This document shows, piece after piece, positions 1-64,000 of a DNA stretch of 64,000 bases (positions are counted from its first letter, which is position 1; every line of letters starts with the position of its first letter). Below the pieces are notes generated by a model, which ran no database searches, was not told the origin of the DNA, and saw only the letters and a program-made list of their open reading frames with translations. The stretch is from Candidatus Woesearchaeota archaeon. Lineage in GTDB: Archaea > Nanobdellota > Nanobdellia > Woesearchaeales > GW2011-AR4. Position numbers and translations under genes: made by a program. The stretch lies in NCBI GenBank assembly GCA_016180235.1, contig JACPBQ010000004.1, positions 175,674 to 239,673 of the forward strand, written 5' to 3'.

Positions 1-19
1 ATTTTCATGAAAACACTGT

Positions 20-101
20 GGGGTGCAAAGCACCCCACTACTGGTGTGCGGGAACGCACAAGCGAACATCACCCCATACGCTAGTGTGCAGGCATGCACA
101 A
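20..101. repeat. Cluster of three short GC-rich stem-loops; two belong to the GTGYGC-loop-GCRCACAA hairpin family
   Basis: GGGGTGC-AAA-GCACCCC (20-36), TGTGCG-GGAA-CGCACA (45-60), TGTGCA-GGCA-TGCACA (85-100). Related copies at 57717-57737 and 60699-60721. Confidence 0.6.
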
Positions 102-281
102 TGGCAAAAACGCAGGTAATGAAAAATATCTTTTATTGCCCTGATGATAAAAAGACTGCAGTAAAGAATGACAAAATAAATAGTTATGAATGGTTGGGTA
201 TAAGCGTATTCAATGTTGATCCGCCTTTCTTTCCCTATAATCCCAATAAATCAATCTATTTTTATATTAACAGATACTACA

Positions 282-1415
282 ATGCAAAATATGCAGAAAA
301 CCGAGCCTGGAAGGGGGAAAAACGATACGGCAAGCGATAAAATCAGGGAGCTTGAGGAACGAATATCCAGCACAAAATACAACAAAAAGACGCAGCATGC
401 CATCGGCCTGTACAAGGCGCAGCTTGCAAAGCTGAAGGAAAAGCAGGCTTCAAGGGGCAAGGGGAAAAAAGGGGAAGGATATTCGGTAAGGAAGACAGGA
501 GACGGGACTGCTGTATTGCTCGGGTTTCCTTCTGTCGGCAAAAGCACGCTGCTGAATGCGATCACAAACTCCGAGTCAAAGGTCGGGGCTTATGCCTTTA
601 CCACGCTAACAGTCATACCGGGCACACTGGAATATAAGCACGCAAAGATACAGGTTCTTGATGTTCCGGGAGTTGTGCACGGAGCCGCTGCAGGAACAGG
701 AAGGGGAAAAGAAGTTCTGGCTGTGATAAGGAATGCAGATTTAGTGCTGATAATCGTTGATGTTTTCAATCCAGAGCACTACAAGGCGCTGCTGAAGGAA
801 GTCTATGACACCGGGGTAAGGATAAACCAGAAAAAGCCTGATGTAAAGATTGAAAAGGCAAGCAGGGGCGGCATAAGCATAGGCTCAACTGTCAAGCTGA
901 CAAAGCTGGATAAAAAGACCATTGAGAGCGTATTGAGGGAATTCGACCTGAACAATGCAAACATAGTCTTAAGGGAGGATATCGATGTTGACCAGCTGAT
1001 AGACATTGTCGAGGGAAACAAAGTTTATATCCCTTCGATATGCGTCTTGAACAAGATTGACATGGTCAATAAGGAGGATCTGGACAGGATCAAGGGAAAA
1101 ATAAACCCTGATTTGTGCATTTCCGCTGATAAAAAAATCAATATCGATGAGCTGAAAGAGCTGATTTTCCGGAGATTAAGGCTGATGAGGATTTACCTCA
1201 AAGAATACAACAAAAAAGCAGATCTGGATGAGCCGCTGATAATAAAAGAAGGGGCTACACTAAGGGACTTGTGCTCAAAACTGCATAAGGACTTTGTGAG
1301 CAAGTTTAAGTTTGCCAAGGTTTGGGGAAAGTCGGCAAAATATCCGGGAATGAAGATAACTAAGATTGATCATGCAATGGAAGATGAGGATATAATAGAG
1401 CTGAGGATTAAATAA
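282..1415 (+). CDS. DRG-family (Obg-like) GTPase with C-terminal TGS domain
   Basis: P-loop GFPSVGKSTLLNAIT, G3 LDVPGVV, G4 NKID, DRG-type N-terminal helix YNKKTQHAIGLYKAQLAKLK. ATG at 282 preferred over the track start 213 because a TATA-like TTTTTATATT (259-268) lies just upstream. Confidence 0.85.
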   Translation: MQNMQKTEPGRGKNDTASDKIRELEERISSTKYNKKTQHAIGLYKAQLAKLKEKQASRGKGKKGEGYSVRKTGDGTAVLLGFPSVGKSTLLNAITNSESKVGAYAFTTLTVIPGTLEYKHAKIQVLDVPGVVHGAAAGTGRGKEVLAVIRNADLVLIIVDVFNPEHYKALLKEVYDTGVRINQKKPDVKIEKASRGGISIGSTVKLTKLDKKTIESVLREFDLNNANIVLREDIDVDQLIDIVEGNKVYIPSICVLNKIDMVNKEDLDRIKGKINPDLCISADKKINIDELKELIFRRLRLMRIYLKEYNKKADLDEPLIIKEGATLRDLCSKLHKDFVSKFKFAKVWGKSAKYPGMKITKIDHAMEDEDIIELRIK

Positions 1416-1457
1416 ATTGGATTTCAAAAGTTTTATTGATTATTATTATTTGAGACT

Positions 1458-1562
1458 ATAGGCTCGGCGCAGTGAATTGCGAGCGACTCGCTAAAAAGTC
1501 GCTCGTCGCATCTCAATGCCTCGCAATATTGGAATATACTGCATTAAGAACACGTTCGCAAT
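1458..1562. repeat. Dispersed intergenic repeat, copy 1 (family also at 13951-14018 and 45221-45345)
   Basis: Shares TAGGCTCGGC...GCCTCGCA(A/T)..TTGGA(A)TAT(A/T)CTGCATTAAG(A/G)ACA with copy 2, and CAGTGAATTG(C/T)GAGCGA...CGCATCTCA...GCCTCGCA with copy 3. Internal hairpin GCGAGCGAC/GTCGCTCG(T)C. Confidence 0.6.
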
Positions 1563-1581
1563 ACTCCGTGATTTAATGCCG

Positions 1582-2433
1582 TTATTTCACAACCTGATTT
1601 AGAATATGCTGCAAATACTCCTTCTTTGTTGAAAACCCCGCTTTCTTTGCCAGCTTGTCCATCCCTTTCACGAAATTGCTGCCATATTGGGCTGCCTTCT
1701 TTTTTCTCCATGCAAATTCTGTTTCCAGGCCATAATCAGCTGCTATCTCCCTAAGAATTATTTTTTTCTGCTCTTTGTCCAGCTTGTACATCGGATGAAC
1801 TGACATTGCTGCTTTTATTACGCTTTCATCCATGTAAGGCGTCCTTACTTCAACCCCTAAATTTGATGCTATCTTAAAATCCCGCAATAAATCCCTCTGC
1901 CACATATTTTTCAGGCCTGACCAGCATTCTTTGTGGAGAGCCTCAAAATTGTCATTTTGGAATGCCTCTTCATGCCTTTGGTAGCCAGCAAATATCTCCT
2001 CTGTTCCAAGTCCGGAGAAAAGAATTTTTTCATTATTTTGCAAAGCTAGTCTTAAAACTGCATATACAACAGAGCCGACAGAGGCCCATACAATGTCATC
2101 GCTCTTTAAGATTTTCAGGGTTTCTTTTATTGAATTTTCCATCTCCTCCAGATTCATTAACTTAAATTTTAAATTGAGGCTGTGCTTTTTTGCTATCTGC
2201 TGCGCAAAGTCCAGATCCTGGGAATTTTCAATGCCGATACTGTAGCAAGTGAAATTAAGATTGTAATTTTTGCATATCAATGCCAGCAAAGTGCTGTCAA
2301 CGCCTCCGGAAAAGAGAATCCCGAAATGCCCAATATTTTGGGTTCTTTTTATTATTGCCTTCTCTATTGCTTCCCTTAATTTCCTTTTTGCCCTTTCCTT
2401 GTTGGTTTCTAAACTATCAAAAGGAGATTCCAT
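1582..2433 (-). CDS. Asparagine synthetase-like PP-loop ATP pyrophosphatase (AsnB C-terminal domain only)
   Basis: PP-loop FGILFSGGVDSTLLAL. The track ORF runs to a GTG at 2574; the ATG at 2433 gives the usual ~40 aa before SGGxDS. Confidence 0.7.
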   Translation of the reverse strand: MESPFDSLETNKERAKRKLREAIEKAIIKRTQNIGHFGILFSGGVDSTLLALICKNYNLNFTCYSIGIENSQDLDFAQQIAKKHSLNLKFKLMNLEEMENSIKETLKILKSDDIVWASVGSVVYAVLRLALQNNEKILFSGLGTEEIFAGYQRHEEAFQNDNFEALHKECWSGLKNMWQRDLLRDFKIASNLGVEVRTPYMDESVIKAAMSVHPMYKLDKEQKKIILREIAADYGLETEFAWRKKKAAQYGSNFVKGMDKLAKKAGFSTKKEYLQHILNQVVK

Positions 2434-2570
2434 TGAAGAAATGAGCTTCTCCCATGATTCTTTCTCAACTAAATTATTGTTTTTCAGGTATATTTCCACA
2501 TGCAAAAGGAAAAAGCAAGCTTTTAAAAATCTTTTTAGGGAATTTTGAGTTAAATTTGTTTTGTCAAAAA

Positions 2571-2707
2571 CCACCAGTCAAAGACTGGTGGAATGTTTTT
2601 GTTTATGTTGAACATTGAGTGGTTTTTGAGCATGCTCGGAAATTTTGCACAATCACGAAGCACATTGACTTCCAGCCACTAGTTCAAAACTGGTGGAAAA
2701 TTTCCGA
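2571..2707. repeat. Two related 9-bp hairpins plus an 11-bp inverted repeat in a long non-coding spacer
   Basis: CCACCAGTC-AAA-GACTGGTGG (2571-2591) and CCACTAGTT-CAA-AACTGGTGG (2676-2696). TCGGAAATTTT (2636-2646) is the reverse complement of AAAATTTCCGA (2697-2707). Confidence 0.6.
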
Positions 2708-2900
2708 CATTTTAATCTGTTCGCCCTTCGGGCTCACGATAAATTCATTTTCAATTATATTTTCAATCCGCCTTCGGCAAATATAGTGCTCGCCTTCGCT
2801 CTCCTACATAACGCTCAGGCTCGCCATCTATTACATTAATTTTTGCCGCTTAACTTGAAATTACTCTTTTTAGGTAGATTTAAATATTTAAGAATAAATT

Positions 2901-3155
2901 TTGAATTATATGGCAAATAAAAGTTCCGGCAGGGAGGAGCAGATAGGATTCCATAAGGGTGCTTTGACCACTTTGGCCAAGGAAAGGGAAGAGATGCTCA
3001 GGATACTGCAGATAGTTGAGCAATTGATGCAGATGCACCTTAAGGGGCTAAAGGAGCTTGGGGTTGACCTGCAGGAACAGGCTCAAGAGGCAAAAAGCCC
3101 AAATGGCAAAAAAAGCGGCAAGAAAAAGCCCATAGAGGATATTCTTAAATCATAA
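2901..3155 (+). CDS. Small helical hypothetical protein with a Lys-rich tail
   Basis: 84-aa ORF with composition typical of the window. No recognisable motif. Confidence 0.4.
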   Translation: MNYMANKSSGREEQIGFHKGALTTLAKEREEMLRILQIVEQLMQMHLKGLKELGVDLQEQAQEAKSPNGKKSGKKKPIEDILKS

Positions 3156-3180
3156 AAATCCGCAAAACGGATTTTTAGGA
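3155..3180 (+). terminator. Stem-loop plus T5 tract immediately after the stop codon of ORF 2901..3155
   Basis: AAAATCCG-CAAAA-CGGATTTT (3155-3175) runs into TTTTT. Oligo-T is the usual archaeal termination signal. Confidence 0.35.
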
Positions 3181-3379
3181 TGCCAAAAATCACGAGAAAA
3201 GCATTGCTTTTCTGTGACACAGAAAATCTTCGATTTTCTTGTGTCTTTGATTTTTGTGCATAAAGCCGATAATTAGGTTTTTCAATAGATAATATAGCAT
3301 ATCTCTGAAAACAAAGCCAATACTAAAATAGCATTATAAAATCCGATAATTATTAAATAAAAATATAATTCCTAATTCT

Positions 3380-3859
3380 ATGGTTAAAATGCAATATTCA
3401 TTTAACTGCTATGGGCATGAAAATATAACTGCAAGACACAGGACTACATTAGAATTTACAAGGGATGCTGAAGTCAGCCTTAAAGGCGACTGCATTATAG
3501 GAGTCAAGGCTGATTTTTCATTTCCGGAATTAAAAAAATTCATTGAAAACGGGATTAATGCCAATAAAAAAAATCAATTAAAAAATATCCCGCCAGATAA
3601 AAAAACAATAAACAAAAAAAATAAAATAAATGAAATTCCGGTAAAAATTATAATAAAGAGCAATAACCATAAAGAAGAGATAAATGGATTCCTGAATCCT
3701 GATTTTGATGATGAGAATGAGATAGTAATAAGAAAGACTGATTTTGCTTCCGGAAGGACTTTTGCAGTTAAATCTGACAAGGCTGCTTTTGATTTAAGCA
3801 ATGAGCTTGTTAATCTGCTCAAGAATCCTGAAAACAAAATTGAGGTTATTATTGATTGA
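3380..3859 (+). CDS. DUF371-family protein
   Basis: YGHENITARHRTTLEFTRD and GDCIIGVKAD are the DUF371 signature as I remember it. Contains a Lys/Asn-rich insertion. Confidence 0.65.
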   Translation: MVKMQYSFNCYGHENITARHRTTLEFTRDAEVSLKGDCIIGVKADFSFPELKKFIENGINANKKNQLKNIPPDKKTINKKNKINEIPVKIIIKSNNHKEEINGFLNPDFDDENEIVIRKTDFASGRTFAVKSDKAAFDLSNELVNLLKNPENKIEVIID

Positions 3860-3920
3860 AGGTAAGACCTATCGGAATCATCAAAACATGAATATTTTTA
3901 TATAATCTATATAAACCAAT

Positions 3921-3950
3921 GAGTGGCAAAAACACATAGATTTTTAAATT
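3921..3950 (+). promoter_or_regulatory. Loose copy of the shared promoter module, upstream of ORF 4049
   Basis: GAGTGGCAAAAACACATAGATTTTTAAATT compared with AAGTGGTAAAAATAGAAAGATTTATATA at 8669-8696. Lies ~100 nt before the ATG, which has a GAGG Shine-Dalgarno sequence at 4038-4041. Confidence 0.35.
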
Positions 3951-4048
3951 AAGAAGGCTTAACTATTGTTAATAGAAAAGGAGTGTTCTTTTAGCAGTTG
4001 GAAAGAAGATGTAGAGGAAAGACTGAAAATTGAGTTAGAGGAAAAAGG

Positions 4049-5656
4049 ATGAATAATTTTGAAAGGCTTTTAGGGCTTGCTGCAATTGGCGGATTTATGA
4101 AATTGGTAACCGATGATAATAATATTGGTGTTAAACCGAAAACCCATGGGCCTGGATTAGAACATATTGCAAACCATGTAGGTGGCGATAATGAGCCCCC
4201 AGTAGATGATGGTAATGTAGTAACAACTTCCAACGGCTATCAGTTAGGAGATATTGTTAACATGAGCTTTATGATTAATGGTAGAAATTCTACGTTAAGA
4301 GAAACATTTACGGAAGCCGAATCAGCGTTAATTTCATTTTACGATTCTAAAGTCAAAGAAGTCCAGAAAGGCCAGTCAAGGCATATGGGCGGAGTTTACG
4401 AAGAACATATTAAAGATATGCTCCAGATTTATTTTGATATAACAAGCCAACTAAAAATAAAGCCAGATTATAAGTTTGTCGCTTCAATAATTATACATGA
4501 TTATTTTGAAGATCATCCAGAGATGAGAGGATTGTTAAAGGAATTTGACAGAATGATGAGGAGATATAGAGAAGATGATAAGCTTCAAAAAAATGGGAAT
4601 ATAGAAAGAATGTTGAGTAAAATAAGACAAAAAAGATTCGAGCTTATTTCTGGATTATCCAAACAGCAAGAGGTTTTTTTAGAAGAATACGGCAGAAAAC
4701 ATGACTTAGGTGATGAAGAAAGAAGGCAGCTTATGCTTGATGCTCAGACTATAGTTGGCATTGCTGAATGGCTTACGAGGAATGTAGAGCAAAGATTCTT
4801 TCACGATTCTGTTTATCTTCTGCACAGAATGAATACTGTAGAAGATTATGCAGACCAAGCAAAAGGGAGCCCCTTGCAATCTCGGCTAATGCACAGTTTT
4901 GGAATTCAATGTGGTACAGAGCCTACGGAATATTACTTAATGAGAGCATTGGGGAAAGCAATAGACAGAATTGCATTATCAAGGGAAAGAGAACAAAGAT
5001 ATACAGAAGCTGAAGCCATAGAACTAGGATCTCTTGTTGAACAAAATGAGCGGCTAAGAGATATTTACGGACATGTTGATTTCAGAGGCTCAGAAATGCC
5101 AAGGCCTTACTTGCTTAACTTGCTGCATAGGAACATGGTGGTTTTAAGCAACATGGGTTATGCATTGAATGAGTATGGCAGACAAATTGTAAGAGAAAGT
5201 AGTAACGATTCTATCGCTTTTGCTTATTTGAGAGCAATCCAATTAGCAAGAAAACGTCTAATTGAAGAAAGCAGAAAAATAGTAGGTGAATTAACTACGA
5301 GCTATGAGCAAGAGTTACCGAATGAAACTGTTGATGAAGTAAAAACTCTTGTAAATGCAAAACCAAAAGGATATTACAGAAGACTAACAGGAGAAGGGCC
5401 GGTAAGCAGAGGCCTTGGCCTAGATACAGATCATCCAGCTGATTGGGCAGATTTAGATAAAGACCATAAAGGCAACAACAGCGTACTTAGAATGTCACGC
5501 AACTATGAAGATGCATTGGTATTCGGACGATTGCTTACACATTTTGAAGAGCCCAAGAAAAACAAAATCGACCTTAATAATGGGAATTTTCAGTTGTTTT
5601 ACATTGAGGGCCTGACTGGTCACCCTGCCTTGGCAGCCACACCTTATACGACATAG
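4049..5656 (+). CDS. Large orphan protein with a RelA/SpoT-type (p)ppGpp-hydrolase-like HD domain (SAH-like) plus an unassigned ~270-aa C-terminal part
   Basis: KGQSRHMGGVYEEH (aa 107-120), ASIIIHDYFEDH (HDxxED, aa 145-156) and LLHRMNT (aa 257-263) occur in the order of the Rel/SpoT hydrolase motifs H-x-GQ-x-R-x-SGEPY-x-x-H, LHDVVEDT and DRLHNMRT. Confidence 0.6.
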   Translation: MNNFERLLGLAAIGGFMKLVTDDNNIGVKPKTHGPGLEHIANHVGGDNEPPVDDGNVVTTSNGYQLGDIVNMSFMINGRNSTLRETFTEAESALISFYDSKVKEVQKGQSRHMGGVYEEHIKDMLQIYFDITSQLKIKPDYKFVASIIIHDYFEDHPEMRGLLKEFDRMMRRYREDDKLQKNGNIERMLSKIRQKRFELISGLSKQQEVFLEEYGRKHDLGDEERRQLMLDAQTIVGIAEWLTRNVEQRFFHDSVYLLHRMNTVEDYADQAKGSPLQSRLMHSFGIQCGTEPTEYYLMRALGKAIDRIALSREREQRYTEAEAIELGSLVEQNERLRDIYGHVDFRGSEMPRPYLLNLLHRNMVVLSNMGYALNEYGRQIVRESSNDSIAFAYLRAIQLARKRLIEESRKIVGELTTSYEQELPNETVDEVKTLVNAKPKGYYRRLTGEGPVSRGLGLDTDHPADWADLDKDHKGNNSVLRMSRNYEDALVFGRLLTHFEEPKKNKIDLNNGNFQLFYIEGLTGHPALAATPYTT

Positions 5657-5670
5657 TTTTAAATATTAAC

Positions 5671-5708
5671 ACTACTTTCTAGTGGTATAGATGGAAAGGT
5701 TTAAAAAG
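5671..5708 (+). promoter_or_regulatory. Shared promoter module upstream of ORF 5730
   Basis: ACTACTTTCTAGTGGTATAGATGGAAAGGTTTAAAAAG. The A/T box ends 21 nt before the ATG (leaderless geometry). Aligns with 8659-8698 and 30022-30060. Confidence 0.5.
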
Positions 5709-5729
5709 ATTAAAATTGTCCCATAAACC

Positions 5730-8117
5730 ATGGTTGAGAAGGACATACCAATTGGAGTTTTAAGCCCAGAATTCAAGGAATTTTTAAGCAAGTTTCATTT
5801 AGCCAGAATTGCTCTTTCTAGGCAAGAGATTCCAGAGCATGCTTTGGACGATATTGTAGAACTTATGGACTTTCTTCATCTTGCTGGAGAAATGAACATT
5901 CCAAAAGAAGGATATGATCAAGAATACCAATCAAATAAAAAGAATTTGGAAAAGTTCATTGATAGGATTTTAGGTGTAACTGCCAAAAGAAATGTTCTGG
6001 ATTTTATACCTGGACTCTCAGCAACAAAATATACACGCGTGAAAGGCATATACACAGGAGATGGACCTGTCAGCGCCAGGACTTTTGAGCATGATTTGGA
6101 TACAACGGTATTGCATATGTATAGCAGAGTGAAGGATTTTGAAGAATACGGGCTTAAAACCGTCCTTAATGTCAATAACCAGACTCCCACAGGATTTCTT
6201 GATGTAAGCGCTTTCAGAGCGATTATTGAGCATCGTGATGCTACCAGGTACAGGTATGAAGAGACGTTTAAAAGGCTGGATAATAGCAAAAAAGATGAAA
6301 TCCTGAAGAAATTTGGGCTTCATAATTTTTCCGAGATTTTTGAATATTTGAGTAAGATGAAGGATTTCAGCGATAGGGTCCAGGTGCTAGAATTTCAAGA
6401 TCTAAGGCCCGACCAACAGGGAGATTATAGGAAAAAATTCGCGAAAAAAAATGAAGATGCTTGCATAGAATTCGCACAAAAGCTAGCGGGGAATAGCAAG
6501 GGTATGCACTTTGTGCCGATTTGGCCCTTATATATTTCTTTGGGCACCGGCATAGAAGCCAGAGTCCAGACTCAAACTTTTATAGATGCCAGATTCAATG
6601 AAGTATTTGAATTAGACTACATTATCAGGAGATTTACAGGTAAAGGCTCTGGCGAGAGCCTGTTTGATGCTGTAAAGCGCAGAGCAGTCGGAACTTTAAA
6701 GTCAGAAGAAGGGGGAGTTGTAGTTTATGATGATAAGAATGGAAAAGTTTCATATTTAGTTGATTATGGCGACCTCATTTTGAATTTTCATACTGCAACC
6801 GGAGCCGATATAGGGGAGATAAAAAGGCTTGCAGGCTTAATTTATTCCAAGTTTGAAAAGTCAGAGAATAAGCTCAAAAGAAAGCAAGAAGAAGGAAAAC
6901 ACAGAAGCGAAGAAGATCAGGACTGGAAGGCTATCCTGGATTTATTGGATGGCCACATTTTGGATGATATCAGCCTCAAGCCGGATGATTTGCCTGTTGG
7001 ATTGTATGCTTCTATCCAAAATAATGTTGAAAATATCAAAGGAAAATACGGAGTTAGGTTTGATAATGGAAGGCTGGTAGAAACATGCATCAGGAACAGA
7101 TTTGATCCTCTTGTTGATCCAAAAGCTGCTGCCAGAGGCCATCGCGACGTCAAAGTCTATCCTAATTTTGATCCTGAAAAGGTGCAGATTTGCGCAGAAC
7201 TGCAGATAAGGTCTCCAGACAGCGATTTTGACTCCGAATTTGGCAAAGCAGCCCATTCAAAATATAAAAAAGACAGGAGGGCCAAATTAAGCATGACTGA
7301 TATTTTGTTTGTGGATGCTTTTTTTGGGCAGGATCAAGCCAGAGAAAAAAGCCGCGCCCAGTTATACGGAGAATTCTACAGCAGGATAATTGAACAAACT
7401 GCCCATCAAATTTCCGCTATAGGCGTGATAGAACACGATAAACGAAGATTTGATGCACTAATCGGCAAAGTGAATAGATACCTGCACAATGCCGCCGAGA
7501 GAGCAGCTGGTTATTTACCGAAGATCGGCATATCAGTTGAATCTATCCTAACTTTGTATATGGAAAGTAAAGGCATGGATGCGCTTTCATACGCAGATAG
7601 TTTGTGGCATATAAGAAATGCTGTTGCGGATATGTCAGAAAGACACAGAATAAGGCCAAAATATTGGAAAGACAGAAGGGCCCTAGAAACAGAAATTCAC
7701 TCATCACGCATCAAAAGCTTATTTGATGCCTATAGCAACTTAATTGCTGGAGATAAAAATAGTGCAATAGCGGCTATTTTCTTAGGCAGATTGATATCAG
7801 ACTACAACTCCTATTATCCTCAGGCCATAGAAAGTGCTGTGCAGAGACACTATAGCGGCCTGCTCAACAATTTTGGCAAACAGCACGGATGGAGACAAAA
7901 AAAATTAAGAAAAAAATTGGATTTAGGCATTGTTCCTGCCAGATCAAATGATGGACAGGCTATCCATAATGTGGATTTATTGTATGCTATTAAAAATCCA
8001 TCAGCTGTAAGCTACTTTTTACATGCAAGCGGACTTGGCTTCAGTGCAGATTTGCTGACAAATGTGGAGAAGCTCTGCTATAATTACGGACAGAGGCTTG
8101 AACCTAGAAAGCGCTGA
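5730..8117 (+). CDS. Large orphan protein with RelA/SpoT-type synthetase-like (nucleotide pyrophosphokinase, Pol-beta fold) motifs
   Basis: EIKRLAGLIYSKFEK (cf. GRxKxxYSIxxK), LDLLDGHIL, GHRDVKVY and CAELQIRSPDSDFDSEFGKAAHSKYKK (cf. E-x-QIRT...AAHWxYK) at aa 364-513. A weaker second set lies at aa 132-281: SRVKDFEEYGLK, LDVSAFRAII (cf. DIYAFRVI), YISLG, IEARVQTQT. Confidence 0.6.
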   Translation: MVEKDIPIGVLSPEFKEFLSKFHLARIALSRQEIPEHALDDIVELMDFLHLAGEMNIPKEGYDQEYQSNKKNLEKFIDRILGVTAKRNVLDFIPGLSATKYTRVKGIYTGDGPVSARTFEHDLDTTVLHMYSRVKDFEEYGLKTVLNVNNQTPTGFLDVSAFRAIIEHRDATRYRYEETFKRLDNSKKDEILKKFGLHNFSEIFEYLSKMKDFSDRVQVLEFQDLRPDQQGDYRKKFAKKNEDACIEFAQKLAGNSKGMHFVPIWPLYISLGTGIEARVQTQTFIDARFNEVFELDYIIRRFTGKGSGESLFDAVKRRAVGTLKSEEGGVVVYDDKNGKVSYLVDYGDLILNFHTATGADIGEIKRLAGLIYSKFEKSENKLKRKQEEGKHRSEEDQDWKAILDLLDGHILDDISLKPDDLPVGLYASIQNNVENIKGKYGVRFDNGRLVETCIRNRFDPLVDPKAAARGHRDVKVYPNFDPEKVQICAELQIRSPDSDFDSEFGKAAHSKYKKDRRAKLSMTDILFVDAFFGQDQAREKSRAQLYGEFYSRIIEQTAHQISAIGVIEHDKRRFDALIGKVNRYLHNAAERAAGYLPKIGISVESILTLYMESKGMDALSYADSLWHIRNAVADMSERHRIRPKYWKDRRALETEIHSSRIKSLFDAYSNLIAGDKNSAIAAIFLGRLISDYNSYYPQAIESAVQRHYSGLLNNFGKQHGWRQKKLRKKLDLGIVPARSNDGQAIHNVDLLYAIKNPSAVSYFLHASGLGFSADLLTNVEKLCYNYGQRLEPRKR

Positions 8118-8559
8118 TCCTCCTCTCTTTGCCGACATAATTAAGAATTTTTCCTTCCCTGTGTTTTCCAGTCCCAAGAAAATAATCATTATGCTTTAAT
8201 ATTACAAAACCCGAGAGATTTTCTTCTTCGGTTTCCAAATCCTCCCCCTTGAGCCATTTTTTCGCCTGCTCTTCGTCAATTTCTACCATGTTTTTTGCTG
8301 CTTTTGGGCCAACTATCTGGCTTCCTTCTATGCTAAGCCTTATTCCCAGCCTGTCTATTTCGCAAAAATACATACCAATTGAGTTAATTCTCAGCTTTTC
8401 CAGGCCTATTTTTGAAATATCCTTGTTTATAATGAAAACCCTGTTTTTATTGTTTTGGAGAAATGCATAATCCAATTTTAGTTTAGAGCCCCATTGCTTT
8501 TCAATAAGCGAATAAACTTCCTTGATTTCCTTGCTGTTGAGGATTTTTAATTGCAGCAT
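8104..8559 (-). CDS. NIP7-like ribosome-biogenesis protein with PUA domain
   Basis: Domain order and motifs GMYFCEIDRLGIRLSIEGSQIVG and GFVILKHNDYFLGTGK fit archaeal NIP7/UPF0113. ATG at 8559 preferred over 8613. Confidence 0.6.
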   Translation of the reverse strand: MLQLKILNSKEIKEVYSLIEKQWGSKLKLDYAFLQNNKNRVFIINKDISKIGLEKLRINSIGMYFCEIDRLGIRLSIEGSQIVGPKAAKNMVEIDEEQAKKWLKGEDLETEEENLSGFVILKHNDYFLGTGKHREGKILNYVGKERRISAF

Positions 8560-8658
8560 TTTTTTAGTTGTATTAAATAAGTAGTTTATATTTTTTATTA
8601 AGTTAATAAACATTAATATAATTTACTTTCAATACAGAACTTAGTTATGTAAGATTTG

Positions 8659-8698
8659 TTACTTTTTAAAAGTGGTAAAAATAGAAAGATTTATATAC
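8659..8698 (+). promoter_or_regulatory. Shared promoter module upstream of ORF 8719
   Basis: TTACTTTTTAAAAGTGGTAAAAATAGAAAGATTTATATAC. TATA box TTTATATA, ATG 20 nt downstream. The 16-nt block AAAAATAGAAAGATTT is identical at 30037-30054. Confidence 0.6.
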
Positions 8699-8718
8699 TA
8701 TAAATCAAAATTATATTC

Positions 8719-9711
8719 ATGAAACATCCGCTGCATGTGAATCCACAAGCAAAGGACTACAGGGAGTATTTTGACCATATTCTTGCCTACAATGAAATAT
8801 TGCACAGAGAGGTAGCTAAGTTAGTTCTTGATGAATTTCAAGGTAGTGAAGATGGATTTTGCATTGCGACAGTCGGTAGCGACGCTAGGTATGAAAAAGG
8901 CCCTGGCTCTTTGGTAGAGGTTATTTTGTTAAGTTCTAAATCTGTAAAACGTGGAATTAGGAGAAGGCTGGAATTGTTGGTAACTGATGAAAACAGAGGT
9001 ATATTTGACCCTCGCATAGAGAGAAAAAGTGTTGACGAAGACAGCATGGTAGAATCTGTAATAGGAGAAGCAGAAACCCAAATTAGGTTAATTTCCCCAA
9101 ATAGGATTCTTGACGTCAATTCTTTATTTGGAGACCAAAAGATGCATCAAAAAGCTAAATTAAAGCTAGCTGAGGAATTGAAATCCGGACAAGGAAGATC
9201 TATTTATGATAGGATTAAAGATAAAGTAAGGCATCACAAAGTGGTAACTTTAAACGGCACTCAAAGATATAAGCAAGAGTATTTTCAGCATTTCGATTTA
9301 GATGATGGTGTAGCTTTTTATGATCCAGAAAAAGGTTTATGGTCGTTTAAACAGGGTCCACTAAGGTATGTTCAATTCACAATAGTAAGAGATGTTTCTG
9401 CGGCAATAAGGGAAAGTGAAAAAGGAAAAAGGGCTCTTTATTTGCCCCAGAATACTGTCAGCAAGTTGAATTCAATTGAAGTAGATGGTGCCATAAATAT
9501 TTCCCAAGAACAAATGAGTGATCTTACAGATAGTTATAAATTCTTTTTGCACCAATATCATTTATCACAATGGAATCATAGACAAGGGTTAACAATTACT
9601 GCTTTTGATCCTAAGGAGGTAAAGGAAAGGTGTAAATCACTAACTGAAATATGCCCAAGTAGACTCTTTTCCTATGAACAAAATCAAACAATAGGAAAAA
9701 AGGCAAGTTAA
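8719..9711 (+). CDS. GlnD/DUF294-like Pol-beta nucleotidyltransferase with atypical catalytic positions
   Basis: ATVGSDARYEKGPGSLVEVILL (aa 50-71; cf. GSxGRxExxxxSDxDxxLL) and FKQGPLRYVQ (aa 210-219; cf. GlnD K-x-G-x-GGLRDIQ). Confidence 0.45.
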   Translation: MKHPLHVNPQAKDYREYFDHILAYNEILHREVAKLVLDEFQGSEDGFCIATVGSDARYEKGPGSLVEVILLSSKSVKRGIRRRLELLVTDENRGIFDPRIERKSVDEDSMVESVIGEAETQIRLISPNRILDVNSLFGDQKMHQKAKLKLAEELKSGQGRSIYDRIKDKVRHHKVVTLNGTQRYKQEYFQHFDLDDGVAFYDPEKGLWSFKQGPLRYVQFTIVRDVSAAIRESEKGKRALYLPQNTVSKLNSIEVDGAINISQEQMSDLTDSYKFFLHQYHLSQWNHRQGLTITAFDPKEVKERCKSLTEICPSRLFSYEQNQTIGKKAS

Positions 9712-9735
9712 AGATTCTATTGAGAATTAACTTTT

Positions 9736-11499
9736 TTAAATCCCCCACACAGGATTCTTTTCCCTCATTATTGCTGCTATCTCCTTCAGAAGCTCTTTTT
9801 CCTCCTGGTTAAGGTGCTTTTTCAGTTCCTTGAATTTCCTGAATTCACTATCAGGAATAGCTGAATACAAAATGTCTCCTTCATTAATCTGCCTTCCAAC
9901 CGTCACTTTTGGCAATGAAATCGCGACCTGCCTGCCCCTTTCGGCCTTTTCCACGCTTTCCTGGTCCTGCTGTATGCTTTTCACTTCTGCTATTTTTTTG
10001 CCGTCTTTTTTCATCAGGGGAGCGTTTACTTTCAAAGTTCCTGCAAGGATATCCACTCCCACAACGGCAGGATTGTTCTGCCTGAAAACATAGCCTTTCA
10101 TTATCTGCAGTTTGCATGGCCTGACCAACAAGTCTATCTCTCCCGTTTCCTGCTTCTTCCTTTCCTCTTCCTGCCATTTTTCAAGGTCATCAATCAATTT
10201 ATAGATAACAGTATTGGTGATAATTTTGGCATTTTTCAAAGAGATAGCATCGTGCATCATCTCGACATTAAAGCCCAGGATTACGGTATTCAGGGGGTCT
10301 TTCTCATAGTTTATCTGCGCATCTGAAATGTCCTTCTTTGAGATGTTTCCTATGCTTGCCTTTTTTACAGGTATATTTTTCTCCTTAAGCAGCTTAATCA
10401 ATGCTTCCAGGCTTCCCAATGAGTCTGCTTTTATGACAATGCCCTGCTGCCTGGTTTCTATTATGACTTCGTCAACTTCTCTTTTTATTTCTGTTTTTGC
10501 TTTCTCTATTTCATCTGGACTGCAGGACATCAGCGGCATTCCTGCTACAACGTCATCTATATCCGGAGCTGAAATCTTCACTCCAATCGCTGCTGACGCT
10601 TCTTTAACTTTTTTAAACTTGGTTTTTTTATCCTTCATATCCTTCAGTTGCGAAGGCTCCAAGAGCGCCTTGACTTTTGTCGCTATCGGCTCAGAAAGCG
10701 TTCCTATGATTATTGTATCATTCTGCTTTAGATTGCCGTCATACAATATGACCTCCAAGGTCTTTCCAATGCCTTTTTCCTCCTTGATTTCCAAAATGGT
10801 GCCTTTTGCGCTTCCTTCAACATTTATTTTCAGGCTTTGCTCCAGGTATTTTTGAGCCAGCCCGGTTAAGACCATCAAAAGCTCCGGAATGCCTTCCCCG
10901 GTTTTTGCCGATACCGGAACAATAGCAACTTGTTTCGTGTAATCTTCCACCCTGTCAAATCTTTCGGAATTAAAGCCCAGCTCGGATAATCTTCCGACTA
11001 TTTCGTAAAGCCTGGTTTCAAGAATTTTTTGCACAGATTCAGGCTGCAGATTAAGGTTTTGAATCAAAAGCGTGTTTTTGCTTTGCCATCCCGAGACTAA
11101 ATCAATCTTGTTCAAGGCGATTATAAACGGCGTTTTGTATTGTTTCAGTATTTCTATGCATTCCAGCGTCTGGGGCATTATGCCTTCCTGGACATTAATC
11201 ACCAGGATAGCTATATCAGCCAGATTTCCACCTCTCCTTCTCAAGTTGGTAAAGGCTGCATGGCCCGGAGTGTCTATAAAAAGCAGTCCCGGGATTGTAA
11301 GCTTAAGATTCAGCTTATCCAATAAATTTCCGCATATCTTCCTTATTACAGAGATTGGTATGTTGCTGGAGCCTATATGCTGCGTTATCAATCCTGCTTC
11401 TGTCTTTGCAATAGTGCTCTGCCTAATGTAATCCTGCAGGCTTGTCTTCCCATGGTCAATATGCCCTACAAAAGTCACTATTGGCTGCCTGATTTTCAT
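9736..11499 (-). CDS. infB: Translation initiation factor aIF5B (IF-2 family GTPase)
   Basis: RQPIVTFVGHIDHGKTSL, FIDTPGH, ALNKID and four-domain length. ATG at 11499 preferred over 11553. Confidence 0.9.
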   Translation of the reverse strand: MKIRQPIVTFVGHIDHGKTSLQDYIRQSTIAKTEAGLITQHIGSSNIPISVIRKICGNLLDKLNLKLTIPGLLFIDTPGHAAFTNLRRRGGNLADIAILVINVQEGIMPQTLECIEILKQYKTPFIIALNKIDLVSGWQSKNTLLIQNLNLQPESVQKILETRLYEIVGRLSELGFNSERFDRVEDYTKQVAIVPVSAKTGEGIPELLMVLTGLAQKYLEQSLKINVEGSAKGTILEIKEEKGIGKTLEVILYDGNLKQNDTIIIGTLSEPIATKVKALLEPSQLKDMKDKKTKFKKVKEASAAIGVKISAPDIDDVVAGMPLMSCSPDEIEKAKTEIKREVDEVIIETRQQGIVIKADSLGSLEALIKLLKEKNIPVKKASIGNISKKDISDAQINYEKDPLNTVILGFNVEMMHDAISLKNAKIITNTVIYKLIDDLEKWQEEERKKQETGEIDLLVRPCKLQIMKGYVFRQNNPAVVGVDILAGTLKVNAPLMKKDGKKIAEVKSIQQDQESVEKAERGRQVAISLPKVTVGRQINEGDILYSAIPDSEFRKFKELKKHLNQEEKELLKEIAAIMREKNPVWGI

Positions 11500-11630
11500 G
11501 CTGAAAAGGAATGGAATTTGTTTTTTAAAGGTTGTTATATTTAGAGCCGGCAAAGAAACACGGAATTACCGATTAAACCAAAGAAATCTTTATATAGGTG
11601 GTACCATTTTACAATGGTGAAGGTGTTTTG

Positions 11631-11975
11631 ATGCAGAGCTATAAGATATTTTTTGCAATGGTTCTTGCCTTTGGACTAATTGGAATGATAAGGGGCCTTG
11701 ATTCTTTTGTTCCGGGAGATGTTAATTATATGCTTGTCAATGTGAACAATGAGGGAGATAAAGATTTGGATGACCTAAAAGTCAGCATATTCATTTATGA
11801 CTTGGCGGTTGTATTGAAGACAAGCCAATTTGATCTTGATGACCATGACACGGCAGGAAAGCTCATTTACTGGGATGTGCCAAAAGATGCAGAGCCCGGA
11901 GATTACTGGGCCAGGATTACAGTGAGCAACGATGACGTGAGGGAAGTGAAGCACAGGCTGGTTACAATAATTTAA
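11631..11975 (+). CDS. Small secreted or membrane-anchored hypothetical protein
   Basis: N-terminal hydrophobic helix IFFAMVLAFGLIGMI. TATA-like CTTTATATAGG sits ~33 nt upstream of the ATG at 11631. Confidence 0.4.
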   Translation: MQSYKIFFAMVLAFGLIGMIRGLDSFVPGDVNYMLVNVNNEGDKDLDDLKVSIFIYDLAVVLKTSQFDLDDHDTAGKLIYWDVPKDAEPGDYWARITVSNDDVREVKHRLVTII

Positions 11976-12014
11976 TTCAATAAGTTTTTATTATAAACAA
12001 TAGTTCTGATTTTT

Positions 12015-13094
12015 ATGATAAAAAAATTTCCCTTAAAAAAAATAAGAGAGGGCTCTGCAGATATTTTTGCCCCTCAAGGAGATAAGATATCAAGAGAGCT
12101 GCCCGTGTTCTATAATCCCGTAATGAAGCTTAACAGGGATATTTCTATCTTATTGCTGCAGCAGTTTCCTGCGATGAACATATGCGATCTGCTTGCAGGC
12201 ACAGGCATAAGGGCCATAAGGATAGCCAAGGAACTAAGCTATAAGTCAATAACTGCAAATGACCACAATAAGAACTCATTTTCATTGATTAAGAAAAATA
12301 TGAGATATAACAAGGTTAAGTTCAGCGTTTTTAATGATGATGCAAACAGATTTTTGCTGGATTCAAAAGGATTTGATTATATTGATGTTGACCCTTTTGG
12401 CTCTTCGAACCCATTTTTGGATGCCGCTGTCAAAAGAATTTCTAGAGACGGCATTTTGGCTGTGACAAACACTGACACTGCTGCCATGACGGGCACTTAT
12501 CCAAAATCATGCATAAGGAAATACTGGGCAAAGCCTAAATTGGATTACATGATGCATGAAACAGGATTAAGGATATTGATAAGGAAAATACAGCTGATAG
12601 GGATGCAGTACGAGAAAGCCTTAATCCCTTTATTTTCATACTATAAGGACCATTACATGAGGGTTTTCTTCAGATGCATCAAAGGGAAGAAAGAATGCGA
12701 CAATATTGCAAAGCAGCATGGCATGCTCAATGACGCCGGGCCATTGTGGCTTGGCAGCTTGTGGGACAAAAAATTAGCCTATAAGATGCATAGCCAATTA
12801 TCAAAAACAACAAAAGAAAAAAAGGCATTATCAAAAAACCCAGTAGGGAATAAAAAAATAATAATAGACAATAACCAAAACTATAACGAATTACTAAAAT
12901 TCCTGAAGATTATAAAAGACGAATCAAAGATAAATGCCGTCGGATTTTTTGACACCCACAGAATGGGCAAGATTGGGAGGAAAGAGGAGCTGATTGGCAA
13001 AATCAGGAAAAAAGGCCATAAAGCTGCTTCGACCCATTTCCTTGGCACCGGGATAAGGACGGACATTGATTATAGCTTAATTGAAAAAATATAA
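12015..13094 (+). CDS. trm1: tRNA (guanine(26)-N2)-dimethyltransferase Trm1
   Basis: REGSADIF...PVFYNPVMKLNRDISILLL, SAM-site LAGTGIRAIR, DVDPFGS. Confidence 0.85.
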   Translation: MIKKFPLKKIREGSADIFAPQGDKISRELPVFYNPVMKLNRDISILLLQQFPAMNICDLLAGTGIRAIRIAKELSYKSITANDHNKNSFSLIKKNMRYNKVKFSVFNDDANRFLLDSKGFDYIDVDPFGSSNPFLDAAVKRISRDGILAVTNTDTAAMTGTYPKSCIRKYWAKPKLDYMMHETGLRILIRKIQLIGMQYEKALIPLFSYYKDHYMRVFFRCIKGKKECDNIAKQHGMLNDAGPLWLGSLWDKKLAYKMHSQLSKTTKEKKALSKNPVGNKKIIIDNNQNYNELLKFLKIIKDESKINAVGFFDTHRMGKIGRKEELIGKIRKKGHKAASTHFLGTGIRTDIDYSLIEKI

Positions 13095-13364
13095 ATATCA
13101 GATATCAATTCCTAGAGATAAAATGGTTTATGGTTTGAGAGCTGCCTTGGAATATTGGCTTGGTAATATTCCCCCACCGTATTTCGCTGTAAATACTGGA
13201 AGTCATGTAGTGTTCCATACCCCTATGTCTGTCATTGGGCTGCCAGCACTGAATCCTGCGCCTCTTGAGAAAAGAGTAAATGGCCATGGCATAGCAAGGG
13301 GGAGGAATTCACAGCCAGATTACTCTCCGGATGGAAGATCATTATACCCAAGACGACAATATCT

Positions 13365-13643
13365 CTAACCTACTGCCCTTCTTACATCAACAGTCTCTAC
13401 AGAATTAACGCCTTCTATGCTTCTTAAGTCCTCTTCCAAGGAATCCGGAGAACCCTGGCTCTCATCCATGACAAAAGTTATTTTTAATGCCTTTAAGCCG
13501 AAGGCTATGGGCTCCTGCACTGATTTCATATCATCATTACCGGAAAAAGACCTTATTTTTTCCCTGGCTTCTTCTTCTATGCTGCTTAAATCAGTATCAG
13601 GAGATTCCGGCATTATCTTTATTGTGGCTACTACCCGGGCCAT
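13365..13643 (-). CDS. ef1b: Elongation factor aEF-1 beta
   Basis: 92 aa; VVATIKIMPESPDTDL...AFGLKALKITFVMDE...VETVDVRR is typical of aEF-1beta. Confidence 0.85.
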   Translation of the reverse strand: MARVVATIKIMPESPDTDLSSIEEEAREKIRSFSGNDDMKSVQEPIAFGLKALKITFVMDESQGSPDSLEEDLRSIEGVNSVETVDVRRAVG

Positions 13644-13683
13644 TCAAAAATTCCTCCAGAATTTTCCGGGTATGAGAACCATT

Positions 13684-13860
13684 TTAATTTGGACCTTCAA
13701 AATTGCAGCTGTGGCAGGTGTACTTGGCTGCTATCTTGCGGCAGTGCAGGCACCTTATTATCTCCGTCTTGCCGCAGCTTGGGCAGCTGAACTTTGTAGT
13801 GCCTTTTGAACTTGCAATATCCTTCTTGCATGACGAGCATACTATTTTTTGATTTGCCAT
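13684..13860 (-). CDS. Zn-ribbon protein (COG2888-type, the usual upstream partner of ef1b); not in the ORF track (58 aa)
   Basis: My translation: MANQKIVCSSCKKDIASSKGTTKFSCPSCGKTEIIRCLHCRKIAAKYTCHSCNFEGPN. Four CxxC pairs; lies 40 nt upstream of ef1b on the same strand. Confidence 0.7.
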   Translation of the reverse strand: MANQKIVCSSCKKDIASSKGTTKFSCPSCGKTEIIRCLHCRKIAAKYTCHSCNFEGPN

Positions 13861-13950
13861 GAGTTTTTGGAATAAAGGGGTGTTTATAAAGGTTATTGTT
13901 CAGTTAAAATTTTGTTATTATTTTTAATTATCATGATTATGCCTTGAATT

Positions 13951-14018
13951 CTAGGCTCGGCAAACATTACGGCCTCGCATCATTTGGATATTCTGCATTA
14001 AGGACAAGTTGGCATTAG
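13951..14018. repeat. Dispersed intergenic repeat, copy 2 (short form)
   Basis: CTAGGCTCGGC...GCCTCGCATCATTTGGATATTCTGCATTAAGGACAAGTTGGCATTAG aligns with both ends of copy 1 (1458-1562) but lacks its internal hairpin. Confidence 0.6.
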
Positions 14019-14051
14019 TGCTTGTATTTCATCTTTATTTTCACAACCAAT

Positions 14052-15152
14052 TTAGCCTATTGTAGAAATGATATTCTCCTTTTCATTGATTTCAAAAGTT
14101 TTGCCTAGGAATTTTTCTATTGTGTATATGTTGGTTTTTGCGTGGTCGGTTATTGATGATGTTCTTATGCTGCTGTTCCCGGCCAAGGCCATGAATTTCA
14201 GGATCTGATCGGCAAGATGCCCGTCAACAGGGGCTTTGCTTTCCATTTCATTGATCAGGCTGTTTGCGGCTTCCGAACCTACAATTTCAGCTTTCTTTCC
14301 CCTTTCCCCAAAAGCATCCCCTCCAAGCCTTATGGGATTTTGCATGTCAATTTCATCCTTATTTTTAGAGAATATTGCCCATAGGGTTATTCCGGAGCCC
14401 GTTGACAGTGTTTCATTATACTCTATCCGGATATTTACCGGGCAATTGAATTTCTTCAAAGCCGTTTCCGCTGCCTTGGCCTGCCTTTCAGCGACGTTTG
14501 CATTTTGCAAATCTGCAGATGAATGGGAAATCCCCTTTATCTGTATCAAATGGCCCTGCTCCACAAGATTTATTTTCGGAGCGTTTTCTTTCAGATAATT
14601 GCGGAATTCTTGGAAGCTATTGAAGTCTGATATCCTGTATTTTGGCCTGATTTTCAGCTCTACCCTGCCATTTCCTTTCGGGTAATAGCCGCGCCTTATT
14701 AATCTGCAGTCTATGTCTGCATATTTTCTAACCTGAGGCAAAAAAACTTCCTGGAAATAGTCTATTGGCGCTGCCCATTTCCCGTCTGTGCCGCCAATAA
14801 TGTTCAGCGCGACAGTTTTGTTTGCGAACATGGATGGCAATAAGACAGACTGCAAAAATAACGGGATAGAGCCTGCCGTCTCTATGTCGATATTTATGGC
14901 TTTCCCCTCGATTTTTCCAGGGATGTACTTAAGATAAGTAGAGCCGATTTCTGCGCCTTCTGCCTTTGCATTGCATAATTGCCCCAGGGCTTTGACGCAG
15001 TATAAATGCTGGTGCTTTAATCCCGGCTGCGGCCTGTTTTTCCTTATGTCTGTTATTTCAAAAGGCTGCTGGGTTAATGTGGATAAAGCCAATGCCACGC
15101 GGGCAATACTGCCTCCGGCTTCCCCATGACTGCCATCAATGTGTATCATCAA
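14052..15152 (-). CDS. rtcA: RNA 3'-terminal phosphate cyclase
   Basis: IDGSHGEAGGSIARVALALSTLTQQPFEITDIRKNRPQPGLKHQHL matches the RtcA N-terminal signature. Confidence 0.9.
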   Translation of the reverse strand: MMIHIDGSHGEAGGSIARVALALSTLTQQPFEITDIRKNRPQPGLKHQHLYCVKALGQLCNAKAEGAEIGSTYLKYIPGKIEGKAINIDIETAGSIPLFLQSVLLPSMFANKTVALNIIGGTDGKWAAPIDYFQEVFLPQVRKYADIDCRLIRRGYYPKGNGRVELKIRPKYRISDFNSFQEFRNYLKENAPKINLVEQGHLIQIKGISHSSADLQNANVAERQAKAAETALKKFNCPVNIRIEYNETLSTGSGITLWAIFSKNKDEIDMQNPIRLGGDAFGERGKKAEIVGSEAANSLINEMESKAPVDGHLADQILKFMALAGNSSIRTSSITDHAKTNIYTIEKFLGKTFEINEKENIISTIG

Positions 15153-15191
15153 AACAAAAGAATAAGAGAGATTATATAAAAATTGCCTAAG

Positions 15192-15446
15192 TTAAATGTT
15201 CTCTATGTCTGCCAAAACATCGTCAAGATCTTCCAAACCGGATGTATCAAGCTCGTTTTCCGCGCTGTTTATGCCTGAAATTCCAGCTGCTACCTCATCA
15301 ACAGGCGCTTCTCCTGCAGTTGGTAGTGATGGTGTTTCCGGGGCTTTAACCTGCTCCTCTGGCTGGAACTGGGTCTTAGCGCACCCAACAAACAGCAATA
15401 ACGAGAAAATCATTAAAAAAGCGATTGCTGGGTTTTTAATCATCAT
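15192..15446 (-). CDS. Small acidic lipoprotein-like protein
   Basis: Signal peptide with lipobox-like LLFVGC, followed by an acidic tail. Confidence 0.5.
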   Translation of the reverse strand: MMIKNPAIAFLMIFSLLLFVGCAKTQFQPEEQVKAPETPSLPTAGEAPVDEVAAGISGINSAENELDTSGLEDLDDVLADIENI

Positions 15447-15557
15447 TAATGCACCTCTCTTTCAATATTAAGCTTACCAACAGTTGGTATTTAAACTTTT
15501 CGCATGCCAACAAAAAAAAATAAAAAAGGAAGGAGATTATTTCTCTACCTCCTCTTG

Positions 15558-16958
15558 CTATTCCTCATCTTCTAATTCTTCGTCATCTTTAGTTTCTTCT
15601 TCATCCTCGCTCTCATCTTCGTCTTCTTCAACTTCCACTGTGTCATCATCGTCTATCTCCAATTCCTGCCCTGCTTCCCTTAATTTTTCCACTATGTCTT
15701 TCAGCTTATCATGGGCATCTTTCAACAATTCCCTTGAATCCTCAAGCATGGATTTAGCGTCGGCAACAAGGTCTTTTTGGGTTTCCCTGTCGGTAGCATC
15801 TATTGCCTGCTTCAGCTTTTCCTGGGCCTGGTTAAAGCTGTCTTTTGCGCTCTGAACAAGGGCGCTAAAAGCTGCTACTTCAGCATCTACATCAACTTCA
15901 ATGCCCCGCTCTTCCATTTTTGCCAAGGCCGCATCAAGCTTCTTCTCAAGGACTTCCGCCTGGTTTACAACCCCTTCAACCCTAGCTGTCACAACCCTTT
16001 CGGCAAATGCTCTCGCTTTTTGCTCGGTATCTTTCCATTTATTTCTAAGCTCTTTTGCAGCTTCCTTGATCTGATCCTTTGTTTCTGCTGCCGCTATTTT
16101 TTCCTTGATTGTGTTTATCTCTGAAATTTGGCTGTCTATCCTTGCTATAAGATTTGCCGCATTTTCGTCAGAGATTTGCTCATTTTCATCTATCTTTGCC
16201 TTTATCTTTTCAAGATGCCCTATAATAGAGTCTGCTGATTTAAGCAGGACTTCTTTTGCATGCCCTAAAGCAGCTTCTTCATCTCCTGAATCTTTAGCTG
16301 CAAGGTATCTTTCCCGGGCATCCTGATATTTTTCTTTTGCTTCTTCGTATCTTTCTCTTGCATTCTCAAATTTTTCCCTTGAAAGCTCTATTTTCTGCCT
16401 TGTAAGAACTCTTTCTTTCAGGTCATCTGCAGTCCTAATAGTCTTAATCCTTATTTCCCTTAGCCTTTCTTCTATCCGGACCTTATCAAGGCCTGCAAGC
16501 TCTGCCTGCTTTGCCCTTGAAAGAGCAGCCAGCTTTTCCACTTCATCCTTGCTAAGGCCCGCAATCTTGTCTATAGCAACATTATCCAGGGCTTCAAGCC
16601 TTCTCAGCTTCTCAGGGTCCATGATCCTCAGCTTTTCCTTAAGCTCTTCTCTCCTATCCTCAAATCTGGCCCTTATTTCCTCTTTTGTAATCGAAGTTGC
16701 ATTTCTTGCCTCTAATCGGCTTCTTACTTCTGCCTTAGTTACTCCATCTTTATCTTCAACTTCAGTTCTTAGCCTTATTTTCTCGCCATTTGCTGCTATT
16801 ATTTCTGTCCTTGTTTCAGTCTTATCATCATCAATCTTAGTTTCCTCTCTTACTTCCATATTAGTCCCTGAACTATCTTCGTTTTCATCTGCAATTGCTA
16901 TTGGCACCAAGCTTACCAAAAACAGCGCAAGAACAAATAATGACAATATCTTTTTCAT
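15558..16958 (-). CDS. Secreted coiled-coil protein with a poly-acidic C-terminus
   Basis: MKKILSLFVLALFLVSLVPIAIA signal peptide, preceded by a GGAGG Shine-Dalgarno sequence. Long heptad-like E/K/R-rich sequence. ATG at 16958 preferred over 17036. Confidence 0.6.
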   Translation of the reverse strand: MKKILSLFVLALFLVSLVPIAIADENEDSSGTNMEVREETKIDDDKTETRTEIIAANGEKIRLRTEVEDKDGVTKAEVRSRLEARNATSITKEEIRARFEDRREELKEKLRIMDPEKLRRLEALDNVAIDKIAGLSKDEVEKLAALSRAKQAELAGLDKVRIEERLREIRIKTIRTADDLKERVLTRQKIELSREKFENARERYEEAKEKYQDARERYLAAKDSGDEEAALGHAKEVLLKSADSIIGHLEKIKAKIDENEQISDENAANLIARIDSQISEINTIKEKIAAAETKDQIKEAAKELRNKWKDTEQKARAFAERVVTARVEGVVNQAEVLEKKLDAALAKMEERGIEVDVDAEVAAFSALVQSAKDSFNQAQEKLKQAIDATDRETQKDLVADAKSMLEDSRELLKDAHDKLKDIVEKLREAGQELEIDDDDTVEVEEDEDESEDEEETKDDEELEDEE

Positions 16959-17217
16959 TTTTATACCTCCAATTTTATTTTTAACTATAATTTTCAAATT
17001 GTAATTTGACATAGAGATTAATTCATTTATAAACATACTTTTTTAGCCTGAAAATCGGAGGTTTATAGGAAAGTTTAATGCTTTACAAAGCTTCATCCAT
17101 TCTTTTTATCGGAAAATAAGCTCATTTAGGGCTTTAAATCAAAAAAGTGGGTTAATTTTATTTTTTGAACTGACAAGATTATAAAAATTTAAATATTTGG
17201 CATGTTTTTTTGGAGTC

Positions 17218-17916
17218 ATGGGAGCATTAACAATGGGATTTTTATTTGTTGCTGTATTATCTTTGCTTTCCAATATTGCTATCGCCGCCACAATTTATGG
17301 CAATATCTATGACCTGTCGCTGGACAAAGTTTCCGGCGCAAGGGTTGCTGTCAATACAAGCCCGGAGCAGTTTCTAGTGTCCAAGGATGGAGGCTATTCT
17401 TTTGATGTTCCAAACGGGTTCTATGCAATAAAAGCAGAGCTTGAGCAAAATGGAATTAAAGCTTTAGAGGGCAGGAATATCTCTGTAAGCCAGGAAGGAA
17501 GATATATTATAGACCTTATTTTGTTTCCAAGTTTTGAAGAAGAGGATGATATTTCAAAAACGCCGGAGCTGAGCTTTCCTGAAGCAGAAAACGGGAGATT
17601 TGTGCCATTAATCATTATACTGTCCCTTATCATGCTTGCTGCAGCAGTATTTGTCATTTTCAAAGGCAAAAAAGAAAGAGATAAGAAGGCACATATTGAA
17701 GAAAAAAGTCCGAAAGATGACGAATCAGATTTGGATGGGGTTGTTGGGATAATAAGAAAAGAAGGCGGAAGAACAACCCAAAAAGAGATAAGGAAGCAAA
17801 TCCCGCTTTCTGAGGCAAAGATAAGCCTGATGATAGCTGAGCTTGAGCACAAGGGCATTATCAAGAAAATCAAGAAGGGAAGGGGAAATATTATAGTTTT
17901 GGAGAAGAAAGAATAG
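17218..17916 (+). CDS. Membrane-anchored protein with a C-terminal winged-helix domain (COG2512-like)
   Basis: N-terminal TM, central TM (PLIIILSLIMLAAAVFVIF), C-terminal wHTH IRKEGGRTTQKEIRKQIPLSEAKISLMIAELEHKGIIKK. Confidence 0.6.
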   Translation: MGALTMGFLFVAVLSLLSNIAIAATIYGNIYDLSLDKVSGARVAVNTSPEQFLVSKDGGYSFDVPNGFYAIKAELEQNGIKALEGRNISVSQEGRYIIDLILFPSFEEEDDISKTPELSFPEAENGRFVPLIIILSLIMLAAAVFVIFKGKKERDKKAHIEEKSPKDDESDLDGVVGIIRKEGGRTTQKEIRKQIPLSEAKISLMIAELEHKGIIKKIKKGRGNIIVLEKKE

Positions 17917-17969
17917 AAATCAAAAACCTTATAAATCTGAGTCATTTAAGCCTGTCAGGGGTGTGGTAG

Positions 17970-18758
17970 ATGTCTGCTGAAAAAGAGATAGTTAATTTCT
18001 GGCTTAACAGGAAAGGATATTTTACTTTGAGCAATATTAAGAGCCGCAACAAGGATATTGGAATTCTTGCATTGAAGTTTGACAAAGGAAGCTTAAACAA
18101 GATAATGCATGTTGAGGTATGCTGCTCAATAACAGGCTTCATAGACCAAAACCACATTTTTGAGAAGATCATATTTGAAAAATTCAGTGACAGGAATATC
18201 ACGGATGCAATAAACGCATATGCAAAAAATATAGGCAGGGAAGCGAATATAGAAAATGCCATTGTGCTCAATTCATTGCCAAAAGGGAAAGATGCTGTAA
18301 TAAAAAAGCTTGAGAAGAACAATATTGCATTATTTGAGTTTGAGGATATTCTTTCTGATGTTATGAAAGGGCTAAAAACGGAATACTTCAAGGATGATGT
18401 TGTGAGGACGCTGCAGCTTGTAAAGTTTCTGCTTATGGCAAATCCCGGAAAATTTGTTGATATCTTATATTCCGATTTAAGCCCTGCAAAAAGAAGGGAA
18501 TTTATTGCTGAATTGCTTGGCAGGGATGATGTGATAAAGGAATTCAAAAAGACGAATCAAGAGAGGCTTGCAATTATACTGAAGCAGGCAATGATCAAGC
18601 CTGAGAGGCTTGCAGAGATGCTCGAGAAGGACATCCTGAATAAAAGCACCAGGAAGCCTTTCATCGCTTCATTGATTAAGCAGGAAAAAACAGGAAAAGC
18701 CTACAAGAAAAGGATAGCAATCAAAAAGGAAGCTACACTGAATAAATTTTTTGCATAA
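17970..18758 (+). CDS. Hypothetical protein, possibly with an N-terminal PD-(D/E)xK nuclease-like fold
   Basis: IVNFWLNRKGYFTL...KDIGILALKF...MHVEVCCS resembles D...E-x-K nuclease cores. Weak. Confidence 0.4.
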   Translation: MSAEKEIVNFWLNRKGYFTLSNIKSRNKDIGILALKFDKGSLNKIMHVEVCCSITGFIDQNHIFEKIIFEKFSDRNITDAINAYAKNIGREANIENAIVLNSLPKGKDAVIKKLEKNNIALFEFEDILSDVMKGLKTEYFKDDVVRTLQLVKFLLMANPGKFVDILYSDLSPAKRREFIAELLGRDDVIKEFKKTNQERLAIILKQAMIKPERLAEMLEKDILNKSTRKPFIASLIKQEKTGKAYKKRIAIKKEATLNKFFA

Positions 18759-18765
18759 GAAAATG

Positions 18766-19320
18766 AACCTCCCCGCACTAAAGTGCGGGGTATCTAAGCA
18801 AAGGAAGTAACTTTCCTTTGTTGAACAAAATTCCAGCTTCCCTGAGATTGGGAGATATAGTGCTGAATTACATCGGCAGTAACATTTCCGACTGAGCGGA
18901 AAAACTTCCCAGGACTCCAGAAATGGCCTTTGCGGAAATGCCTGCGAAGCCAAGGGTGCTTTTTCAGCAAAGCATATGAAGTGTAGCCCTTCAAAAGCTG
19001 GAGAGCTTTTGAAACTGCCATCGTATGCGGAATGTCGCAGAACAAATGCACATGGTCCGGCTGGACGTTAAGCTCATAAATTTCGAAATTGTGGCGTTCG
19101 CAAACTTCGCGTATGAAGTTTTCGACGTCGCATCGCACGCCAAAGAATTTCATCGGGTCTTTGGCGTATTTAGGCTTCCACACGAAGTGGAAGCAGTTTT
19201 GGCCAACTGAATGGCTGAAATGTTTTATGCCTTTCATTTTCGTTGCTCCGTGCAACGAAAGCTAGCGCTAAAACGATTGGAGTTTGAGCGTGCCGAAATT
19301 TTCGCTGCACGCTCAAATTT
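18766..19320. mobile_element. IS200/IS605-family element (tnpA only) with subterminal hairpins
   Basis: The Y1 transposase gene is flanked by CCCCGCAC-TAAA-GTGCGGGG (18771-18790) on one side. The other side has TTTCGTTGC-TCCGT-GCAACGAAA (19238-19260) and TTTGAGCGTGC-13 nt-GCACGCTCAAA (19283-19317). Confidence 0.65.
18794..19237 (-). CDS. tnpA: IS200/IS605-family Y1 (HUH) transposase TnpA / RAYT-like
   Basis: HUH motif DHVHLF, C-terminal Tyr helix VIQHYISQ, ~147 aa. ATG at 19237 preferred. Confidence 0.8.
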   Translation of the reverse strand: MKGIKHFSHSVGQNCFHFVWKPKYAKDPMKFFGVRCDVENFIREVCERHNFEIYELNVQPDHVHLFCDIPHTMAVSKALQLLKGYTSYALLKKHPWLRRHFRKGHFWSPGKFFRSVGNVTADVIQHYISQSQGSWNFVQQRKVTSFA

Positions 19321-19397
19321 TTATTAATAAGGATAGAAATAATTTACGGAGGTAAAGGTGCCATTTGGGCTAAAGCCCAAAGTACCCTTTGAATGTA

Positions 19398-19589
19398 ATG
19401 GATAAAAACCAATCTTTAATGCTGGCAGCTGCTGTTTTTGGTATTGTTGCTTTGCTGCACTTGCTGAGGGCAGTTTTGGGCTGGGATTTAAGGATTGCAG
19501 GCTGGCACGTGCCTGTTTGGCTGAGCTATATAGCTGTTGTTGTTGCTGGCTATCTGTCATGGCATATGTATAATGCAGGCAAGAGATAG
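19398..19589 (+). CDS. Small two-TM membrane protein
   Basis: LMLAAAVFGIVALLHLL and WLSYIAVVVAGYLSW helices. Visibly more GC-rich than its neighbours; next to the IS element. Confidence 0.4.
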   Translation: MDKNQSLMLAAAVFGIVALLHLLRAVLGWDLRIAGWHVPVWLSYIAVVVAGYLSWHMYNAGKR

Positions 19590-20003
19590 TTATTTTTTAG
19601 TTAGTTTAACCATTTCCAAGGCAGCCTTAACGGCCCTTTCAGCGTATTCTTCTGCCCTTTCTTCTGCCTGCTTCCATGTAACTCTTGGACCGATTATTCC
19701 CATGCCGACAGGCTTCTTATACTGCAAAGAAAGATCCATAAGTTTAGGCACAATAGCGTCCATAATCAGGATATCATGATATGTCGAGCCCTGTATAACG
19801 GCGCCTAAAGCCACAATAGCATCAGCTTTGCCTTTTTCAAGGATATTTTTCACAGCAAACGGAATCTCAAAAGCTCCAGGAACATAAACTTTTTTTATTA
19901 TTTCCGCTCCATGGTTTTTTGCGGCTTTTTCAGCAGCTTTTTCCATTACAGAGGTTATTTCATCATTAAATCCTGAAACAACAATGACCAGTTTAGTTTT
20001 CAT
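19590..20003 (-). CDS. ribH: 6,7-dimethyl-8-ribityllumazine synthase
   Basis: VPGAFEIPFAVK, ALGAVIQGSTYH, 137 aa. Confidence 0.9.
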   Translation of the reverse strand: MKTKLVIVVSGFNDEITSVMEKAAEKAAKNHGAEIIKKVYVPGAFEIPFAVKNILEKGKADAIVALGAVIQGSTYHDILIMDAIVPKLMDLSLQYKKPVGMGIIGPRVTWKQAEERAEEYAERAVKAALEMVKLTKK

Positions 20004-20067
20004 TTTTAGAGGCTTTTATAGTTTTTAGGTTATTATGGTTTTTCTAATGTTATTGCTTATGATGGCA

Positions 20068-20535
20068 TTATTTTGTTTTTACCGGGCCTTCATCTTCCTT
20101 GCCCTGCCTTTTTCCCATGCCTGCATATTTTGACAGGGCTTCGCTGCCTTTCAGCAATTCTATGGCATTCAAGGCGTGCTTTTCTGTCCTGTTTTTTGCT
20201 ATTTGATACAGCCCCCTATCATCATTTGTTTCGTCAGCATGGACAAATACTTCCATGATATGCTTATTTGCCATCAACTGGCACCATTGCAGCCCTAAAG
20301 AGGCTTCATGAGAGCATTGCTTGTCAATTGGCTTCGGTCCTGCCATTCCCAGAGCTATTACGATATCGCAATTATATTTTTCGAACAGAATTTTGCATGC
20401 CACCGGCAAATCCTTCATTCCCGGGACAGTGTAGCGCTCTATCTGATGCTTAGAGTTTTTTTTAATGGTGCCTATTGCAAATTCCGCCATATTTATCCTT
20501 GAAAAGGTCGTGTCTGCGACGCCGATTTTTGCCAT
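20068..20535 (-). CDS. ribC: Archaeal-type riboflavin synthase
   Basis: IGVADTTFSRINMA...VPGMKDLPVACK...ALGMAGP...CSHEASLGL...IEVFVHADE closely parallels the Methanocaldococcus enzyme as I recall it. Confidence 0.85.
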   Translation of the reverse strand: MAKIGVADTTFSRINMAEFAIGTIKKNSKHQIERYTVPGMKDLPVACKILFEKYNCDIVIALGMAGPKPIDKQCSHEASLGLQWCQLMANKHIMEVFVHADETNDDRGLYQIAKNRTEKHALNAIELLKGSEALSKYAGMGKRQGKEDEGPVKTK

Positions 20536-20537
20536 TT

Positions 20538-20915
20538 CTATGATCCTATTGTTATTTTATCCCCGTCCTTCAGGCTTAATTTTTTCCTTAGACTAAATTC
20601 TGAGATTATCTCGACAATTTCAGGGCCGTATCTTGTGAATTCCGGAACAACTATTGCGCACTGAATCTGGTTTATCGTGCATGGGTGGCATTTTACCCCC
20701 CCGAATCTTTTTGTCCCTTTAATGAAACCTTCGATTTTTATCAAACCCAATGAACCGGTGAATTTTTTTGCCTGCTGCCCATCTACTCTGAGGTTGAGGG
20801 TCCCTCTGAAAGGGGTAAAGCCGAGATTTTTTTCCATTGCGGCAATGTACGGCCCTAAAGACATGAAAAAGGCCCCGTCCCCAACGCCAGTGCACACTAT
20901 GCCGTGTAAAACCAT
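20538..20915 (-). CDS. ribK: CTP-dependent riboflavin kinase
   Basis: GVGDGAFFMSL, PFRGTLNLRV, VPEFTRYGPEIVEIISEFSLRKKLSLKDGDKITI. Confidence 0.8.
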   Translation of the reverse strand: MVLHGIVCTGVGDGAFFMSLGPYIAAMEKNLGFTPFRGTLNLRVDGQQAKKFTGSLGLIKIEGFIKGTKRFGGVKCHPCTINQIQCAIVVPEFTRYGPEIVEIISEFSLRKKLSLKDGDKITIGS

Positions 20916-21021
20916 CTTACCAGCCTCATATAATCTGGAATGATAATTTTGCTTATAAAGGTTATGCAGGAGAATATTGGGGAAAAGTATTTATACTTTC
21001 AATGCAGAGAGATTAACGACA

Positions 21022-21492
21022 ATGTTTTACGATGCTAGAAAGACTGGTTCTGGACTTTCGGAAAAATTAGTATCTTCGGGAACAAAAGGCATAGCATTGG
21101 TTGTTGATGATGAAGGTTGCAGTGCTACTGCTATGAAGCTGTTGCTAACGAGAGAAGGCTACGAAAGCATAGTTTATGGCAATTTTACTGATGCAGCAAG
21201 ATATATAGACAGAGAAGGCAGAAAAAGGGATAGCAGAGTAGTAATGGCTTTTGTAGATTTTCAGCTTCCTGATGGAGACGGAAGCGAGATTATAAAGATG
21301 GTGAAAGAAACATTGGATATTCCGGTCATTTCCATTTCAGGACTTGCCTATGCCCAGCAGCACTTTTCTGACCCAATGAAAAAGGCAGATTTAATTTCTC
21401 CTAAACCAATAATGCCAGCGACTCTAAGAAAAGTAATAAAAGATGCTGAAATTATTTATAAAGACCGATTTGAAGTTGATAAAGCTGCTTAA
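21022..21492 (+). CDS. Orphan response-regulator receiver (CheY-like) domain protein
   Basis: LVVDDE...VDFQLPDGDGSEII...PVISISG pattern. The track start at 20977 is TTG; ATG at 21022. Confidence 0.7.
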   Translation: MFYDARKTGSGLSEKLVSSGTKGIALVVDDEGCSATAMKLLLTREGYESIVYGNFTDAARYIDREGRKRDSRVVMAFVDFQLPDGDGSEIIKMVKETLDIPVISISGLAYAQQHFSDPMKKADLISPKPIMPATLRKVIKDAEIIYKDRFEVDKAA

Positions 21493-21496
21493 TCAC

Positions 21497-21931
21497 TTAT
21501 TTAATCAGCACCTTATAACTAAGATTTAATTTCTTTCCCGTCCTGATGTCTTTTGCAAGGACTTTCTTGGCCATGCCGATTATTTTTACATCATCCCCCC
21601 TATATTTTATGATGTCGCCTTTTTTGAAACCTGGCATTTTAAAAAGCAGGTTTACCCTGTAAACGTCCCTGCTTGTCATCCTATTGCGGGTATGCAGCCT
21701 CCTGCTGACTTCAAGATGCCCGGAAAACCTTTCCTGCAGCCTATTCCCAAGAGTCCTGAGGAACCTCTGGGAAGATATGTAAAAGTCGATGCCGTTATTG
21801 GTTTTTTTTGCTTTTGCTATGAACACATTTCCTTTTTGGCTTACCTCTTTTTCTATGAAATCCAGGACTTCGTCATTAGGGTTCCTTACCTGCAAAATCC
21901 CCTCAAAATACTCGTTATGCTTTGCTTCCAT
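21497..21931 (-). CDS. NMD3-family protein (short archaeal form)
   Basis: YFEGILQVRNP...IDFYISS...RRLHTRNRMTSRDVYR resembles the NMD3 core. Confidence 0.55.
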   Translation of the reverse strand: MEAKHNEYFEGILQVRNPNDEVLDFIEKEVSQKGNVFIAKAKKTNNGIDFYISSQRFLRTLGNRLQERFSGHLEVSRRLHTRNRMTSRDVYRVNLLFKMPGFKKGDIIKYRGDDVKIIGMAKKVLAKDIRTGKKLNLSYKVLIK

Positions 21932-22050
21932 TTTTTATTCACTACAACAATTTGAACAGAATTATTTTCCTAATCTTATTAATTTATTGATTTTTTACTT
22001 AATCTATCAAAAACAAAAGCTTTTTATGTTATTGTGTAGTTTTTTGGGGT

Positions 22051-22659
22051 ATGGGCAAAAGGGAAACAAAGAATGCTTTAAAGAAAATATGGCACTTCAT
22101 CTGGGAAGACAACAGCATATGGAGCTGGATTGTCAACATCATCCTGGCTTTTGTTCTCATCAAATTCATAGTTTATCCTGTTCTGGGATTGACATTGGCT
22201 ACGAGCCATCCGGTTGTTGCGGTCGTGAGCGGCAGCATGGAGCATAACGGGATGGATTTTGAGCAATGGTGGGAGAAAAACAAGGAATGGTATGTAAAGA
22301 ATGGGATTGACAAGACGGATTTTGAGCAATTTTCCCTGAAGAACGGCTTCAACAAAGGAGATATAATGGTCCTGGCTGGAAAGGATGCAGGAAATATCAA
22401 CATAGGGGATGTCATAGTCTTTGTCGAAGGCAGGAAAGACCCGATAATACACCGAGTCGTGAAAAAATACAGCAAAGATGAAATTATTCGCTTCCAGACA
22501 AAAGGGGACAATAACAAGGATTCCATAAAAACGCAGCAGCTTGACGAGACGAACATAGACGGAAATGAGATAATAGGGAAGGCTGTTTTGAGGATTCCGC
22601 TGCTGGGATACATAAAGATAGGCTTTGTGGAAATGCTCAGGCTGCTAAGTTCACAATGA
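22051..22659 (+). CDS. Signal peptidase I, archaeal/ER (Sec11/S26B) type
   Basis: TM helix followed by the catalytic box VVSGSMEH, then GDVIVF and IIHRVV. Confidence 0.8.
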   Translation: MGKRETKNALKKIWHFIWEDNSIWSWIVNIILAFVLIKFIVYPVLGLTLATSHPVVAVVSGSMEHNGMDFEQWWEKNKEWYVKNGIDKTDFEQFSLKNGFNKGDIMVLAGKDAGNINIGDVIVFVEGRKDPIIHRVVKKYSKDEIIRFQTKGDNNKDSIKTQQLDETNIDGNEIIGKAVLRIPLLGYIKIGFVEMLRLLSSQ

Positions 22660-22696
22660 AAAGATTATTAAATGGGCATTAAAAGTTTAATATAAC

Positions 22697-23011
22697 ATGT
22701 TCTGCCAGAAATGCGGCTCGGTACTGCTGCCAAAGAAGGAAGGCAGCAAAAGAATTCTTGTATGCAGCTGCGGCTATAAGTCTTCTGGAGCGGAAAAAAC
22801 GAAGATAACCGAGACGATAAACAAGAAATCGAAAGAGGTCGAGGTCATTGAAAAGGAGATAGAGACGCTGCCAAAGACAAAAGTTGAATGCCCGAAATGC
22901 GGCCATAAGGAAGCATTTTTCTGGACGATGCAGACAAGAGCGGGAGACGAGCCTGAAACAAAATTCCACAAGTGCGTCAAATGCAGGCATACGTGGAGAG
23001 ATTATGACTAA
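22697..23011 (+). CDS. tfs: Transcription factor S (TFS / RpoM)
   Basis: N-terminal Zn ribbon CQKCGS...CSCG. C-terminal CPKCGHKEAFFWTMQTRAGDEPETKFHKCVKCRHTW carries the acidic DE loop. Confidence 0.9.
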   Translation: MFCQKCGSVLLPKKEGSKRILVCSCGYKSSGAEKTKITETINKKSKEVEVIEKEIETLPKTKVECPKCGHKEAFFWTMQTRAGDEPETKFHKCVKCRHTWRDYD

Positions 23012-23634
23012 GAAGGCGCTGGGTCTATCCTTGCTTCCCTTGTTTTGCAGTCGATGGTTATTTTTACATGATAAAGAATTTCTCCATTAGAAACGTCATT
23101 TCCTGATTTAACCTGCTCAATAAAAAACTCCGCAGGAGATTTGGTGTATAAAACCCTAGTTGCTGTGATTATTCCCTTATCTTCGGTCCTTTTGTAAGCA
23201 TCAACTTGCACTCCATTTAAGTATGAATTAATTTCTACAAATGGGTCTGGTGTAATTTCGCACGTAGAAAGACTAACACAATGTTCGGCGTATGTTTTAG
23301 AAGATTTCGATTGGCTTGCTGATCCTTTAACCCAAAGCCGGGCTATATCCACAACAACTCCAGGTTCTTTCCCAGAATTTGAGTTCTTTATCAATGATTC
23401 GAGCTCTTTTGAATTCTGATTTCCTACAGCATCATAGATGACATCCTGAATTCCAACCTGTAGGCAGTTTCTTATCATTTTGGCATGAAAGTATAAATCA
23501 CCATCAGGAACTTCTCCTCTTAGCTGAGCATCAAAGCTACGCCTAAGAAAATCTCTCGCGTTCTGAGGAATAGCCAAATTGACATACCATTGCCCGATTC
23601 TTTCATAGCTTTCAGGCACCGGTTTGTTTTCCAT
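23008..23634 (-). CDS. Hypothetical protein
   Basis: 208-aa ORF with no motif recognised. Its 3' end overlaps the tfs stop by 4 nt. Confidence 0.45.
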   Translation of the reverse strand: MENKPVPESYERIGQWYVNLAIPQNARDFLRRSFDAQLRGEVPDGDLYFHAKMIRNCLQVGIQDVIYDAVGNQNSKELESLIKNSNSGKEPGVVVDIARLWVKGSASQSKSSKTYAEHCVSLSTCEITPDPFVEINSYLNGVQVDAYKRTEDKGIITATRVLYTKSPAEFFIEQVKSGNDVSNGEILYHVKITIDCKTREARIDPAPS

Positions 23635-23659
23635 TTTAACTATTATTTAGTAGTGATAT

Positions 23660-23926
23660 ATGTATATAAACCTTTCTGTTTTTAAGATATATATGCAACT
23701 GCCGGAAAAAACCTTTAAAGTCCTTATAAGGCCAAATTCCCCTAAAAATGAGATTATAGGATATGATGATGATAAAAAAGTGTATAAAATAAACATAAAA
23801 GAAAAGGCTGAGGAAAACAAGGCAAACAAAGAACTGATAAAATTCTTATCCAAAGAGCTGGGGAAAAGGGTAAAAATCAAATCCGGCTTAAGGTCAAGGG
23901 AAAAAATAATTGAAATTATGGGCTAA
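23660..23926 (+). CDS. DUF167 (YggU-like) protein
   Basis: VLIRPNSPKNEI...YKINIKEKAEENKANKELIKFLSKELG...IKSGLRSREKII. Confidence 0.7.
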   Translation: MYINLSVFKIYMQLPEKTFKVLIRPNSPKNEIIGYDDDKKVYKINIKEKAEENKANKELIKFLSKELGKRVKIKSGLRSREKIIEIMG

Positions 23927-23986
23927 ATAATAAACATTTAAATATAATATTCAAAATATTATGTCAAAAAGAGGTGTATTCGGTTA

Positions 23987-25270
23987 ATGAGTCTGCTTAA
24001 TTTAATTGTTATTTCTGGAATTTTCGGCAAAAAGGATGATGAGCTAGACATATTGCCGCCTCCGCCGCCCTTTCCGCATATAGGGGAGAAAGAAAAGGAG
24101 ATGGCAGAACGGGAAAAAAACAGGAAAGCAGAGGAGAAAAGGAAAGAGGAGCAGGAAAGGCTGCGCTTAAAGGAGGAAAAACAAAAGCAGAAGGAGCTGG
24201 AGAGAAAAAACCTGGAAAAGATAAGGGTGGAGGAAGAAAAGGAGAGGATGAAAAACCAGGAAAGGAAAAAACTTGAGGAGCAGAAGAAAAAAGCGCAGGA
24301 AGAGAAAATAAGGCAGAAGAAACTCGAGAAGAAAAAGAAGGAAGAGGAGAAAAACAGGAAAGCATTGGAAAATAAAAAGAGAGAAGAAGAGATAAAGAGG
24401 AAAAACAAAAAGCTGATGAAGCAAAGGGTACAAAAAGCCAAGGAAAAAGCATTCCATTTCCTGAATATTGTGGGGCTTTCAAAAACAGAAAAAGAGAAAG
24501 CTGATCATCACAGGCAAAGAAAAGAATATCTTGATCTAAGGAAAAATGCAGAGAAAATACATGCAGAGGAAGCGAGACTGATGGAGCTTGAAAGGAAAAA
24601 ACAGGCTAAGATTGCGGATAAAAAGGAAAAAGGCATCAAAAAGAAAAAGGATTTTGAAATTGAGGAAAAACCAGAGATTGAGCAGATTGGGGGAAAGGCA
24701 GAAAGAACATGGCTTGAAGAAAAACCGGCATTTAAGGTAAAGAAGAAGTCGATTTTCAGAAAAATTTTCATGGGAAAGGACGAGGAGCTCGAAAAAGAGC
24801 TTGAAGAGCTCGATAAAGTTGGAGCAGAGCCTTTAGAGAGCATCGAGGAGCCAAAAATCATGGAGCCCGAGGAGTCCGAAAAAGCCCCGGGAGAAATAGA
24901 AAAGCCGCATGATGCTGCAGGAGCGGAAGAGGAAATACAAAAGGCCATAGAGGGTATAAAGAAAAAAGAGAAGAAGCCGTCAATACTCGGCAGATTATTT
25001 GAGAAAAAGGAGGTTAAAGAGCAGGCAATGGAGACTCCTGATGTAATGCCGAGCTTTGAGGAAGTTGCGGATGAAGTTGAGCTTGTGGAGGAAAAGATAC
25101 ACAAGGCAAGGCTGGCTTTGATGGATTTCAAGTTTGATGATGCAAAAAGGATCTATATTGATATCATGAAAATTTATAGCGGAATGGACGCCAAGAAAAA
25201 AGCCAGGGTTTATCCTGACATAAAAGACCTGTATTACGAGAGGAAGTCTGCTGAGAAATACGCGAAATAG
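23987..25270 (+). CDS. Lys/Glu-rich low-complexity protein with an N-terminal proline motif
   Basis: GIFGKKDDELDILPPPPPFP followed by ~150 aa of E/K/R repeats and a helical C-terminal module. Confidence 0.55.
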   Translation: MSLLNLIVISGIFGKKDDELDILPPPPPFPHIGEKEKEMAEREKNRKAEEKRKEEQERLRLKEEKQKQKELERKNLEKIRVEEEKERMKNQERKKLEEQKKKAQEEKIRQKKLEKKKKEEEKNRKALENKKREEEIKRKNKKLMKQRVQKAKEKAFHFLNIVGLSKTEKEKADHHRQRKEYLDLRKNAEKIHAEEARLMELERKKQAKIADKKEKGIKKKKDFEIEEKPEIEQIGGKAERTWLEEKPAFKVKKKSIFRKIFMGKDEELEKELEELDKVGAEPLESIEEPKIMEPEESEKAPGEIEKPHDAAGAEEEIQKAIEGIKKKEKKPSILGRLFEKKEVKEQAMETPDVMPSFEEVADEVELVEEKIHKARLALMDFKFDDAKRIYIDIMKIYSGMDAKKKARVYPDIKDLYYERKSAEKYAK

Positions 25271-25330
25271 ATTATTTCTGTTTTTAGGCATTCCATAAAA
25301 TTAATAAACAAACCGAATTCCTTGACATCC

Positions 25331-25948
25331 ATGGCTAAAGGCTTGTTTATAGTCCTGGACGGAATGGACGGCAGCGGCAAGAGCGAGATGGTAAAACTGC
25401 TGCACAACTACCTTTTTTCAAAAAGCAAAAGCTACAGGATACTGACAACAAGGGAGCCTACAAGCGGCAGATACGGCAAAGAGATAAGGAAAATCCTTGC
25501 ATCAGACAAGGATCCCAAAGATAATGCGGAAAAGCTGCTTGGGCTTTTCATCAAAGACAGGGAAGAGCATGTAAACGATACAATAATGCCTTTCCTAAAA
25601 AAAACAAATGGGGATATAAATATCGTAATATGTGACAGGTATTATTATTCCACAATTGCTTTCCAGGCTGCCCAGGGATTAGACATGAAAATGCTCATTG
25701 AGAAAAACAAAAAATTCCCGCAGCCGGATATAGCCTTTATCATGGACCTGGAGCCCGAGACTGCGCTGGAAAGGATAAAAAATAGAAAAAAGGAGAAATT
25801 TGAATATATGGGCTTCATGGAAAATCTGAGGAAAAGGTTCCTGGAGCTGCCAAAAGTCCTGAAAGATAATATAAAGATTGTAGATGCATCTAAAGACGCC
25901 AATGGAGTCTTTGAAGAAATAACAAAGGAAATTGCTAAAATGCTCTAA
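25331..25948 (+). CDS. tmk: Thymidylate kinase
   Basis: P-loop VLDGMDGSGKSE, TREPT, DRYYYST. Confidence 0.85.
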   Translation: MAKGLFIVLDGMDGSGKSEMVKLLHNYLFSKSKSYRILTTREPTSGRYGKEIRKILASDKDPKDNAEKLLGLFIKDREEHVNDTIMPFLKKTNGDINIVICDRYYYSTIAFQAAQGLDMKMLIEKNKKFPQPDIAFIMDLEPETALERIKNRKKEKFEYMGFMENLRKRFLELPKVLKDNIKIVDASKDANGVFEEITKEIAKML

Positions 25949-26286
25949 GGCATCCTCAAATGATTTTTCTGCTCAGCAGGAATTTCTGCGTTGGAATTTT
26001 TTCTTAATGGAGATTTGCCGAACCTTATTATTGCCGCTGCTATGATTATTGCTATGCCGACTATCATGGACGGCACTATCAGGTTATTTTTCACTATGGT
26101 CTTCTCTATTGTCGGCAATTCGTGGCATGCGAAATCGCTCCCGCAATATTGTGCAGAGCCGCATTGGGAATTTGACCTGCATTCCCTTGAGCCGACATTA
26201 ATCAGCCATCCAAGAAACACTATGATTATCAAAGTAACCAGGATTACGGTTATAGCCTCGGATTTCCTGCTTTTCAGAAGTTTCAT
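25945..26286 (-). CDS. Membrane protein with a Cys-rich extracytoplasmic segment
   Basis: Two TM helices flank SRECRSNSQCGSAQYCGSDFACH. Confidence 0.45.
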   Translation of the reverse strand: MKLLKSRKSEAITVILVTLIIIVFLGWLINVGSRECRSNSQCGSAQYCGSDFACHELPTIEKTIVKNNLIVPSMIVGIAIIIAAAIIRFGKSPLRKNSNAEIPAEQKNHLRMP

Positions 26287-26462
26287 ATTAATCCTGCTAT
26301 TGGGACAAGATTTATAAATTTTTCTGTTAATGACTACCTTATAGTAGAAAATCAGAATTAGCTTTCTTCTTCGTCTTCTGTTTCATTGCTTTCCTCGGTA
26401 AACTCATCAAGCTTCTTGTTCTTCTGCATCGTCTTGTAGCTGACTGCCATTTTCCACCTCTT

Positions 26463-26894
26463 TTAAAGACCAGTGCTTCCAAAGCCGTTATCTGACCTTG
26501 TTGTTTCTGAAAGCTGCTCTGTCTCTTCAAAAACAGCTTCCTCAACTTTGGCAAATATAAGCTGGCCTATTTTTTTGCCTTTCTCTATCCTGTAAGTTTC
26601 AGCGCTGAGATTTATCACTGGAACCTTTATCTCTCCCCTGTATGAGCTGTCGATGGTGCCAACAGCGTTTGCATGGCTTATTCCGTGCTTCATGGCCAGG
26701 CCGGATTTCGGCCTTACCTGGCCCTCATAGCCATGGGGAATCTCGAGCTTTAAGCCCGTCGGAATAAGCTTGCGCTCCATCGGCTTCAGGACGCAATCTT
26801 CCGTGGAATAAAGGTCTACTCCAGCATCCCCTTTGTGAGCATAAGAAGGCGTAGGAACATCAGCAATTTTCTGCATCTTTACAGTAATTACCAT
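26463..26894 (-). CDS. dut: dUTP diphosphatase
   Basis: HKGDAGVDLYS, RPKSGLAMKHGI, GTIDSSYRGEI, RSDNGFGSTG. ATG at 26894 preferred over 26963. Confidence 0.85.
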   Translation of the reverse strand: MVITVKMQKIADVPTPSYAHKGDAGVDLYSTEDCVLKPMERKLIPTGLKLEIPHGYEGQVRPKSGLAMKHGISHANAVGTIDSSYRGEIKVPVINLSAETYRIEKGKKIGQLIFAKVEEAVFEETEQLSETTRSDNGFGSTGL

Positions 26895-26965
26895 TTTAGA
26901 AGCCTTGATTTCAAGGCTTAAGGTTATATTTAAATTATGTGGGCATCCAAAATATAGTTTCAATG

Positions 26966-27466
26966 CTATTTTTTTATCATGCCCATGATTGATTCTATAT
27001 TATTGTAAAGTATTTTGCCATCTTCAGGGCTGGCTTTTATGTTGATGGTATTGAAAGAATGGGTTATATAGGTTATGTTCCATACAGTGCCGTATTTTTC
27101 AAGATTTTGAATTACTGCTATTGTCTTGCTTATCAGCTCATTTGGATAGGTTTTATCAGTAAATTCCCTTGCTTTTTCCAGAATACCGCTAAATGATATT
27201 TTGGCTTTTTCTGTTTCTATAGGCTTTATTACAGTTTCCGGCTTTTTGAAAATTTCCTCCTCTTCCTGCACTTCAATATCGCTGCCTACAACAAATGTTA
27301 CAACCTTGTCCGTGGATTTGTTGTAAAAGCCCAGGCTCCATGGCTCCTCCTTATTTTCTTCAATGATTTTCAAGGCGTAAGAGAAGAAAGTGCCCGGGTT
27401 TTTCTGCTTCCATGCCATGAGCTCTTTGCTTTTTTCTAATTTTCCTAATGCTTCTTTTAGCTCCAT
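26966..27466 (-). CDS. Hypothetical protein
   Basis: 166-aa ORF with typical composition, contiguous with dut. No motif recognised. Confidence 0.45.
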   Translation of the reverse strand: MELKEALGKLEKSKELMAWKQKNPGTFFSYALKIIEENKEEPWSLGFYNKSTDKVVTFVVGSDIEVQEEEEIFKKPETVIKPIETEKAKISFSGILEKAREFTDKTYPNELISKTIAVIQNLEKYGTVWNITYITHSFNTINIKASPEDGKILYNNIESIMGMIKK

Positions 27467-27519
27467 ATCCTGCCTAATTGTGGTAAAAATTTATATATGT
27501 TTGTATATTGCCTTGATTC

Positions 27520-28491
27520 ATGGCAATTGCGCTTAATGTGATGGAAGAGCAAAAGGATCTGAAGGAGAAGAAAAGGCATAATGAAGGTTATAGGCTTGTC
27601 GGAAATCATTCTGCTGTAAAGATATGCGCTTACTGCAAGAAAGCGATAAAAGGAGAAGATGTCTGCTACAAGAACACTTTTTATGGCATAGAAAGCTGGA
27701 GATGCGTCCAGATGAGCCCTACATTCTTTTGCGACCATAGATGCGTTTTCTGCTGGAGGGACATAGATTATGTCTGGCCGAAATGGCAAGGCCCCGTAGA
27801 TGGACCGAAGGACATTGTGGAAGGATGCATAAAAGCTCATGTTGAGCTATTGCAGGGATTTAAAGGCAATTCCAAGGCTATAGCCGAAAAACTAAAGGAG
27901 ATGGGCAAGCCATTGCACTTTGCAATTTCATTAACCGGAGAGCCAACAATGTATCCCAGGCTTCCTGAAATGATTGATTATATAAAAGAAAAAGGAATGA
28001 CTGCTTTTTTAGTCACTAACGGAACTATTCCTGATATGGTTGAAAAATTAATCTCTCACCAGCCAACTCAGCTTTATATTTCTGTCTATGGCTGCAACAA
28101 GGAGATGCATCAAAGAACAGCTAATCCAATAACAAAAGATGCATGGGAAAAATTAAACAAGAGCCTTTCGATTATGAATAAATTCAATAGAAATGTCATG
28201 AGGCTGACTTTGGTAAAAGGCTATAATTTTATGGATCCTGAAGGATATGCTGCTTTGATTGAAAAATACAAGCCGATGTTTGTTGAGGCAAAAGGCTATA
28301 GTTTTGTAGGCCATTCACAGGAAAGATTGGAAGTCAATAACATGCCATATCATCATGAGATAATAGAATTCACGAAAAAAATAGCAGAAAATTCATCCTA
28401 TAAAGTGATTGACAGCAAGGAAGAGAGTAGGGTTGTTTTATTGGTCAGGGAAGATTTTGAAGGCAGGAAAATGGAGTTTGAAGGTTTATAG
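27520..28491 (+). CDS. taw1: tRNA 4-demethylwyosine synthase (Taw1/TYW1, radical SAM)
   Basis: CYKNTFYGIESWRCVQMSPTFFCDHRCVFCWRD cluster motifs and ISLTGEPTMYP. Confidence 0.85.
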   Translation: MAIALNVMEEQKDLKEKKRHNEGYRLVGNHSAVKICAYCKKAIKGEDVCYKNTFYGIESWRCVQMSPTFFCDHRCVFCWRDIDYVWPKWQGPVDGPKDIVEGCIKAHVELLQGFKGNSKAIAEKLKEMGKPLHFAISLTGEPTMYPRLPEMIDYIKEKGMTAFLVTNGTIPDMVEKLISHQPTQLYISVYGCNKEMHQRTANPITKDAWEKLNKSLSIMNKFNRNVMRLTLVKGYNFMDPEGYAALIEKYKPMFVEAKGYSFVGHSQERLEVNNMPYHHEIIEFTKKIAENSSYKVIDSKEESRVVLLVREDFEGRKMEFEGL

Positions 28492-28501
28492 GGTAGTGAT
28501 T

Positions 28502-29383
28502 ATGGAAATAAAGACTGTTGGTTTTGTTGGGGTCGGGACCATGGGCAGGGGAATGGTGAACAACCTTGCAAAAAACGGCTTTAAAGTTATCGCGTACAAC
28601 AGGACAAAAGAAAAAATAAGAGATATTGAAAGCGACAGGGTAACGGTTGCTGATTCTTTGGAGGAAACAAGCAAGGCTGATTTGGTGATGACATGCCTTC
28701 CAAGCGATGATATCATAGAGGAAATCGCTTTCAAAAAAAATATCCTTGATAAGCTTAAAGGAAAGGTTTTCGTAGATTGTGGGACAACTTCTGTTGACAT
28801 GACTGCGAGGATAGCAGAGGCCTGTGAAAAGAAGAATGTTGAATTTATCGATGCTCCTATAACCGGCAGCAAATTGGGGGCAGAGGCAGGCACAATGACG
28901 ATGATGATCGGAGGCAAAAAGGATGTTTTTGAGAAATGCATGCCTGTCTTAAAGGCGATGGGAAAAGTGCACGTATACTGCGGCCCTGCGACTTACGGGC
29001 AGAGGGCTAAATTAGCGCTTAACCTGGCAATGTCCATGCTGCTTGAAAGCTATCTTGAATGCCTGGTATTTGCTGTCAAGAACGGAGTGCCTTTAAGTGC
29101 AATGGAGCAGATAATGGAAAATTCCGCTGCAAAGAACGGAATTGGAAGCTTCAAGATGAATTACATCAGGAAAAGGGATTTTGAGCAGCACTTCATGCTG
29201 AAGCTGATGCACAAGGACCTTTCCTTCGCCGAGAGAGAAATGAAAAAATTAAACCTTGACCTGCCGCTGGCGAAGCACATAAAAGGAATATTTGAGAAAT
29301 CTATGGAAAGAGGGGATGAAGACATGTCTACAATAGTCAAGGAACTTGAAAAAAAAGCAGGTGTTGAGCTGAAAGGATCATAA
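28502..29383 (+). CDS. NAD(P)-dependent beta-hydroxyacid dehydrogenase (3-hydroxyisobutyrate / 6-phosphogluconate dehydrogenase-like)
   Basis: Rossmann VGFVGVGTMGRGM, DAPITGS, MIGG. Confidence 0.8.
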   Translation: MEIKTVGFVGVGTMGRGMVNNLAKNGFKVIAYNRTKEKIRDIESDRVTVADSLEETSKADLVMTCLPSDDIIEEIAFKKNILDKLKGKVFVDCGTTSVDMTARIAEACEKKNVEFIDAPITGSKLGAEAGTMTMMIGGKKDVFEKCMPVLKAMGKVHVYCGPATYGQRAKLALNLAMSMLLESYLECLVFAVKNGVPLSAMEQIMENSAAKNGIGSFKMNYIRKRDFEQHFMLKLMHKDLSFAEREMKKLNLDLPLAKHIKGIFEKSMERGDEDMSTIVKELEKKAGVELKGS

Positions 29384-29980
29384 TCTTATTACCTTCCCGT
29401 AAGGCCCCGGATTTACAATCCTGGTTTTTTTTATTTTATCTTCTTTGTTGAAATTCTCATGCAGATGGCCGCAAATATGCAAATCTACCTTGTTTTTTGA
29501 AATGAAATCCCTATATGTCTTGTTGCCGCAGTGCTCACCAACTATTAAGTCCAGCCTGGTGCCGTAAGGAGGCGCATGGGTTACAAAAATTATTCTTTTG
29601 CCTTGGTTTTTCTTTATTATTTTCACGAATTTTTTTCCAGTTAGATAAAATCCAGGCTCCCTTAAAGAAAAACCACCGCCGCCATGGCCAAAAAATATGC
29701 AGCTATTGCTTTTGTAATGATTATTATGGATAAATAGCAAGTTGCCGTATTTTTTGCACAGCCTTCTCATGACAGTGTCTGTCTCATGGTTGCCATGCAC
29801 CAAAAGGACTTTTTTGCCCATTTTGCTTAGCTTATTCAGTATAACATCGAGACCTTCTTCAAATATCGTCAAATCTCCTGCACATACCAATAATTCAGGA
29901 TTATCCTTTTTTATCTTTGATTTTATTTTAATCAATGCTATGGCTGAGAGATGTATGTCCGTAAATGCGAGGATTTTCAT
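29378..29980 (-). CDS. Calcineurin-like metallophosphoesterase
   Basis: FTDIH, AGDLT, GNHE, GHGG, GHLH motifs in order. Confidence 0.75.
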   Translation of the reverse strand: MKILAFTDIHLSAIALIKIKSKIKKDNPELLVCAGDLTIFEEGLDVILNKLSKMGKKVLLVHGNHETDTVMRRLCKKYGNLLFIHNNHYKSNSCIFFGHGGGGFSLREPGFYLTGKKFVKIIKKNQGKRIIFVTHAPPYGTRLDLIVGEHCGNKTYRDFISKNKVDLHICGHLHENFNKEDKIKKTRIVNPGPYGKVIRL

Positions 29981-30021
29981 TCTTTTGATTATTTTTGATT
30001 ATTTATAAATGTTTTGTGTAA

Positions 30022-30060
30022 TTACTTTTAGATGGTGAAAAAATAGAAAGATTTTAATAC
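30022..30060 (+). promoter_or_regulatory. Shared promoter module upstream of ORF 30082
   Basis: TTACTTTTAGATGGTGAAAAAATAGAAAGATTTTAATAC. Ends 21 nt before the ATG. Near-identical to 8659-8698. Confidence 0.6.
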
Positions 30061-30081
30061 CAGTCTTTTCACCCTGCAACC

Positions 30082-30624
30082 ATGCTGGAAAATAGAATTG
30101 ATCCTTTCGTTGGAAAATACAACTTAAGTGTAGATGGTAAAGCCAGAATAAATCTGCCGATAGATATAGTCGATACCTTAAAGGCCAGAAATGGAGCATC
30201 ACATCATACCGAAATTCCACTTTATTATAAAGTTGGCAGCGGAGAGTATAAGATGGGGAATGAGCAGGCAGGCTTCAGCTATCTTGAGCTAAGAGATATT
30301 ATGGATGCCAAAGCTATTGATTTTCAGAATTATAGGAAAGCACAATTGGAGAAAAAAATTCACCGCTTTTGCATTGGGACGGATATAGCAGATAGGCACG
30401 GGTTTAGAGGAGAAGCTATTGTTGTCGGCTATGGAGACCGTTTTTATATCTTCATGAAAAAAGACTATGACAAGGAAGGTTTTTTTGATTACTTCATTGA
30501 GAATTATCATGAGTGGAACACACAAAAACCCAGAAAATTTGCTGATAGGCTAAATTCTTTGGTAAATCTTCTCTTTAGGAGATTGAGTAATAATCCTCGA
30601 GAACAATCCGATCGACATCCTTGA
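30082..30624 (+). CDS. MraZ/AbrB-like swapped-hairpin DNA-binding protein
   Basis: GKYNLSVDGKARINLPIDIVDTL (D-x-K-G/A-R-h-x-h-P motif) and a weaker second half EAIVVGYGDRFYIFMKKDY. Confidence 0.45.
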   Translation: MLENRIDPFVGKYNLSVDGKARINLPIDIVDTLKARNGASHHTEIPLYYKVGSGEYKMGNEQAGFSYLELRDIMDAKAIDFQNYRKAQLEKKIHRFCIGTDIADRHGFRGEAIVVGYGDRFYIFMKKDYDKEGFFDYFIENYHEWNTQKPRKFADRLNSLVNLLFRRLSNNPREQSDRHP

Positions 30625-31762
30625 CATCCTTGATTACGTAAAGCTTCCCGTTGCCCAACTCCACTATCTTCTCTGCCAGCTTTCTTCCTTTTTCATCCAG
30701 ATTTATCCCTATCAATGAGATGGTTATGCCTTTGTTTCTTGCCATTGATGCCTCTTTTATTGTTTCTTTTTCCGGCTCTTCTCCTATTGTTGGCATTGCA
30801 TCTGTTATCAGGATTAAATGTTTTGTCACATGATCATAAGGGAATAATTCGATTGCTTTGTTTAATGTAGCTTTGAAATCTGTCTGCCTTGATGCCCTGG
30901 CAGCAGCTATATTCCTCAAAAGAAATGTAAAATCGCTTGTAGGCTCTATTGTTGTCCTGATCTCAGAGCCGAAAACAATAAGGCCTACTTTGTCGTTTTC
31001 ATGTATTGCCTTGTAGGCTAATGCAATTCCAGCGCGTTTGCACGCATCAATCTTATTTCCTTTCATACTGCCGGATGCGTCCAAGGCGTAGATGACACAG
31101 GTTTGGCCCTTGCTCTGCCTCTCAAATACCTGCAGGTCTTTTTTGTCAAGAGAGTCATGACCCCTTCGTATTGCGAGCTTGGCTGACTGCTTTATCGCTA
31201 TGTCCCTGTACCTATCCCCTTTTTTGTAGGCTCTTGAGGATTCTTTGCTCCCATAAACAGAGGCTTTCCTGTGGATTTTTTCCCCTAAGATTCCCTTTGG
31301 GCTTAGCTTGTCCAGCTCCTCAAAATACATGACCAAAGAAGCCAGCTCATAGCCTTTTTCGCTTATATCTGAACTGGAATCAAGAAGGCCCTCGTCTTTC
31401 AATTTTTCAATGTTCTTTTCAATCCTGAACTTCAATTCCTTCCTGAACTCCGGGATGTTGATGTTTTTTTTGATATAATCCGGATGATAGCCAGTAGCCA
31501 ATTTAAGCAAAGAAGGGCCGTAAATATGGCTTGCCATGGAGTAGTTTTTGACAAGCTGCTGGTACATCAAGTCCGGCGTGAAAGACTGCAGGCCCTGGTT
31601 TATAGAATCCGCGATCAGCTTGCCTTTATCTATAGTTTCCCTGTCATTCTCGAGGACAGAGCGCATCAGCTTGTCTTCTGCATTCTGGGTGGAAAGGCTG
31701 CCTTTCAGCTCTTCAATGCCGTCTTTTTCATCGAAATTTTGCGAGCTGTCAAAGTAAATCAC
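30575..31762 (-). CDS. von Willebrand factor A domain protein
   Basis: MIDAS YALDASGSM, followed by ILITDAMPT. Confidence 0.75.
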   Translation of the reverse strand: MIYFDSSQNFDEKDGIEELKGSLSTQNAEDKLMRSVLENDRETIDKGKLIADSINQGLQSFTPDLMYQQLVKNYSMASHIYGPSLLKLATGYHPDYIKKNINIPEFRKELKFRIEKNIEKLKDEGLLDSSSDISEKGYELASLVMYFEELDKLSPKGILGEKIHRKASVYGSKESSRAYKKGDRYRDIAIKQSAKLAIRRGHDSLDKKDLQVFERQSKGQTCVIYALDASGSMKGNKIDACKRAGIALAYKAIHENDKVGLIVFGSEIRTTIEPTSDFTFLLRNIAAARASRQTDFKATLNKAIELFPYDHVTKHLILITDAMPTIGEEPEKETIKEASMARNKGITISLIGINLDEKGRKLAEKIVELGNGKLYVIKDVKDVDRIVLEDYYSIS

Positions 31763-32678
31763 CCTTTTTTTCTTCCAGGACTTCGGAATCCAGGATATTT
31801 TTCTCGAACTGGTGGCTTATATATTCTTCCGGGCTCTGCAGATATTTGACAGAAGGCTTCAGCCTGATCCTGTGGGCCAGGACAGAAACAACTATCTCTT
31901 TTAAATCGGCAAAATCAACTGATTTTCTTCCGTGCAGCAACGCGTTTGACTGCGAACGCTCATAAAGTCCTAAAGATGCCCTTACAGAAGGCTTTTTTTC
32001 AAGGTTCTTGTCTTCCCTCAACAGCCTCACGAAATAGACCATCAGCTCCAACAGCTTATTGCCAACTGCGATATTATCAAATTTTTTCCCTTTTTCTATT
32101 ACTATCTGCTTTTCTATGCTTATATTTTCCGGATAATGCATGTATATGAAATCAAACCTGTCAACCAGGACGTCTGACAATTTTTCAGTGGATGTATCTT
32201 CGGGGTTCATTGTCCCCATAAATATTAAGTCTATATCAAAATCGACATCATAGCTGCCTATAGTTGCTTTTTTTTCTTCTAAAACCTGCAATAACGCATT
32301 CTGCACTTTTTCCGGGCACCTGTTCAATTCGTCAAAGAATAAAATGCCCTTATCAGCCCTGAATATCTTTCCTTTTGTGAATGCCTCTATACTCAATGGG
32401 CCGAATTTCAATGCTTTTACCGGGTCTATGTCTCCAAGAAGGTCTTCTACAGTAAGGTCCGGGCTTCCCTGTACACGGACAAAAGGCGTGTTTTTGCCCA
32501 AAAGCTTTGCAATATTTTTAGCCAATGTTGTCTTTCCTATTCCAGGCGGCCCTACAAGAATAATATGCCTGTCTGCCAGCAATGCGGATTTTACAGCTGA
32601 CTTGACATTGTCCTGTCCGATTATATCCGTAAAATTGTCCTTTTCCAGCAGCTTTTTTTGAAGTTCCTTTGTTATCAT
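31749..32678 (-). CDS. MoxR / Mg-chelatase-I-like AAA+ ATPase
   Basis: Walker A LVGPPGIGKTTLA, Walker B ILFFDELNR. Start overlaps the vWA gene (operon). Confidence 0.8.
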   Translation of the reverse strand: MITKELQKKLLEKDNFTDIIGQDNVKSAVKSALLADRHIILVGPPGIGKTTLAKNIAKLLGKNTPFVRVQGSPDLTVEDLLGDIDPVKALKFGPLSIEAFTKGKIFRADKGILFFDELNRCPEKVQNALLQVLEEKKATIGSYDVDFDIDLIFMGTMNPEDTSTEKLSDVLVDRFDFIYMHYPENISIEKQIVIEKGKKFDNIAVGNKLLELMVYFVRLLREDKNLEKKPSVRASLGLYERSQSNALLHGRKSVDFADLKEIVVSVLAHRIRLKPSVKYLQSPEEYISHQFEKNILDSEVLEEKKGDLL

Positions 32679-32745
32679 TTTTAATAATTAAAACATAAGA
32701 GTAAGGCTTGCTATTTTAAAAAGGTTGGGATTTTTATATAGTATA

Positions 32746-33339
32746 TCAGAAAGGGATTATAATCCCGGTGACGTAGATTATAATGCATGAAACCAAGGGG
32801 ATGGTCAAATTGTCATCTATCTTGAATCCTTTTATCCTTAAGTCAATGCCCTCGATAAGCATAGAGACTGAGGATGCTAAAAGCGCAGGAAGCCACGGGA
32901 TGAAGATTAATGCCCCTAAGAAAGCCGCTATAGCCCCTGCAATCACGCCCTCAAAGAATTTTTCGTTGTGGAACGGGTGCTTCAAGTAGCCATAAGGCCC
33001 GGCTAATCTTGAAACTGAATCTCCAAAAGCCAGTATGAGTATGGAAGCCATTGCAATTTCCTTTTCAAAAATCATGACTGCAAGAAAAGCACCTAAAATA
33101 TAGAAAATTGCGCCTTTGCCGGGAAATTCCTCAAGGTCTTTTTCCCTGTCAAATTTTTTCAAAAAATAATCAACTACAGGAATCCTATGATGCCTGCTCA
33201 TGAATGAAAACATTAAACCAGCAACAAAAACAATAAACAAAACCGTTGAGCCTATCAAATCAAAATAAAGAAGGGTCACTATCATGACACCGAGCAATGC
33301 GTGGATTACCTGCCTTTTTATTTCCAGCTTAGTCAGCAT
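32746..33339 (-). CDS. Polyprenol (dolichol) kinase / CTP-transferase family membrane protein
   Basis: Polytopic. FGDSVSRLAGPYG...EKFFEGVIAG fits the GD..A...G...(K/E)..EG motif of the CdsA/Sec59 family. Confidence 0.5.
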   Translation of the reverse strand: MLTKLEIKRQVIHALLGVMIVTLLYFDLIGSTVLFIVFVAGLMFSFMSRHHRIPVVDYFLKKFDREKDLEEFPGKGAIFYILGAFLAVMIFEKEIAMASILILAFGDSVSRLAGPYGYLKHPFHNEKFFEGVIAGAIAAFLGALIFIPWLPALLASSVSMLIEGIDLRIKGFKIDDNLTIPLVSCIIIYVTGIIIPF

Positions 33340-33340
33340 T

Positions 33341-33823
33341 TTAAATCTTTACAAAAATATCAAATGCGTTTATTCCTGTGACGACAACAGCAGTCACTAT
33401 AATCCCTGCTATCAGGACTCCAATGATGTTTGCAATTATAAATTTTTTATACCCCAACCCTATTAAATAGGATGCAAGAGCGCCTGAATAGGAGCCTGAG
33501 CCCGGCAGAGGTATGCCGATGAATACTGCAACTGCCAATTCCCCGTATTTTTCCACATACTTATGTATGTTTTTCTGCGTTTTCTCAACATATTTTTGGT
33601 ATATTTTGTCAATAAATTTTATTCTCAGGAAAATGTGGATTAGCTTGTCAAGGAAAAAATAGACTATAGGTCCGAGGATTATGTTTGCAATGGACGCTAT
33701 TGCAAAGACAGGAAGCCAGTGCATCTTCAAGACCAGTATTCCGTAAGGTATTGACGCCCTTAATTCCAGGAAAGGGATGAAGGTTATGGCCGCTATGATG
33801 AGAATATCGCTAAGCAAGGTCAT
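33341..33823 (-). CDS. Small multidrug-export-like membrane protein (COG2426)
   Basis: FLELRASIPYGIL and four TM helices. Confidence 0.55.
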   Translation of the reverse strand: MTLLSDILIIAAITFIPFLELRASIPYGILVLKMHWLPVFAIASIANIILGPIVYFFLDKLIHIFLRIKFIDKIYQKYVEKTQKNIHKYVEKYGELAVAVFIGIPLPGSGSYSGALASYLIGLGYKKFIIANIIGVLIAGIIVTAVVVTGINAFDIFVKI

Positions 33824-33826
33824 TTT

Positions 33827-34519
33827 TTATGTCTCCATTTGCTTTTTCTTTAGTTCGCGCTCAGCAATCGGCAAATCCTGAGGGTAGCTGATCAGCAGGC
33901 AAAAAGAAGTTTTAACACAATATATCTTTTCTTCTTCAGATAAGTATTTTAGCGCATCTGTAAGCTCGTATTCCCCCCTCTCAGACAGTTTTATTGCTTC
34001 AAGAGCGCTGAATATTTCCCTGTCTAAAGAATACAAGGCGCAATTTACCAAATCAGAAACGAATTTTTTCGGTTTTTCAATGATATCGGCAAGAATGCCG
34101 TTCTTTTCTATTACAACGCCAAAAGATTCCGGGTTTTTGACTTTTTTCACAAGGATGGCGTACCTATGCTTTGCAATTTCCCTTATATCCCCCTTCGAGT
34201 AGATGTTATCCCCCATCAGAAGAACAAACCTGTCTTTTATGTGGCCTTTAAGAATTGAAACAGCGTGCCCGGTTCCGAGCTGCTCTTTCTGCTCTATAAA
34301 TTTTATTTTCAGTTCCGGATAGTTTTTTTGGACGAAGTCTTTAATCATATCTTTCTTGTATCCCACGATTATGATTATTTCATCTGCCATTTCTTTAACA
34401 GCCTCTAAACTATACTTGAGAATTGCTTTATTGGCAATCTTAAGCAGCGGCTTCGGCATTGTCAATGTAAGGGGGTAAGTCCTTGTTGATTTTCCTGCTG
34501 CCAGAATTACTGCCTGCAT
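33827..34519 (-). CDS. Sugar-phosphate nucleotidyltransferase
   Basis: MQAVILAAGKSTRTYPLTLTMPKPLL, EQLGTGHAV. Confidence 0.8.
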   Translation of the reverse strand: MQAVILAAGKSTRTYPLTLTMPKPLLKIANKAILKYSLEAVKEMADEIIIIVGYKKDMIKDFVQKNYPELKIKFIEQKEQLGTGHAVSILKGHIKDRFVLLMGDNIYSKGDIREIAKHRYAILVKKVKNPESFGVVIEKNGILADIIEKPKKFVSDLVNCALYSLDREIFSALEAIKLSERGEYELTDALKYLSEEEKIYCVKTSFCLLISYPQDLPIAERELKKKQMET

Positions 34520-34520
34520 T

Positions 34521-35780
34521 TTACACCAATCTTATACTGCTTACATTGCTCCTTACATTAGAAGCCTTAATGAGCTCCCTTACCAGGTTTTTTGCATCTG
34601 CAAATTTCCTTTTTTCGATTGCGAAGAGCCTTTTGCCCTTCACAAAAGCTTTCTTATGCTTTTTTCTGAATGCCAAGGCATGCTTTTCGGCTTTTGCAGG
34701 CGGCCCGGTAATTTCTGCCATTACAGGCAGCTTGTCGCTTTGAAGCGCATAGTAGAATAAAGAGTCCTGAGCATGCCACAGCATATCGCTCTCTTTAACT
34801 TTGAAGCCATGCCTTAACAGCTCATTTTCAATATAATGGAAAGCCTTGAGCATCTTTGCCCCGGCAACATCCACTTTTTTCCTTAAAGGCGAGGCTTTCA
34901 GCATCACAAGATTGCTGCCGAATTCTTTCCTGATGTCCTGCTCTGCCAGGTTTTTTACCTCGAAGAATTCCTTTGAAGGATTCTTGAGGAACTCCATGGA
35001 GCGGTGCTTTATTATCTCAAACTTTTCATGGTCTAATGCCGCGGCAGCATTCCTGTCTTTCTGCACCGGGTCTATGACAATTATAGGGCTGTTAAGCTTT
35101 GACTTGTTTATCTCAGAAAAAACGCTCTTTCCCCTGTAATAATTCTTAATGTCTATGACGGTTTTTTCTTTCCATTTTGGCATTGCCCTGATGAGCGCTA
35201 AAAACGAGCCGTAATGTATTGTAAGCAGCTCGCATACATACCCAGAGAAGCCCATTATGTGGCTTTCCGCGCCGTAGACTCTTGCTGCTTTGAAGAACTG
35301 CTTTGCCAGCCTTATCTCGTCCTTCAGCTTTTTATGCTTAAGCACAAAATCAGAGTGAAGCGGGGAGACATCAGTTATGTTCTTTGCCTGCTCTGCCTTC
35401 TTTATGTCCAGTATCGGCACTATTTCAAAAGTAAATTTTCCCTCTTTGATCTGAAAATAATCCCTTGAGCCGTGCAGCCTTATTATTTTGTAGTGTTTCT
35501 TAAGGAATTTTTCAAGGATATCCGAAAGCTCCTGGCTTCTGTCCCTGAATTTATTGTAGCTGAATCTGACGAAGATATCCGCATCAAATGACTTGAGCCA
35601 AGTGCCTTTTGCCCCGGAACCGGCAAGCGTCGCTTTTGCGTCCTTCATGCCGGAATTTATTTTTTTTATTATGTCGCTTGCTTTTTTGAGTATCTCATCC
35701 TCATATTTTTTGTCCGGGACTATTTCTTTTATGACTTCTGAAAGCATGGTTTTCATGCCATTCCCGTTGTCTAAGTCCAT
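34521..35780 (-). CDS. cca: CCA-adding tRNA nucleotidyltransferase (archaeal class I)
   Basis: LAGSGAKGTWLKSFDADIFVRF NTase motif. Length and helical body fit the class I enzyme. Confidence 0.85.
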   Translation of the reverse strand: MDLDNGNGMKTMLSEVIKEIVPDKKYEDEILKKASDIIKKINSGMKDAKATLAGSGAKGTWLKSFDADIFVRFSYNKFRDRSQELSDILEKFLKKHYKIIRLHGSRDYFQIKEGKFTFEIVPILDIKKAEQAKNITDVSPLHSDFVLKHKKLKDEIRLAKQFFKAARVYGAESHIMGFSGYVCELLTIHYGSFLALIRAMPKWKEKTVIDIKNYYRGKSVFSEINKSKLNSPIIVIDPVQKDRNAAAALDHEKFEIIKHRSMEFLKNPSKEFFEVKNLAEQDIRKEFGSNLVMLKASPLRKKVDVAGAKMLKAFHYIENELLRHGFKVKESDMLWHAQDSLFYYALQSDKLPVMAEITGPPAKAEKHALAFRKKHKKAFVKGKRLFAIEKRKFADAKNLVRELIKASNVRSNVSSIRLV

Positions 35781-35806
35781 ATAAAAACATTTGTTTTTTA
35801 TTTTGA

Positions 35807-35972
35807 GGCTTTGTTGAAAATCTCACTACGCTTGGGTTAGCATCGATTCGCTTCTTTGCTGGAAAAAGCGGTATGCGGGTTCCCTCCCGTAAGGGACTTC
35901 CTCTTCCGCAGCTAATGTTCAACATGAATAAACGCTCATAAATTGATGCTAACCTTCATTTTCAACAAAGCC
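35807..35972. repeat. 166-bp element bounded by perfect 15-bp inverted repeats, with a nested second helix (MITE-like or structured RNA)
   Basis: GGCTTTGTTGAAAAT (35807-35821) pairs with ATTTTCAACAAAGCC (35958-35972). GGTTAGCATCGATT (35835-35848) pairs with AATTGATGCTAACC (35941-35954), 13/14. Confidence 0.55.
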
Positions 35973-36035
35973 TTTTTTTGTTTGCGATAACTATAAATAG
36001 GTGTTTTTTAAGTAAAACAGCAAAAGAGGTGAAGC

Positions 36036-37238
36036 ATGGCTACTGTTTTGGTGTTTTTGACTTATCTTGGAATAATCCTTCTTATAGGCCTGCTTACATC
36101 AATTTTAAGCAATAAGCTCAAAATACCACATATACTGCTGCTCCTGCTGATAGGGATTGGTATCGGAAAAGTAGAATACAAAGGAAGCCCTCTTATATTT
36201 TTCCCGGAACTTTTCCTTACAGGAATAAGCATACTTGCCCTAGTGATGATAGTGTTTGATGCAGCATCAAGGTTCAAGCTCAGGAACCTGGACTATTTTT
36301 CCCTGCATACGCTGTGGCTGTCAATCATTTTCCTTGTGTTTAATCTTGTTTTCCTGACACTTTTTACTACAATGATCTTTGACATCAAGTCCATATTCCT
36401 TTCATTCATGTTCGCTACGCTCATGTCAGGCACTGACCCGGCTGCTGTCCTTTCGATGCTCAAGGGCACGAGCCACAAGGTGTTTGATTTTTTGAAACTG
36501 GAAGCTTTGCTGAATACACCATTGGTTGTACTGCTTCCATTCCTTATACTAGACCTGAAAAGAACATTGCAGGACCAGATTCTAATAAGCACATTCATAG
36601 ACCAGTTTGTCCCCTTATTGCAGCAGTTCATTGTCGGAATAGGGACGGGAGTTTTGATAGGCCTGATAATGTTCAAGTTCATGAAGAAGCAGTATTCTAT
36701 GATACTCTCACCATTAGCAGTCATCACCTCTGCCTTATTGGCTTATACTATAGCCGAGAATCTGCACGGCAACGGGGTTTTGGCAGTTACATCCATGGGC
36801 ATACTTTTTGGAAATGTATATCTCAAGCAGAAATTCCAGCTGCAGGAATTTTCCACGGTTTTTTCAAGCTCCCTCGAGATACTGGTCTTCGTGCTGATAG
36901 GGCTCATAGTAAACATACCATTCACAGCAGAATTTTTCCTGAAATCAGCCTTACTTTTTGCCCTGTACCTTTTGATCAGGTTCTTTGCGATAGTATTCTC
37001 ATTAAGGGGCATGAATTTTGACCTGAAAGAGAAGATATTTATGTCTCTAAACGTCCAGAAAGGCATTGCTGTGGCAGTAGTTGTATTCTCGCTCGCGAAT
37101 TTGAGCATGGATGGCATTGACACGATACTCAATCTGGTACTGGCTTTCATGCTTTATTCGATAATCCTTTCATCTATAGCCCTCAGGGCATCTAAATTTT
37201 TTATCAATACAGAAACAAAAAAAATCAATCATTTATGA
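36036..37238 (+). CDS. Na+/H+ (cation/proton) antiporter, CPA1-like
   Basis: ~11 TM segments. SGTDPAAV motif typical of NhaP-type exchangers. Confidence 0.7.
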   Translation: MATVLVFLTYLGIILLIGLLTSILSNKLKIPHILLLLLIGIGIGKVEYKGSPLIFFPELFLTGISILALVMIVFDAASRFKLRNLDYFSLHTLWLSIIFLVFNLVFLTLFTTMIFDIKSIFLSFMFATLMSGTDPAAVLSMLKGTSHKVFDFLKLEALLNTPLVVLLPFLILDLKRTLQDQILISTFIDQFVPLLQQFIVGIGTGVLIGLIMFKFMKKQYSMILSPLAVITSALLAYTIAENLHGNGVLAVTSMGILFGNVYLKQKFQLQEFSTVFSSSLEILVFVLIGLIVNIPFTAEFFLKSALLFALYLLIRFFAIVFSLRGMNFDLKEKIFMSLNVQKGIAVAVVVFSLANLSMDGIDTILNLVLAFMLYSIILSSIALRASKFFINTETKKINHL

Positions 37239-39681
37239 TTTTGGCCACGCTTACTAGCTTATCGTTATCTTCCAGCTTCATCAATCTTACTCCCTGGGTG
37301 CTCCTTCCTATTACAGAAATCTGGGAAGCAGGCATCCTTATCGTTATTCCGTTCTTTGTTATGAGCATTATCTCATCATTATCATCAACGGAATTTATCG
37401 AGATTACTTTCCCGTTCCTTTCGGAGCATATTATGTTCTTGACACCAGAGCCTCCCCTGCTTATCAGCCTGTACTCCGATATTTTTGTCCTTTTTCCATA
37501 GCCGTTTTCCGTTACTGTGAGCAAGGTCTTGTCATCCGTCGCAACCACCATTCCAACCACATAATCATTTTGAGAAAGCTTAATGCCGCGAACTCCCTGG
37601 GCAGACCTTCCTGTGGTCCTCACATCATTCTCATTAAATCTTACCGCAATGCCGTTTTCTGTAGCTAAAATGATCTCTTTATTGGGGTCTGTAAGCTTCA
37701 CTCCTATAAGGCTGTCGTCAGAATCAAGGGATATTGCTATGATTCCTGTCTTTCTTGGGTTTGAATATGCCGCGAGATCCGTCTTCTTTATGGTGCCTTT
37801 CCTTGTTGCCATGATAAGGCAATGGCTGCTGCCAAAATCGGCTACAGGGATGTATGCTGTAACGTGCTCATCATTTTCAAGATTAATAAGATTTATTATG
37901 GCTTTGCCTCTTGCCTGCCTTGATGCCTCGGGTATGCTGTAGACCTTGAGCCAGTAAACCTTACCCTTGTCAGTAAACAGGAGAATGTAGGAGTGCGTGT
38001 TTGCTATGAATATGTCCTTTACAAAATCCTCTTCTTTTGTCGTTGTTGCTATAAGCCCCTTTCCACCCCTATTCTGCTGCCTGTAAACAGCAAGAGGCTG
38101 CCTCTTGATGTAGCCGGAATGGGTTATTGTGATGACGCAATCATGCTGCTCTATGATGTCCTCTGTCTCCAGGCTGGCTGCTTCCTCTCCTGTGATCTGG
38201 GTTTTTCTCTTATCGCCATAGTTCTCCATCAGCTCAAGGAGCTCTTTCTTTATTATGTCAAGAATTTTTTGCGGAGACTGCAATATGGACTTTAATTCCT
38301 CAATAAGCCTGAGAAGGTCCATATGCTCCTGCTTCACCTTTTCCTGCTCCAAGGATGTCAATCTTTGCAATCTCATCTCTAAAATCGCGGTGCTCTGCTC
38401 CTTCGAGAGATTAAAATTTGAGATTAAAGCGCTATTTGCATCTTCAACGGACTTGCTTTCCTTTATCAGCTTTATCGTCCTGTCAATATTATCAAGCGCG
38501 ATTATCAGGCCTTCAAGCAGATGGGCGCGGTTCTGGGCCTTGTGCATGTCAAACAAGGTCCTTTTCCTAACAATGTCTTTCCTGTGGTCTATGTAGTGGC
38601 TTATTATCTGCTTCAAGCCAAGGACTTTCGGAACATTGCCAACCAAGGCAACCATTATTATGCCGAATGTAACCTGCAGCCTTGAATGAGTGTAAAGCTG
38701 GTTTAAGACAACATCGGGATTGGAGTCTTTCCTGAGCTCGATAACAATCCTTATCCCTTCCTTGTCAGACTCGTCCCTCAAATCCGATATGCCGTTTATT
38801 TTCTTGTCCCTTACCAGGTCAGCAATATGGCTTATCATCTCTGCCTTATTGACCATATAAGGGATTTCTGTCACAATTATTTTTTTCCTGTCCTTTATTT
38901 CCTCTACCTCTGTTTTTGCCCTTACCAGAATTTTTCCCCTTCCTGTCCTGTAAGCCTCTTTTATGCCGCTGACACCGTATATTATTGCCCCTGTGGGAAA
39001 ATCCGGGCCTTTTATGTGCTGCATGAGCTGCTCAGCGGTAATTTCCGGGCTGTCAATCTGGCTTATTACCGCGCTTATCACCTCAGACATGTTATGCGGA
39101 GGAATATTCGTTGCCATGCCGACTGCTATGCCAGATGAGCCGTTGACAAGCAGATTAGGGACTTTTGACGGCAGAACTAAAGGCTCCTGGGAAGTATTAT
39201 CAAAATTAGAGGCAAACTTTACTGTCCTTTTTTCTATGTCCTGCAGCATCTCTTCTGCCAGCTTTGTTAATCTTGCCTCGGTATATCGCATTGCTGCCGG
39301 ATTGTCGCCGTCGAGACTTCCAAAATTCCCCTGGCCATCTACTAATAGATACCTCATCGAGAAATTCTGGGCCATCCTCACAAGGGAATCATATATTGCT
39401 GCGTCGCCATGCGGATGAAATTCAGCCATGGTCCTGCCAACAATGAATGCTGATTTCCTGAACGGCTTGTTGTGGAGCAAACCGGCATGATACATTGAGT
39501 AAAGAATCCTGCGATGCACCGGCTTTAAGCCATCCCTGACATCCGGCAAGGCCCTTCCAACAATGACAGACATAGAATAATCCAAGTAGCTCTTCTTCAT
39601 CTCCTCTTCTATAACTCTCGGAATTATTATAGTTCCCTGGCCAGATTCCTGCCCCTTGATTTCATCAGTTTTTTTGTCCAT
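37225..39681 (-). CDS. gyrA: DNA gyrase subunit A
   Basis: SVIVGRALPDVRDGLKPVHRRILY, HPHGD, AAMRYTE (catalytic Tyr), C-terminal beta-pinwheel repeats. Confidence 0.95.
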   Translation of the reverse strand: MDKKTDEIKGQESGQGTIIIPRVIEEEMKKSYLDYSMSVIVGRALPDVRDGLKPVHRRILYSMYHAGLLHNKPFRKSAFIVGRTMAEFHPHGDAAIYDSLVRMAQNFSMRYLLVDGQGNFGSLDGDNPAAMRYTEARLTKLAEEMLQDIEKRTVKFASNFDNTSQEPLVLPSKVPNLLVNGSSGIAVGMATNIPPHNMSEVISAVISQIDSPEITAEQLMQHIKGPDFPTGAIIYGVSGIKEAYRTGRGKILVRAKTEVEEIKDRKKIIVTEIPYMVNKAEMISHIADLVRDKKINGISDLRDESDKEGIRIVIELRKDSNPDVVLNQLYTHSRLQVTFGIIMVALVGNVPKVLGLKQIISHYIDHRKDIVRKRTLFDMHKAQNRAHLLEGLIIALDNIDRTIKLIKESKSVEDANSALISNFNLSKEQSTAILEMRLQRLTSLEQEKVKQEHMDLLRLIEELKSILQSPQKILDIIKKELLELMENYGDKRKTQITGEEAASLETEDIIEQHDCVITITHSGYIKRQPLAVYRQQNRGGKGLIATTTKEEDFVKDIFIANTHSYILLFTDKGKVYWLKVYSIPEASRQARGKAIINLINLENDEHVTAYIPVADFGSSHCLIMATRKGTIKKTDLAAYSNPRKTGIIAISLDSDDSLIGVKLTDPNKEIILATENGIAVRFNENDVRTTGRSAQGVRGIKLSQNDYVVGMVVATDDKTLLTVTENGYGKRTKISEYRLISRGGSGVKNIICSERNGKVISINSVDDNDEIMLITKNGITIRMPASQISVIGRSTQGVRLMKLEDNDKLVSVAKIIND

Positions 39682-39827
39682 TTTTTAACCAGAAAATATG
39701 CACTTTACCGACGGTAAATAGGTATGCTTTCGGCTTTATAAGGGTTATGATTTTCGGTTATTATTTTCTATATGGAAAATAACTAAGTTTAGGCCATGTT
39801 ATTTTATCGATTTTTCTGCATGAGAAA

Positions 39828-39971
39828 TCATATTTTCTGGATTGTGTTCTGCCTCACGGAAAAACTTTTCCCGCAATAAACGCATCTCTTCTTGTTTTTT
39901 TCAGAAATCAATCCTGCAGAGCTATATTTCATCCTGTTTTTGCATTTCGGGCATTGCAGAAGGAACATCAT
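39828..39971 (-). CDS. Small Zn-ribbon protein (47 aa, not in the ORF track)
   Basis: My translation: MMFLLQCPKCKNRMKYSSAGLISEKNKKRCVYCGKSFSVRQNTIQKI. CPKC...CVYC pairs. Confidence 0.4.
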   Translation of the reverse strand: MMFLLQCPKCKNRMKYSSAGLISEKNKKRCVYCGKSFSVRQNTIQKI

Positions 39972-40096
39972 TTTTAGGGTTTTTTCAATCAATATTTTGT
40001 TATCAATTTGGTTTAATTTCGGGAACTAATCTTAAATTATAAGTATTGTTTATTTTTAATGAACGTTTTTATGTTATTTTTTAAAAGATTGTTTTT

Positions 40097-41140
40097 TTAG
40101 TTAGTTTTGCTGCTGTCGTCTTCATCTTCCTGTTTTTCTTCCATTGATGCGTCCAGGAGGTCTTTTGGCTCTTCTTCAGGCTTGTTTTTTTGACTTTGGC
40201 CATGGCTTTCAATCTTTTCTTCATTTTCTTCTTCTTTAGGAGGATGCAACATTCTTTCCACTTTTTGGTCGATTATCCTCTCCATTTTCTTATCAACTTG
40301 TATTCCTTTGCCACTGAATTTAGGCCTTTTTTGCCATTCCGCACTTTCTTCAAGCCTTTTTTCCTCTTCTGCCTTAATCTCCCCTATTTTTTCCCTGTCT
40401 TTTTCAAGCTCTTCCTCAGAAGGCTCGTCAACAACCTCTAAATTTCCAAGCTTTTCTTTATATTCTGTTATTTCAGGACTTTCTTCTTCCAAGCTTTCCG
40501 TTATTTTATTTTCTCCTTCTTCACTTTCAAGATCATCCAAGGAATCTATCTGCTCTTTTATTTTCTCATCTTTATTCTCTTCTTCCATGGCTTTTCTTCT
40601 CTGCTCTGACTTTATTGAATCAACTTCTCTCTCTTTTTCCTCTATGGCTCTTGCAATGCTCTGGAAGTCCTGGAACTGCTCCCTCAGATTTTCCTCTGGA
40701 AGGTCAAAATACTCGAAGAATTTCTGGGTCAATTTAATCAGGTTGGTTCTCCCGTGCTTCTGCCTCGTTATGTATCCCATCTCTTCAAGCTCTTTCAGAT
40801 GATCATATGCCTTGTTCGTCCTTATCCTTATCAAATCGGACTGCTTGATAGGATACTTGAATGCTATTACGGCCAAAGTTTCCATTATTGTCCTGCTGAG
40901 CTCTGTTTCAGTAACTATATTCCTGACCAAAGAAAGAAACTGCTCCCTTACAGCCAGCTTCCATGAATTGCCCTCATTTATGAGCATGGTGCTGGAATCC
41001 TTTTGATCGTGCTCCTGCTTCATCTCTTCCAGCGCAGATTGGACTTCATCTTCCCTGGCCCTGGCCAATTTTGAGAGCTCCTCTATGCTCATCTTCCTGC
41101 CTGAAGAAAAAAGCAATGCCTCCAGTTTATTCTTGAGCAT
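40097..41140 (-). CDS. scpB: Segregation and condensation protein B with a long acidic C-terminal extension
   Basis: LEALLFSSGRKMSIEELSKL and a second wHTH, YDHLKELEEMGYI. Confidence 0.8.
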   Translation of the reverse strand: MLKNKLEALLFSSGRKMSIEELSKLARAREDEVQSALEEMKQEHDQKDSSTMLINEGNSWKLAVREQFLSLVRNIVTETELSRTIMETLAVIAFKYPIKQSDLIRIRTNKAYDHLKELEEMGYITRQKHGRTNLIKLTQKFFEYFDLPEENLREQFQDFQSIARAIEEKEREVDSIKSEQRRKAMEEENKDEKIKEQIDSLDDLESEEGENKITESLEEESPEITEYKEKLGNLEVVDEPSEEELEKDREKIGEIKAEEEKRLEESAEWQKRPKFSGKGIQVDKKMERIIDQKVERMLHPPKEEENEEKIESHGQSQKNKPEEEPKDLLDASMEEKQEDEDDSSKTN

Positions 41141-41738
41141 TTTCCATCTCTTGCTTAATCAAGCTATAAAAGCCGTTCTCCTCTTTTATCTTGCTGTCCT
41201 TTACCATGCTGTCCAAAAATATCTTAAGCTCGTCAGGTTTTATTCCTGTAACTTTTGACAGCTTTTCCCTGTCAAGGCTGCCATAAATCAAGGATATCAA
41301 AATAAGGTTCTTTACAGTTGTCTGCATGTTTTTCTTCAAAAATTCGTTTTCGTTATTCTGTTTCTTTACAATCATGTCTACATCATGCAATCTTGCCTGC
41401 AGATCATTAACAAAATCCTCTATCATGGACCTGTCAAGGCTATAGTTTTCCGGCTTCAATATCTGGATGGATGAGGGCATGTAATCAAAGCAGAAGGCTA
41501 TCAGCTTCCTTATTCCCTTGACAACCATCTCCAATTCCGCAAAAGTTGCCCATAATCCGCTTTTCTCCTTGGCATCGGCAAATTCCTCCTTTAGGATTAT
41601 GAGGTCTGAGTCCTGCCTTATCCTGTCCACGTACATCTTAAGGGCTTTTTCAACATGCTCTTTCGGCTTTCCAAGAACTTCTATAATGACATTGCACCTC
41701 AGATGCGTCATATCATCAGCGATTTTGGTTTCATGCAT
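41127..41738 (-). CDS. Hypothetical protein with a C-terminal winged-helix-like segment, in an operon with scpB
   Basis: Overlaps the scpB start. No ScpA/kleisin motif recognised. Confidence 0.45.
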   Translation of the reverse strand: MHETKIADDMTHLRCNVIIEVLGKPKEHVEKALKMYVDRIRQDSDLIILKEEFADAKEKSGLWATFAELEMVVKGIRKLIAFCFDYMPSSIQILKPENYSLDRSMIEDFVNDLQARLHDVDMIVKKQNNENEFLKKNMQTTVKNLILISLIYGSLDREKLSKVTGIKPDELKIFLDSMVKDSKIKEENGFYSLIKQEMENAQE

Positions 41739-41804
41739 AAGTTTTCAGAATGGAATTAGGTTTAAAAAGGTTTTGTTTAAGAAAACCTCAGAAAATCAAA
41801 TGGT

Positions 41805-43577
41805 TTATCTTCTCGATATCAGCACTATATTCAGTATAACTGAAAGCAGGATTATGAAAGCCGGGATGAGATTCTTTGCCTTTTCTGTGGTTGACTCATA
41901 TACGATGCCGGAATCTGCAAAATCAGCTGTTATTTTATTTTCAGCTTTACCGTAAACTTCTTTTCCCTCTAAATCCTCAAGGCCGTTATTTTCGTCCTTA
42001 CCGATTTTAACAACTATGTCTTTTGTTATCTCATTGTTTGTTTTCTGGTTGTTTTTGTTCAGCACAACCTTGAATTTATAATTACCAGGCTCTATGCCAT
42101 CAAGGCTATTGCTCAGCTCAACAACCTGCAATGAGTTTGCCTTCAGGGTAAATTCCTTCATATTCTCCTCCCTTTCGCCGGAATATGATTTTGAGCCGCG
42201 GTAGACATAGCTCCATAATTTCATGTCCATGTCCTCATTGTTATTGTTGTCAAGCACTATATTTGCGCTTAATTTGCTGTCAGCATCAACAATTTCATTG
42301 AAATTGCCCAAGTCGAAATCAAAGCCAGCTGCGGCTGATTTTTTGCTTTCTATTATTTTTACATCGCACATCGAATCTGTCAAATCCTCTATTCTCACTT
42401 CTTCTTCATCCTGGGAGTCAAGGCCTTCTGACTTAATCATGTAATTATCATTATCAAATGATTCATCGCAGTTGGGGTCTATCTGCACCGGGATAGTGAT
42501 GGAATAATTCATATACTTCGATTTCAGGCCGGTCCTTGACTGCTTGCTCACGCTCCTGCCATTATTGTCCTCTATCCATACTGCAATGCTCTCCTTGTTG
42601 GTGTTGCCCTTATAGGCGCTAAGCCTTACCCTTATCACCTGGCCGAACTTTGCCTGATTGTCATTTCCAAGATCGAGCACATTCTCTATGCTTATCGATG
42701 ACTTCTCGTCCAATGGCTTTCCTTTTATAGTTATTATCTGGGTGTCAAAATTGTTTTCTGAATTCCCGTCATCGCATTCAGCAGTTATATTGGACTCCAG
42801 GATGTAAGATTTGCCTTCATCCAGATTAGGAGTAAATTCCGATGATGTCCTTTGCGTTGATATTGATTCATTGGTAAAGGGGCTGTATTCCTTCATCAGT
42901 TTTCCGTTAAGGTCCTCTATCTTTGCCTTCATGGTGAAATTAGTTGGTGTTCCGGATATTTTTGAAGCCCTCAACTTGAATGTAAAATCAGATGAATTGT
43001 CAAACAAAGTCTTCGAGAGGATAAAGTTCACTGCGTAATCACATCCTTCATTTATTATGGCGCTCCCATCATTGGAAAATCCAGGGGTGGGGCTTGACTT
43101 ATGCAAAGAGCCGTTTACAAATGCCCAGCTTAAGCCATCAGTAGTTGAATTATAGGTTTTTCTGTCAATCAGATTGCCATGATTATCATAAAGAGATAAG
43201 TTTTCCCCGTCATTTTTTAGCCCGGAGCCTCCAATTGAGGAATCATCGACATAAAGCCTCATAGCATCAATGCTTACATTAAAATTATCATAAACTCTGG
43301 TTGCATCATCTGTGATTATTGCAAAGCCGTATGCTGGAATTATCGTGCCTTCCTTATTGTATAGGCCACCTTCCAGCGTGTCATTCTCGCTATCATCCCC
43401 TATGAGCCAGCCGCTTACATTTATCTCCACGCTTTCATTGTTGTATAATTCTATCCACTCATTCAGGCTTTCGTCCGCTACAGGATCTGCCATTATCTCG
43501 CTAATCAGCATGCCGTTGGTCGCATCGATAAAAATTAAAAAAGCCGATAAAAGGAGCAAAAGCCTCATTTTAAGCAA
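41805..43577 (-). CDS. Secreted lamin-tail-domain (LTD) protein with a C-terminal membrane anchor
   Basis: Signal peptide, LISEIMADPVADESLNEWIELYNNESVEINVSGWLIGDD (LTD), C-terminal TM IPAFIILLSVILNIVLI. Confidence 0.75.
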   Translation of the reverse strand: MLKMRLLLLLSAFLIFIDATNGMLISEIMADPVADESLNEWIELYNNESVEINVSGWLIGDDSENDTLEGGLYNKEGTIIPAYGFAIITDDATRVYDNFNVSIDAMRLYVDDSSIGGSGLKNDGENLSLYDNHGNLIDRKTYNSTTDGLSWAFVNGSLHKSSPTPGFSNDGSAIINEGCDYAVNFILSKTLFDNSSDFTFKLRASKISGTPTNFTMKAKIEDLNGKLMKEYSPFTNESISTQRTSSEFTPNLDEGKSYILESNITAECDDGNSENNFDTQIITIKGKPLDEKSSISIENVLDLGNDNQAKFGQVIRVRLSAYKGNTNKESIAVWIEDNNGRSVSKQSRTGLKSKYMNYSITIPVQIDPNCDESFDNDNYMIKSEGLDSQDEEEVRIEDLTDSMCDVKIIESKKSAAAGFDFDLGNFNEIVDADSKLSANIVLDNNNNEDMDMKLWSYVYRGSKSYSGEREENMKEFTLKANSLQVVELSNSLDGIEPGNYKFKVVLNKNNQKTNNEITKDIVVKIGKDENNGLEDLEGKEVYGKAENKITADFADSGIVYESTTEKAKNLIPAFIILLSVILNIVLISRR

Positions 43578-43697
43578 ATTTTAAAAAATTAATATAAAAA
43601 CTTTTCACTCCTGGCTGACATTTACTTTACCATTTCAGAATGATAATAAAAGTTTAATAAAGAATCTCTTTTTATTTACGGGAATAAGAGGTGCATA

Positions 43698-44366
43698 GTG
43701 GGGTTTTTAAAATTCTTAAAAAGGGATAAAAGCAAAGATCTGGACATGGATTTTGGGAATTTGGATGTCCCGCCTATGCCTCCTTCGCCTCCAGGAATGG
43801 ATAAGGGGGGCTTTGAAGACCTTCCTGAGATTCCTGAAATGCAAGATAGTGATGAGGCTTTTTCTGGCATGGAAGAGGAAAATGAGCCTGTTTCCGGGAT
43901 TAAGGTGCCGTCATTACCACAACCGAGGTATATGGAGGAGCCTGCTTTTCGGCCATTCAAGGGCTTTAAGCCTGCTGGGAGCGTGAAACCTGATTTTGGC
44001 ATGCAAGGGCTTCAGGAGCCGGTGCAGGAAACTGAAGAGGATGTCCAGGAGACAGAGCTGAGGCCAAAAAAAACAGACTATTATGAAAGATTTTCCAGGG
44101 CTGCTGTCAGGGAAGAAAGGGAAGTTTTGGAGCATAAAGATGCAAAAGGCCCTATTTTCATGAGAGTTGACAGGTTCAGGAATGTCTTAAGGAATGTAAG
44201 CGAAATAAGAAGCAGCCTCAAGGTTTCAAATGAGATACTTTCAAAGCTCAATGATATTGATGTAAATGCTGAAAAGGAATTCGAAAAATGGAAGAATATA
44301 ATGGCTGATATGCAGAAAAAACTGGTTTTTGTCGATAAAACTTTATTCAAAGGCGATAAGAAATGA
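43698..44366 (+). CDS. Hypothetical protein: proline motif N-terminus, acidic linker, C-terminal domain paralogous to ORF 44470
   Basis: GTG start with a GAGGTG Shine-Dalgarno sequence. GPIFMRVDRFRNVLRNVSEIR...EKWKNIMADMQKKLVFVDKTLF aligns with ORF 44470. Confidence 0.55.
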   Translation: MGFLKFLKRDKSKDLDMDFGNLDVPPMPPSPPGMDKGGFEDLPEIPEMQDSDEAFSGMEEENEPVSGIKVPSLPQPRYMEEPAFRPFKGFKPAGSVKPDFGMQGLQEPVQETEEDVQETELRPKKTDYYERFSRAAVREEREVLEHKDAKGPIFMRVDRFRNVLRNVSEIRSSLKVSNEILSKLNDIDVNAEKEFEKWKNIMADMQKKLVFVDKTLFKGDKK

Positions 44367-44469
44367 GGCAGGAAAAAGAGTGAAATCACGAGCGATTTCC
44401 GGTGTTTGCATTCGGCAAACAATACGCATGGCGCATTTTTAAGCACAATAAAACAAGAGGTGATATCTT

Positions 44470-44715
44470 ATGAGAAGCTACAAGTCTGGAGAGGCTCCGG
44501 TATTCGTGAAAATCGAGGACTACAAGGATATTTTGGATGTGCTGGAACTGATAAAAGACAGGCTGGGCGAGGCCAAGAGGACTTTGGCTGACATCAACCA
44601 GATGAAGAATGAAGAGGACGAAGAGCTTGGCATGTGGAGCTCCACGCTAAACGAGATAGAAAAAAAAATAGAGAGCATCGACAGGACGCTGTTCGAGCCG
44701 GAGAGCACCTATTAA
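44470..44715 (+). CDS. Small coiled-coil protein, paralogue of the 43698 C-terminal domain
   Basis: APVFVKIEDYKDILDVLELIK...LGMWSSTLNEIEKKIESIDRTLF. Strong Shine-Dalgarno sequence AGAGGTGAT. Confidence 0.6.
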   Translation: MRSYKSGEAPVFVKIEDYKDILDVLELIKDRLGEAKRTLADINQMKNEEDEELGMWSSTLNEIEKKIESIDRTLFEPESTY

Positions 44716-44716
44716 G

Positions 44717-45136
44717 ATGAAAGCCAAGATGGAGAAAGAGGAAAACGTACTTTTCGTAGAGGTAAGGGGGCCTAGCGAAGTAAGGAGGAATATCCTTGAA
44801 TCCCTGAAAGGGATAGTGGAGACGCTGCAAAGGTTTGAAAGGTTCAGGCATGTAAGGAGAGAAAAAATACACAGCATAAACAAGCTCAGCAGCGATTTAA
44901 AAGGAATAAACAGGATGCTTTCTGATCTGAAAAATACGATTCCGGAAACAAATCTTAGGGAAATAAAGATAAAAGCAGTGCTTAAGGAAGAAAGCAGGGA
45001 AAAATCAAAGCCAAAAAAGGGAAAACACAAAAAAGCCCACAGGGAAGCTGAAGAGAAGCCAAAGCCAATTACTGAAGTGGAAAGGCTTGAATCCGAGCTG
45101 GGGGCGATAGAGGAGAAACTAAGGGGTTTGCAGTAA
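44717..45136 (+). CDS. Third, more divergent member of the same small coiled-coil family
   Basis: VLFVEVRGPSEVRRNILESLKGIVETLQ... Starts 1 nt after the preceding stop. Confidence 0.5.
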   Translation: MKAKMEKEENVLFVEVRGPSEVRRNILESLKGIVETLQRFERFRHVRREKIHSINKLSSDLKGINRMLSDLKNTIPETNLREIKIKAVLKEESREKSKPKKGKHKKAHREAEEKPKPITEVERLESELGAIEEKLRGLQ

Positions 45137-45220
45137 GATTATTTTGATTTTCTAATTTTTAGTTCTTTTCAGTTAATTTTTATTCGACTATTTTATAAAT
45201 TTTAATCTGCTCCGCTAATA

Positions 45221-45345
45221 TAGTCCGAGGCGTCGCTGTCAGTGAATTGTGAGCGAGTGAACAATTGAGCATATCACTTGCATCTTTACTGCTCGCTCAC
45301 TCGCATCTCACTCACACGCTCCGCCTCGCATATTCATTTAGCAAT
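45221..45345. repeat. Dispersed intergenic repeat, copy 3
   Basis: CAGTGAATTGTGAGCGAGTG...CTCGCTCACTCGCATCTCA...CCGCCTCGCATATTCATT aligns with copy 1. Stem GTGAGCGAG/CTCGCTCAC. Confidence 0.6.
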
Positions 45346-45430
45346 ATTTTTAAATTATATGCTGATTCTTTGCATTATTGTGCGGAGGCAGCGCGAAAAA
45401 AGTTTTCGCTGGTCTCCGCTCATTTCATTT

Positions 45431-45651
45431 GCGGAGGTGCCGGAGTGGCCAAACGGGATAGACTCAAGGCATTTGGGTGTTGAGTGCTCATAATGAGTGC
45501 GATGAAAAATCATTTGTAAGTCATCTATTGGCTTAGTGCCTACGCAGGTTCGAAACAGCCTTTTGAAAAAAGCCTGGGAAAAACCATGCAATGAGGAATT
45601 TTCAATTCCTCGGAACGATACAAGAGGCTGACGAAAGTCCTGTCCTCCGCA
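45431..45651 (+). tRNA. tRNA-Leu(CAA), class II, with two introns (37/38 and T-loop 59/60 or 60/61)
   Basis: Exons are 45431-45468, 45523-45554/5 and 45638/9-45651. Spliced product: GCGGAGG UG CCGGAGUGGCCAAACGG G AUAGA CUCAAGA UCUAU UGGCUUAGUGCCUAC GCAGG UUCGAA(A/U) CCUGU CCUCCGC A. The 7-bp acceptor, anticodon stem and T stem are all fully base-paired (one G-U pair in the T stem); T-rich tract after the discriminator. Confidence 0.85.
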
Positions 45652-45665
45652 TATTATTTTTTAAG

Positions 45666-46433
45666 ATGCAAGAAAACAAAAAAATAGTTCTAGTCACTGG
45701 AGCAAACAGAGGCATAGGTTTTGAGGCCTGCAGGCAGCTTGGAAAGAACGGCTTTAAGGTTATTTTGACCAGCAGGGACGAGAAAAAAGGAAAAGAAGCT
45801 GCTGAAAAGCTGAAAAAAGAGAAGCTGGACATAGTTTATCATCAGCTTGATGTCAAGGACGAGGAAAGCATAAAAAAACTGCATTCTTTTGCCGATGAGG
45901 AATTTGGAAGATTGGATGTCCTCGTGAATAATGCCGGCATATTCATTGACCAATTTAATGAAGAAGATAAAAACAAGGATGAAGAGTTCGGGCTTTCAGC
46001 AGATAATTTTGGCAATTCCAGCATATTTAAAATTAATGAGAAAGCTTACAGGGAAACCTTTGAAACCAATTTTTTCGGCCCCTTAAGGATGATGAGGGCA
46101 TTTATCCCGTTAATGATGAAAAACGGCTATGGAAGAGTTGTAAACATATCATCAGGCATGGGGCAGCTTTATGATATGAACGGCGGCTATCCCAGCTACA
46201 GGGTTTCGAAAACTGCCCTGAACGCATTGACAAGGATTTTCTCATCAGAAACCTCGAATTACAACATAAAAATCAATTCAATGTGCCCAGGCTGGGTAAA
46301 AACCGACATGGGCGGGCCAAACGCCGAGATAACGCCAAAACAAGCAGCAGATACAATAGTATGGCTGGCTATGCTTCCTGACAACGGTCCGACAGGAGGC
46401 TTTTTCAGGGATAAAAAGAAGATAGACTGGTAG
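45666..46433 (+). CDS. Short-chain dehydrogenase/reductase (carbonyl-reductase-like)
   Basis: VLVTGANRGIGFE, NNAG, SYRVSK. ATG at 45666, because the track extension (45591-45665) overlaps tRNA intron 2 and exon 3. Confidence 0.85.
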   Translation: MQENKKIVLVTGANRGIGFEACRQLGKNGFKVILTSRDEKKGKEAAEKLKKEKLDIVYHQLDVKDEESIKKLHSFADEEFGRLDVLVNNAGIFIDQFNEEDKNKDEEFGLSADNFGNSSIFKINEKAYRETFETNFFGPLRMMRAFIPLMMKNGYGRVVNISSGMGQLYDMNGGYPSYRVSKTALNALTRIFSSETSNYNIKINSMCPGWVKTDMGGPNAEITPKQAADTIVWLAMLPDNGPTGGFFRDKKKIDW

Positions 46434-46472
46434 GCTTGTTGCATAATTTATTTATACCCATGCCAATAATTC

Positions 46473-47921
46473 ATGCGCATGGGAAAAATCAAGAAAATAA
46501 TACTTGCCTTCTTCTTTTTTCTTATACTTCTCGGGATAATGCAGTTCACTGTCCCTTACATAATAGGATTTGACGGCTATTACAACATAAAAGCTGCTGA
46601 AATCATAAAGGAAAAAGGCTTCGTAAAAGAAGGGATAGCCCCGGAAAATACCATTTTAAATAAAAACTATGCCGATATACAGCTGCTTTTCAGGATTCTT
46701 CTGATACCTTTTACTTTCCTTGGCCTTGAATCCGTGGCAAAAACAGCGGCAATCCTGTTTGGAGCCATAGCATTCGCAGTTTTCTTTTGGTTTCTTCTGG
46801 AAAATAAGATAAGATATGCCTTTTTTTGGTCAGTGCTTTACCTTTTCACATCCGAGGCATTGATGTACAGGCTAATGCTGCCAAGGCAGATGCCCTTGGT
46901 CATTTCCCTGCTGTTATTGACAATTTATTTCCTGCAGAAAAGAAAATACATTTTTTTATTTTTTACCATGCTTGCGCATGCCTTATTGCACAGCAGCTTT
47001 GTTTTTCAGTTCATTATAATTATTTTTTACATTATTTTGGAAAAAACCGTTTCAAAAGAATTTAATTATAAAATAATTTTATATCCGTTTCTAGGAGTTA
47101 TAGCCGGATTTATTTTCAGCCCTTATTTTCCCAATAATATCGCTATGACTTACCTGCAGATCTTCAAGGTAAACCTTGTCGGGAACCTCTACAATGCTGA
47201 ATGGAAGCCATGGCCGATTTTTGATTTTATAAAAAACAATATCCTTGTTCTGACTTATTTTGCAATCATAGCATCAGTAATTTTTAAGAGAAAAAAAATA
47301 AATAAAAATGAGCTTTTTTTCCTTTTATCGGCATTGTTTTTCCTTGCTTATACTGTTTTGTCAAGGAGGATGGAGGAATACCTTGTGCCATTTTCGATAA
47401 TAGCGCTGGCATTGATCCTGAATGATCATATTTCCATATCCGATAAAAATAAACCATTCCCATATATAAGATATGGTGCTATAATTTTCCTTATGATTAT
47501 TTCTGGGATTAATTTTGCAATTTTGAGGGAAGACATAAGAAACAACACCTTTTTGCATAATTTTGAAGATTGCTCTGCATGGATGGCTGATAATGTCCCG
47601 AAAAACTCATTGGTTTTTGTGAATGCCTATGCATTCCCCTACCTGTTCTTTAAGAACAGCGATGTGAAGTATACGCACGGAATTGATCTGACATATTCTT
47701 ACCTTTATGACCGGGAAAAATTTGAAAGGTACATGGGGATTTTGCAGGGAACGCTTAGATCAGATGAGGATTATATACTCAAGGACTATAATCCTGATTA
47801 TCTTTTCTCGGGAAAGGTAAAGCAGGATGTGCAGCTATTCAACCATATTGTAGCGCATAAGGAAAACTATAAGTCTGTGTATGAGGATGAATGGTGCGCT
47901 GTCCTCATGGTTGAAGGCTGA
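46473..47921 (+). CDS. Polytopic membrane protein, possibly a GT-C-type glycosyltransferase
   Basis: ~11 predicted TM helices followed by a soluble C-terminal domain. No catalytic motif verified. Confidence 0.5.
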   Translation: MRMGKIKKIILAFFFFLILLGIMQFTVPYIIGFDGYYNIKAAEIIKEKGFVKEGIAPENTILNKNYADIQLLFRILLIPFTFLGLESVAKTAAILFGAIAFAVFFWFLLENKIRYAFFWSVLYLFTSEALMYRLMLPRQMPLVISLLLLTIYFLQKRKYIFLFFTMLAHALLHSSFVFQFIIIIFYIILEKTVSKEFNYKIILYPFLGVIAGFIFSPYFPNNIAMTYLQIFKVNLVGNLYNAEWKPWPIFDFIKNNILVLTYFAIIASVIFKRKKINKNELFFLLSALFFLAYTVLSRRMEEYLVPFSIIALALILNDHISISDKNKPFPYIRYGAIIFLMIISGINFAILREDIRNNTFLHNFEDCSAWMADNVPKNSLVFVNAYAFPYLFFKNSDVKYTHGIDLTYSYLYDREKFERYMGILQGTLRSDEDYILKDYNPDYLFSGKVKQDVQLFNHIVAHKENYKSVYEDEWCAVLMVEG

Positions 47922-47958
47922 GTAAATATTTATAAACTTGCCAAGGTTTTACTGGCGA

Positions 47959-49287
47959 ATGATTGAAATTTACGCAGTTGGCGGCTATAACGAAGTCGGG
48001 AAGAACTGCACTGCAATCAAGGTCGATGATGAGGTTGTGGTAATAGACTTGGGCATTCACCTAGAAAATTACATAAAGCTGACAGAAGACGAAGACATCC
48101 TGAACATAAGCACGGATAAGCTGATGAAAGTAGGGGCTATTCCTGATATTTCCTCGCTAAACAAGGTAATGGGCAAGGTAAAAGCGGTTATAATAAGCCA
48201 TGCCCATCTTGACCATCTTGGAGCGGTCCCGTACCTTGCAGACAGGTTTGATGCCCCGATAATAGGGACGCCATTCACAATTGAAGTCATAAGAAGCATA
48301 CTGAATGAGGATAAGATAACTTTAAGGAACAAGATAATAACTTTAAACTCGAATTCTTCGTACAATATCTCGGATAAGATAAAAGTTGAATTTATACATA
48401 TTACCCATTCAACCCCACAAACAGCTTTAGTTGCTATTCATACAAAATACGGGACAATCCTTTATGCCAATGATTTCAAACTGGACATGCACCCTGTCCT
48501 CGGCAAAAAGCCGAATTTCAAAAGAATGGAAGAACTTGGAAAAGAGAATGTAACTGCACTGGTCGTTGAATCGACTTATGCAAATGATGCAAGGAAGATG
48601 CCGTCAGAGAGCATCGCAAAAGAGATGCTGAGGGAAGCGATGCTGGAAACGGAAAACAAGAACAACATAATAATTGTAACTACATTCTCATCGCACATAG
48701 CAAGGCTGAAATCAGTAATAGAGTTCGGAAAAAAGCTGAACAGGAAAGTGGTTTTCATGGGCAGATCATTGGCAAAATATGCAAAGGCCGCTGAGAATAT
48801 AGGCATAGTCAATTTCTCGAAGGATGTTGAGATGGTAAAGTACGGGAAGCAGATAAAGAAGAAGCTGAAAAAGATCGAGAAGGAAAGGGAGAAATATGTG
48901 CTTGCGGTTACCGGGCACCAGGGAGAGCATAAATCTGTCCTTTACAGGCTCATGAGGGGAGAATTTGACTTCAGGTTTTCACCGGAAGACAGCGTGATAT
49001 TCTCATGCAAAGTAATACCCACACCAACAAACATAGCAAACAGGGAAGCGCTTGAAAGCGAGCTGAAGCAGCGCGGAGTAAGGGTATTTAAGGATGTGCA
49101 CCAGTCAGGGCATGCTGCAAGAGAGGACTTAAGGGAATTCATAGCGCTCCTGAAGCCCAAAAATGTCATTCCTGCGCACGGGAACAATGAGATGAAAGAA
49201 TCTTTGGCAGACCTTGCAGCCGAGATGGGATACCAGGATAAGAACATATTTCTGGTAAAGGACGGCCATAAGGTCGTTATATCCTAA
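47959..49287 (+). CDS. RNase J-like beta-CASP metallo-beta-lactamase ribonuclease
   Basis: ISHAHLDHLGAVPYL (HxHxDH), later HITHS and HQSGHA motifs, ~440 aa. Confidence 0.8.
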   Translation: MIEIYAVGGYNEVGKNCTAIKVDDEVVVIDLGIHLENYIKLTEDEDILNISTDKLMKVGAIPDISSLNKVMGKVKAVIISHAHLDHLGAVPYLADRFDAPIIGTPFTIEVIRSILNEDKITLRNKIITLNSNSSYNISDKIKVEFIHITHSTPQTALVAIHTKYGTILYANDFKLDMHPVLGKKPNFKRMEELGKENVTALVVESTYANDARKMPSESIAKEMLREAMLETENKNNIIIVTTFSSHIARLKSVIEFGKKLNRKVVFMGRSLAKYAKAAENIGIVNFSKDVEMVKYGKQIKKKLKKIEKEREKYVLAVTGHQGEHKSVLYRLMRGEFDFRFSPEDSVIFSCKVIPTPTNIANREALESELKQRGVRVFKDVHQSGHAAREDLREFIALLKPKNVIPAHGNNEMKESLADLAAEMGYQDKNIFLVKDGHKVVIS

Positions 49288-49362
49288 AAAAATCTTGTTT
49301 TTTGTGCATAACCACAAAAATTATAAAGAGCCCCAGGTTAGCAGGCTTCTGGGGGATTTGAC

Positions 49363-50103
49363 ATGAAGCTTACTCTTGCAGAGCCAAAATATCTAAAGGA
49401 GAGCATATCTATAATTTCCGACCTTGTCAATGAGGCAAGGTTCAAGGTCAACAAGGAAGGCATAGAATTAGTTGCCATGGACCCTGCAAATGTAGCCATG
49501 GTGATATTCAAGCTTCTCAGCAGCACCTTTACAGAATATGATGTCAAAAAGGATGTTGAGATTGCCATTAACTTAAGCAATTTAAAGCAGATAATGAGAA
49601 GGGCCAAGCCGAATGACATGCTTACCTTGGAATTGGACCCTGACAATAAGCTGAAGATACAGCTGAAAGGTGACAATGTAAGGACTTTTAACCTGCCCAT
49701 AATAGAGCTTGATGAAAAAGAGCAAAAAATACCAGAGTTAAACTTTGCTGTCAGCATAAAGATCCCTTCTGCTGTCTTGAACGAGGCTGTCGAGGATGTT
49801 GATGTTGTTGCTGAGTCAGTTGCATTTATTGCAGAGCCAAAGAAGTTCACAATTTATGCTGAAGGGGACCTAAGCCAGGCAAAGATAGAGATAAAGGAAG
49901 GAGAGAATGTAAAGATAAAGGCTGATGAGAAGGCAAAGGCAAAATACAGCGTTGAATACCTAAAGAAGATGATAAGCGGCAGCAAGATAGCGGATGACGT
50001 TTCAATTTACTTCAATAATGACTACCCATTAAAGCTTGAATATAAGACAGTCGATAAGGTGATGCTGAGCTTCATCCTTGCCCCTAGGGTAGAGAACGAC
50101 TGA
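49363..50103 (+). CDS. pcn: DNA polymerase sliding clamp (PCNA)
   Basis: 246 aa with a two-domain repeat. Typical LVNEARFKVNKEGIELVAMDPANVAMV. Confidence 0.9.
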   Translation: MKLTLAEPKYLKESISIISDLVNEARFKVNKEGIELVAMDPANVAMVIFKLLSSTFTEYDVKKDVEIAINLSNLKQIMRRAKPNDMLTLELDPDNKLKIQLKGDNVRTFNLPIIELDEKEQKIPELNFAVSIKIPSAVLNEAVEDVDVVAESVAFIAEPKKFTIYAEGDLSQAKIEIKEGENVKIKADEKAKAKYSVEYLKKMISGSKIADDVSIYFNNDYPLKLEYKTVDKVMLSFILAPRVEND

Positions 50104-50141
50104 GCATAATATTTATAAACAAGAATTCTAATTTTCCGGAT

Positions 50142-50627
50142 ATGAATGAAGCAATTTCTTTCCTGAAAGAATGGTTCATAAGATTTCTCCAGAACAGGGA
50201 TTTAGTCAGGAGGAATATAGTAAGCATCGACAGCAATGAAGGACCTGAGCTTAAGGTAAATTACAGGGATAAGGCTGTCAATTTTTCGATCGTGCCTGAT
50301 TTAGACGGAAGCATTTTTGAAAAAGCATGCAATAAAGAGGATTCTGGATTTGTTATCCTAAATAACGATCAAAACCTGAAATTTGTGCATATCAACTGGA
50401 AAAAGCTGGCTGAAAACAAATCAATGGTGCTGTATTTCATAAATCCATTTTCCAATACAGACAAAGCGTGGATACTTTATCCCGGTGTGCATGATAAGAT
50501 ATGCGACAAAAGCTCTTTGGAAACGGGCCTTAAAGCAATGGCAGAGATGGTAGAACCAATAAATTATGAAAAAGTCGCAGAAAGGCTCACACCAAGAAAA
50601 CAAGCATCTGCCCAACAAAGCCGCTGA
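50142..50627 (+). CDS. Hypothetical protein
   Basis: 161-aa ORF with no motif recognised. Its 3' end overlaps the convergent gene 50587..51180. Confidence 0.45.
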   Translation: MNEAISFLKEWFIRFLQNRDLVRRNIVSIDSNEGPELKVNYRDKAVNFSIVPDLDGSIFEKACNKEDSGFVILNNDQNLKFVHINWKKLAENKSMVLYFINPFSNTDKAWILYPGVHDKICDKSSLETGLKAMAEMVEPINYEKVAERLTPRKQASAQQSR

Positions 50628-51180
50628 CAACCGGCACTATCAGGTTATCATCCAGCTCGTCAACCATTGTTTCTGTTATTGTCGCGACAAACGCCATTAT
50701 AATCAGTATGTATATGTTTATTGCGAAGAGAAGGCTTATCAAGACTGCCACTATAAGGTTTGTGACAAGCTCGGACGCAAAGCCTACAACGGTCTTGTTC
50801 TTGAATAAGATGGCTGTCCCGTATTTTTTCCCCGCGATCGCTGCTGCCATATCCCCAAAGGTTGTCATTAACAAGGCTGCGAGCGCGATTGCAGTGTCAA
50901 ATACCGCAAATGCGATTATTGTTGAGCAAAGGAAGAAGATAACGCCATAAACCCTGTATTGCTCCTTAGGCCTTATGAACTGGTGGAAAAAAGGCAGCTT
51001 GAAATTTAGATCTAATCTCAGGTATTCAAGTATGAGGAAGATTAGAAGCAAACCAACCAAGAAAAGAAGCGCTGCCTGCTGGCCTGCCTGGTTCTTTATT
51101 GTGAAGAAAAGGACAAGAACTATCAAGATTATTATGTGGATTATTTTTCTGCCTATCTCGCTAAAGAAACCCAATGGCAT
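50587..51180 (-). CDS. Polyprenol kinase / CTP-transferase family membrane protein (paralogue of 32746..33339)
   Basis: TFGDMAAAIAGKKYGT...KNKTVVGFAS motif; polytopic. Confidence 0.5.
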   Translation of the reverse strand: MPLGFFSEIGRKIIHIIILIVLVLFFTIKNQAGQQAALLFLVGLLLIFLILEYLRLDLNFKLPFFHQFIRPKEQYRVYGVIFFLCSTIIAFAVFDTAIALAALLMTTFGDMAAAIAGKKYGTAILFKNKTVVGFASELVTNLIVAVLISLLFAINIYILIIMAFVATITETMVDELDDNLIVPVVSGFVGQMLVFLV

Positions 51181-51326
51181 ATCCGATGATTGGGAGCGTT
51201 TTAGTATATATAACTTTCCAAATTGCGTCTGATTTCCAAAACCAGATGAAAAACAGGTTTTTCGAGGTTGCGAAAAAACGAAGTTTTTTCCACAACCTTT
51301 TTAAACGCCTTAGAGTTAGTTTTGAC

Positions 51327-51827
51327 ATGAATTCAATAGACAAATTCAAGGACGAAAAAGGCATAATTAAGAGAGAAAACATCAAGAAAGTGATACCTTA
51401 CGAAGACCCTTTTCTTATGATTGACAGGGTATTAAGCCTTGATAAAAAAAATATTATAGCGGAGAAGGATGTAAAGGCCGATGAATATTATTTCAATGGC
51501 CATTTTAAAGGCTTTCCGATAATGCCCGGAGCATTGATTGTTGAAGGGCTTGGCCAGGCAGCTACACTGCTGATAAGATATAACATACCTGACCATGAAA
51601 ACAAGGATGTCCTGGCCTACAAGATAAGAAATGCCAAATTTTTCAGGCCGACTTTTCCGGGCCATACTTTGAGGTTTGAGGCAAGGCTTGTTTTTAAGTT
51701 CAAGATGGCGTGGTTCGTAAACGGCATTGTGTACAGGGATGAGAAGATAGTGTCAAAGGTTAAGATGGTCTTGGCTGTTGTTGACAGGGAAAAATTCAGG
51801 GGAAAATATTCGGGTAAAAAGGCATAA
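51327..51827 (+). CDS. fabZ: FabZ-like 3-hydroxyacyl-thioester dehydratase (hotdog fold)
   Basis: IPYEDPFLMIDRVLSL...YYFNGHFKGFPIMPGALIVEGLGQAA matches PHRxPFLLVDRV...FFxGHFPxxPxxPGVLxxEAxAQ. Confidence 0.8.
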   Translation: MNSIDKFKDEKGIIKRENIKKVIPYEDPFLMIDRVLSLDKKNIIAEKDVKADEYYFNGHFKGFPIMPGALIVEGLGQAATLLIRYNIPDHENKDVLAYKIRNAKFFRPTFPGHTLRFEARLVFKFKMAWFVNGIVYRDEKIVSKVKMVLAVVDREKFRGKYSGKKA

Positions 51828-51828
51828 A

Positions 51829-52778
51829 ATGAAAAGATATGTCAAAGGAGCCGGAATGACGAAATTCGGGGTGCTGGATAAGAACAGCCAGGAATTGTGC
51901 TACGAAGCTATAACGGAAGCATTGGAAGATGCGAACATGTCCCTTAGAGAAATAGATGAGATAGTCATTTCCAAAGGAGAATCTATTTATGACGGAGAAA
52001 GGCAAAGGCTTTTTCCCGGCGTGCTGAGCAGCATACTGCAGGACGAAAATATTCCAATGATAAGGGTCACGGCTGCCTGCAGCGGCGGAGGGGGAGCATT
52101 CTGGAATGCTGTGCATTCTGAAGCCAACAATGTTCTTGTTGTAGGCGTAGAGAAGCTTACTTCTGCCCTAACCAAGTACGTGACTGATGATTTCATGATG
52201 GCTTCTGAAAGAGTATACGAGCAGGCTGAAGGGCTAAATTTTCCGGCGCAGAATGCGCTTGTTGCGCAGCAATATATGTTGAGGTATGGTGCAGATTCCA
52301 GTGACCTTGGGCTGGTTGCGCTAAAGAACCATGATAATGCCTTCAATAATCCAAAGGCAAGGTTCTTCGGGAAGCGCAATAATAAGCAATGACAAAAGCA
52401 GCATTGAAATTGCTGCTTCATCCCTGTATGCGAGCAGGCTCCCGACTTTTGAGAGCGATGACATGACCAGCTGGGAAGCTACAGTTTTTGCCTCACAGGC
52501 TGCATATAAGGAAGCAAAGATGAATCCAGAAGACATAAACTTTGCCGAGCTGCATGACGCTTTTACGCCTGTTGAGCTTATGAGCTATGAAGACCTTGGA
52601 TTCTGCAAAAAAGGAAAGGGAAAGGATATGATAAGGAAAGGCATTACCAATATCAACGGAAAGCTGCCGGTAAATGCTTCCGGAGGCCTGAAAGCATAAT
52701 AAGATAGGGCTGGCACATAACGTAGGAGGTGCTGGAAGCACAGTTACAGTGCATATTCTAAAGAATATCGGAGGCTGA
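51829..52778 (+). pseudogene. Thiolase-like (SCP-x / archaeal acetoacetyl-CoA thiolase type) gene, disrupted
   Basis: Reads in three frames: 51829-52392 (stop after FFGKRNNKQ), 52331-52699 (..VNASGGLKA stop), 52701-52778 (KIGLAHNVGGAGSTVTVHILK). Relative to its paralogue it lacks ~75 nt (IENSPIIASPLRLFDCSISVNGAAA) and the GHPxGATG..QLRGEAGKRQV segment. Confidence 0.65.
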
Positions 52779-52779
52779 A

Positions 52780-54252
52780 ATGATCATTAGATGGATCTGC
52801 GAGAAAGACAGGAAGAAATGGATATATCCTGTTGAAAAGTGCATATACTGCAAGGGCCCTGTCAAAAAGATTATCAGCAGGGAAGCAAAAATAATTGGCA
52901 TGACAAAAGTAAATGTTCCTTCTCCATTGCATCCTATTGTGCCGTATAATGTCGTGCTTCTCCAGGATGAGCATGGGAACAGGATGCCAAAAAAAACCAT
53001 GAAAGATTATAAGATAGGCGATACTTACAGCATTAAAAAGCCCAAAAGCAAAAATGCAGTCATAGTAACAAAGATAAAATACGATCTCAGGGAAGCACTT
53101 AAAGAATCGCTCGAGCTTATTGGATATTCTGGCTTAAAGGAAGGGGACAAAGTCCTTATCAAGCCAAGCATCATAGAGCCTGCGTACCATTATCAGGCTG
53201 TAGATACCAGCCCAAAGCTCATGGATGCTTTGCTTGGTATTCTAAAGGAAAAAGGAATTACCGATGTTGTTGTTGCAGAACAGTCGTGGCCCGGGAATGG
53301 TACTATAGCATCTGCAGAAAAAGCAGGCATAACAGAAGCATGCAACAAATATGGATGTAAAATTCTTGACCTGAAGAACTCGGAATATACTGAAAAAGAA
53401 ACGGACGGGATGAAGTTCAATATTGGCAATGAAGTTTTTGAAAGGAAAGTGATAAATGTCCCGGTGCTAAAGACAAATTCCCAAATTCTGGTTTCCGGGG
53501 CCATGGAAAACATGATCAGGGTCACTGACAGCAAAACGCAGGAGATGATGTACTCTAATGATATAGAAAAGACCCTGCCAAAGCTGATTAAAGCCCTTCC
53601 GGAATTTTTAACAATAGGGGATGGCACAATAGGAATGCATGCGCAAGGGCCAACTTCGCTTGGAGACCCGGCTTTCCTAAATATGCTCCTCATAAGCAAT
53701 GATGCTGTGGCTTTGGATGCTGTATTTGCCGAGATTGGCATGCTGCCAAAGCCGGAATATGTAAAGGAAGCAGATTCTATAGGGGCAGGGGAAGGAATTG
53801 TAAAGAATATCGAGGTTGTTGGAGAAGACCTTGAGGCTGTGAAGCTCAACCTTAAGCCTGCTTCGAAAGAAGCTACCGGCCATCCGAGAATCAAGCTGAT
53901 AGACGGGAAGTCGAGCCCTGCGATTTTTAATGAGGCTTTGGGTGTCAGCTCAAAGCTTATAGGGCTTTCAGGCTACCAGATGCACCTGGCCATAGGCAAA
54001 TTCATAGAAAAAGGAATGACTGCTGAGAAGGAAAGGATTGTCGCTTACGGGAAGGATGCGATAGAAAAGATGAGGGAGCTTGGAGTCAAAACAGCTGCTG
54101 AAATTCCGGAAGACATGGAGAGCATGGAAAAAATTGTGCTGATAAAGAGCATACTTGAGGACCAGAAAAAAGAGACCATCAATGCTGCTGACAGGATAAA
54201 GTCAAAGATTGCAAGTTTTGGGATGAAATTGAAAAAAAACTTTTCAAAATGA
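52780..54252 (+). CDS. DUF35 (Zn-ribbon + OB fold) fused to a DUF362 domain
   Basis: N-terminus CEKDRKKWIYPVEKCIYCKG...PYNVVLLQDEHGNRM (DUF35). VLIKPSI...DTSPKLMDALLGILKEKG...INVPVLKTNSQILVSGAMEN (DUF362). Confidence 0.65.
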   Translation: MIIRWICEKDRKKWIYPVEKCIYCKGPVKKIISREAKIIGMTKVNVPSPLHPIVPYNVVLLQDEHGNRMPKKTMKDYKIGDTYSIKKPKSKNAVIVTKIKYDLREALKESLELIGYSGLKEGDKVLIKPSIIEPAYHYQAVDTSPKLMDALLGILKEKGITDVVVAEQSWPGNGTIASAEKAGITEACNKYGCKILDLKNSEYTEKETDGMKFNIGNEVFERKVINVPVLKTNSQILVSGAMENMIRVTDSKTQEMMYSNDIEKTLPKLIKALPEFLTIGDGTIGMHAQGPTSLGDPAFLNMLLISNDAVALDAVFAEIGMLPKPEYVKEADSIGAGEGIVKNIEVVGEDLEAVKLNLKPASKEATGHPRIKLIDGKSSPAIFNEALGVSSKLIGLSGYQMHLAIGKFIEKGMTAEKERIVAYGKDAIEKMRELGVKTAAEIPEDMESMEKIVLIKSILEDQKKETINAADRIKSKIASFGMKLKKNFSK

Positions 54253-55318
54253 AAACTTACATCAAGGGAGCAGGAATGACAAAATTCGATGTAGAAAGGA
54301 GAGGCTCTTTTGAAAGGATTTTGGAATGCACCAATGAGGCGCTTGAAAGCGCAGACATGAATTTTGATGATATAGATGTCATATTTTCCTCGAGCTCGGA
54401 AGGCGGAAGAAACGAGGAAAGGCAGAAGCACCAGGGGCCGATGCTGAGCAGCCTATTCAGGAAAAACATACCGATACTCAATGTCAGGGCCGGCTGCGCG
54501 GGCGGCGGAGTGGCATTCTGGAATGCGATAAACCATCTTCATTCCTCTGATGCAAAAAACATACTTATAGCGGGCTATGACAATGTCGTCTCTTCAAACA
54601 ATGATATACTGACAGATGAGATACTGATGGGCGGCGAGCGCCTTTATGAGCAGACAGAAGGCCTGATATTTCCGGCGCAGAATGCGCTTGTTGCGCAGCA
54701 ATACATGTTGAGGTATGGTGCAGATTCCAGTGACCTTGGGCTGGTTGCGCTAAAGAACCATGATAATGCCTTCAATAATCCAAAGGCAAGGTTCTTCGGG
54801 AAGATTGAGAATTCTCCGATCATAGCATCCCCTTTGAGGCTTTTTGACTGCAGCATCTCTGTAAACGGCGCTGCTGCCGCAATAATAAGCAAGAATAAAA
54901 GCGACATTGAGGTGGCAGGCTATGGCATGGTAACAACTAATCTGTCTGCCATCGAAAGAGAGGACATGACTTCAATGGAAGCTACTATCAAGGCTTCAGA
55001 TATAGCTTACAGCATGGCAGGAATAAATCCATCTAATGTCGATATAGCAGAGCTGCATGACGCTTTTACGCCATTGGAGCTTGTTTCTTATGAAGACCTG
55101 GGATTCTGCAAAAAAGGAAAGGGAAAGGATATGATAAGGAAAGGCATTACCAATATCAACGGAAAGCTGCCGGTAAATGCTTCCGGAGGCCTGAAAGCAA
55201 GCAGATGAGGAAGGAAGCTGGAAAAAGGCAGGTTGATAATACAGATGTTGCTCTTGCACAGAATATCGGCGGCGTAGGCACCATGGCTGCAGTGCATATA
55301 CTAAAGAAAGCAAAGTAA
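54249..55318 (+). pseudogene. Thiolase-like paralogue with a frame-breaking internal deletion near the C-terminus
   Basis: The main frame stops at 55208 right after VNASGGLKASR. The expected continuation QMRKEAGKRQVDNTDVALAQNIGGVGTMAAVHILKKAK is in another frame (55202-55318). The GHPxGATG segment between them is absent. Confidence 0.6.
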
Positions 55319-56077
55319 TCATTTTTTCTTCTTCATAAAACTGTCAAGCAGTTCCTTATTCTCCATGCTCCTTGAGCATTTTATGTATGATTCTGCTTCA
55401 AAATTATCAAGAAGATCTTTTTTGAATGAAGAATTTATGGATTTTTTTGTCAGGTATAAAGCATGCACGGGCTTTTCTGCTATTTTTTTAAGCAATGAAC
55501 CCATAAATTCCTTAATTTTTTTCTCTGAAACCAAAAAGTCTGCAAGGCCCCACTCAACAGCTTTTTTGCCTCCTATGGATTCTCCGGTGAAAAACATATA
55601 CTTTGCCCTTCCGGAACCGATAAGCCTCGGAAGCCTTTTTGTTGCGCCAAGAGGGGCTACTGTTCCCAGAGATACTTCAGGGTGCAGGAATTTTGCATTT
55701 TCAGTGGCTATCCTGATGTCGCATGCCATTGCCAATTCATTACCGCCGCCTACCGCATAGCCATCGATAAGAGCTATGAAAACCTGCGGCATGCTCTCCA
55801 TCCTCGAAAAGGTTTTTTGCACAAAAGAAATTTGCGCTTTTGCCTCCTGCTTTGAGAGGGTCCCGATCTCCTTCTCCCATTCTATATCCCCGCCGGAAGA
55901 AAAAGCCTTTCCGTTGCCGGCAACCACCACAACTCTTACCCTGCTTTTGGCTATCTTATCAAGAATATTGCTGAGCTCTTTGATTGTGTGGAAGTCAAAA
56001 GAATTGAGCTTTTTTGGGTTATTAAATGCTATATGCCCAACAAGACCATCTCCCCTGTACAAGATTTTTTTGTCCAT
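55319..56077 (-). CDS. Enoyl-CoA hydratase/isomerase (crotonase) family
   Basis: VVVAGNGKAFSSGGDI, DGYAVGGGNELAMACDIRIA. Confidence 0.85.
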   Translation of the reverse strand: MDKKILYRGDGLVGHIAFNNPKKLNSFDFHTIKELSNILDKIAKSRVRVVVVAGNGKAFSSGGDIEWEKEIGTLSKQEAKAQISFVQKTFSRMESMPQVFIALIDGYAVGGGNELAMACDIRIATENAKFLHPEVSLGTVAPLGATKRLPRLIGSGRAKYMFFTGESIGGKKAVEWGLADFLVSEKKIKEFMGSLLKKIAEKPVHALYLTKKSINSSFKKDLLDNFEAESYIKCSRSMENKELLDSFMKKKK

Positions 56078-56078
56078 T

Positions 56079-57488
56079 TTATTTCGGGTTAAGTATATGT
56101 ATCGCTTTTCCCATAGTCGCTTCTGCAGCTTCCATAAGGCTCTCGCTCAATGTAGGATGCGGATGTATTGTTAGTGACAAATCTTCCAATGTCGCTTTCA
56201 TTTTTATTGCAAGCGATGCCTCGCTTATAAGATCAGATGCTTCTGCCCCGACTATTTCCACTCCAAGTATCCTGCCATCTTTTTCATCAGCTATCACCTT
56301 GACAAACCCTTCTGCCTCTGATTTTGTCATGGCCCTGCTTGACACGGAAAAAGGGAACTTTCCGACTTTTGCCTTTATGCCGTTAGATTCTGCATCTTTC
56401 TCTGACATTCCGACTGTAGCGATTTCCGGATCGGTGAATATGACAGAAGGGACAACAGAGTCCTCGTATCTTTCTTTGCTGCCCGCTATTATCTCTGCTA
56501 CAAATTTTCCCTGGTATGATGCCTTGTGGGCCAGCATGGGGCCAATGGAAACATCGCCTATCGCGTAAATATTTTTGTCATCAGTCATCAGGCTTTCGTT
56601 TACATTTATGAAACCTTGATTGTCCAATTTTACTTTTGTTTTTTCCAGGCCGAGATTTTTTGTGTTTGGATAGCGGCCTACAGCGACAAGAATCTTGTCA
56701 GCTTCTATTGAAAAAGTCCCTTTCTCTTTCGAGCTTGCGATTATTTTGCTGTTTTCTGATTTATCTGCTTTTGTGCTTAAATGTATTTTAACGCCTAATT
56801 TCTCCAATTTTTTATGAACAACATCCACAACGCTTTTGTCGAGTCCCGGAAGCAGCTGGCCTGCCATTTCTATCACTGAAACCCTGCTGCCAAGCTTTGC
56901 ATATACTGTCCCGAGCTCCAACCCTATATAGCCTCCTCCTATCACAACAAGATCTTTTGGGGCTTCTTTGAGATAAAGAGCTTCTGTGGAACTGATTATT
57001 GTTTCATTATCAAATTTTATATTTGGAAGCTCTATTGGTTTAGAGCCTGTCGCTATTATAGCTTTTTCAAAATCAATATAAGAAACATCATTCTCGTTAT
57101 TTATTCTTAATCTGCTTGAAGATTCAAATGCTGCAGTTCCATTTAGGACCCCGACATTATTGCCTTTGCATAATGTCTCAATTCCCCTGTTGAGTTTTTC
57201 TATTATGCCGTCTTTCCATCGCTGCATCTGCTGGAAGTCCATAGAAACATTCTCAGCTTTTATCCCCATGCCAGAGGCATTCTTTATCCTGCTCAGGAAA
57301 TCGGAAGCGTAAATCATTGCTTTGCTGGGTATGCAGCCATAGTTGAGACATATGCCTCCAAGCCTGTCATCTTTTTCAATCAGGACAGTCTTTTTTCCAA
57401 GCTGGGCTGACCTTATAGCGGCAACATAGCCGCCAGGGCCTGCGCCTATTACGACAACATCGGCTTTTACATTGTTATTCTTTCCCAT
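56079..57488 (-). CDS. lpdA: Dihydrolipoyl (lipoamide) dehydrogenase
   Basis: VVVIGAGPGGYVAA, redox disulfide GGICLNYGCIPSKA, second Rossmann VVIGGGYIGLE, C-terminal HPHPTLSE. Confidence 0.9.
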   Translation of the reverse strand: MGKNNNVKADVVVIGAGPGGYVAAIRSAQLGKKTVLIEKDDRLGGICLNYGCIPSKAMIYASDFLSRIKNASGMGIKAENVSMDFQQMQRWKDGIIEKLNRGIETLCKGNNVGVLNGTAAFESSSRLRINNENDVSYIDFEKAIIATGSKPIELPNIKFDNETIISSTEALYLKEAPKDLVVIGGGYIGLELGTVYAKLGSRVSVIEMAGQLLPGLDKSVVDVVHKKLEKLGVKIHLSTKADKSENSKIIASSKEKGTFSIEADKILVAVGRYPNTKNLGLEKTKVKLDNQGFINVNESLMTDDKNIYAIGDVSIGPMLAHKASYQGKFVAEIIAGSKERYEDSVVPSVIFTDPEIATVGMSEKDAESNGIKAKVGKFPFSVSSRAMTKSEAEGFVKVIADEKDGRILGVEIVGAEASDLISEASLAIKMKATLEDLSLTIHPHPTLSESLMEAAEATMGKAIHILNPK

Positions 57489-57639
57489 TTTTGCTGACAA
57501 TCCCGAGTTATTAAAGAATATTAATAAATCTAACGCTTTATTGGCAAAATAGGATACTGTAAAGTTAAGTGTGTTTTGTTCTATATTTGTGAGCTAAGGG
57601 ACTGTGCTTTGTCACTTAATCTTACTTAACCTCCTAGTG

Positions 57640-57737
57640 TCTCTGAGGGTTGCGAAGCCGTGGGAAATGCTTTGCATTTCCGTGGCACCGGACTTCGTCC
57701 GAGTGCAATCCCTCCACTAGTGTGCGGGTACACACAA
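57640..57737. repeat. GC-rich multi-hairpin block including a copy of the GTGYGC-loop-GCRCACAA family
   Basis: GGAAATGC-TTT-GCATTTCC, CGGAC-TTC-GTCCG, GTGTG-CGGGTA-CACAC. CCACTAGTGTGCGGGTACACACAA resembles 36-61 and 81-101. GAGGGTTGC pairs with GCAA(T)CCCTC as an enclosing helix. Confidence 0.55.
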
Positions 57738-57785
57738 ATAGAAAGTTTAAAAAAGGTACTTATTTTGCCCTTGTGATTGGATAAT

Positions 57786-58769
57786 ATGGCTGATACAATG
57801 AGTATGCAAGAACCAAAATCCTGGAAGCCTGACCGGCCGGTCTCAAGGGGCGCGACGGAATTCCACAATGCAGTTATAGACGCTACGTGGAACCACGAAT
57901 GCCTTGACTACCTAATATCTTTAGCAGAGCCAAACATCAAGGAAAATGATATCGTGGTTGATTTTGGCGCAGGAACAGGAACTTCAGCAGCCAGAATCCT
58001 TGAAAAAGTAAAAAAAAGGATAAGATTATGGCTTGTCGACAATTCACCGGCATGGCTGGGAAAAGCCTATGAGACTTTCAGAAAAACGCCGAATGTCAGT
58101 TTTTTTGTCCTGGAGAAAAAAAACGGGGATAATGCCACGCTTTCTGAAACAGTAGGAAAAGAGACTGTGGACAATGTCCTTTCTGCCAATACTGTGCATC
58201 TAATCCCAAACCTGAAAGCAACATTCAAGGGGATTGCCGAAGCATTGAAGCCGAAGGGTATTTTTGTTTTTAACAGCACGAATGTGACCAGAGAAGGCAG
58301 GCCTGACGGGGCCTTGATGCTTGATTCAACTGTCTACAGGGTGCATGACATTGCAATAGACATCATAAGGACCGATCCCAAATACAAAGAATACAGGAAA
58401 GACCTTGACAATAAGATAGTGGAGGAAAACGAGCAAAGGAGCTTCATATTTCCGCAGCCTAAATCAATCAATGATTACCTGAAAACCCTGAAGGAGGCCG
58501 GCTTTGAGTCTATCAAGACCAATTACAAATGCATAAGGGTAAAGTACAATGAATACATCAAGTTCCTGAGAGTAAAGAGGCTGCAGGCCGGAATGCTGCC
58601 TGAAGTTGGGGGAAAGAAGCCAAATCCACAGGAGGAAAAGGACAGAGACGAGCTGATAACGATGGCTTCCTTAAAGCTGTTCAAGGAGCTGGAAGAGACC
58701 AATCCTCTTGCAGACAGCGAGGCCTGGCAATGCGAATGGGCTTATGTTTCAGCTGTGAAACCAGGTTAA
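57786..58769 (+). CDS. Class I SAM-dependent methyltransferase
   Basis: Motif I VVDFGAGTGTSAARIL; post-I LVDNS. Confidence 0.7.
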   Translation: MADTMSMQEPKSWKPDRPVSRGATEFHNAVIDATWNHECLDYLISLAEPNIKENDIVVDFGAGTGTSAARILEKVKKRIRLWLVDNSPAWLGKAYETFRKTPNVSFFVLEKKNGDNATLSETVGKETVDNVLSANTVHLIPNLKATFKGIAEALKPKGIFVFNSTNVTREGRPDGALMLDSTVYRVHDIAIDIIRTDPKYKEYRKDLDNKIVEENEQRSFIFPQPKSINDYLKTLKEAGFESIKTNYKCIRVKYNEYIKFLRVKRLQAGMLPEVGGKKPNPQEEKDRDELITMASLKLFKELEETNPLADSEAWQCEWAYVSAVKPG

Positions 58770-58770
58770 A

Positions 58771-59505
58771 ATGCTAAAAGGAAAAACTGCGCTTATAACA
58801 GGGGCATCAAGGGGCATAGGAGAAGCCATTGCCGTTGAATTTGCGAAAAATAATGCTGATGTCATCATCAATTACTACAGCGACAGGGATGAAGCGCAAA
58901 AGGTTGTTGATAAAATAAAAAAATATGGTGTCAGAGCAATAGCTGTGCAGGCTGATGTCAGCAAGATTGATGAAGTAAAGAAAATGGCTGATGAGATACA
59001 GAAAGAATTCAGGAAAGTGGATATCCTTGTCAATAATGCCGGAATAGCCAAGGACAGGACATTAAAGAACATGACCATGGATGAATGGCATGCCGTGATA
59101 AACACAAACCTCAACGGGATTTTTTACGTGACTAAATCAATATTGCCGTTGATCCCCGAAGGCGGCAGGATAATAAGCATATCCTCGATTGTCGGCCAAT
59201 ACGGAAATTTCGGGCAGACCAATTATGCGGCTGCTAAAGCTGGAATAATAGGATTCACGAAGTCGCTTGCAAAGGAGCTTGGAAAGAAAAAGATAACTGT
59301 GAATGCGATAGCTCCTGGATTTGTCAGGACTGCAATCACGAAAGACATACCTTTCTTCAGGAGAAAAATGCTGAACCACATGATTGCGCTGAAAGAAGAG
59401 GCCGAGCCGGAAGACATAGCTGATGTTGTCGTGTTTTTGGCTTCTGCAAAATCAAGATATATAACCGGCGCAGTCATCAATGTTGACGGCGGCCTAGCTA
59501 TCTAA
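58771..59505 (+). CDS. fabG: 3-oxoacyl-(ACP/CoA) reductase, FabG-type SDR
   Basis: ALITGASRGIGEAIA, NNAGI, YAAAKAG, ITVNAIAPGF. Confidence 0.85.
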   Translation: MLKGKTALITGASRGIGEAIAVEFAKNNADVIINYYSDRDEAQKVVDKIKKYGVRAIAVQADVSKIDEVKKMADEIQKEFRKVDILVNNAGIAKDRTLKNMTMDEWHAVINTNLNGIFYVTKSILPLIPEGGRIISISSIVGQYGNFGQTNYAAAKAGIIGFTKSLAKELGKKKITVNAIAPGFVRTAITKDIPFFRRKMLNHMIALKEEAEPEDIADVVVFLASAKSRYITGAVINVDGGLAI

Positions 59506-59620
59506 AAAGTATAGATTTATAAATAAGCCTTCTTTCCTCAGAGGGAGTTATCTTAAGGTCCTGAGAGCGATTCTTGGGATTTTTTGGATGGCTTAAAAAT
59601 TTGAGAGGTATGAATTAGAT

Positions 59621-59992
59621 ATGGACAGAAATAGAGGATTTAGGGAAAAATTTGCTCCAGTCAAGGTTGGAGACGAGATAGATGTAAAGATAGAGGCTGT
59701 AGGAGAGAAAGGGGACGGCATAGCAAAGAAAGAAGGCTTTGTTTTGTTTGTGCCTAACACAAAAGAAGGCCAGGAAGTAAGGATAAAAGTTACGAGAGTG
59801 CTGAGGAATGTAGGATTTGCCGAGGTTGTTGGAGAGGCAGGAAGCAGCTCGGAACAATCTGAGGAATCTGATTCTGAAGAACGGGAAGAAGGAACTTCTG
59901 ACATGCCTGCAGAGAATAAATCTGAAGAATCCGAAAGCCAGGAAGAAGATACGGAAGATTTTGGCGAAGAGATGGAAGAAGACAAGCAATAA
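59621..59992 (+). CDS. TRAM-domain protein with an acidic tail
   Basis: PVKVGDEIDVKIEAVGEKGDGIAKKEGFVLFVPNTKEGQEVRIKVTRV. Confidence 0.8.
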   Translation: MDRNRGFREKFAPVKVGDEIDVKIEAVGEKGDGIAKKEGFVLFVPNTKEGQEVRIKVTRVLRNVGFAEVVGEAGSSSEQSEESDSEEREEGTSDMPAENKSEESESQEEDTEDFGEEMEEDKQ

Positions 59993-60049
59993 GATAGTTC
60001 TTTTTTTCTTATCATTAATTTTAAATAGTGGTATCCATCGATTTTTATT

Positions 60050-60592
60050 ATGAGGCTTTTTGTAGCTTTTGATGTCCCTCCTGAAATAAAAGAATATATG
60101 GCAGCCATACAGCAGAGGATAGGGAATGACCTGGCTGAAATAAGATGGGTAAATAAAGAGCAGATGCACCTTACGTTGAAATTTTTAGGTGAAGTGCAGC
60201 CCAATAATCTAGAGCTAATAAAAAAAGAATTAAGAGGTGTAAAATTCAAATCTTTTCAATGCTACTTGAGCTCTATAGGGGTTTTTCCGGATGAAGGCCA
60301 TATAAGGATTGTATGGGTTGGCTTAGAGCCTGAAGACAAGATAATAGAACTGCAGCAGCAGGTTGATGATAAGCTCAAAAAACTGTTTACGAAAGAAAAG
60401 GACTTCAAGGCCCATCTTACACTGGGAAGGGTGAAATATGCTGAAAACAGGGAAGGATTTGCGAATAAATTAAAAAAAATCAATGTTGAGAAGAAAAAAT
60501 TTAATGTCGAAAGCTTCAAGCTGATGAAAAGCACACTGGAAATGGAAGGGCCGGTTTATGAAGCGGTTGAGGAATTCAAGGCATCAGTATAA
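60050..60592 (+). CDS. thpR: RNA 2',3'-cyclic phosphodiesterase (2H family, LigT/ThpR)
   Basis: Two H-x-T-x motifs (MHLTLKFLGE and AHLTLGRV); MRLFVAFDVP start. Confidence 0.85.
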   Translation: MRLFVAFDVPPEIKEYMAAIQQRIGNDLAEIRWVNKEQMHLTLKFLGEVQPNNLELIKKELRGVKFKSFQCYLSSIGVFPDEGHIRIVWVGLEPEDKIIELQQQVDDKLKKLFTKEKDFKAHLTLGRVKYAENREGFANKLKKINVEKKKFNVESFKLMKSTLEMEGPVYEAVEEFKASV

Positions 60593-60689
60593 AAAAATTG
60601 ATGTTGTCGGATTTTAAATCCCGTTCGGGGAGATCAGAAATTTTCAAAACTCAGCGAAACCTTTTTAAATAAAACTTATTTCTCATGGC

Positions 60690-60739
60690 TTATTACCGAC
60701 GTGCGCTTCTTTAGCGCACAATACTGCATGAGGTAATAA
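60690..60739 (+). repeat. Nested hairpin upstream of rps2, containing a member of the GTGYGC-loop-GCRCACAA family
   Basis: Outer stem TTATTACC (60690-97) / GGTAATAA (60732-39); inner GTGCGC-TTCTTTA-GCGCAC(AA) at 60701-60721. Confidence 0.5.
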
Positions 60740-60786
60740 AAACTGCAGTTCAGCATTCTGAGCTGTTTTAAGTTTAGGAGGATATT

Positions 60787-61386
60787 ATGACAGAAGAGAA
60801 GTTTTTGGTTCCTACGGATGAGTACCTTAAGTCAGGTATACACATAGGCACAAAGTTCAAGACAAGGTACATGGAGAAATTCATATACAAGACAAGGCCT
60901 GACGGGCTGTCCGTCTTAAATCTGCAGAAGATTGACGAAAGGATAGGCATAGCTGCAAGATTCCTTGCAACATACAATCCTGAAGACATACTGGTTGTTG
61001 GAAGAAGGGAGAGCTCATGGAAGCCAATAACAAAGTTCGGCAAGGTCATTGGAGCAAGAGTGTATGCAGGAAGATATCCTCCCGGAATACTTACAAATCC
61101 GGGCCTGGAGAATTACATAGAGGTAAAAGTTTTGCTGGCCGTGGACATATGGCCTGACAGGAATGCTGTGATTGACTGCCTAAAGATAGGAATACCAATA
61201 ATCGCGATATGCGACACAAACAACCAGTCAAACAACATAGACCTTGTAGTTCCGGGCAATAACAAGGGCAAGAAGAGCCTTGGGCTGTTTTTCTGGATAC
61301 TTTCAAAGGAATACCTCAAGGCAAGAGGCATAATAAAAAGCGACAAGGATTTCAAGGAAAGGCTAGAGGACTTTACGGAAGAATAA
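60787..61386 (+). CDS. rps2: 30S ribosomal protein uS2 (archaeal type)
   Basis: LLKSGIHIGTKFKTRYMEKFIY..RPDGLSVLNLQKIDERI, PIIAICDTNN. GGAGG Shine-Dalgarno sequence. Confidence 0.9.
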   Translation: MTEEKFLVPTDEYLKSGIHIGTKFKTRYMEKFIYKTRPDGLSVLNLQKIDERIGIAARFLATYNPEDILVVGRRESSWKPITKFGKVIGARVYAGRYPPGILTNPGLENYIEVKVLLAVDIWPDRNAVIDCLKIGIPIIAICDTNNQSNNIDLVVPGNNKGKKSLGLFFWILSKEYLKARGIIKSDKDFKERLEDFTEE

Positions 61387-61395
61387 ACCTTTTTT

Positions 61396-62385
61396 TCATA
61401 TTATTTCCAGGAGCTGGCTTATGGCTTTTTTTAGATTCATGCCTTCATAAAGAACCTTGTATGCATGCGCTATCAATGGTGTTTCAATTCCTTTGCTCCT
61501 GCAAAGCATGTAGATGGCTTTGGTGTTTTTAACGCCTTCTGCTACCATCCCGTGCATTTCTTTTTTTATCTGCTCCATGCTTTTACCTTTCGCAAGCATT
61601 TCCCCGACAAACCGGTTCCTGCTGTAATGACTGTAGCAGGTTGCCACAAGGTCGCCAACCCCCGCAAGGCCGTAGCAGGTTTCCCTTTTTGCCCCGAATT
61701 TTCTCGCTATTACACTCATCTCTGAAAGGCCCAATGTCAGGATGCTTGCTTTTGCATTATCCCCAAGCTTTAAGCCATCACAAACTCCTATTGCTATAGC
61801 AACTATATTCTTTACAGCGCCGCATATTTCAACCCCGATAATATCGTCATGGGGATAAGTCTTGAAATAAGGCATATAAAAAAACCTTGAGACCATATGT
61901 GCTGCATCGCTGTTTGCTGATGCTATTACCGTCGCTGTCGGCAGCCTGTTAGAAACTTCTTCGGCGTGATTCGGGCCTGACAATACAACTATTTTTTGGT
62001 TCCTGAGCTCTTCCCCAAGGACCTGGGACATAAGTTTCCCGGAATTTTCCTCTATACCCTTTGTTACATGCACAATAACAGCATCTTTTTTTATGAATTT
62101 TGAAAATGACTTTGCAATGGCCCTCAAAAAACCCGATGGCACTGCAAAAACAACCATGTCAGAATTTTCAGCTGCATCTTTGATTGAATGCGTTGCGATT
62201 ATGCTAGCGGGTATTTTGATGTTTTTTAGGTATTGCCTGTTTTCCCTCTTTTTATTTATCTCATCTGCAAGCTCCTTCCTTCTGGTCCACAAAGAAACCT
62301 TATAGCCTTTTTCCCCGAGCAGTATTGCCAGTGAAGTGCCCCAGCTTCCTGCTCCAATGACACAAATCCTGCTTATTTTTTTCAT
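61396..62385 (-). CDS. gpsA: NAD(P)H-dependent sn-glycerol-3-phosphate dehydrogenase (bacterial GpsA type)
   Basis: ICVIGAGSWGTSLAILL, VVFAVPS, GAVKNIVAIA, GDLVATC. Confidence 0.9.
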   Translation of the reverse strand: MKKISRICVIGAGSWGTSLAILLGEKGYKVSLWTRRKELADEINKKRENRQYLKNIKIPASIIATHSIKDAAENSDMVVFAVPSGFLRAIAKSFSKFIKKDAVIVHVTKGIEENSGKLMSQVLGEELRNQKIVVLSGPNHAEEVSNRLPTATVIASANSDAAHMVSRFFYMPYFKTYPHDDIIGVEICGAVKNIVAIAIGVCDGLKLGDNAKASILTLGLSEMSVIARKFGAKRETCYGLAGVGDLVATCYSHYSRNRFVGEMLAKGKSMEQIKKEMHGMVAEGVKNTKAIYMLCRSKGIETPLIAHAYKVLYEGMNLKKAISQLLEII

Positions 62386-62386
62386 T

Positions 62387-63028
62387 TTAATAATTGTATT
62401 CTTGCCCGGATAATCTTGCTATCTCCTTCATTATTTTTGTTGTTATCTCCTTTAATATTTTTTTGTTTATAGGCTTATTATAATATTTGCCGAAATACAT
62501 GGGCTTTCCGAAACTTAAATCTGCTTTTTTCAGCCTAGGTATCTTTTTTCCTTTTGGCAATATCTCAAATGCGCCCTTTATTCCAAGCGGGACAACAGGG
62601 ACTCTGGCCCATAAAGCCAATCTTGACACTCCAGTCTTCCCTTTCTGTATTTTTCCTGTCAGGCTCCTTGTGCCTTCAGGATAGATGACTATGACTGCGC
62701 CTTTCCTAAGGTATGAGACTGCTGCTTTTATGGCCTCTTCGCCTTTTTCCCGGTCAATAGGTATATAGGTAGTGTACTTTTCCCAAAGGCTGTGCCAGCT
62801 GCTCTGTGCAATGCTTTGAAAATGCTCTTTTTTTGCTATGAAATGCAGCTTTTTGCTTAGATGCGGGATAATAACTGCTCCTATTAGGAAATGCTCCATA
62901 TAGCTGCAGTGATTCGGGGCAAGTATGAAAGGTCTATTGGTGGGCAGATTCTCAATGCCATTAACTTTTCTTATCCATAATTTCAAAACAGGAGAGAAAA
63001 TATACCTTGCTACCTGAAACGGCCTCAT
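62387..63028 (-). CDS. plsC: Lysophospholipid (1-acyl-sn-glycerol-3-phosphate) acyltransferase family
   Basis: APNHCSYMEH (HX4D-like, with E in place of D), IYPEGTRS, VPVVPLGI. Confidence 0.75.
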   Translation of the reverse strand: MRPFQVARYIFSPVLKLWIRKVNGIENLPTNRPFILAPNHCSYMEHFLIGAVIIPHLSKKLHFIAKKEHFQSIAQSSWHSLWEKYTTYIPIDREKGEEAIKAAVSYLRKGAVIVIYPEGTRSLTGKIQKGKTGVSRLALWARVPVVPLGIKGAFEILPKGKKIPRLKKADLSFGKPMYFGKYYNKPINKKILKEITTKIMKEIARLSGQEYNY

Positions 63029-63663
63029 GGGTTGTACCTCTGGCCGGATAATTTCGCTATTTCCTTCATAAGCTTTTCTGTCATTGACTCAAGGCCTTTT
63101 CTTGTGGCTTTTGCCTTAGCAAAAAACATCGGCTTTCCGAAACTCAGCCTGATCGCTTTTTTTATTTTTGGGAGGGATTTTCCTGAAGGCATAAGCTGGT
63201 AAGCTCCTTGAATGCCTACAGGTATTATCGGAGCTCCTGAAAGCAGTGCCAGCCTTACAGCGCCGGTCTTGCCTTTCCTTATCTTTCCATCACGGCTTCT
63301 TCCACCTTCAGGATATATTCCTATGACTTCATTGTTATCAAGAGCTTTGAGGGCTTCGCTGAATGCTTTTTCAGGAGATTTCCTGTCAATTATTATTACA
63401 CTGCTTTCCCTGGTTTCCAGCAACAAGATTCCGAGCTTAAAAATCCTGTCCTGCAATAATTCTTTCTTGGCTATGAACCTTATGTACCTTGATTTTTTTA
63501 CTATCAATGATGAATACATCGCGGCAATGTCCATATAGCTTGAATGGTTTGCTGCAAGTATAAAGCCTTTTTCAGAGGGTATGTTCTGGATGCCACTTAT
63601 TTGCCTGAGAAAAAGCCCGCAGGCTATAAAAGAAAACAACCTGTTTAAAAAATATTTAAGCAT
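63025..63663 (-). CDS. plsC: Lysophospholipid acyltransferase family, tandem paralogue
   Basis: AANHSSYMDI (HX4D), IYPEGGRS, APIIPVGI. Overlaps the downstream paralogue by 4 nt. Confidence 0.8.
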   Translation of the reverse strand: MLKYFLNRLFSFIACGLFLRQISGIQNIPSEKGFILAANHSSYMDIAAMYSSLIVKKSRYIRFIAKKELLQDRIFKLGILLLETRESSVIIIDRKSPEKAFSEALKALDNNEVIGIYPEGGRSRDGKIRKGKTGAVRLALLSGAPIIPVGIQGAYQLMPSGKSLPKIKKAIRLSFGKPMFFAKAKATRKGLESMTEKLMKEIAKLSGQRYNP

Positions 63664-63708
63664 GAATAAGCTTATTCATGCATATTTAAAAAAGTATTGA
63701 GAAAAGGG

Positions 63709-64000
63709 TTAGATGTCCTTTAATCCTGAGACTTCAACATAGAAGCTTGCTTCCTTAGATGCGGAATCATTTGATTTTTCCCAGTCATAGATATTAGAAT
63801 GTGATGTGCCTAATATTTTTGCTATTTCCCTATGTTTTAAACCCTGCCTTAGCATATCTAATGCTTTTTGCTTAAATTCTCCTGAATATCGTCTCAAACC
63901 TTTACGCTTGTAAGATTCCAAAGCCTTCTTAAGTGAATAGACTTTCCTGTCGATTACAAAACCAATGCTATTGTCAAATAATTTTAAAGAATTATAATTT
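63709..64000 (-). CDS. HTH-domain protein (transposase/resolvase-type N-terminal HTH); N-terminus runs off the window
   Basis: GLKHREIAKILGTSHSNIYDWEK. The reading frame stays open upstream of the track start (63921) to the window edge. Confidence 0.45.
   Translation of the reverse strand, partial: NYNSLKLFDNSIGFVIDRKVYSLKKALESYKRKGLRRYSGEFKQKALDMLRQGLKHREIAKILGTSHSNIYDWEKSNDSASKEASFYVEVSGLKDI

Follow-up and report, generated by a model that had tools for sequence, protein, structure and literature searches.

Archaeal regulators of the TrmB family bind short inverted repeats, with TACT-N3-AGTA, TATCAC-N5-GTGATA and TACT-N7-8-GAGTA among the published operators, and activate transcription from sites upstream of BRE/TATA but repress it from sites downstream (PMC4158304). 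In Thermococcales, the glycolytic motif TATCAC-N5-GTGATA of TrmBL1/Tgr is situated upstream of BRE/TATA or between the TATA box and the start site, and a single regulator serves many promoters including that of its own gene (PMC4158304, PMC4706686). Other archaeal activator sites, such as the Ptr2 UAS and the TFB-RF1 site, occupy a fixed position immediately upstream of the BRE, which implies that they touch TBP/TFB, and serve promoters with a weak BRE or TATA (PMC4158304). The TrmB proteins of Pyrococcus/Thermococcus (TACT-N3-AGTA) and Halobacterium (VNG1451C; TACT-N7-8-GAGTA) are dimeric winged-helix regulators with a Tyr-Asp pair in the recognition helix, and TrmBL2 (TK0471/PF0496) is a chromatin-like global repressor that binds coding and intergenic DNA with little specificity. 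In E. coli, MraZ boxes are found in the dcw promoter. MraZ sites described to date consist of a series of direct repeats, and the Mollicute box reads AAAGTG[T/G] (PMC8475190). For Woesearchaeota-type DPANN archaea, no paper on promoters, regulons or gene regulation was found among the papers searched.

The 64-kb stretch of woesearchaeotal DNA analysed here (the window; C9:175674-239673) belongs to a 1.04 Mb assembly of nine contigs with 40% G+C and 81% completeness. The nearest public relatives of its genes derive from groundwater and marine MAGs labelled Candidatus Woesearchaeota, Nanoarchaeota or Nanoarchaeia archaeon. An earlier note had aligned three blocks of about 40 nt at 8659-8698, 30022-30060 and 5671-5708, which agree letter for letter with the sequence, and the first of these is one copy of a composite operator and core-promoter module. 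The module was searched for in the window, the genome, the order (41 genomes) and the phylum (201 genomes) with a sequence-only covariance model (R1), and a leave-out HMM was built from 13 genomic copies outside the window, with no window sequence included. The three blocks were the top window matches of the leave-out HMM (E 1.7e-7, 9.3e-5 and 4.8e-4), followed by 26310-26352 (-) and then 23628-23684 (-). As both of these additional sites precede ORFs, the module is not absent from other gene starts in the window, contrary to what had been noted before. The features of the five sites are as follows.

8651-8700, + strand: module copy 1 (R1 39.2 bits, E 5.9e-11; leave-out HMM E 1.7e-7).
8658-8676, + strand: operator of copy 1, read from the sequence, with GTTACT (8658-8663), an N7 spacer and AGTGGT (8671-8676).
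8677-8697, + strand: linker AAAAATA (8677-8683), BRE GAAAG (8684-8688) and TATA box TTTATATA (8690-8697) of copy 1.
8719-9711, + strand: cargo ORF of copy 1, a 330-aa orphan with faint matches to DUF294-type nucleotidyltransferase and HprK-C.
5660-5709, + strand: module copy 2 (R1 34.5 bits, E 1.7e-9).
5672-5685, + strand: operator of copy 2, with CTACT (5672-5676), spacer TTCT and AGTGG (5681-5685).
5694-5707, + strand: core of copy 2, with BRE GAAAG (5694-5698) and TATA box TTTAAAAA (5700-5707).
5730-8117, + strand: cargo ORF of copy 2, 795 aa, in which residues 483-515 resemble RelA/SpoT below threshold.
30012-30061, + strand: module copy 3, sequence read (R1 36 bits, E 5.9e-10).
30022-30059, + strand: degenerate operator TTACTTTTAGATGGTGA (30022-30038), BRE GAAAG (30046-30050) and TATA box TTTTAATA (30052-30059) of copy 3.
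30082-30624, + strand: cargo ORF of copy 3, a divergent MraZ homologue of 180 aa.
26310-26352, - strand: module copy 4 (R1 23 bits, E 6.8e-6; leave-out HMM E 1.1e-3).
26347-26311, - strand: CTACT-ATAA-GGTAG (26347-26334), BRE-like G (26324) and TATA box TTTATAAA (26318-26311) of copy 4.
25945-26286, - strand: cargo ORF of copy 4, a Cys-rich membrane protein of 113 aa.
23628-23684, - strand: variant promoter, sequence read, with two adjacent partial R1 matches (18.3 and 19.4 bits).
23676-23640, - strand: BRE/TATA GAAAGGTTTATATA (23676-23663) and palindrome CTACT-AAAT-AATAG (23653-23640) of the variant promoter, the palindrome lying between TATA and ATG (23634).
23008-23634, - strand: cargo ORF of the variant promoter, 208 aa.

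The 16-mer AAAAATAGAAAGATTT is identical at 8677-8692 and 30039-30054 as previously described, but it is not private to these two copies, with seven occurrences in the genome; at up to two mismatches it has four window matches against 0.61 expected, a number reached in none of 100 shuffles. A fourth, looser copy that had been proposed at 3921-3950 (+) has no R1 match at E<=5. This stretch shares with the module a right-arm-like AGTGG, an A-tract, ATAG and a TATA-like TTTTTAAAT (AGTGGCAAAAACACATAGATTTTTAAAT). It sits about 100 nt before the ATG at 4049, and a MAFFT alignment of the four upstream regions including that of ORF 4049 did not meaningfully align the fourth. The stretch is about 80% identical in G001, the congeneric genome used for synteny comparison, and therefore probably represents a different, leadered promoter.

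The module is built from an imperfect palindrome YYACT-N4(or N7)-AGTRR, followed by a linker rich in A, a BRE/TATA close to consensus (ATAGAAAGATTTAWAWA) and the ATG. Anchored alignment, from which the palindrome arms were set (the A/T-richness of the 36 nt upstream misled a generic inverted-repeat finder), extends the palindrome consensus to TAAC-YACT-N4-AGTR-GTTA with outer TAAC/GTTA. The clearest examples in the genome are ACTACT-ATAA-AGTAGT, TCACT-TAGA-AGTGA and AACCACT-TATA-AATGGTT, and four copies, including those before ORFs 8719 and 30082, have an N7 spacer between ACT and (A/G)GT. From the start of the right arm to the G of GAAAG the distance is 12-15 nt, and the conserved A-rich linker ends in ATA and is followed by GAAAG(A/G)TTTAWAWA. 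As had been noted, conservation upstream of the TATA box exceeds what a core promoter comprises. Its form, an imperfect inverted repeat whose distance from the BRE is fixed, is the hallmark of an operator. In 1.04 Mb the strict palindrome YYACT-N4-AGTRR is found nine times, eight of them in intergenic sequence, which makes up 11% of the genome, and all eight intergenic occurrences have the same distance and orientation to BRE/TATA. The palindromes of window copies 1-3 are relatively poor, with N7 spacing before ORFs 8719 and 30082 and no AGT in the right arm of the latter. In a search with a palindrome-only HMM the five window sites rank at the top, each of them being non-significant (E 1.4-7.5), which indicates that the palindrome is too short and degenerate for searching alone. 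At three places in the genome, a palindrome is found between TATA and ATG, namely at 23628-23684 (-) in the window, at C5:187024 (-) and as a second site at C1:4081 (-); at 23653-23640, downstream of the TATA box, the sequence places it in what is predicted to be a repressor-type position.

In the three copies aligned earlier, the TATA box ends 21-22 nt before the ATG (8690-8697 before 8719, 30052-30059 before 30082 and 5700-5707 before 5730), and the distance from the BRE G to the ATG is 35-47 nt and mostly 36-38 nt across copies. The proposed TATA and leaderless geometry agrees with the positional A/T signal across 644 upstream regions of this genome (AAA at -35 to -33 and TTT at -30 to -28 from ATG); BRE/TATA at -35 to -23 from start codons indicates mostly leaderless mRNAs, and with an ATG 35 nt past the BRE G the mRNA of ORF 8719 is expected to be leaderless as well. 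Judged from these distances, transcription should start at or adjacent to the ATG, about 36 nt past the BRE.

The core GAAAGRTTT has 31 intergenic matches in the genome, 16 of which carry the whole extended module. Likewise, nhmmer set 16 sites at 27-37 bits apart from the rest, and with about nine weaker members the total from nhmmer and R1 comes to approximately 25 copies before unrelated genes on five contigs at E<=0.01, a threshold at which module counts include a few matches to BRE/TATA alone. This corresponds to about 2.5% of genes (all genome-wide gene tallies use calls from a simple purpose-written ORF caller). The small regulon envisaged previously, joining the island at 4-9.7 kb to the gene at 30 kb, is thus replaced by some 25 unrelated genes and by conservation throughout the order and class. 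The earlier note had also considered a generic strong promoter upstream of many unrelated genes, of which the many unrelated genes were borne out; the palindrome and the ATA-GAAAG extension are limited to about 2.5% of genes, which argues for a promoter subclass instead. A promoter class read by an alternative TFB was rejected, being unlikely in a genome with a single TFB gene.

The cargo encoded behind the module includes a trypsin-like peptidase, a HAD hydrolase, an MBL-fold protein, a PAS-GGDEF protein, an RsbW-like ATPase, a 747-aa coiled-coil membrane protein, several small lipoprotein-like or membrane proteins and a TrmB-family regulator. Many cargo proteins have no family match and most are lineage-specific orphans, and no sugar-metabolism genes were found among the approximately 25 targets here and 30 in relatives. 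The description of the window ORFs as RSH-like holds weakly for ORF 5730, which has a sub-threshold RelA_SpoT match (21.3 bits, cut-off 27), and fails for ORFs 8719 and 4049, which have none; PDB sequence searches with all three returned no match. The window also encodes aIF5B at 9736-11553 (-), which, like the single TFB gene and the BRE/TATA signal, marks the organism as archaeal.

The TrmB-family cargo gene (C4:52317-53078) encodes a protein of 253 aa that matches PF01978 with 65 bits (cut-off 25.6), retains the Tyr-Asp DNA-reading pair as Y51-D52 and represents the sole intact full-length TrmB-family member in this assembly. Its promoter contains TCACT-TTAA-AGTAA followed by AATAGAAAC-TTTAAATA. 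The module is found 21-28 nt before the TrmB ATG in 11 of 12 close orthologues, whose flanking sequences have diverged, and is likewise present at nine of 14 non-TrmB-2 homologues in other families and at 44 of 73 homologue loci of named Woesearchaeota/Nanoarchaeia MAGs, compared with about 2% of genes overall. The homologue search identified 519 loci. Furthermore, the half-sites (C/T)TACT..AGTA(G/A) and TCACT..AGTGA resemble published TrmB-family operators (PMC4158304). On these sequence grounds, the palindrome of the module is most likely read by a TrmB-type regulator and not by the nearby MraZ-like protein.

The fuller reading that we favour, and hold to be probable, is that of an operator-plus-core-promoter module whose palindrome would be read by a dimer of this TrmB-family protein, autoregulated and setting promoter output. 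Three steps of decreasing certainty make up this mechanism. The palindrome would be read by a dimeric DNA-binding regulator; this regulator would be the C4:52317-53078 protein, whose own gene is under the same module; and, by analogy with TrmBL1/Tgr and Halobacterium TrmB, the TrmB-type dimer bound at approximately -62 to -43, just upstream of the BRE, may touch TFB/TBP and thereby set output. Where the palindrome sits between TATA and ATG, the bound dimer would block RNA polymerase. At the upstream class of sites, analogy puts an activator-type role slightly ahead of repression; the core promoter is already near consensus, and a repressed strong promoter fits this better than an activator-dependent one. 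ORFs 30082, 5730 and 8719 are cargo of the regulon and not its regulator.

Among the described systems, TrmBL1/Tgr resembles the module in several respects: its inverted repeat has arms of the TCAC/GTGA type around a spacer rich in A/T, the repeat takes either of two positions relative to the core promoter, the regulator gene is under its own motif, and many promoters answer to one regulator, as predicted for the module. In contrast to this system, the spacing is TCAC-N6-GTGA or ACT-N4-AGT and sometimes N7, sugar-metabolism genes are missing, a conserved linker ties the operator to a leaderless promoter near consensus, and the 253-aa candidate has no recognisable sugar-binding domain. The NCBIfam equivalogs for TrmB and TrmBL1 score 40-55 bits against cut-offs of 600-650 (TrmBL1 55 against 650), which together with the lack of a sugar regulon places the candidate outside the sugar-sensing TrmB and TrmBL1 orthologous groups. 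By sequence, the module appears to work in TrmBL1/Tgr style outside these groups. Its (T/C)ACT...AGT(A/G) core is also common to the TrmB operators of Pyrococcus/Thermococcus and Halobacterium, in which activation or repression is set by position as proposed here, and the Y51-D52 pair has its equivalent in the recognition helix of these proteins. However, the spacer length differs, and the Pyrococcus site overlaps BRE/TATA, whereas about 7-9 bp separate the palindrome of the module from the BRE. Among named families, the candidate scores best with TrmBL2 (80 bits over residues 4-182, equivalog cut-off 530), which is of similar length (264 aa) and also lacks a sugar domain; unlike the DNA bound by TrmBL2, the module is a discrete, positioned putative operator. 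The Ptr2 and TFB-RF1 sites are alike in their fixed position directly upstream of the BRE but assist weak BRE or TATA elements, whereas the core of the module is near consensus. Bacterial MraZ boxes resemble the module in its right arm, which often reads AAAGTGG, and one cargo gene encodes a MraZ homologue; they differ in that the module consists of one inverted repeat, occurs in 36 related genomes lacking a MraZ-like gene, and has no dcw/rsmH context.

The best-surviving alternative, which we regard as doubtful, is that the operator is read by another dimeric regulator, possibly a different winged-helix protein or the TrmB-2 or TrmB-3 paralogue, and that the candidate (TrmB-1) is a conserved target, for instance in a cascade. 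A module before the TrmB gene indicates membership of that gene in the regulon, not that its product is the reader. Similarly, TrmB homologues occur in all 41 genomes including G037 and G027, in which the module is almost absent, so that co-occurrence does not discriminate and cannot single out TrmB-1. In addition, G038 has 20 module matches and no close TrmB homologue, and the third paralogue (C9:283425) carries a variant palindrome in a module-like promoter, suggesting that several paralogues may read related sites. Against this alternative, the more conserved TrmB-2 paralogue (starting MIVKE) has the module in none of about 20 loci, its promoter being different from the module and followed by a conserved hairpin leader, and TrmB-2 is broken by different deletions in G000 and G001, both of which retain 15-25 modules. 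The half-sites of the module also look like known TrmB-family operators, and dozens of species preserve the link between the module and TrmB-1-like genes. The balance remains with the TrmB-family protein of C4:52317-53078 as the probable reader.

Every one of the 41 genomes sampled from the order has the module by R1, with 9-52 matches in 39 of them (E<=0.01), as do 173 of 201 genomes of the phylum sample at E<=1e-4, including other orders of the class (Woesearchaeota/Nanoarchaeia-type DPANN archaea). The best phylum matches reach 35-47 bits and span the palindrome, also in other orders, and the modules of relatives are alike (e.g., tACTACTttaAAGTGGTTAaaaaATAGAAAGATTTAAATA), with the ATG about 24 nt past the TATA box. 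Between genomes, the proteins encoded downstream hardly ever show any relationship, and most of them have no Pfam family. ORF 8719 has a homologue in none of 40 related genomes, and ORF 5730 has one in a single relative (G018), where the module is again found upstream. The module is also kept before the MraZ-like genes of G008, G005 and G011 and before the C5_35048 orthologue in G001. At the 5730 locus, the flanking genes are syntenic with G001 and 70-86% identical, and between window positions 4025 and 8117 the module of copy 2 is the sole alignable DNA (88% over 42 nt). In G001 the orthologous module is followed by an ORF of 409 aa that bears no relation to ORF 5730 (BLASTP E=3), and the counterpart of ORF 4049 shows 23% identity. 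We tentatively consider it possible that the module is a class-wide 'expression socket', in which a fixed operator and strong promoter are retained or reused under one TrmB-type master regulator and the ORF behind them is replaced.

The same turnover at the 5730 locus, where the module stays and the cargo changes, would also be expected if no dedicated regulator existed and a strong constitutive promoter had spread as a cassette or repeat family, its palindrome hitch-hiking or structural. The BRE/TATA part is near the generic consensus, the cargo genes are unrelated orphans, and ATA before GAAAG goes with the palindrome in 16 of 17 AT(A/G)GAAAG(A/G)TTT sites, as expected for copies of one unit. 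This explanation is nevertheless improbable, since the arms vary while their two-fold symmetry and the distance to the BRE are kept across the order and class, which points to purifying selection on a binding site, and the palindrome occurs in a second, repressor-type position downstream of TATA, and the association with a transcription-factor gene is tight and conserved. Module copies showed no terminal repeats, target duplications or conserved flanks. A mobile repeat of MITE/REP-like type was rejected, as similarity ends at the module edges and copies stay with orthologous genes or positions across genomes.

The remaining candidate is the regulator suggested in the earlier note, the protein encoded by ORF 30082. 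Alone, it matches MraZ at E 0.045 (Pfam) and E 0.0012 (NCBIfam), and a word-based homologue search recovered a fragment of itself only. Exhaustive phmmer searches yielded five distant homologues with Pfam MraZ matches about at threshold, and a joint profile with these (A3) matches four solved MraZ structures over the full length (PDB entries 9qlr, 9qlg, 9sx6 and 1n0e; E 5e-7 to 5e-6), substantiating its MraZ-like nature. An AlphaFold2 model built without alignment was unusable (pLDDT 48.5). The genes next to it encode a metallophosphoesterase and a VWA protein; rsmH and fts genes are absent from this neighbourhood. By direct search ORF 30082 was found in one of 40 relatives, and the MraZ-like family as a whole is present in five of the 41 genomes of the order, where four of its five genes have the module in their promoter, indicating a target and not a general regulator. 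That this protein binds the GTGG-containing arm and controls its own gene and the 4-9.7 kb island is highly improbable and largely refuted by distribution: MraZ proteins do autoregulate, and AAAGTGG, which several copies including that before ORF 8719 have in their right arm, recalls the Mollicute AAAGTG[T/G] (PMC8475190), but the family is absent from 36 of 41 genomes, nearly all of which have many modules, the site is a single inverted repeat and not a direct-repeat series, the module precedes about 25 genes on five contigs, far beyond one island, and copy 30082 has the poorest right arm of all (GATGGTG).

Organisms of the Woesearchaeota type are uncultured, and no function is assigned to the majority of their genes. 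With its named candidate regulator, the conserved and recognisable operator-promoter module provides a first testable regulon for them, and would allow dozens of orphan genes in each genome to be placed in a single co-regulated set. It could also serve as a strong and compact promoter in genetic tools yet to be developed. If the socket model is true, a fast-turnover pool of accessory genes, including orphans, lipoproteins and bacterial-type signalling proteins (GGDEF, RsbW-like, SpoIIE-like and MraZ-like), would be plugged into one conserved switch, a promoter-level analogue of integron-style cassette capture. If the module indeed persists while its cargo is exchanged, it would say something about the way in which reduced genomes bring new genes under control circuits already in place.

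The genome under study (G000) encodes two further TrmB paralogues besides the 253-aa candidate regulator, both located outside the window. The conserved one, TrmB-2, was also compared with its counterparts in the congeneric genome G001 and the related genome G004, and its upstream region was examined in about 20 genomes:

G000, C9:283425-284068: third TrmB paralogue
G000, C9:318282-318960: TrmB-2
G001, C27:3600-4420 (L096): TrmB-2
G004, L097: TrmB-2
L030-L045, L074, L077, L088 and L089: TrmB-2 upstream regions

TrmB-2 is intact in G004 and frame-shifted in both G000 and G001, by a 115-nt and a different, 35-nt deletion, respectively. Both deletions begin directly after the identical ...SRSYD codon and are bordered by ATGA/ATGATG microhomology. 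The third paralogue, which shares an identical 33-residue stretch with TrmB-2 (YEVKIWTALLSRGVSTAGELSDIANVPRSRSYD), likewise loses its frame directly after SYD. The TrmB-2 deletions in G000 and G001 could represent independent pseudogenisations or a recurrent event.

The promoter of the third paralogue resembles the module and contains a variant of the palindrome, TTATTATATAGTAATAA. Upstream of TrmB-2, a conserved promoter region (GTAACATATTAATAGTAGT) precedes a conserved leader containing the hairpin tCCCCT...(A)nGGGGGGTG, which may function as a translational or attenuator element; the leader is closed by a Shine-Dalgarno-like GGGGGTG directly 5' of the ATG.

In some relatives, module matches on opposite strands overlap (G026:C24:12595-12659; L102 and L112 at approximately 211-277), where two divergent promoters appear to share one palindrome. 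The genes located behind the module in these archaea include signalling proteins of bacterial type, each with a module upstream:

G000, C1:52917-53798, minus strand: PAS-GGDEF diguanylate-cyclase-like protein
G000, C9:55637-56146, minus strand: RsbW-like HATPase_c_2 protein
G023 (a relative), L058: SpoIIE-like phosphatase

The window itself encodes an MraZ homologue (30082-30624), found here in a DPANN archaeon and without dcw/rsmH context. Members of this MraZ-like family occur sporadically, in 5 of 41 genomes from the order, and 1.8 billion representative proteins include only five distant homologues at E<=1e-3.

With respect to the genes around it, one gene has opposite orientations in the window (1582-2574) and in the syntenic G001 region, L095 (L095:4205-5136). 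The interval separating the PUA-domain gene from aIF5B (8565-9737) contains the module and ORF 8719, whereas the corresponding G001 interval (L095:10276-10981) contains two different small genes encoding an 87-aa protein and a 109-aa winged-helix-like protein, the latter behind an ordinary promoter. ORF 4049 (4049-5656) shares only 23% identity (E 2e-11) with its positional counterpart, L095:6125-7633; its flanking genes share 70-86% identity with the congeneric genome, and its upstream region (window 3900-4010) is approximately 80% conserved. The ORF 4049 protein is evolving very fast behind a conserved putative promoter or leader.

Follow-up and report, generated by a model that had tools for sequence, protein, structure and literature searches.

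A 64,000-nucleotide stretch of Woesearchaeota DNA, referred to here as the window, carries a gene neighbourhood whose order recurs on dozens of independent Woesearchaeota and Nanoarchaeota contigs: FabZ, thiolase, DUF35::DUF362, thiolase, methyltransferase plus ketoreductase, TRAM, ThpR, uS2, GpsA, PlsC and PlsC. With somewhat better than even confidence, we read it as a vertically inherited lipid neighbourhood of Woesearchaeota (DPANN; GTDB Nanoarchaeota) that pairs acyl-CoA building independent of acyl carrier protein (ACP) with acylation of sn-glycerol-3-phosphate (G3P), the breaks in its thiolases being probable assembly errors. Below we document which genes are present, together with their motifs, predicted folds, synteny and native codon usage. 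All genes named in an earlier, sequence-only reading of this DNA were recovered in place by profile searches, tblastn and translations, and we add a methyltransferase that was absent from its gene list and is a conserved cluster member. All cluster genes other than the two thiolases are intact.

49363-50103: PCNA, an interleaved archaeal gene
50587-51180 (-): polytopic membrane protein of 197 aa, borderline member of the CTP_transf_1 superfamily (CdsA / dolichol kinase)
51327-51827 (+): FabZ-like (3R)-hydroxyacyl dehydratase, hot-dog fold (PF07977, 79 bits)
51829-52778 (+): thiolase paralogue 1, archaeal / SCP-x type, disrupted in the assembly across three frames
52276-52374: exact 99-nt match to 54705-54803 in thiolase 2, ending at a deletion breakpoint
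52598-52696: exact 99-nt match to 55101-55199 in thiolase 2, ending at a breakpoint in both copies
52780-54252 (+): fusion of a predicted DUF35 fold to a predicted LarA-like DUF362 domain, 490 aa (PF04015, 112 bits)
54249-55318 (+): thiolase paralogue 2, disrupted in the assembly across two frames
55319-56077 (-): crotonase-family enoyl-CoA hydratase, accessory gene (PF00378, 170 bits)
56079-57500 (-): dihydrolipoamide dehydrogenase-type flavoprotein disulfide reductase, accessory gene (Pyr_redox_2 and Pyr_redox_dim)
57786-58769 (+): class I SAM-dependent methyltransferase with a cap domain (Pfam methyltransferase domains)
58771-59505 (+): FabG-type 3-oxoacyl reductase, an SDR with a YxxxK motif (TIGR01830, NF009466)
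59621-59992 (+): TRAM-domain protein
60050-60592 (+): ThpR / LigT 2H-phosphoesterase
60787-61386 (+): ribosomal protein uS2, convergent with GpsA
61396-62385 (-): GpsA, bacterial-type NAD(P)H-dependent sn-glycerol-3-phosphate dehydrogenase (PF01210, PF07479, PF20618)
62387-63028 (-): PlsC-family acyltransferase, GpsA-proximal paralogue (PF01553, 82.7 bits)
63025-63663 (-): PlsC-family acyltransferase, distal paralogue (PF01553, 93.7 bits)

A conserved and native neighbourhood

We surveyed synteny in loci L007-L010 plus 80 metagenome loci, counting downstream genes in the 18 non-redundant related loci that extend 9 kb or more beyond the fusion gene and upstream genes in the 17 loci that reach 8 kb or more upstream. 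Downstream of the fusion gene, the ketoreductase is present in 17 of 18 loci, the methyltransferase, TRAM and ThpR in 15 each, uS2 and GpsA in 14 each and PlsC in 13, an arrangement conserved far beyond chance. On the upstream side, FabZ occurs in 14 of 17 loci and biotin carboxylase and BirA in 13 each. Directly upstream, most relatives have a biotin-dependent acyl-CoA carboxylase together with BioY and BirA; the biotin carboxylase exceeds the accC cut-off and the carboxyltransferase is of the MmdA/PccB type. A family III CoA-transferase fills the slot after thiolase 2 in 7/18 loci, one relative's cluster holds an acyl-CoA dehydrogenase with EtfAB, and others hold a dienoyl-CoA-reductase-like SDR. 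The membrane protein beside FabZ scores 23.0 bits against PF01148, just under the cut-off of 24, and gave no match in NCBIfam or PDB sequence searches; it has a paralogue at 32746-33339, and a CTP_transf_1-like gene adjoins FabZ in L019 and L026 too. Judged by sequence, it is a possible lipid-phosphate enzyme of uncertain cluster membership.

A mis-join or mis-binning of bacterial DNA into an archaeal contig is an exceedingly improbable origin for the region. FabG, FabZ, GpsA and PlsC do belong to typical bacterial families, and GpsA scores higher against PDB chains 3k96 (236 bits) and 1z82 (224 bits), which we take to be the Coxiella and Thermotoga enzymes, than against 1txg (138 bits), presumably from Archaeoglobus. 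However, the same interleaving with uS2, TRAM and ThpR, in the same order, recurs across dozens of contigs that come from different studies and were built with different assemblers, and the GpsA-uS2 junction was found in three independent Logan assemblies. Cluster and housekeeping genes are indistinguishable in codon usage (RSCU correlation of 0.957; control, 0.963) and GC (0.422 versus 0.419). The named closest homologues of GpsA, the fusion protein and the methyltransferase all come from Woesearchaeota or Nanoarchaeota. Synteny and composition refute the mis-join, bearing out what the sequence-only reading had argued.

Breaks in the thiolase pair

In the deposited sequence both thiolase genes are broken, as had been noted, and we mapped the damage with tblastn and alignment to L091. 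Thiolase 1 falls into three pieces (51829-52377, 52376-52696 and 52701-52778) and has two 92-nt deletions relative to L091, after 52374 and after 52695; it keeps its Cys nucleophile and is without the SPLRLFDCS and GHP segments. In thiolase 2, 18 nt are missing in frame after 54803, and after 55199 a frameshifting deletion of ~52-53 nt takes out the GHP motif. Read literally, the sequence as deposited would code for two inactive thiolases.

Every break in the two thiolases abuts one of the 99-nt paralogue matches, each of which ends at a breakpoint, and these matches are the only direct repeats of at least 60 nt in the window. Other defective loci are alike: the breakpoints in L004 lie at a 100-nt match between the thiolases and a 99-nt match between the PlsC pair, and L008 has a 141-nt match. 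Lengths of 99, 100 and 141 nt are standard assembler k-mer sizes. In contrast, ~35 other loci with both thiolase paralogues have exact matches of scattered lengths or none, never of 99, 100 or 141 nt, and no frameshift or GHP loss was found in them. Among ~96 genes of this thiolase family, only the two in the window are missing the GHP motif. Proteins clustering at ≥90% with thiolase 1 are intact (376 and 377 aa), the 3' end of L091 is intact, and proteins and DNA ~89-90% identical to the window thiolases are unbroken. With breaks at k-mer-sized paralogue matches and intact relatives at ~90% identity, the earlier suggestion of a decaying synthesis arm is unsupported. On this pattern of sequence matches, assembly errors at gene-conversion tracts are the most likely cause of the breaks in this contig.

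Were the two thiolases instead genuine, very recent pseudogenes, de novo synthesis would have been lost and GpsA and PlsC kept to make or remodel ester lipids out of host-scavenged fatty acids or lysolipids, which we regard as unlikely. Both deposited copies are frameshifted and without the catalytic GHP segment, the window is without the carboxylase module that adjoins FabZ in most relatives, and DPANN archaea are generally seen as host-dependent for lipids (PMC11868695, PMC7242380). Yet, beyond the position of the breakpoints and the intact relatives, the thiolase fragments are still 70-77% identical to L010 with no further decay visible, and FabZ, the fusion protein, the methyltransferase and the ketoreductase are all unbroken. 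L019 and L026 are also without an upstream carboxylase, yet their thiolases are intact, and a Pfam scan of the window ORFs gave no acyl-CoA synthetase for scavenged fatty acids.

Putative chain-building enzymes and the DUF35::DUF362 fusion

Aligned with the FabZ of L010 over 165/165 aa, the FabZ-like protein has bacterial FabZ as its top PDB sequence matches and a readable His and Glu motif (GHF...PGALIVEGLGQ); it scores 106.8 bits against the FabZ equivalog NF000582, under the cut-off of 113. The FabG-type SDR exceeds the cut-off of NF009466 (258 versus 222 bits) and stays under that of TIGR01830 (291.5 versus 297.75 bits). Both catalytic Glu motifs are readable in the crotonase, which is 58% identical to the ECH of L010, and the dihydrolipoamide dehydrogenase, whose gene is found in 5/18 related loci, has readable CLNYGC and HPTLSE motifs.

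Pfam sees DUF362 as the sole domain of the fusion protein, and the N-terminal ~100 aa match no Pfam family, DUF35 models included, even at E≤1. Foldseek searches with its AF2 model (pLDDT 87.9) matched the N-terminus to BbsA, the DUF35 subunit of 6esq and PhlB, and the rest to the LarA homologues 9eia, 7s91 and 8ezf. The model thus assigns the N-terminus to the DUF35 fold, a degenerate zinc ribbon plus OB fold of the thiolase-scaffold type, and predicts a LarA-like C-terminal DUF362 domain; DUF362 belongs to the same Pfam clan as LarA, CL0471 (PMC11770544). By predicted structure, the gene that the earlier reading called a DUF35 partner also encodes this fused LarA-like domain. The protein has at least 286 homologue clusters, almost all ~488 aa, and every homologue with a name is from Woesearchaeota or Nanoarchaeota.

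Among ~65 window ORFs, Pfam matched no ACP, KAS, FabD, FabI, PlsX/Y, G1P dehydrogenase or GGGPS, and tblastn with bacterial ACPs found nothing either in the window or across the 853 kb of related loci searched, in agreement with the earlier observation that ACP, FabH/F, PlsX/Y and G1P dehydrogenase are not visible in the window. The cluster does not encode a bacterial type II fatty acid synthase: the window ORFs gave no ACP, KAS, FabD or FabI, and the condensing enzymes are archaeal-type thiolases. Calling this a bacterial-type fatty-acid set was an overstatement: only FabG, FabZ, GpsA and PlsC resemble bacterial proteins, the thiolases are archaeal-type and ACP is absent. Several gaps count against the route that we propose below: the 64 kb hold no acyl-CoA carboxylase, BioY or BirA and, as noted, no acyl-CoA synthetase; an enoyl reductase is not assigned in the window; and no CdsA or head-group enzyme was firmly identified, the CTP_transf_1-like gene being the borderline case.

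The methyltransferase has 352 homologue clusters, including ~570-aa fusions with an SDR, and in many relatives it forms one protein with the downstream ketoreductase. Modifying regions of PKS and FAS have a similar domain order. Foldseek matches to its AF2 model (pLDDT 94) are unspecific: phosphoethanolamine N-methyltransferases, RebM and JHAMT rank highest, and N-, O- and S-methyltransferases lead the 991 matches at E≤0.001. The best PDB sequence matches, 6cca and 5mpt, are presumably PKS C-methyltransferase domains. The chain-building half could on these grounds make a specialised polyketide-like lipid (methyl-branched, hydroxy or polyunsaturated) and not ordinary straight-chain membrane fatty acids, the methyltransferase acting on the 3-oxoacyl intermediate and the PlsC paralogues anchoring the product on G3P. 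The lack of a conserved enoyl reductase in the core fits this, as do the MmdA/PccB-type carboxyltransferase, the match of relatives' FabZ homologues to an ApeI-like model and the recurrent family III CoA-transferase, a family that includes alpha-methylacyl-CoA racemase. We nonetheless consider it quite unlikely, as the PDB sequence matches are weak (≤31 bits), the fold search is non-specific, and the enoyl could be reduced by the acyl-CoA dehydrogenase with EtfAB or the dienoyl-CoA-reductase-like SDR of relatives.

Very unlikely, in our view, is a role for the thiolase and DUF35-type genes in supplying isoprenoid precursors, as acetoacetyl-CoA for the mevalonate pathway, or in beta-oxidation, unrelated to GpsA and PlsC. 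Thiolase and DUF35 form the first part of the archaeal thiolase/HMGCS complex (6esq), the cluster contains a crotonase, and some relatives have a bona fide archaeal HMG-CoA synthase nearby. However, that synthase comes with its own thiolase (~30% identical) and a stand-alone DUF35, making it a separate module. The conserved partners are biosynthetic (FabG, FabZ and carboxylase), the linkage to GpsA/PlsC is kept in 13-14/18 loci, and the Pfam ORF scan found no acyl-CoA dehydrogenase in the window. Moreover, use of the MEP pathway has been reported in Woesearchaeota (PMC8204110, PMC10936187).

Putative glycerol-3-phosphate acylation and the proposed route

GpsA scores 404 bits against NF000942, well over the cut-off of 257. 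The proximal PlsC has motif I NHCSYME (HX4E, not HX4D) and motif III YPEGTRS, and the distal paralogue NHSSYMD (HX4D) and YPEGGRS; they reach 71 and 83 bits, respectively, against TIGR00530 (cut-off 103). The distal PlsC matches, at E=1e-19, chain 5kym, which is a 1-acyl-sn-glycerol-3-phosphate acyltransferase and presumably Thermotoga maritima PlsC. The scores of both PlsC proteins and FabZ under NCBIfam equivalog cut-offs, together with the HX4E motif, count against the proposed pathway. GpsA and the two PlsC paralogues are unbroken, keep their catalytic motifs and are syntenic across many genomes. What stands of the earlier proposal that this organism may make or remodel ester lipids is the lineage's genetic potential to form G3P and acylate it. 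GpsA, PlsC and FabG/FabZ were published in Woesearchaeota between 2016 and 2024 (Yokobori 2016, PMC5059525; Coleman 2019, PMC6431249; Castelle 2021, PMC8204110; Zhang 2024, PMC10936187), and the general idea of G3P-lipid genes in this group is not new; the cluster architecture and the DUF35::DUF362 fusion protein are.

The thiolase, DUF35-type, FabG-like and FabZ-like set fits the ACP-independent route already suggested from the sequence, and from here on we infer substrates, complex formation, flux direction and the final lipid. The first half of the cluster would build or elongate fatty-acyl-CoA, with Claisen condensation by the two archaeal-type thiolase paralogues, which may evolve in concert via gene conversion; the FabG-like enzyme would reduce the 3-oxoacyl-CoA, and the FabZ-like dehydratase would then remove water. 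The biotin-dependent carboxylase upstream in most relatives points to malonyl- or methylmalonyl-CoA as the extender unit. Giving the carboxylase this role is conjecture, since in work on Sulfolobus malonyl-CoA was not used by the ketothiolase assayed there, Saci_1114, and the study identified no decarboxylating ketothiolase (bioRxiv 10.1101/2024.07.05.601840). GpsA would reduce DHAP to G3P, and the two soluble-type PlsC paralogues would acylate positions 1 and 2 from acyl-CoA to yield phosphatidic acid, standing in for PlsB or PlsX/PlsY.

The DUF35 domain of the fusion protein presumably holds both thiolases together, a role modelled on the Methanothermococcus thiolase/HMGCS complex. The archaeal fatty acid synthase complex of Sulfolobus offers a second model; there, a thiolase/DUF35/SDR/hot-dog complex makes fatty acids (bioRxiv 10.1101/2024.07.05.601840).

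Gene content and conserved neighbourhood

Combining an ORF list with Pfam and NCBIfam scans, we found every gene that the sequence-only reading had named in this neighbourhood at the coordinates it had assigned, with PCNA, TRAM, ThpR and uS2 interleaved among the lipid genes. Individual features are listed below.

Features of the FabZ-to-PlsC neighbourhood (window positions)
51327-51827: FabZ-like dehydratase
51829-52778: thiolase-like gene 1
52780-54252 (+): fusion protein DUF35::DUF362, 490 aa, between the thiolases
54249-55318: thiolase-like gene 2
55319-56077 (-): crotonase (ECH)
56079-57500 (-): dihydrolipoamide dehydrogenase (Lpd)
57786-58769: SAM methyltransferase, directly upstream of FabG; unlisted by the sequence-only reading
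58771-59505: FabG-type reductase (ketoreductase, KR)
61396-62385 (-): GpsA
62387-63028 and 63025-63663 (-): two tandem PF01553 acyltransferases (PlsC)

Across ~65 ORFs spread over the window, Pfam returned zero matches for ACP, KAS, FabD, FabI, PlsX/Y, G1P dehydrogenase, GGGPS and CDP-alcohol transferase. A tblastn search with the ACP sequences of E. coli and B. subtilis also returned nothing, both for the window and for the 853 kb of related loci.

We compared the neighbourhood with those of four GTDB genomes, three long contigs found via the fusion protein and 80 metagenome loci retrieved with a fusion-protein alignment (L-numbers denote these related loci and contigs). The upstream part of the recurring order is an optional module of carboxyltransferase, BCCP, BioY, a gene x, BirA and biotin carboxylase, followed by FabZ. 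Next come thiolase 1, DUF35::DUF362, in some cases a KR, and thiolase 2, after which a variable slot holds either a family III CoA-transferase or crotonase and/or Lpd. The order ends with methyltransferase and KR (separate or fused), TRAM, ThpR, uS2, GpsA and two PlsC genes, the GpsA-PlsC-PlsC block lying on the opposite strand to the rest. Among 18 non-redundant loci that extend at least 9 kb downstream from the fusion gene, KR is present in 17, methyltransferase, TRAM and ThpR in 15 each, uS2 and GpsA in 14 each and PlsC in 13; the accessory genes were rarer (Lpd 5/18, ECH 1/18). Upstream, 17 loci with at least 8 kb contained FabZ (14), biotin carboxylase (13), BirA (13) and carboxyltransferase (9). 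This order is conserved across loci, so that the housekeeping genes found within it belong to an old and stable synteny. GpsA and the two PlsC genes sit in a stable, vertically inherited neighbourhood together with a putatively ACP-independent chain-building set and, for the majority of relatives, an acyl-CoA carboxylase.

Locus L010 reproduces the order of the window exactly, crotonase and Lpd included, with all genes intact. Upstream, the succession of PCNA, a CTP_transf_1-like membrane protein and FabZ seen in the window recurs in loci L019 and L026, and all three lack the carboxylase module beside FabZ. Using L010 proteins as tblastn queries, we detected no carboxylase, BioY or BirA anywhere in the 64-kb window; these genes may be located elsewhere in the genome. 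In L026, a TnpB/Cas12f-like OrfB_IS605 gene (6928-8112, -) is inserted between the CTP_transf_1-like gene and FabZ. Some related loci carry an alpha/beta-hydrolase between uS2 and GpsA that is absent from the window (L004 4550-5332, L005 4187-4966, L011 9845-10624). The scan covered the L011 copy, which matches Hydrolase_4 and has a weak match to a lipid-droplet-hydrolase model; the ORFs of L004 and L005 were assigned by size and position. The hydrolase may act as a lipase or lysophospholipase.

Bacterial-type genes on an archaeal contig could reflect a mis-join, an explanation against which the sequence-only reading had already set the archaeal interleaving. Synteny, base composition and independent assemblies exclude it. 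The GC content of cluster genes (0.422) is close to that of the window's archaeal housekeeping genes (0.419), and the RSCU correlation between the two sets (0.957) compares with 0.963 for a housekeeping-versus-housekeeping control. The GpsA-uS2 junction also occurs in three independent Logan assemblies. The NCBI contig to which the window belongs is 436,838 bp long. Among the matches listed, the closest relatives of GpsA are from Candidatus Woesearchaeota MAGs (77% and 70% identity, species-representative genomes), with more distant matches in an "uncultured Methanosarcinales" contig (57%) and a Nanoarchaeia MAG (54%). All named homologues of the fusion protein and the methyltransferase, again among the matches listed, are from Woesearchaeota or Nanoarchaeota. 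Contig L006 (CAYNCK010000083.1), labelled "uncultured Methanosarcinales" yet with Woesearchaeal synteny, has PlsC-PlsC-GpsA beside a uS2 of 69% identity, together with a methyltransferase::KR fusion, and has probably been mis-binned.

Several other features of the window were recorded. Just past the distal PlsC, at the window edge, lies a 70-aa HTH_Tnp_1 transposase-type ORF (63709-63921, -), and an IS200-like Y1 transposase occurs at 18794-19255 (-). A bacterial-type DNA gyrase subunit A of 818 aa, with a DNA_topoisoIV domain and six GyrA C-terminal repeats, is encoded at 37225-39681 (-). A compact riboflavin block (19590-20915, -) comprises a CTP-dependent riboflavin kinase and two genes of the DMRL-synthase family, one of them probably encoding the archaeal riboflavin synthase. 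Several large ORFs have marginal or no family assignment (4049-5656, +; 5730-8117, +; 15558-17036, -; 41805-43577, -); among them are products of 535 and 492 aa without a family, a 795-aa product with a sub-threshold RelA/SpoT match and a 590-aa product with a lamin-tail domain.

The interrupted thiolase pair

Neither thiolase, as deposited, is an uninterrupted protein of ~375 aa with both the Cys nucleophile and the GHP segment: both are frameshifted and lack GHP. Thiolase 1 is spread over three frames and lacks ~30 aa including SPLRLFDCS and ~31 aa including the catalytic GHP segment, whereas thiolase 2 spans two frames and lacks 16 aa including GHP. Alignment to L091 (89% nucleotide identity) resolved the thiolase 1 losses as two deletions of exactly 92 nt. 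From these breaks the sequence-only reading had argued for a decaying synthesis arm. The fragments are still 70-77% identical to their L010 orthologues, and neighbouring genes are all full length. Proteins clustering with thiolase 1 at 90% or more are intact (376 and 377 aa), and in a tblastn census of the retrieved loci GHP was missing from the window's two copies alone, among ~96 thiolase genes of the family. The L010 orthologues themselves reach 372 and 351 bits, where the subfamily cut-off is 420 (archaeal/SCP-x type thiolase, PRK06064).

The breakpoints coincide with exact matches between the paralogues. Thiolases 1 and 2 share two 99-nt matches (52276-52374 = 54705-54803 and 52598-52696 = 55101-55199), which are the window's sole direct repeats of at least 60 nt, and each ends precisely at a breakpoint. 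Comparable defects occur in just two other loci: in L004 one and the same segment is missing from the two thiolases and the two PlsC genes are damaged, while L008 has a split thiolase 1 and a thiolase 2 from which 14 aa are missing. There too, exact paralogue matches end or start at the breakpoints (100 and 99 nt in L004, 141 nt in L008). We take 99, 100 and 141 to be standard de Bruijn k values (MEGAHIT 99 and 141; IDBA-UD 100). Matches of these lengths are absent from all other loci with both paralogues.

In many genomes the two paralogues share identical stretches, 30-585 nt long, that recur in the same two parts of the gene. We found such within-genome tracts in L010, L027, L030, L040, L043, L051, L057, L058 and L067, the longest being 585 nt (L030) and 393 nt (L067), while orthologues differ between genomes. 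This pattern points to ongoing gene conversion between the thiolase paralogues, which would suit a heteromeric thiolase.

We consider it probable that the thiolase breaks are assembly artefacts, because the paralogues evolve in concert, k-mer-length matches lie at the breakpoints and close relatives are intact. Simple contig-overlap models fail to reproduce the losses of 92, 92, 53 and 18 nt. The exact thiolase 2 product was absent from a contig look-up and in a cluster look-up was represented by the source contig alone; an identical GpsA occurs in runs SRR12113420, SRR12113424 and SRR12113431, and the Logan contigs with this GpsA are just 1.1-1.6 kb long. The proposed decay of the synthesis arm thus most likely rests on an artefact, whereas the other parts of the same interpretation, a potential for G3P ester lipids and an ACP-independent route, are retained. 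More generally, gene-converting paralogues can appear as pseudogenes in metagenome assemblies, with exact k-mer-length matches at the breakpoints as their signature, and "decaying pathway" calls in reduced genomes need checking against reads.

Predicted activities of the encoded proteins

The protein encoded between the thiolases gave a Pfam match to DUF362 only (residues 125-317). Its N-terminus (residues 1-127) matched no Pfam family at E<=1, DUF35 models PF12172 and PF01796 included, and NCBIfam and PDB sequence searches returned nothing for the N-terminus or for the whole fusion family. Of the zinc-ribbon cysteines only three are left, none invariant. Information came from structure only, through Foldseek and a confident AlphaFold2 model built with 43 homologues (pLDDT 87.9). 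The first ~100 residues match DUF35 subunits of thiolase complexes, namely BbsA (7pyt, 7pxp), the Methanothermococcus thiolase/HMGCS DUF35 protein (6esq), PhlB (5m3k) and ChsH2 (6ok1), along with related DUF35 chains, with probability 1.00 and a target TM-score of 0.42-0.50. The rest of the protein matches LarA-type racemases (9eia, E=7e-6; 7s91, 3e-5; 8ezf, 8e-5). DUF362 (PF04015), a domain without known function, belongs to the same Pfam clan as the LarA N-terminal domain, CL0471 (PMC11770544). On the modelled structure, the N-terminus is a predicted DUF35 fold and the remainder a predicted LarA-like fold, in a protein that is lineage-specific. Its family comprises at least 286 clusters at 90% identity, with a near-uniform length of ~488 aa. 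The "DUF35 partner" of the sequence-only reading was accordingly the correct fold by Foldseek, but it is half of a larger lineage-specific protein.

FabG is a classical SDR with the Ser and YxxxK (YAAAK) motif; it passes NF009466 (258 against a cut-off of 222) and falls just under TIGR01830 (291.5 against 297.75). FabZ scores 79 bits for PF07977, has a hot-dog domain with catalytic His and Glu, and finds its best PDB matches among bacterial FabZ proteins. It stays under both equivalog cut-offs (NF000582, 106.8 against 113; TIGR01750, 101.8 against 155), and no ACP that could carry its substrate was detected in the window or the related loci. Crotonase retains both catalytic Glu motifs, and Lpd its CxxxxC and HPxxxE motifs.

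The methyltransferase family comprises 352 clusters, and in many cases the protein is fused to the N-terminus of the reductase. The methyltransferase model is very confident (pLDDT 94.2). The fold search was non-specific. Sequence matches suggest, weakly, PKS C-methyltransferases; the fold matches, weak too and at odds with them, include phosphoethanolamine N-methyltransferases along with many other enzymes. Since relatives import biotin, as BioY and BirA indicate, a BioC-like role is unlikely.

No enoyl reductase is conserved in the cluster core. In L087, an acyl-CoA dehydrogenase with EtfB and EtfA (6015-9142) lies inside the cluster between the ketoreductase and a PlsC, and is a candidate Bcd/Etf-type enoyl-CoA reductase. 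A further candidate in some relatives is a 2,4-dienoyl-CoA-reductase-like SDR beside a MaoC dehydratase. Five loci (L005, L009, L043, L045 and L070; for example L009 14923-18593) have a second module between the FabG-like gene and TRAM, in which a true archaeal HMG-CoA synthase has a distinct thiolase and a stand-alone DUF35 protein beside it, together with the MaoC dehydratase and the dienoyl-CoA-reductase-like SDR. In make-up this module is similar to the archaeal FAS genes of Sulfolobus combined with the mevalonate-pathway entry. We considered whether the studied thiolase pair could itself be a mevalonate-entry complex and rejected this role, because the HMG-CoA synthase, in the relatives that have it (470 bits, cut-off 244), comes with a thiolase and a stand-alone DUF35 protein of its own.

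GpsA matches PF01210 (197 bits) and PF07479 (185 bits), carries the bacterial C-terminal domain PF20618 and passes the curated model NF000942 (404 bits against a cut-off of 257). By sequence it is a predicted NAD(P)H-dependent sn-glycerol-3-phosphate dehydrogenase. Among PDB chains it scores 236 bits against 3k96, 224 against 1z82 and 138 against 1txg, which we take to be the Coxiella, Thermotoga and Archaeoglobus enzymes, respectively. Its bacterial affinity here is read from these bit scores and from published trees (PMC6431249).

Both PlsC paralogues are intact and score 82.7 and 93.7 bits for PF01553 (cut-off 23). The distal copy has motif I NHSSYMD and motif III YPEGGRS. The proximal copy, adjoining GpsA, has motif I NHCSYME (HX4E, a D-to-E change also present in the L005 orthologue) and motif III YPEGTRS. 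Both fall under TIGR00530 (1-acylglycerol-3-phosphate O-acyltransferase; 71.1 and 83.4 against 102.95 bits), so that the acceptor may be G3P, LPA or another molecule. The paralogues, each of ~212 aa, align to the PlsC structure 5kym, presumably from Thermotoga maritima; the alignment starts at residue 65 of 5kym, and they have no counterpart of its N-terminal region. In the simplest scheme without PlsB or PlsX/PlsY, the two would share out the sn-1 and sn-2 acylations using acyl-CoA, a donor that would fit chain building without ACP.

No step beyond phosphatidic acid was identified in the window. The membrane protein at 50587-51180 (-) has a CTP_transf_1 match just under threshold and no structure match, and on these grounds was given neither a CdsA nor a CarS assignment. 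The protein may act as a lipid cytidylyltransferase or kinase. Its gene adjoins FabZ in the window, L019 and L026. A paralogous gene lies at 32746-33339 (-); the two 197-aa proteins are 26% identical and share a conserved FGD...AG motif.

Published precedent and comparison with known systems

Bacterial-type lipid genes in this lineage have been described before. GpsA without G1P dehydrogenase was reported from Woesearchaeota, among few such archaeal lineages (Yokobori 2016, PMC5059525). Coleman 2019 found GpsA in Woesearchaeota and PlsC in DPANN, attributed the two to transfer from Bacteria and questioned whether they serve in the membrane (PMC6431249). Genes of "bacterial fatty acid synthesis", G3PDH among them, were placed near MEP-pathway genes in a 52-genome Woesearchaeota clade by Castelle 2021, whose supplementary tables hold no searchable mention of the cluster genes (PMC8204110). 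Zhang 2024 listed FabG, FabI and FabZ in DPANN genomes from oxygen-deficient zones (PMC10936187). These surveys share with our study the lineage, the gene families and the hypothesis of bacterial-like lipids in DPANN. In their accessible portions they report presence or absence, not gene order, the thiolase pair or either fusion; the gene order, the concerted thiolase pair and the DUF35::DUF362 and methyltransferase-reductase fusions were likewise not found in the accessible portions of the other literature searched. The phenomenon is already known and the window locus is a further member of it. What the gene set adds bears on an important question through predicted functions, the core claim being already published.

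A bolder reading, which we think improbable, is that a large Woesearchaeota clade encodes, complete and self-contained, a hitherto undescribed route that leads from acetyl-CoA to bacterial-type diacyl-glycerol-3-phosphate. Under such a scheme, an acyl-CoA carboxylase would supply the extender unit and a heteromeric thiolase pair, organised by the DUF35::LarA-like fusion protein, would perform the condensation. The DUF362 domain might contribute a new activity, such as an epimerisation or the enoyl reduction that the set otherwise lacks. FabG-like and FabZ-like enzymes and the ketoreductase-fused methyltransferase would process the chain, possibly adding methyl branches, and GpsA with two PlsC paralogues would replace PlsB or PlsX/PlsY. 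If true, these archaea would build, not steal, ester-linked G3P membrane lipids.

The divide between the ether-isoprenoid-G1P membranes of Archaea and the ester-acyl-G3P membranes of Bacteria and Eukarya has long been a problem for early evolution and eukaryote origins. The neighbourhood offers a compact set of ~10 genes, lineage-specific DUF35::DUF362 fusion included, that can be expressed and tested.

Set against the LarA lactate racemase superfamily (nickel-pincer nucleotide; DUF2088), the fusion protein shares the predicted fold in its DUF362 part. It differs in sequence: the fusion-family profile has no PDB sequence match, and its similarity to any solved LarA is below detection. The related loci showed no larB, larC or larE up to 10 kb from the cluster, which also sets these neighbourhoods apart from that superfamily.

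The mechanistic precedent for ACP-independent synthesis is the Sulfolobus acidocaldarius FAS complex, in which a ketothiolase/DUF35 pair (Saci_1121/1120), an SDR ketoacyl-CoA reductase and a MaoC dehydratase are accompanied by a separate MDR enoyl-CoA reductase (Schmerling et al., bioRxiv 10.1101/2024.07.05.601840); DPANN are unmentioned in that paper. The cluster resembles that complex in a predicted CoA-based chemistry without ACP, in having an archaeal-type thiolase alongside a DUF35-fold protein, and in its SDR ketoreductase and predicted (R)-dehydratase of hot-dog fold. The cluster differs in having FabZ in place of MaoC, and both MaoC and the MDR enoyl-CoA reductase are absent from the window, although some relatives have a separate MaoC/SDR module. 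Unlike the Sulfolobus system, it has DUF35 fused to a LarA-like DUF362 domain, two concertedly evolving thiolases, a conserved methyltransferase, physical linkage to GpsA and PlsC and, in relatives, an adjacent acyl-CoA carboxylase.

With the Methanothermococcus thermolithotrophicus thiolase/HMG-CoA synthase/DUF35 complex (6esq), the cluster shares the thiolase family, AcCoTHIOL_METTL being among the best NCBIfam matches of the thiolases, and the DUF35 scaffold fold. It departs from that complex in that no HMG-CoA synthase accompanies the thiolase pair, DUF35 is extended by a ~390-aa domain, and the neighbouring genes belong to fatty-acyl rather than isoprenoid chemistry.

Bacterial type II FAS consists of AccABCD, FabD, FabH/F, FabG, FabZ, FabI and AcpP. 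The cluster has FabG-like and FabZ-like enzymes in common with it, to which relatives add biotin carboxylase and carboxyltransferase. It differs in that no ACP, AcpS, FabD, KAS or FabI was found in the window, and thiolases that use CoA esters would perform the condensation.

In the bacterial phosphatidic acid pathway, GpsA acts with PlsB or PlsX/PlsY, followed by PlsC. Whereas the window has no PlsB, PlsX or PlsY, and its two PlsC proteins are short and in tandem, one with HX4E, it matches that pathway in a GpsA above its curated cut-off and in PlsC motifs I and III, the acyl donor for PlsC presumably being acyl-CoA.
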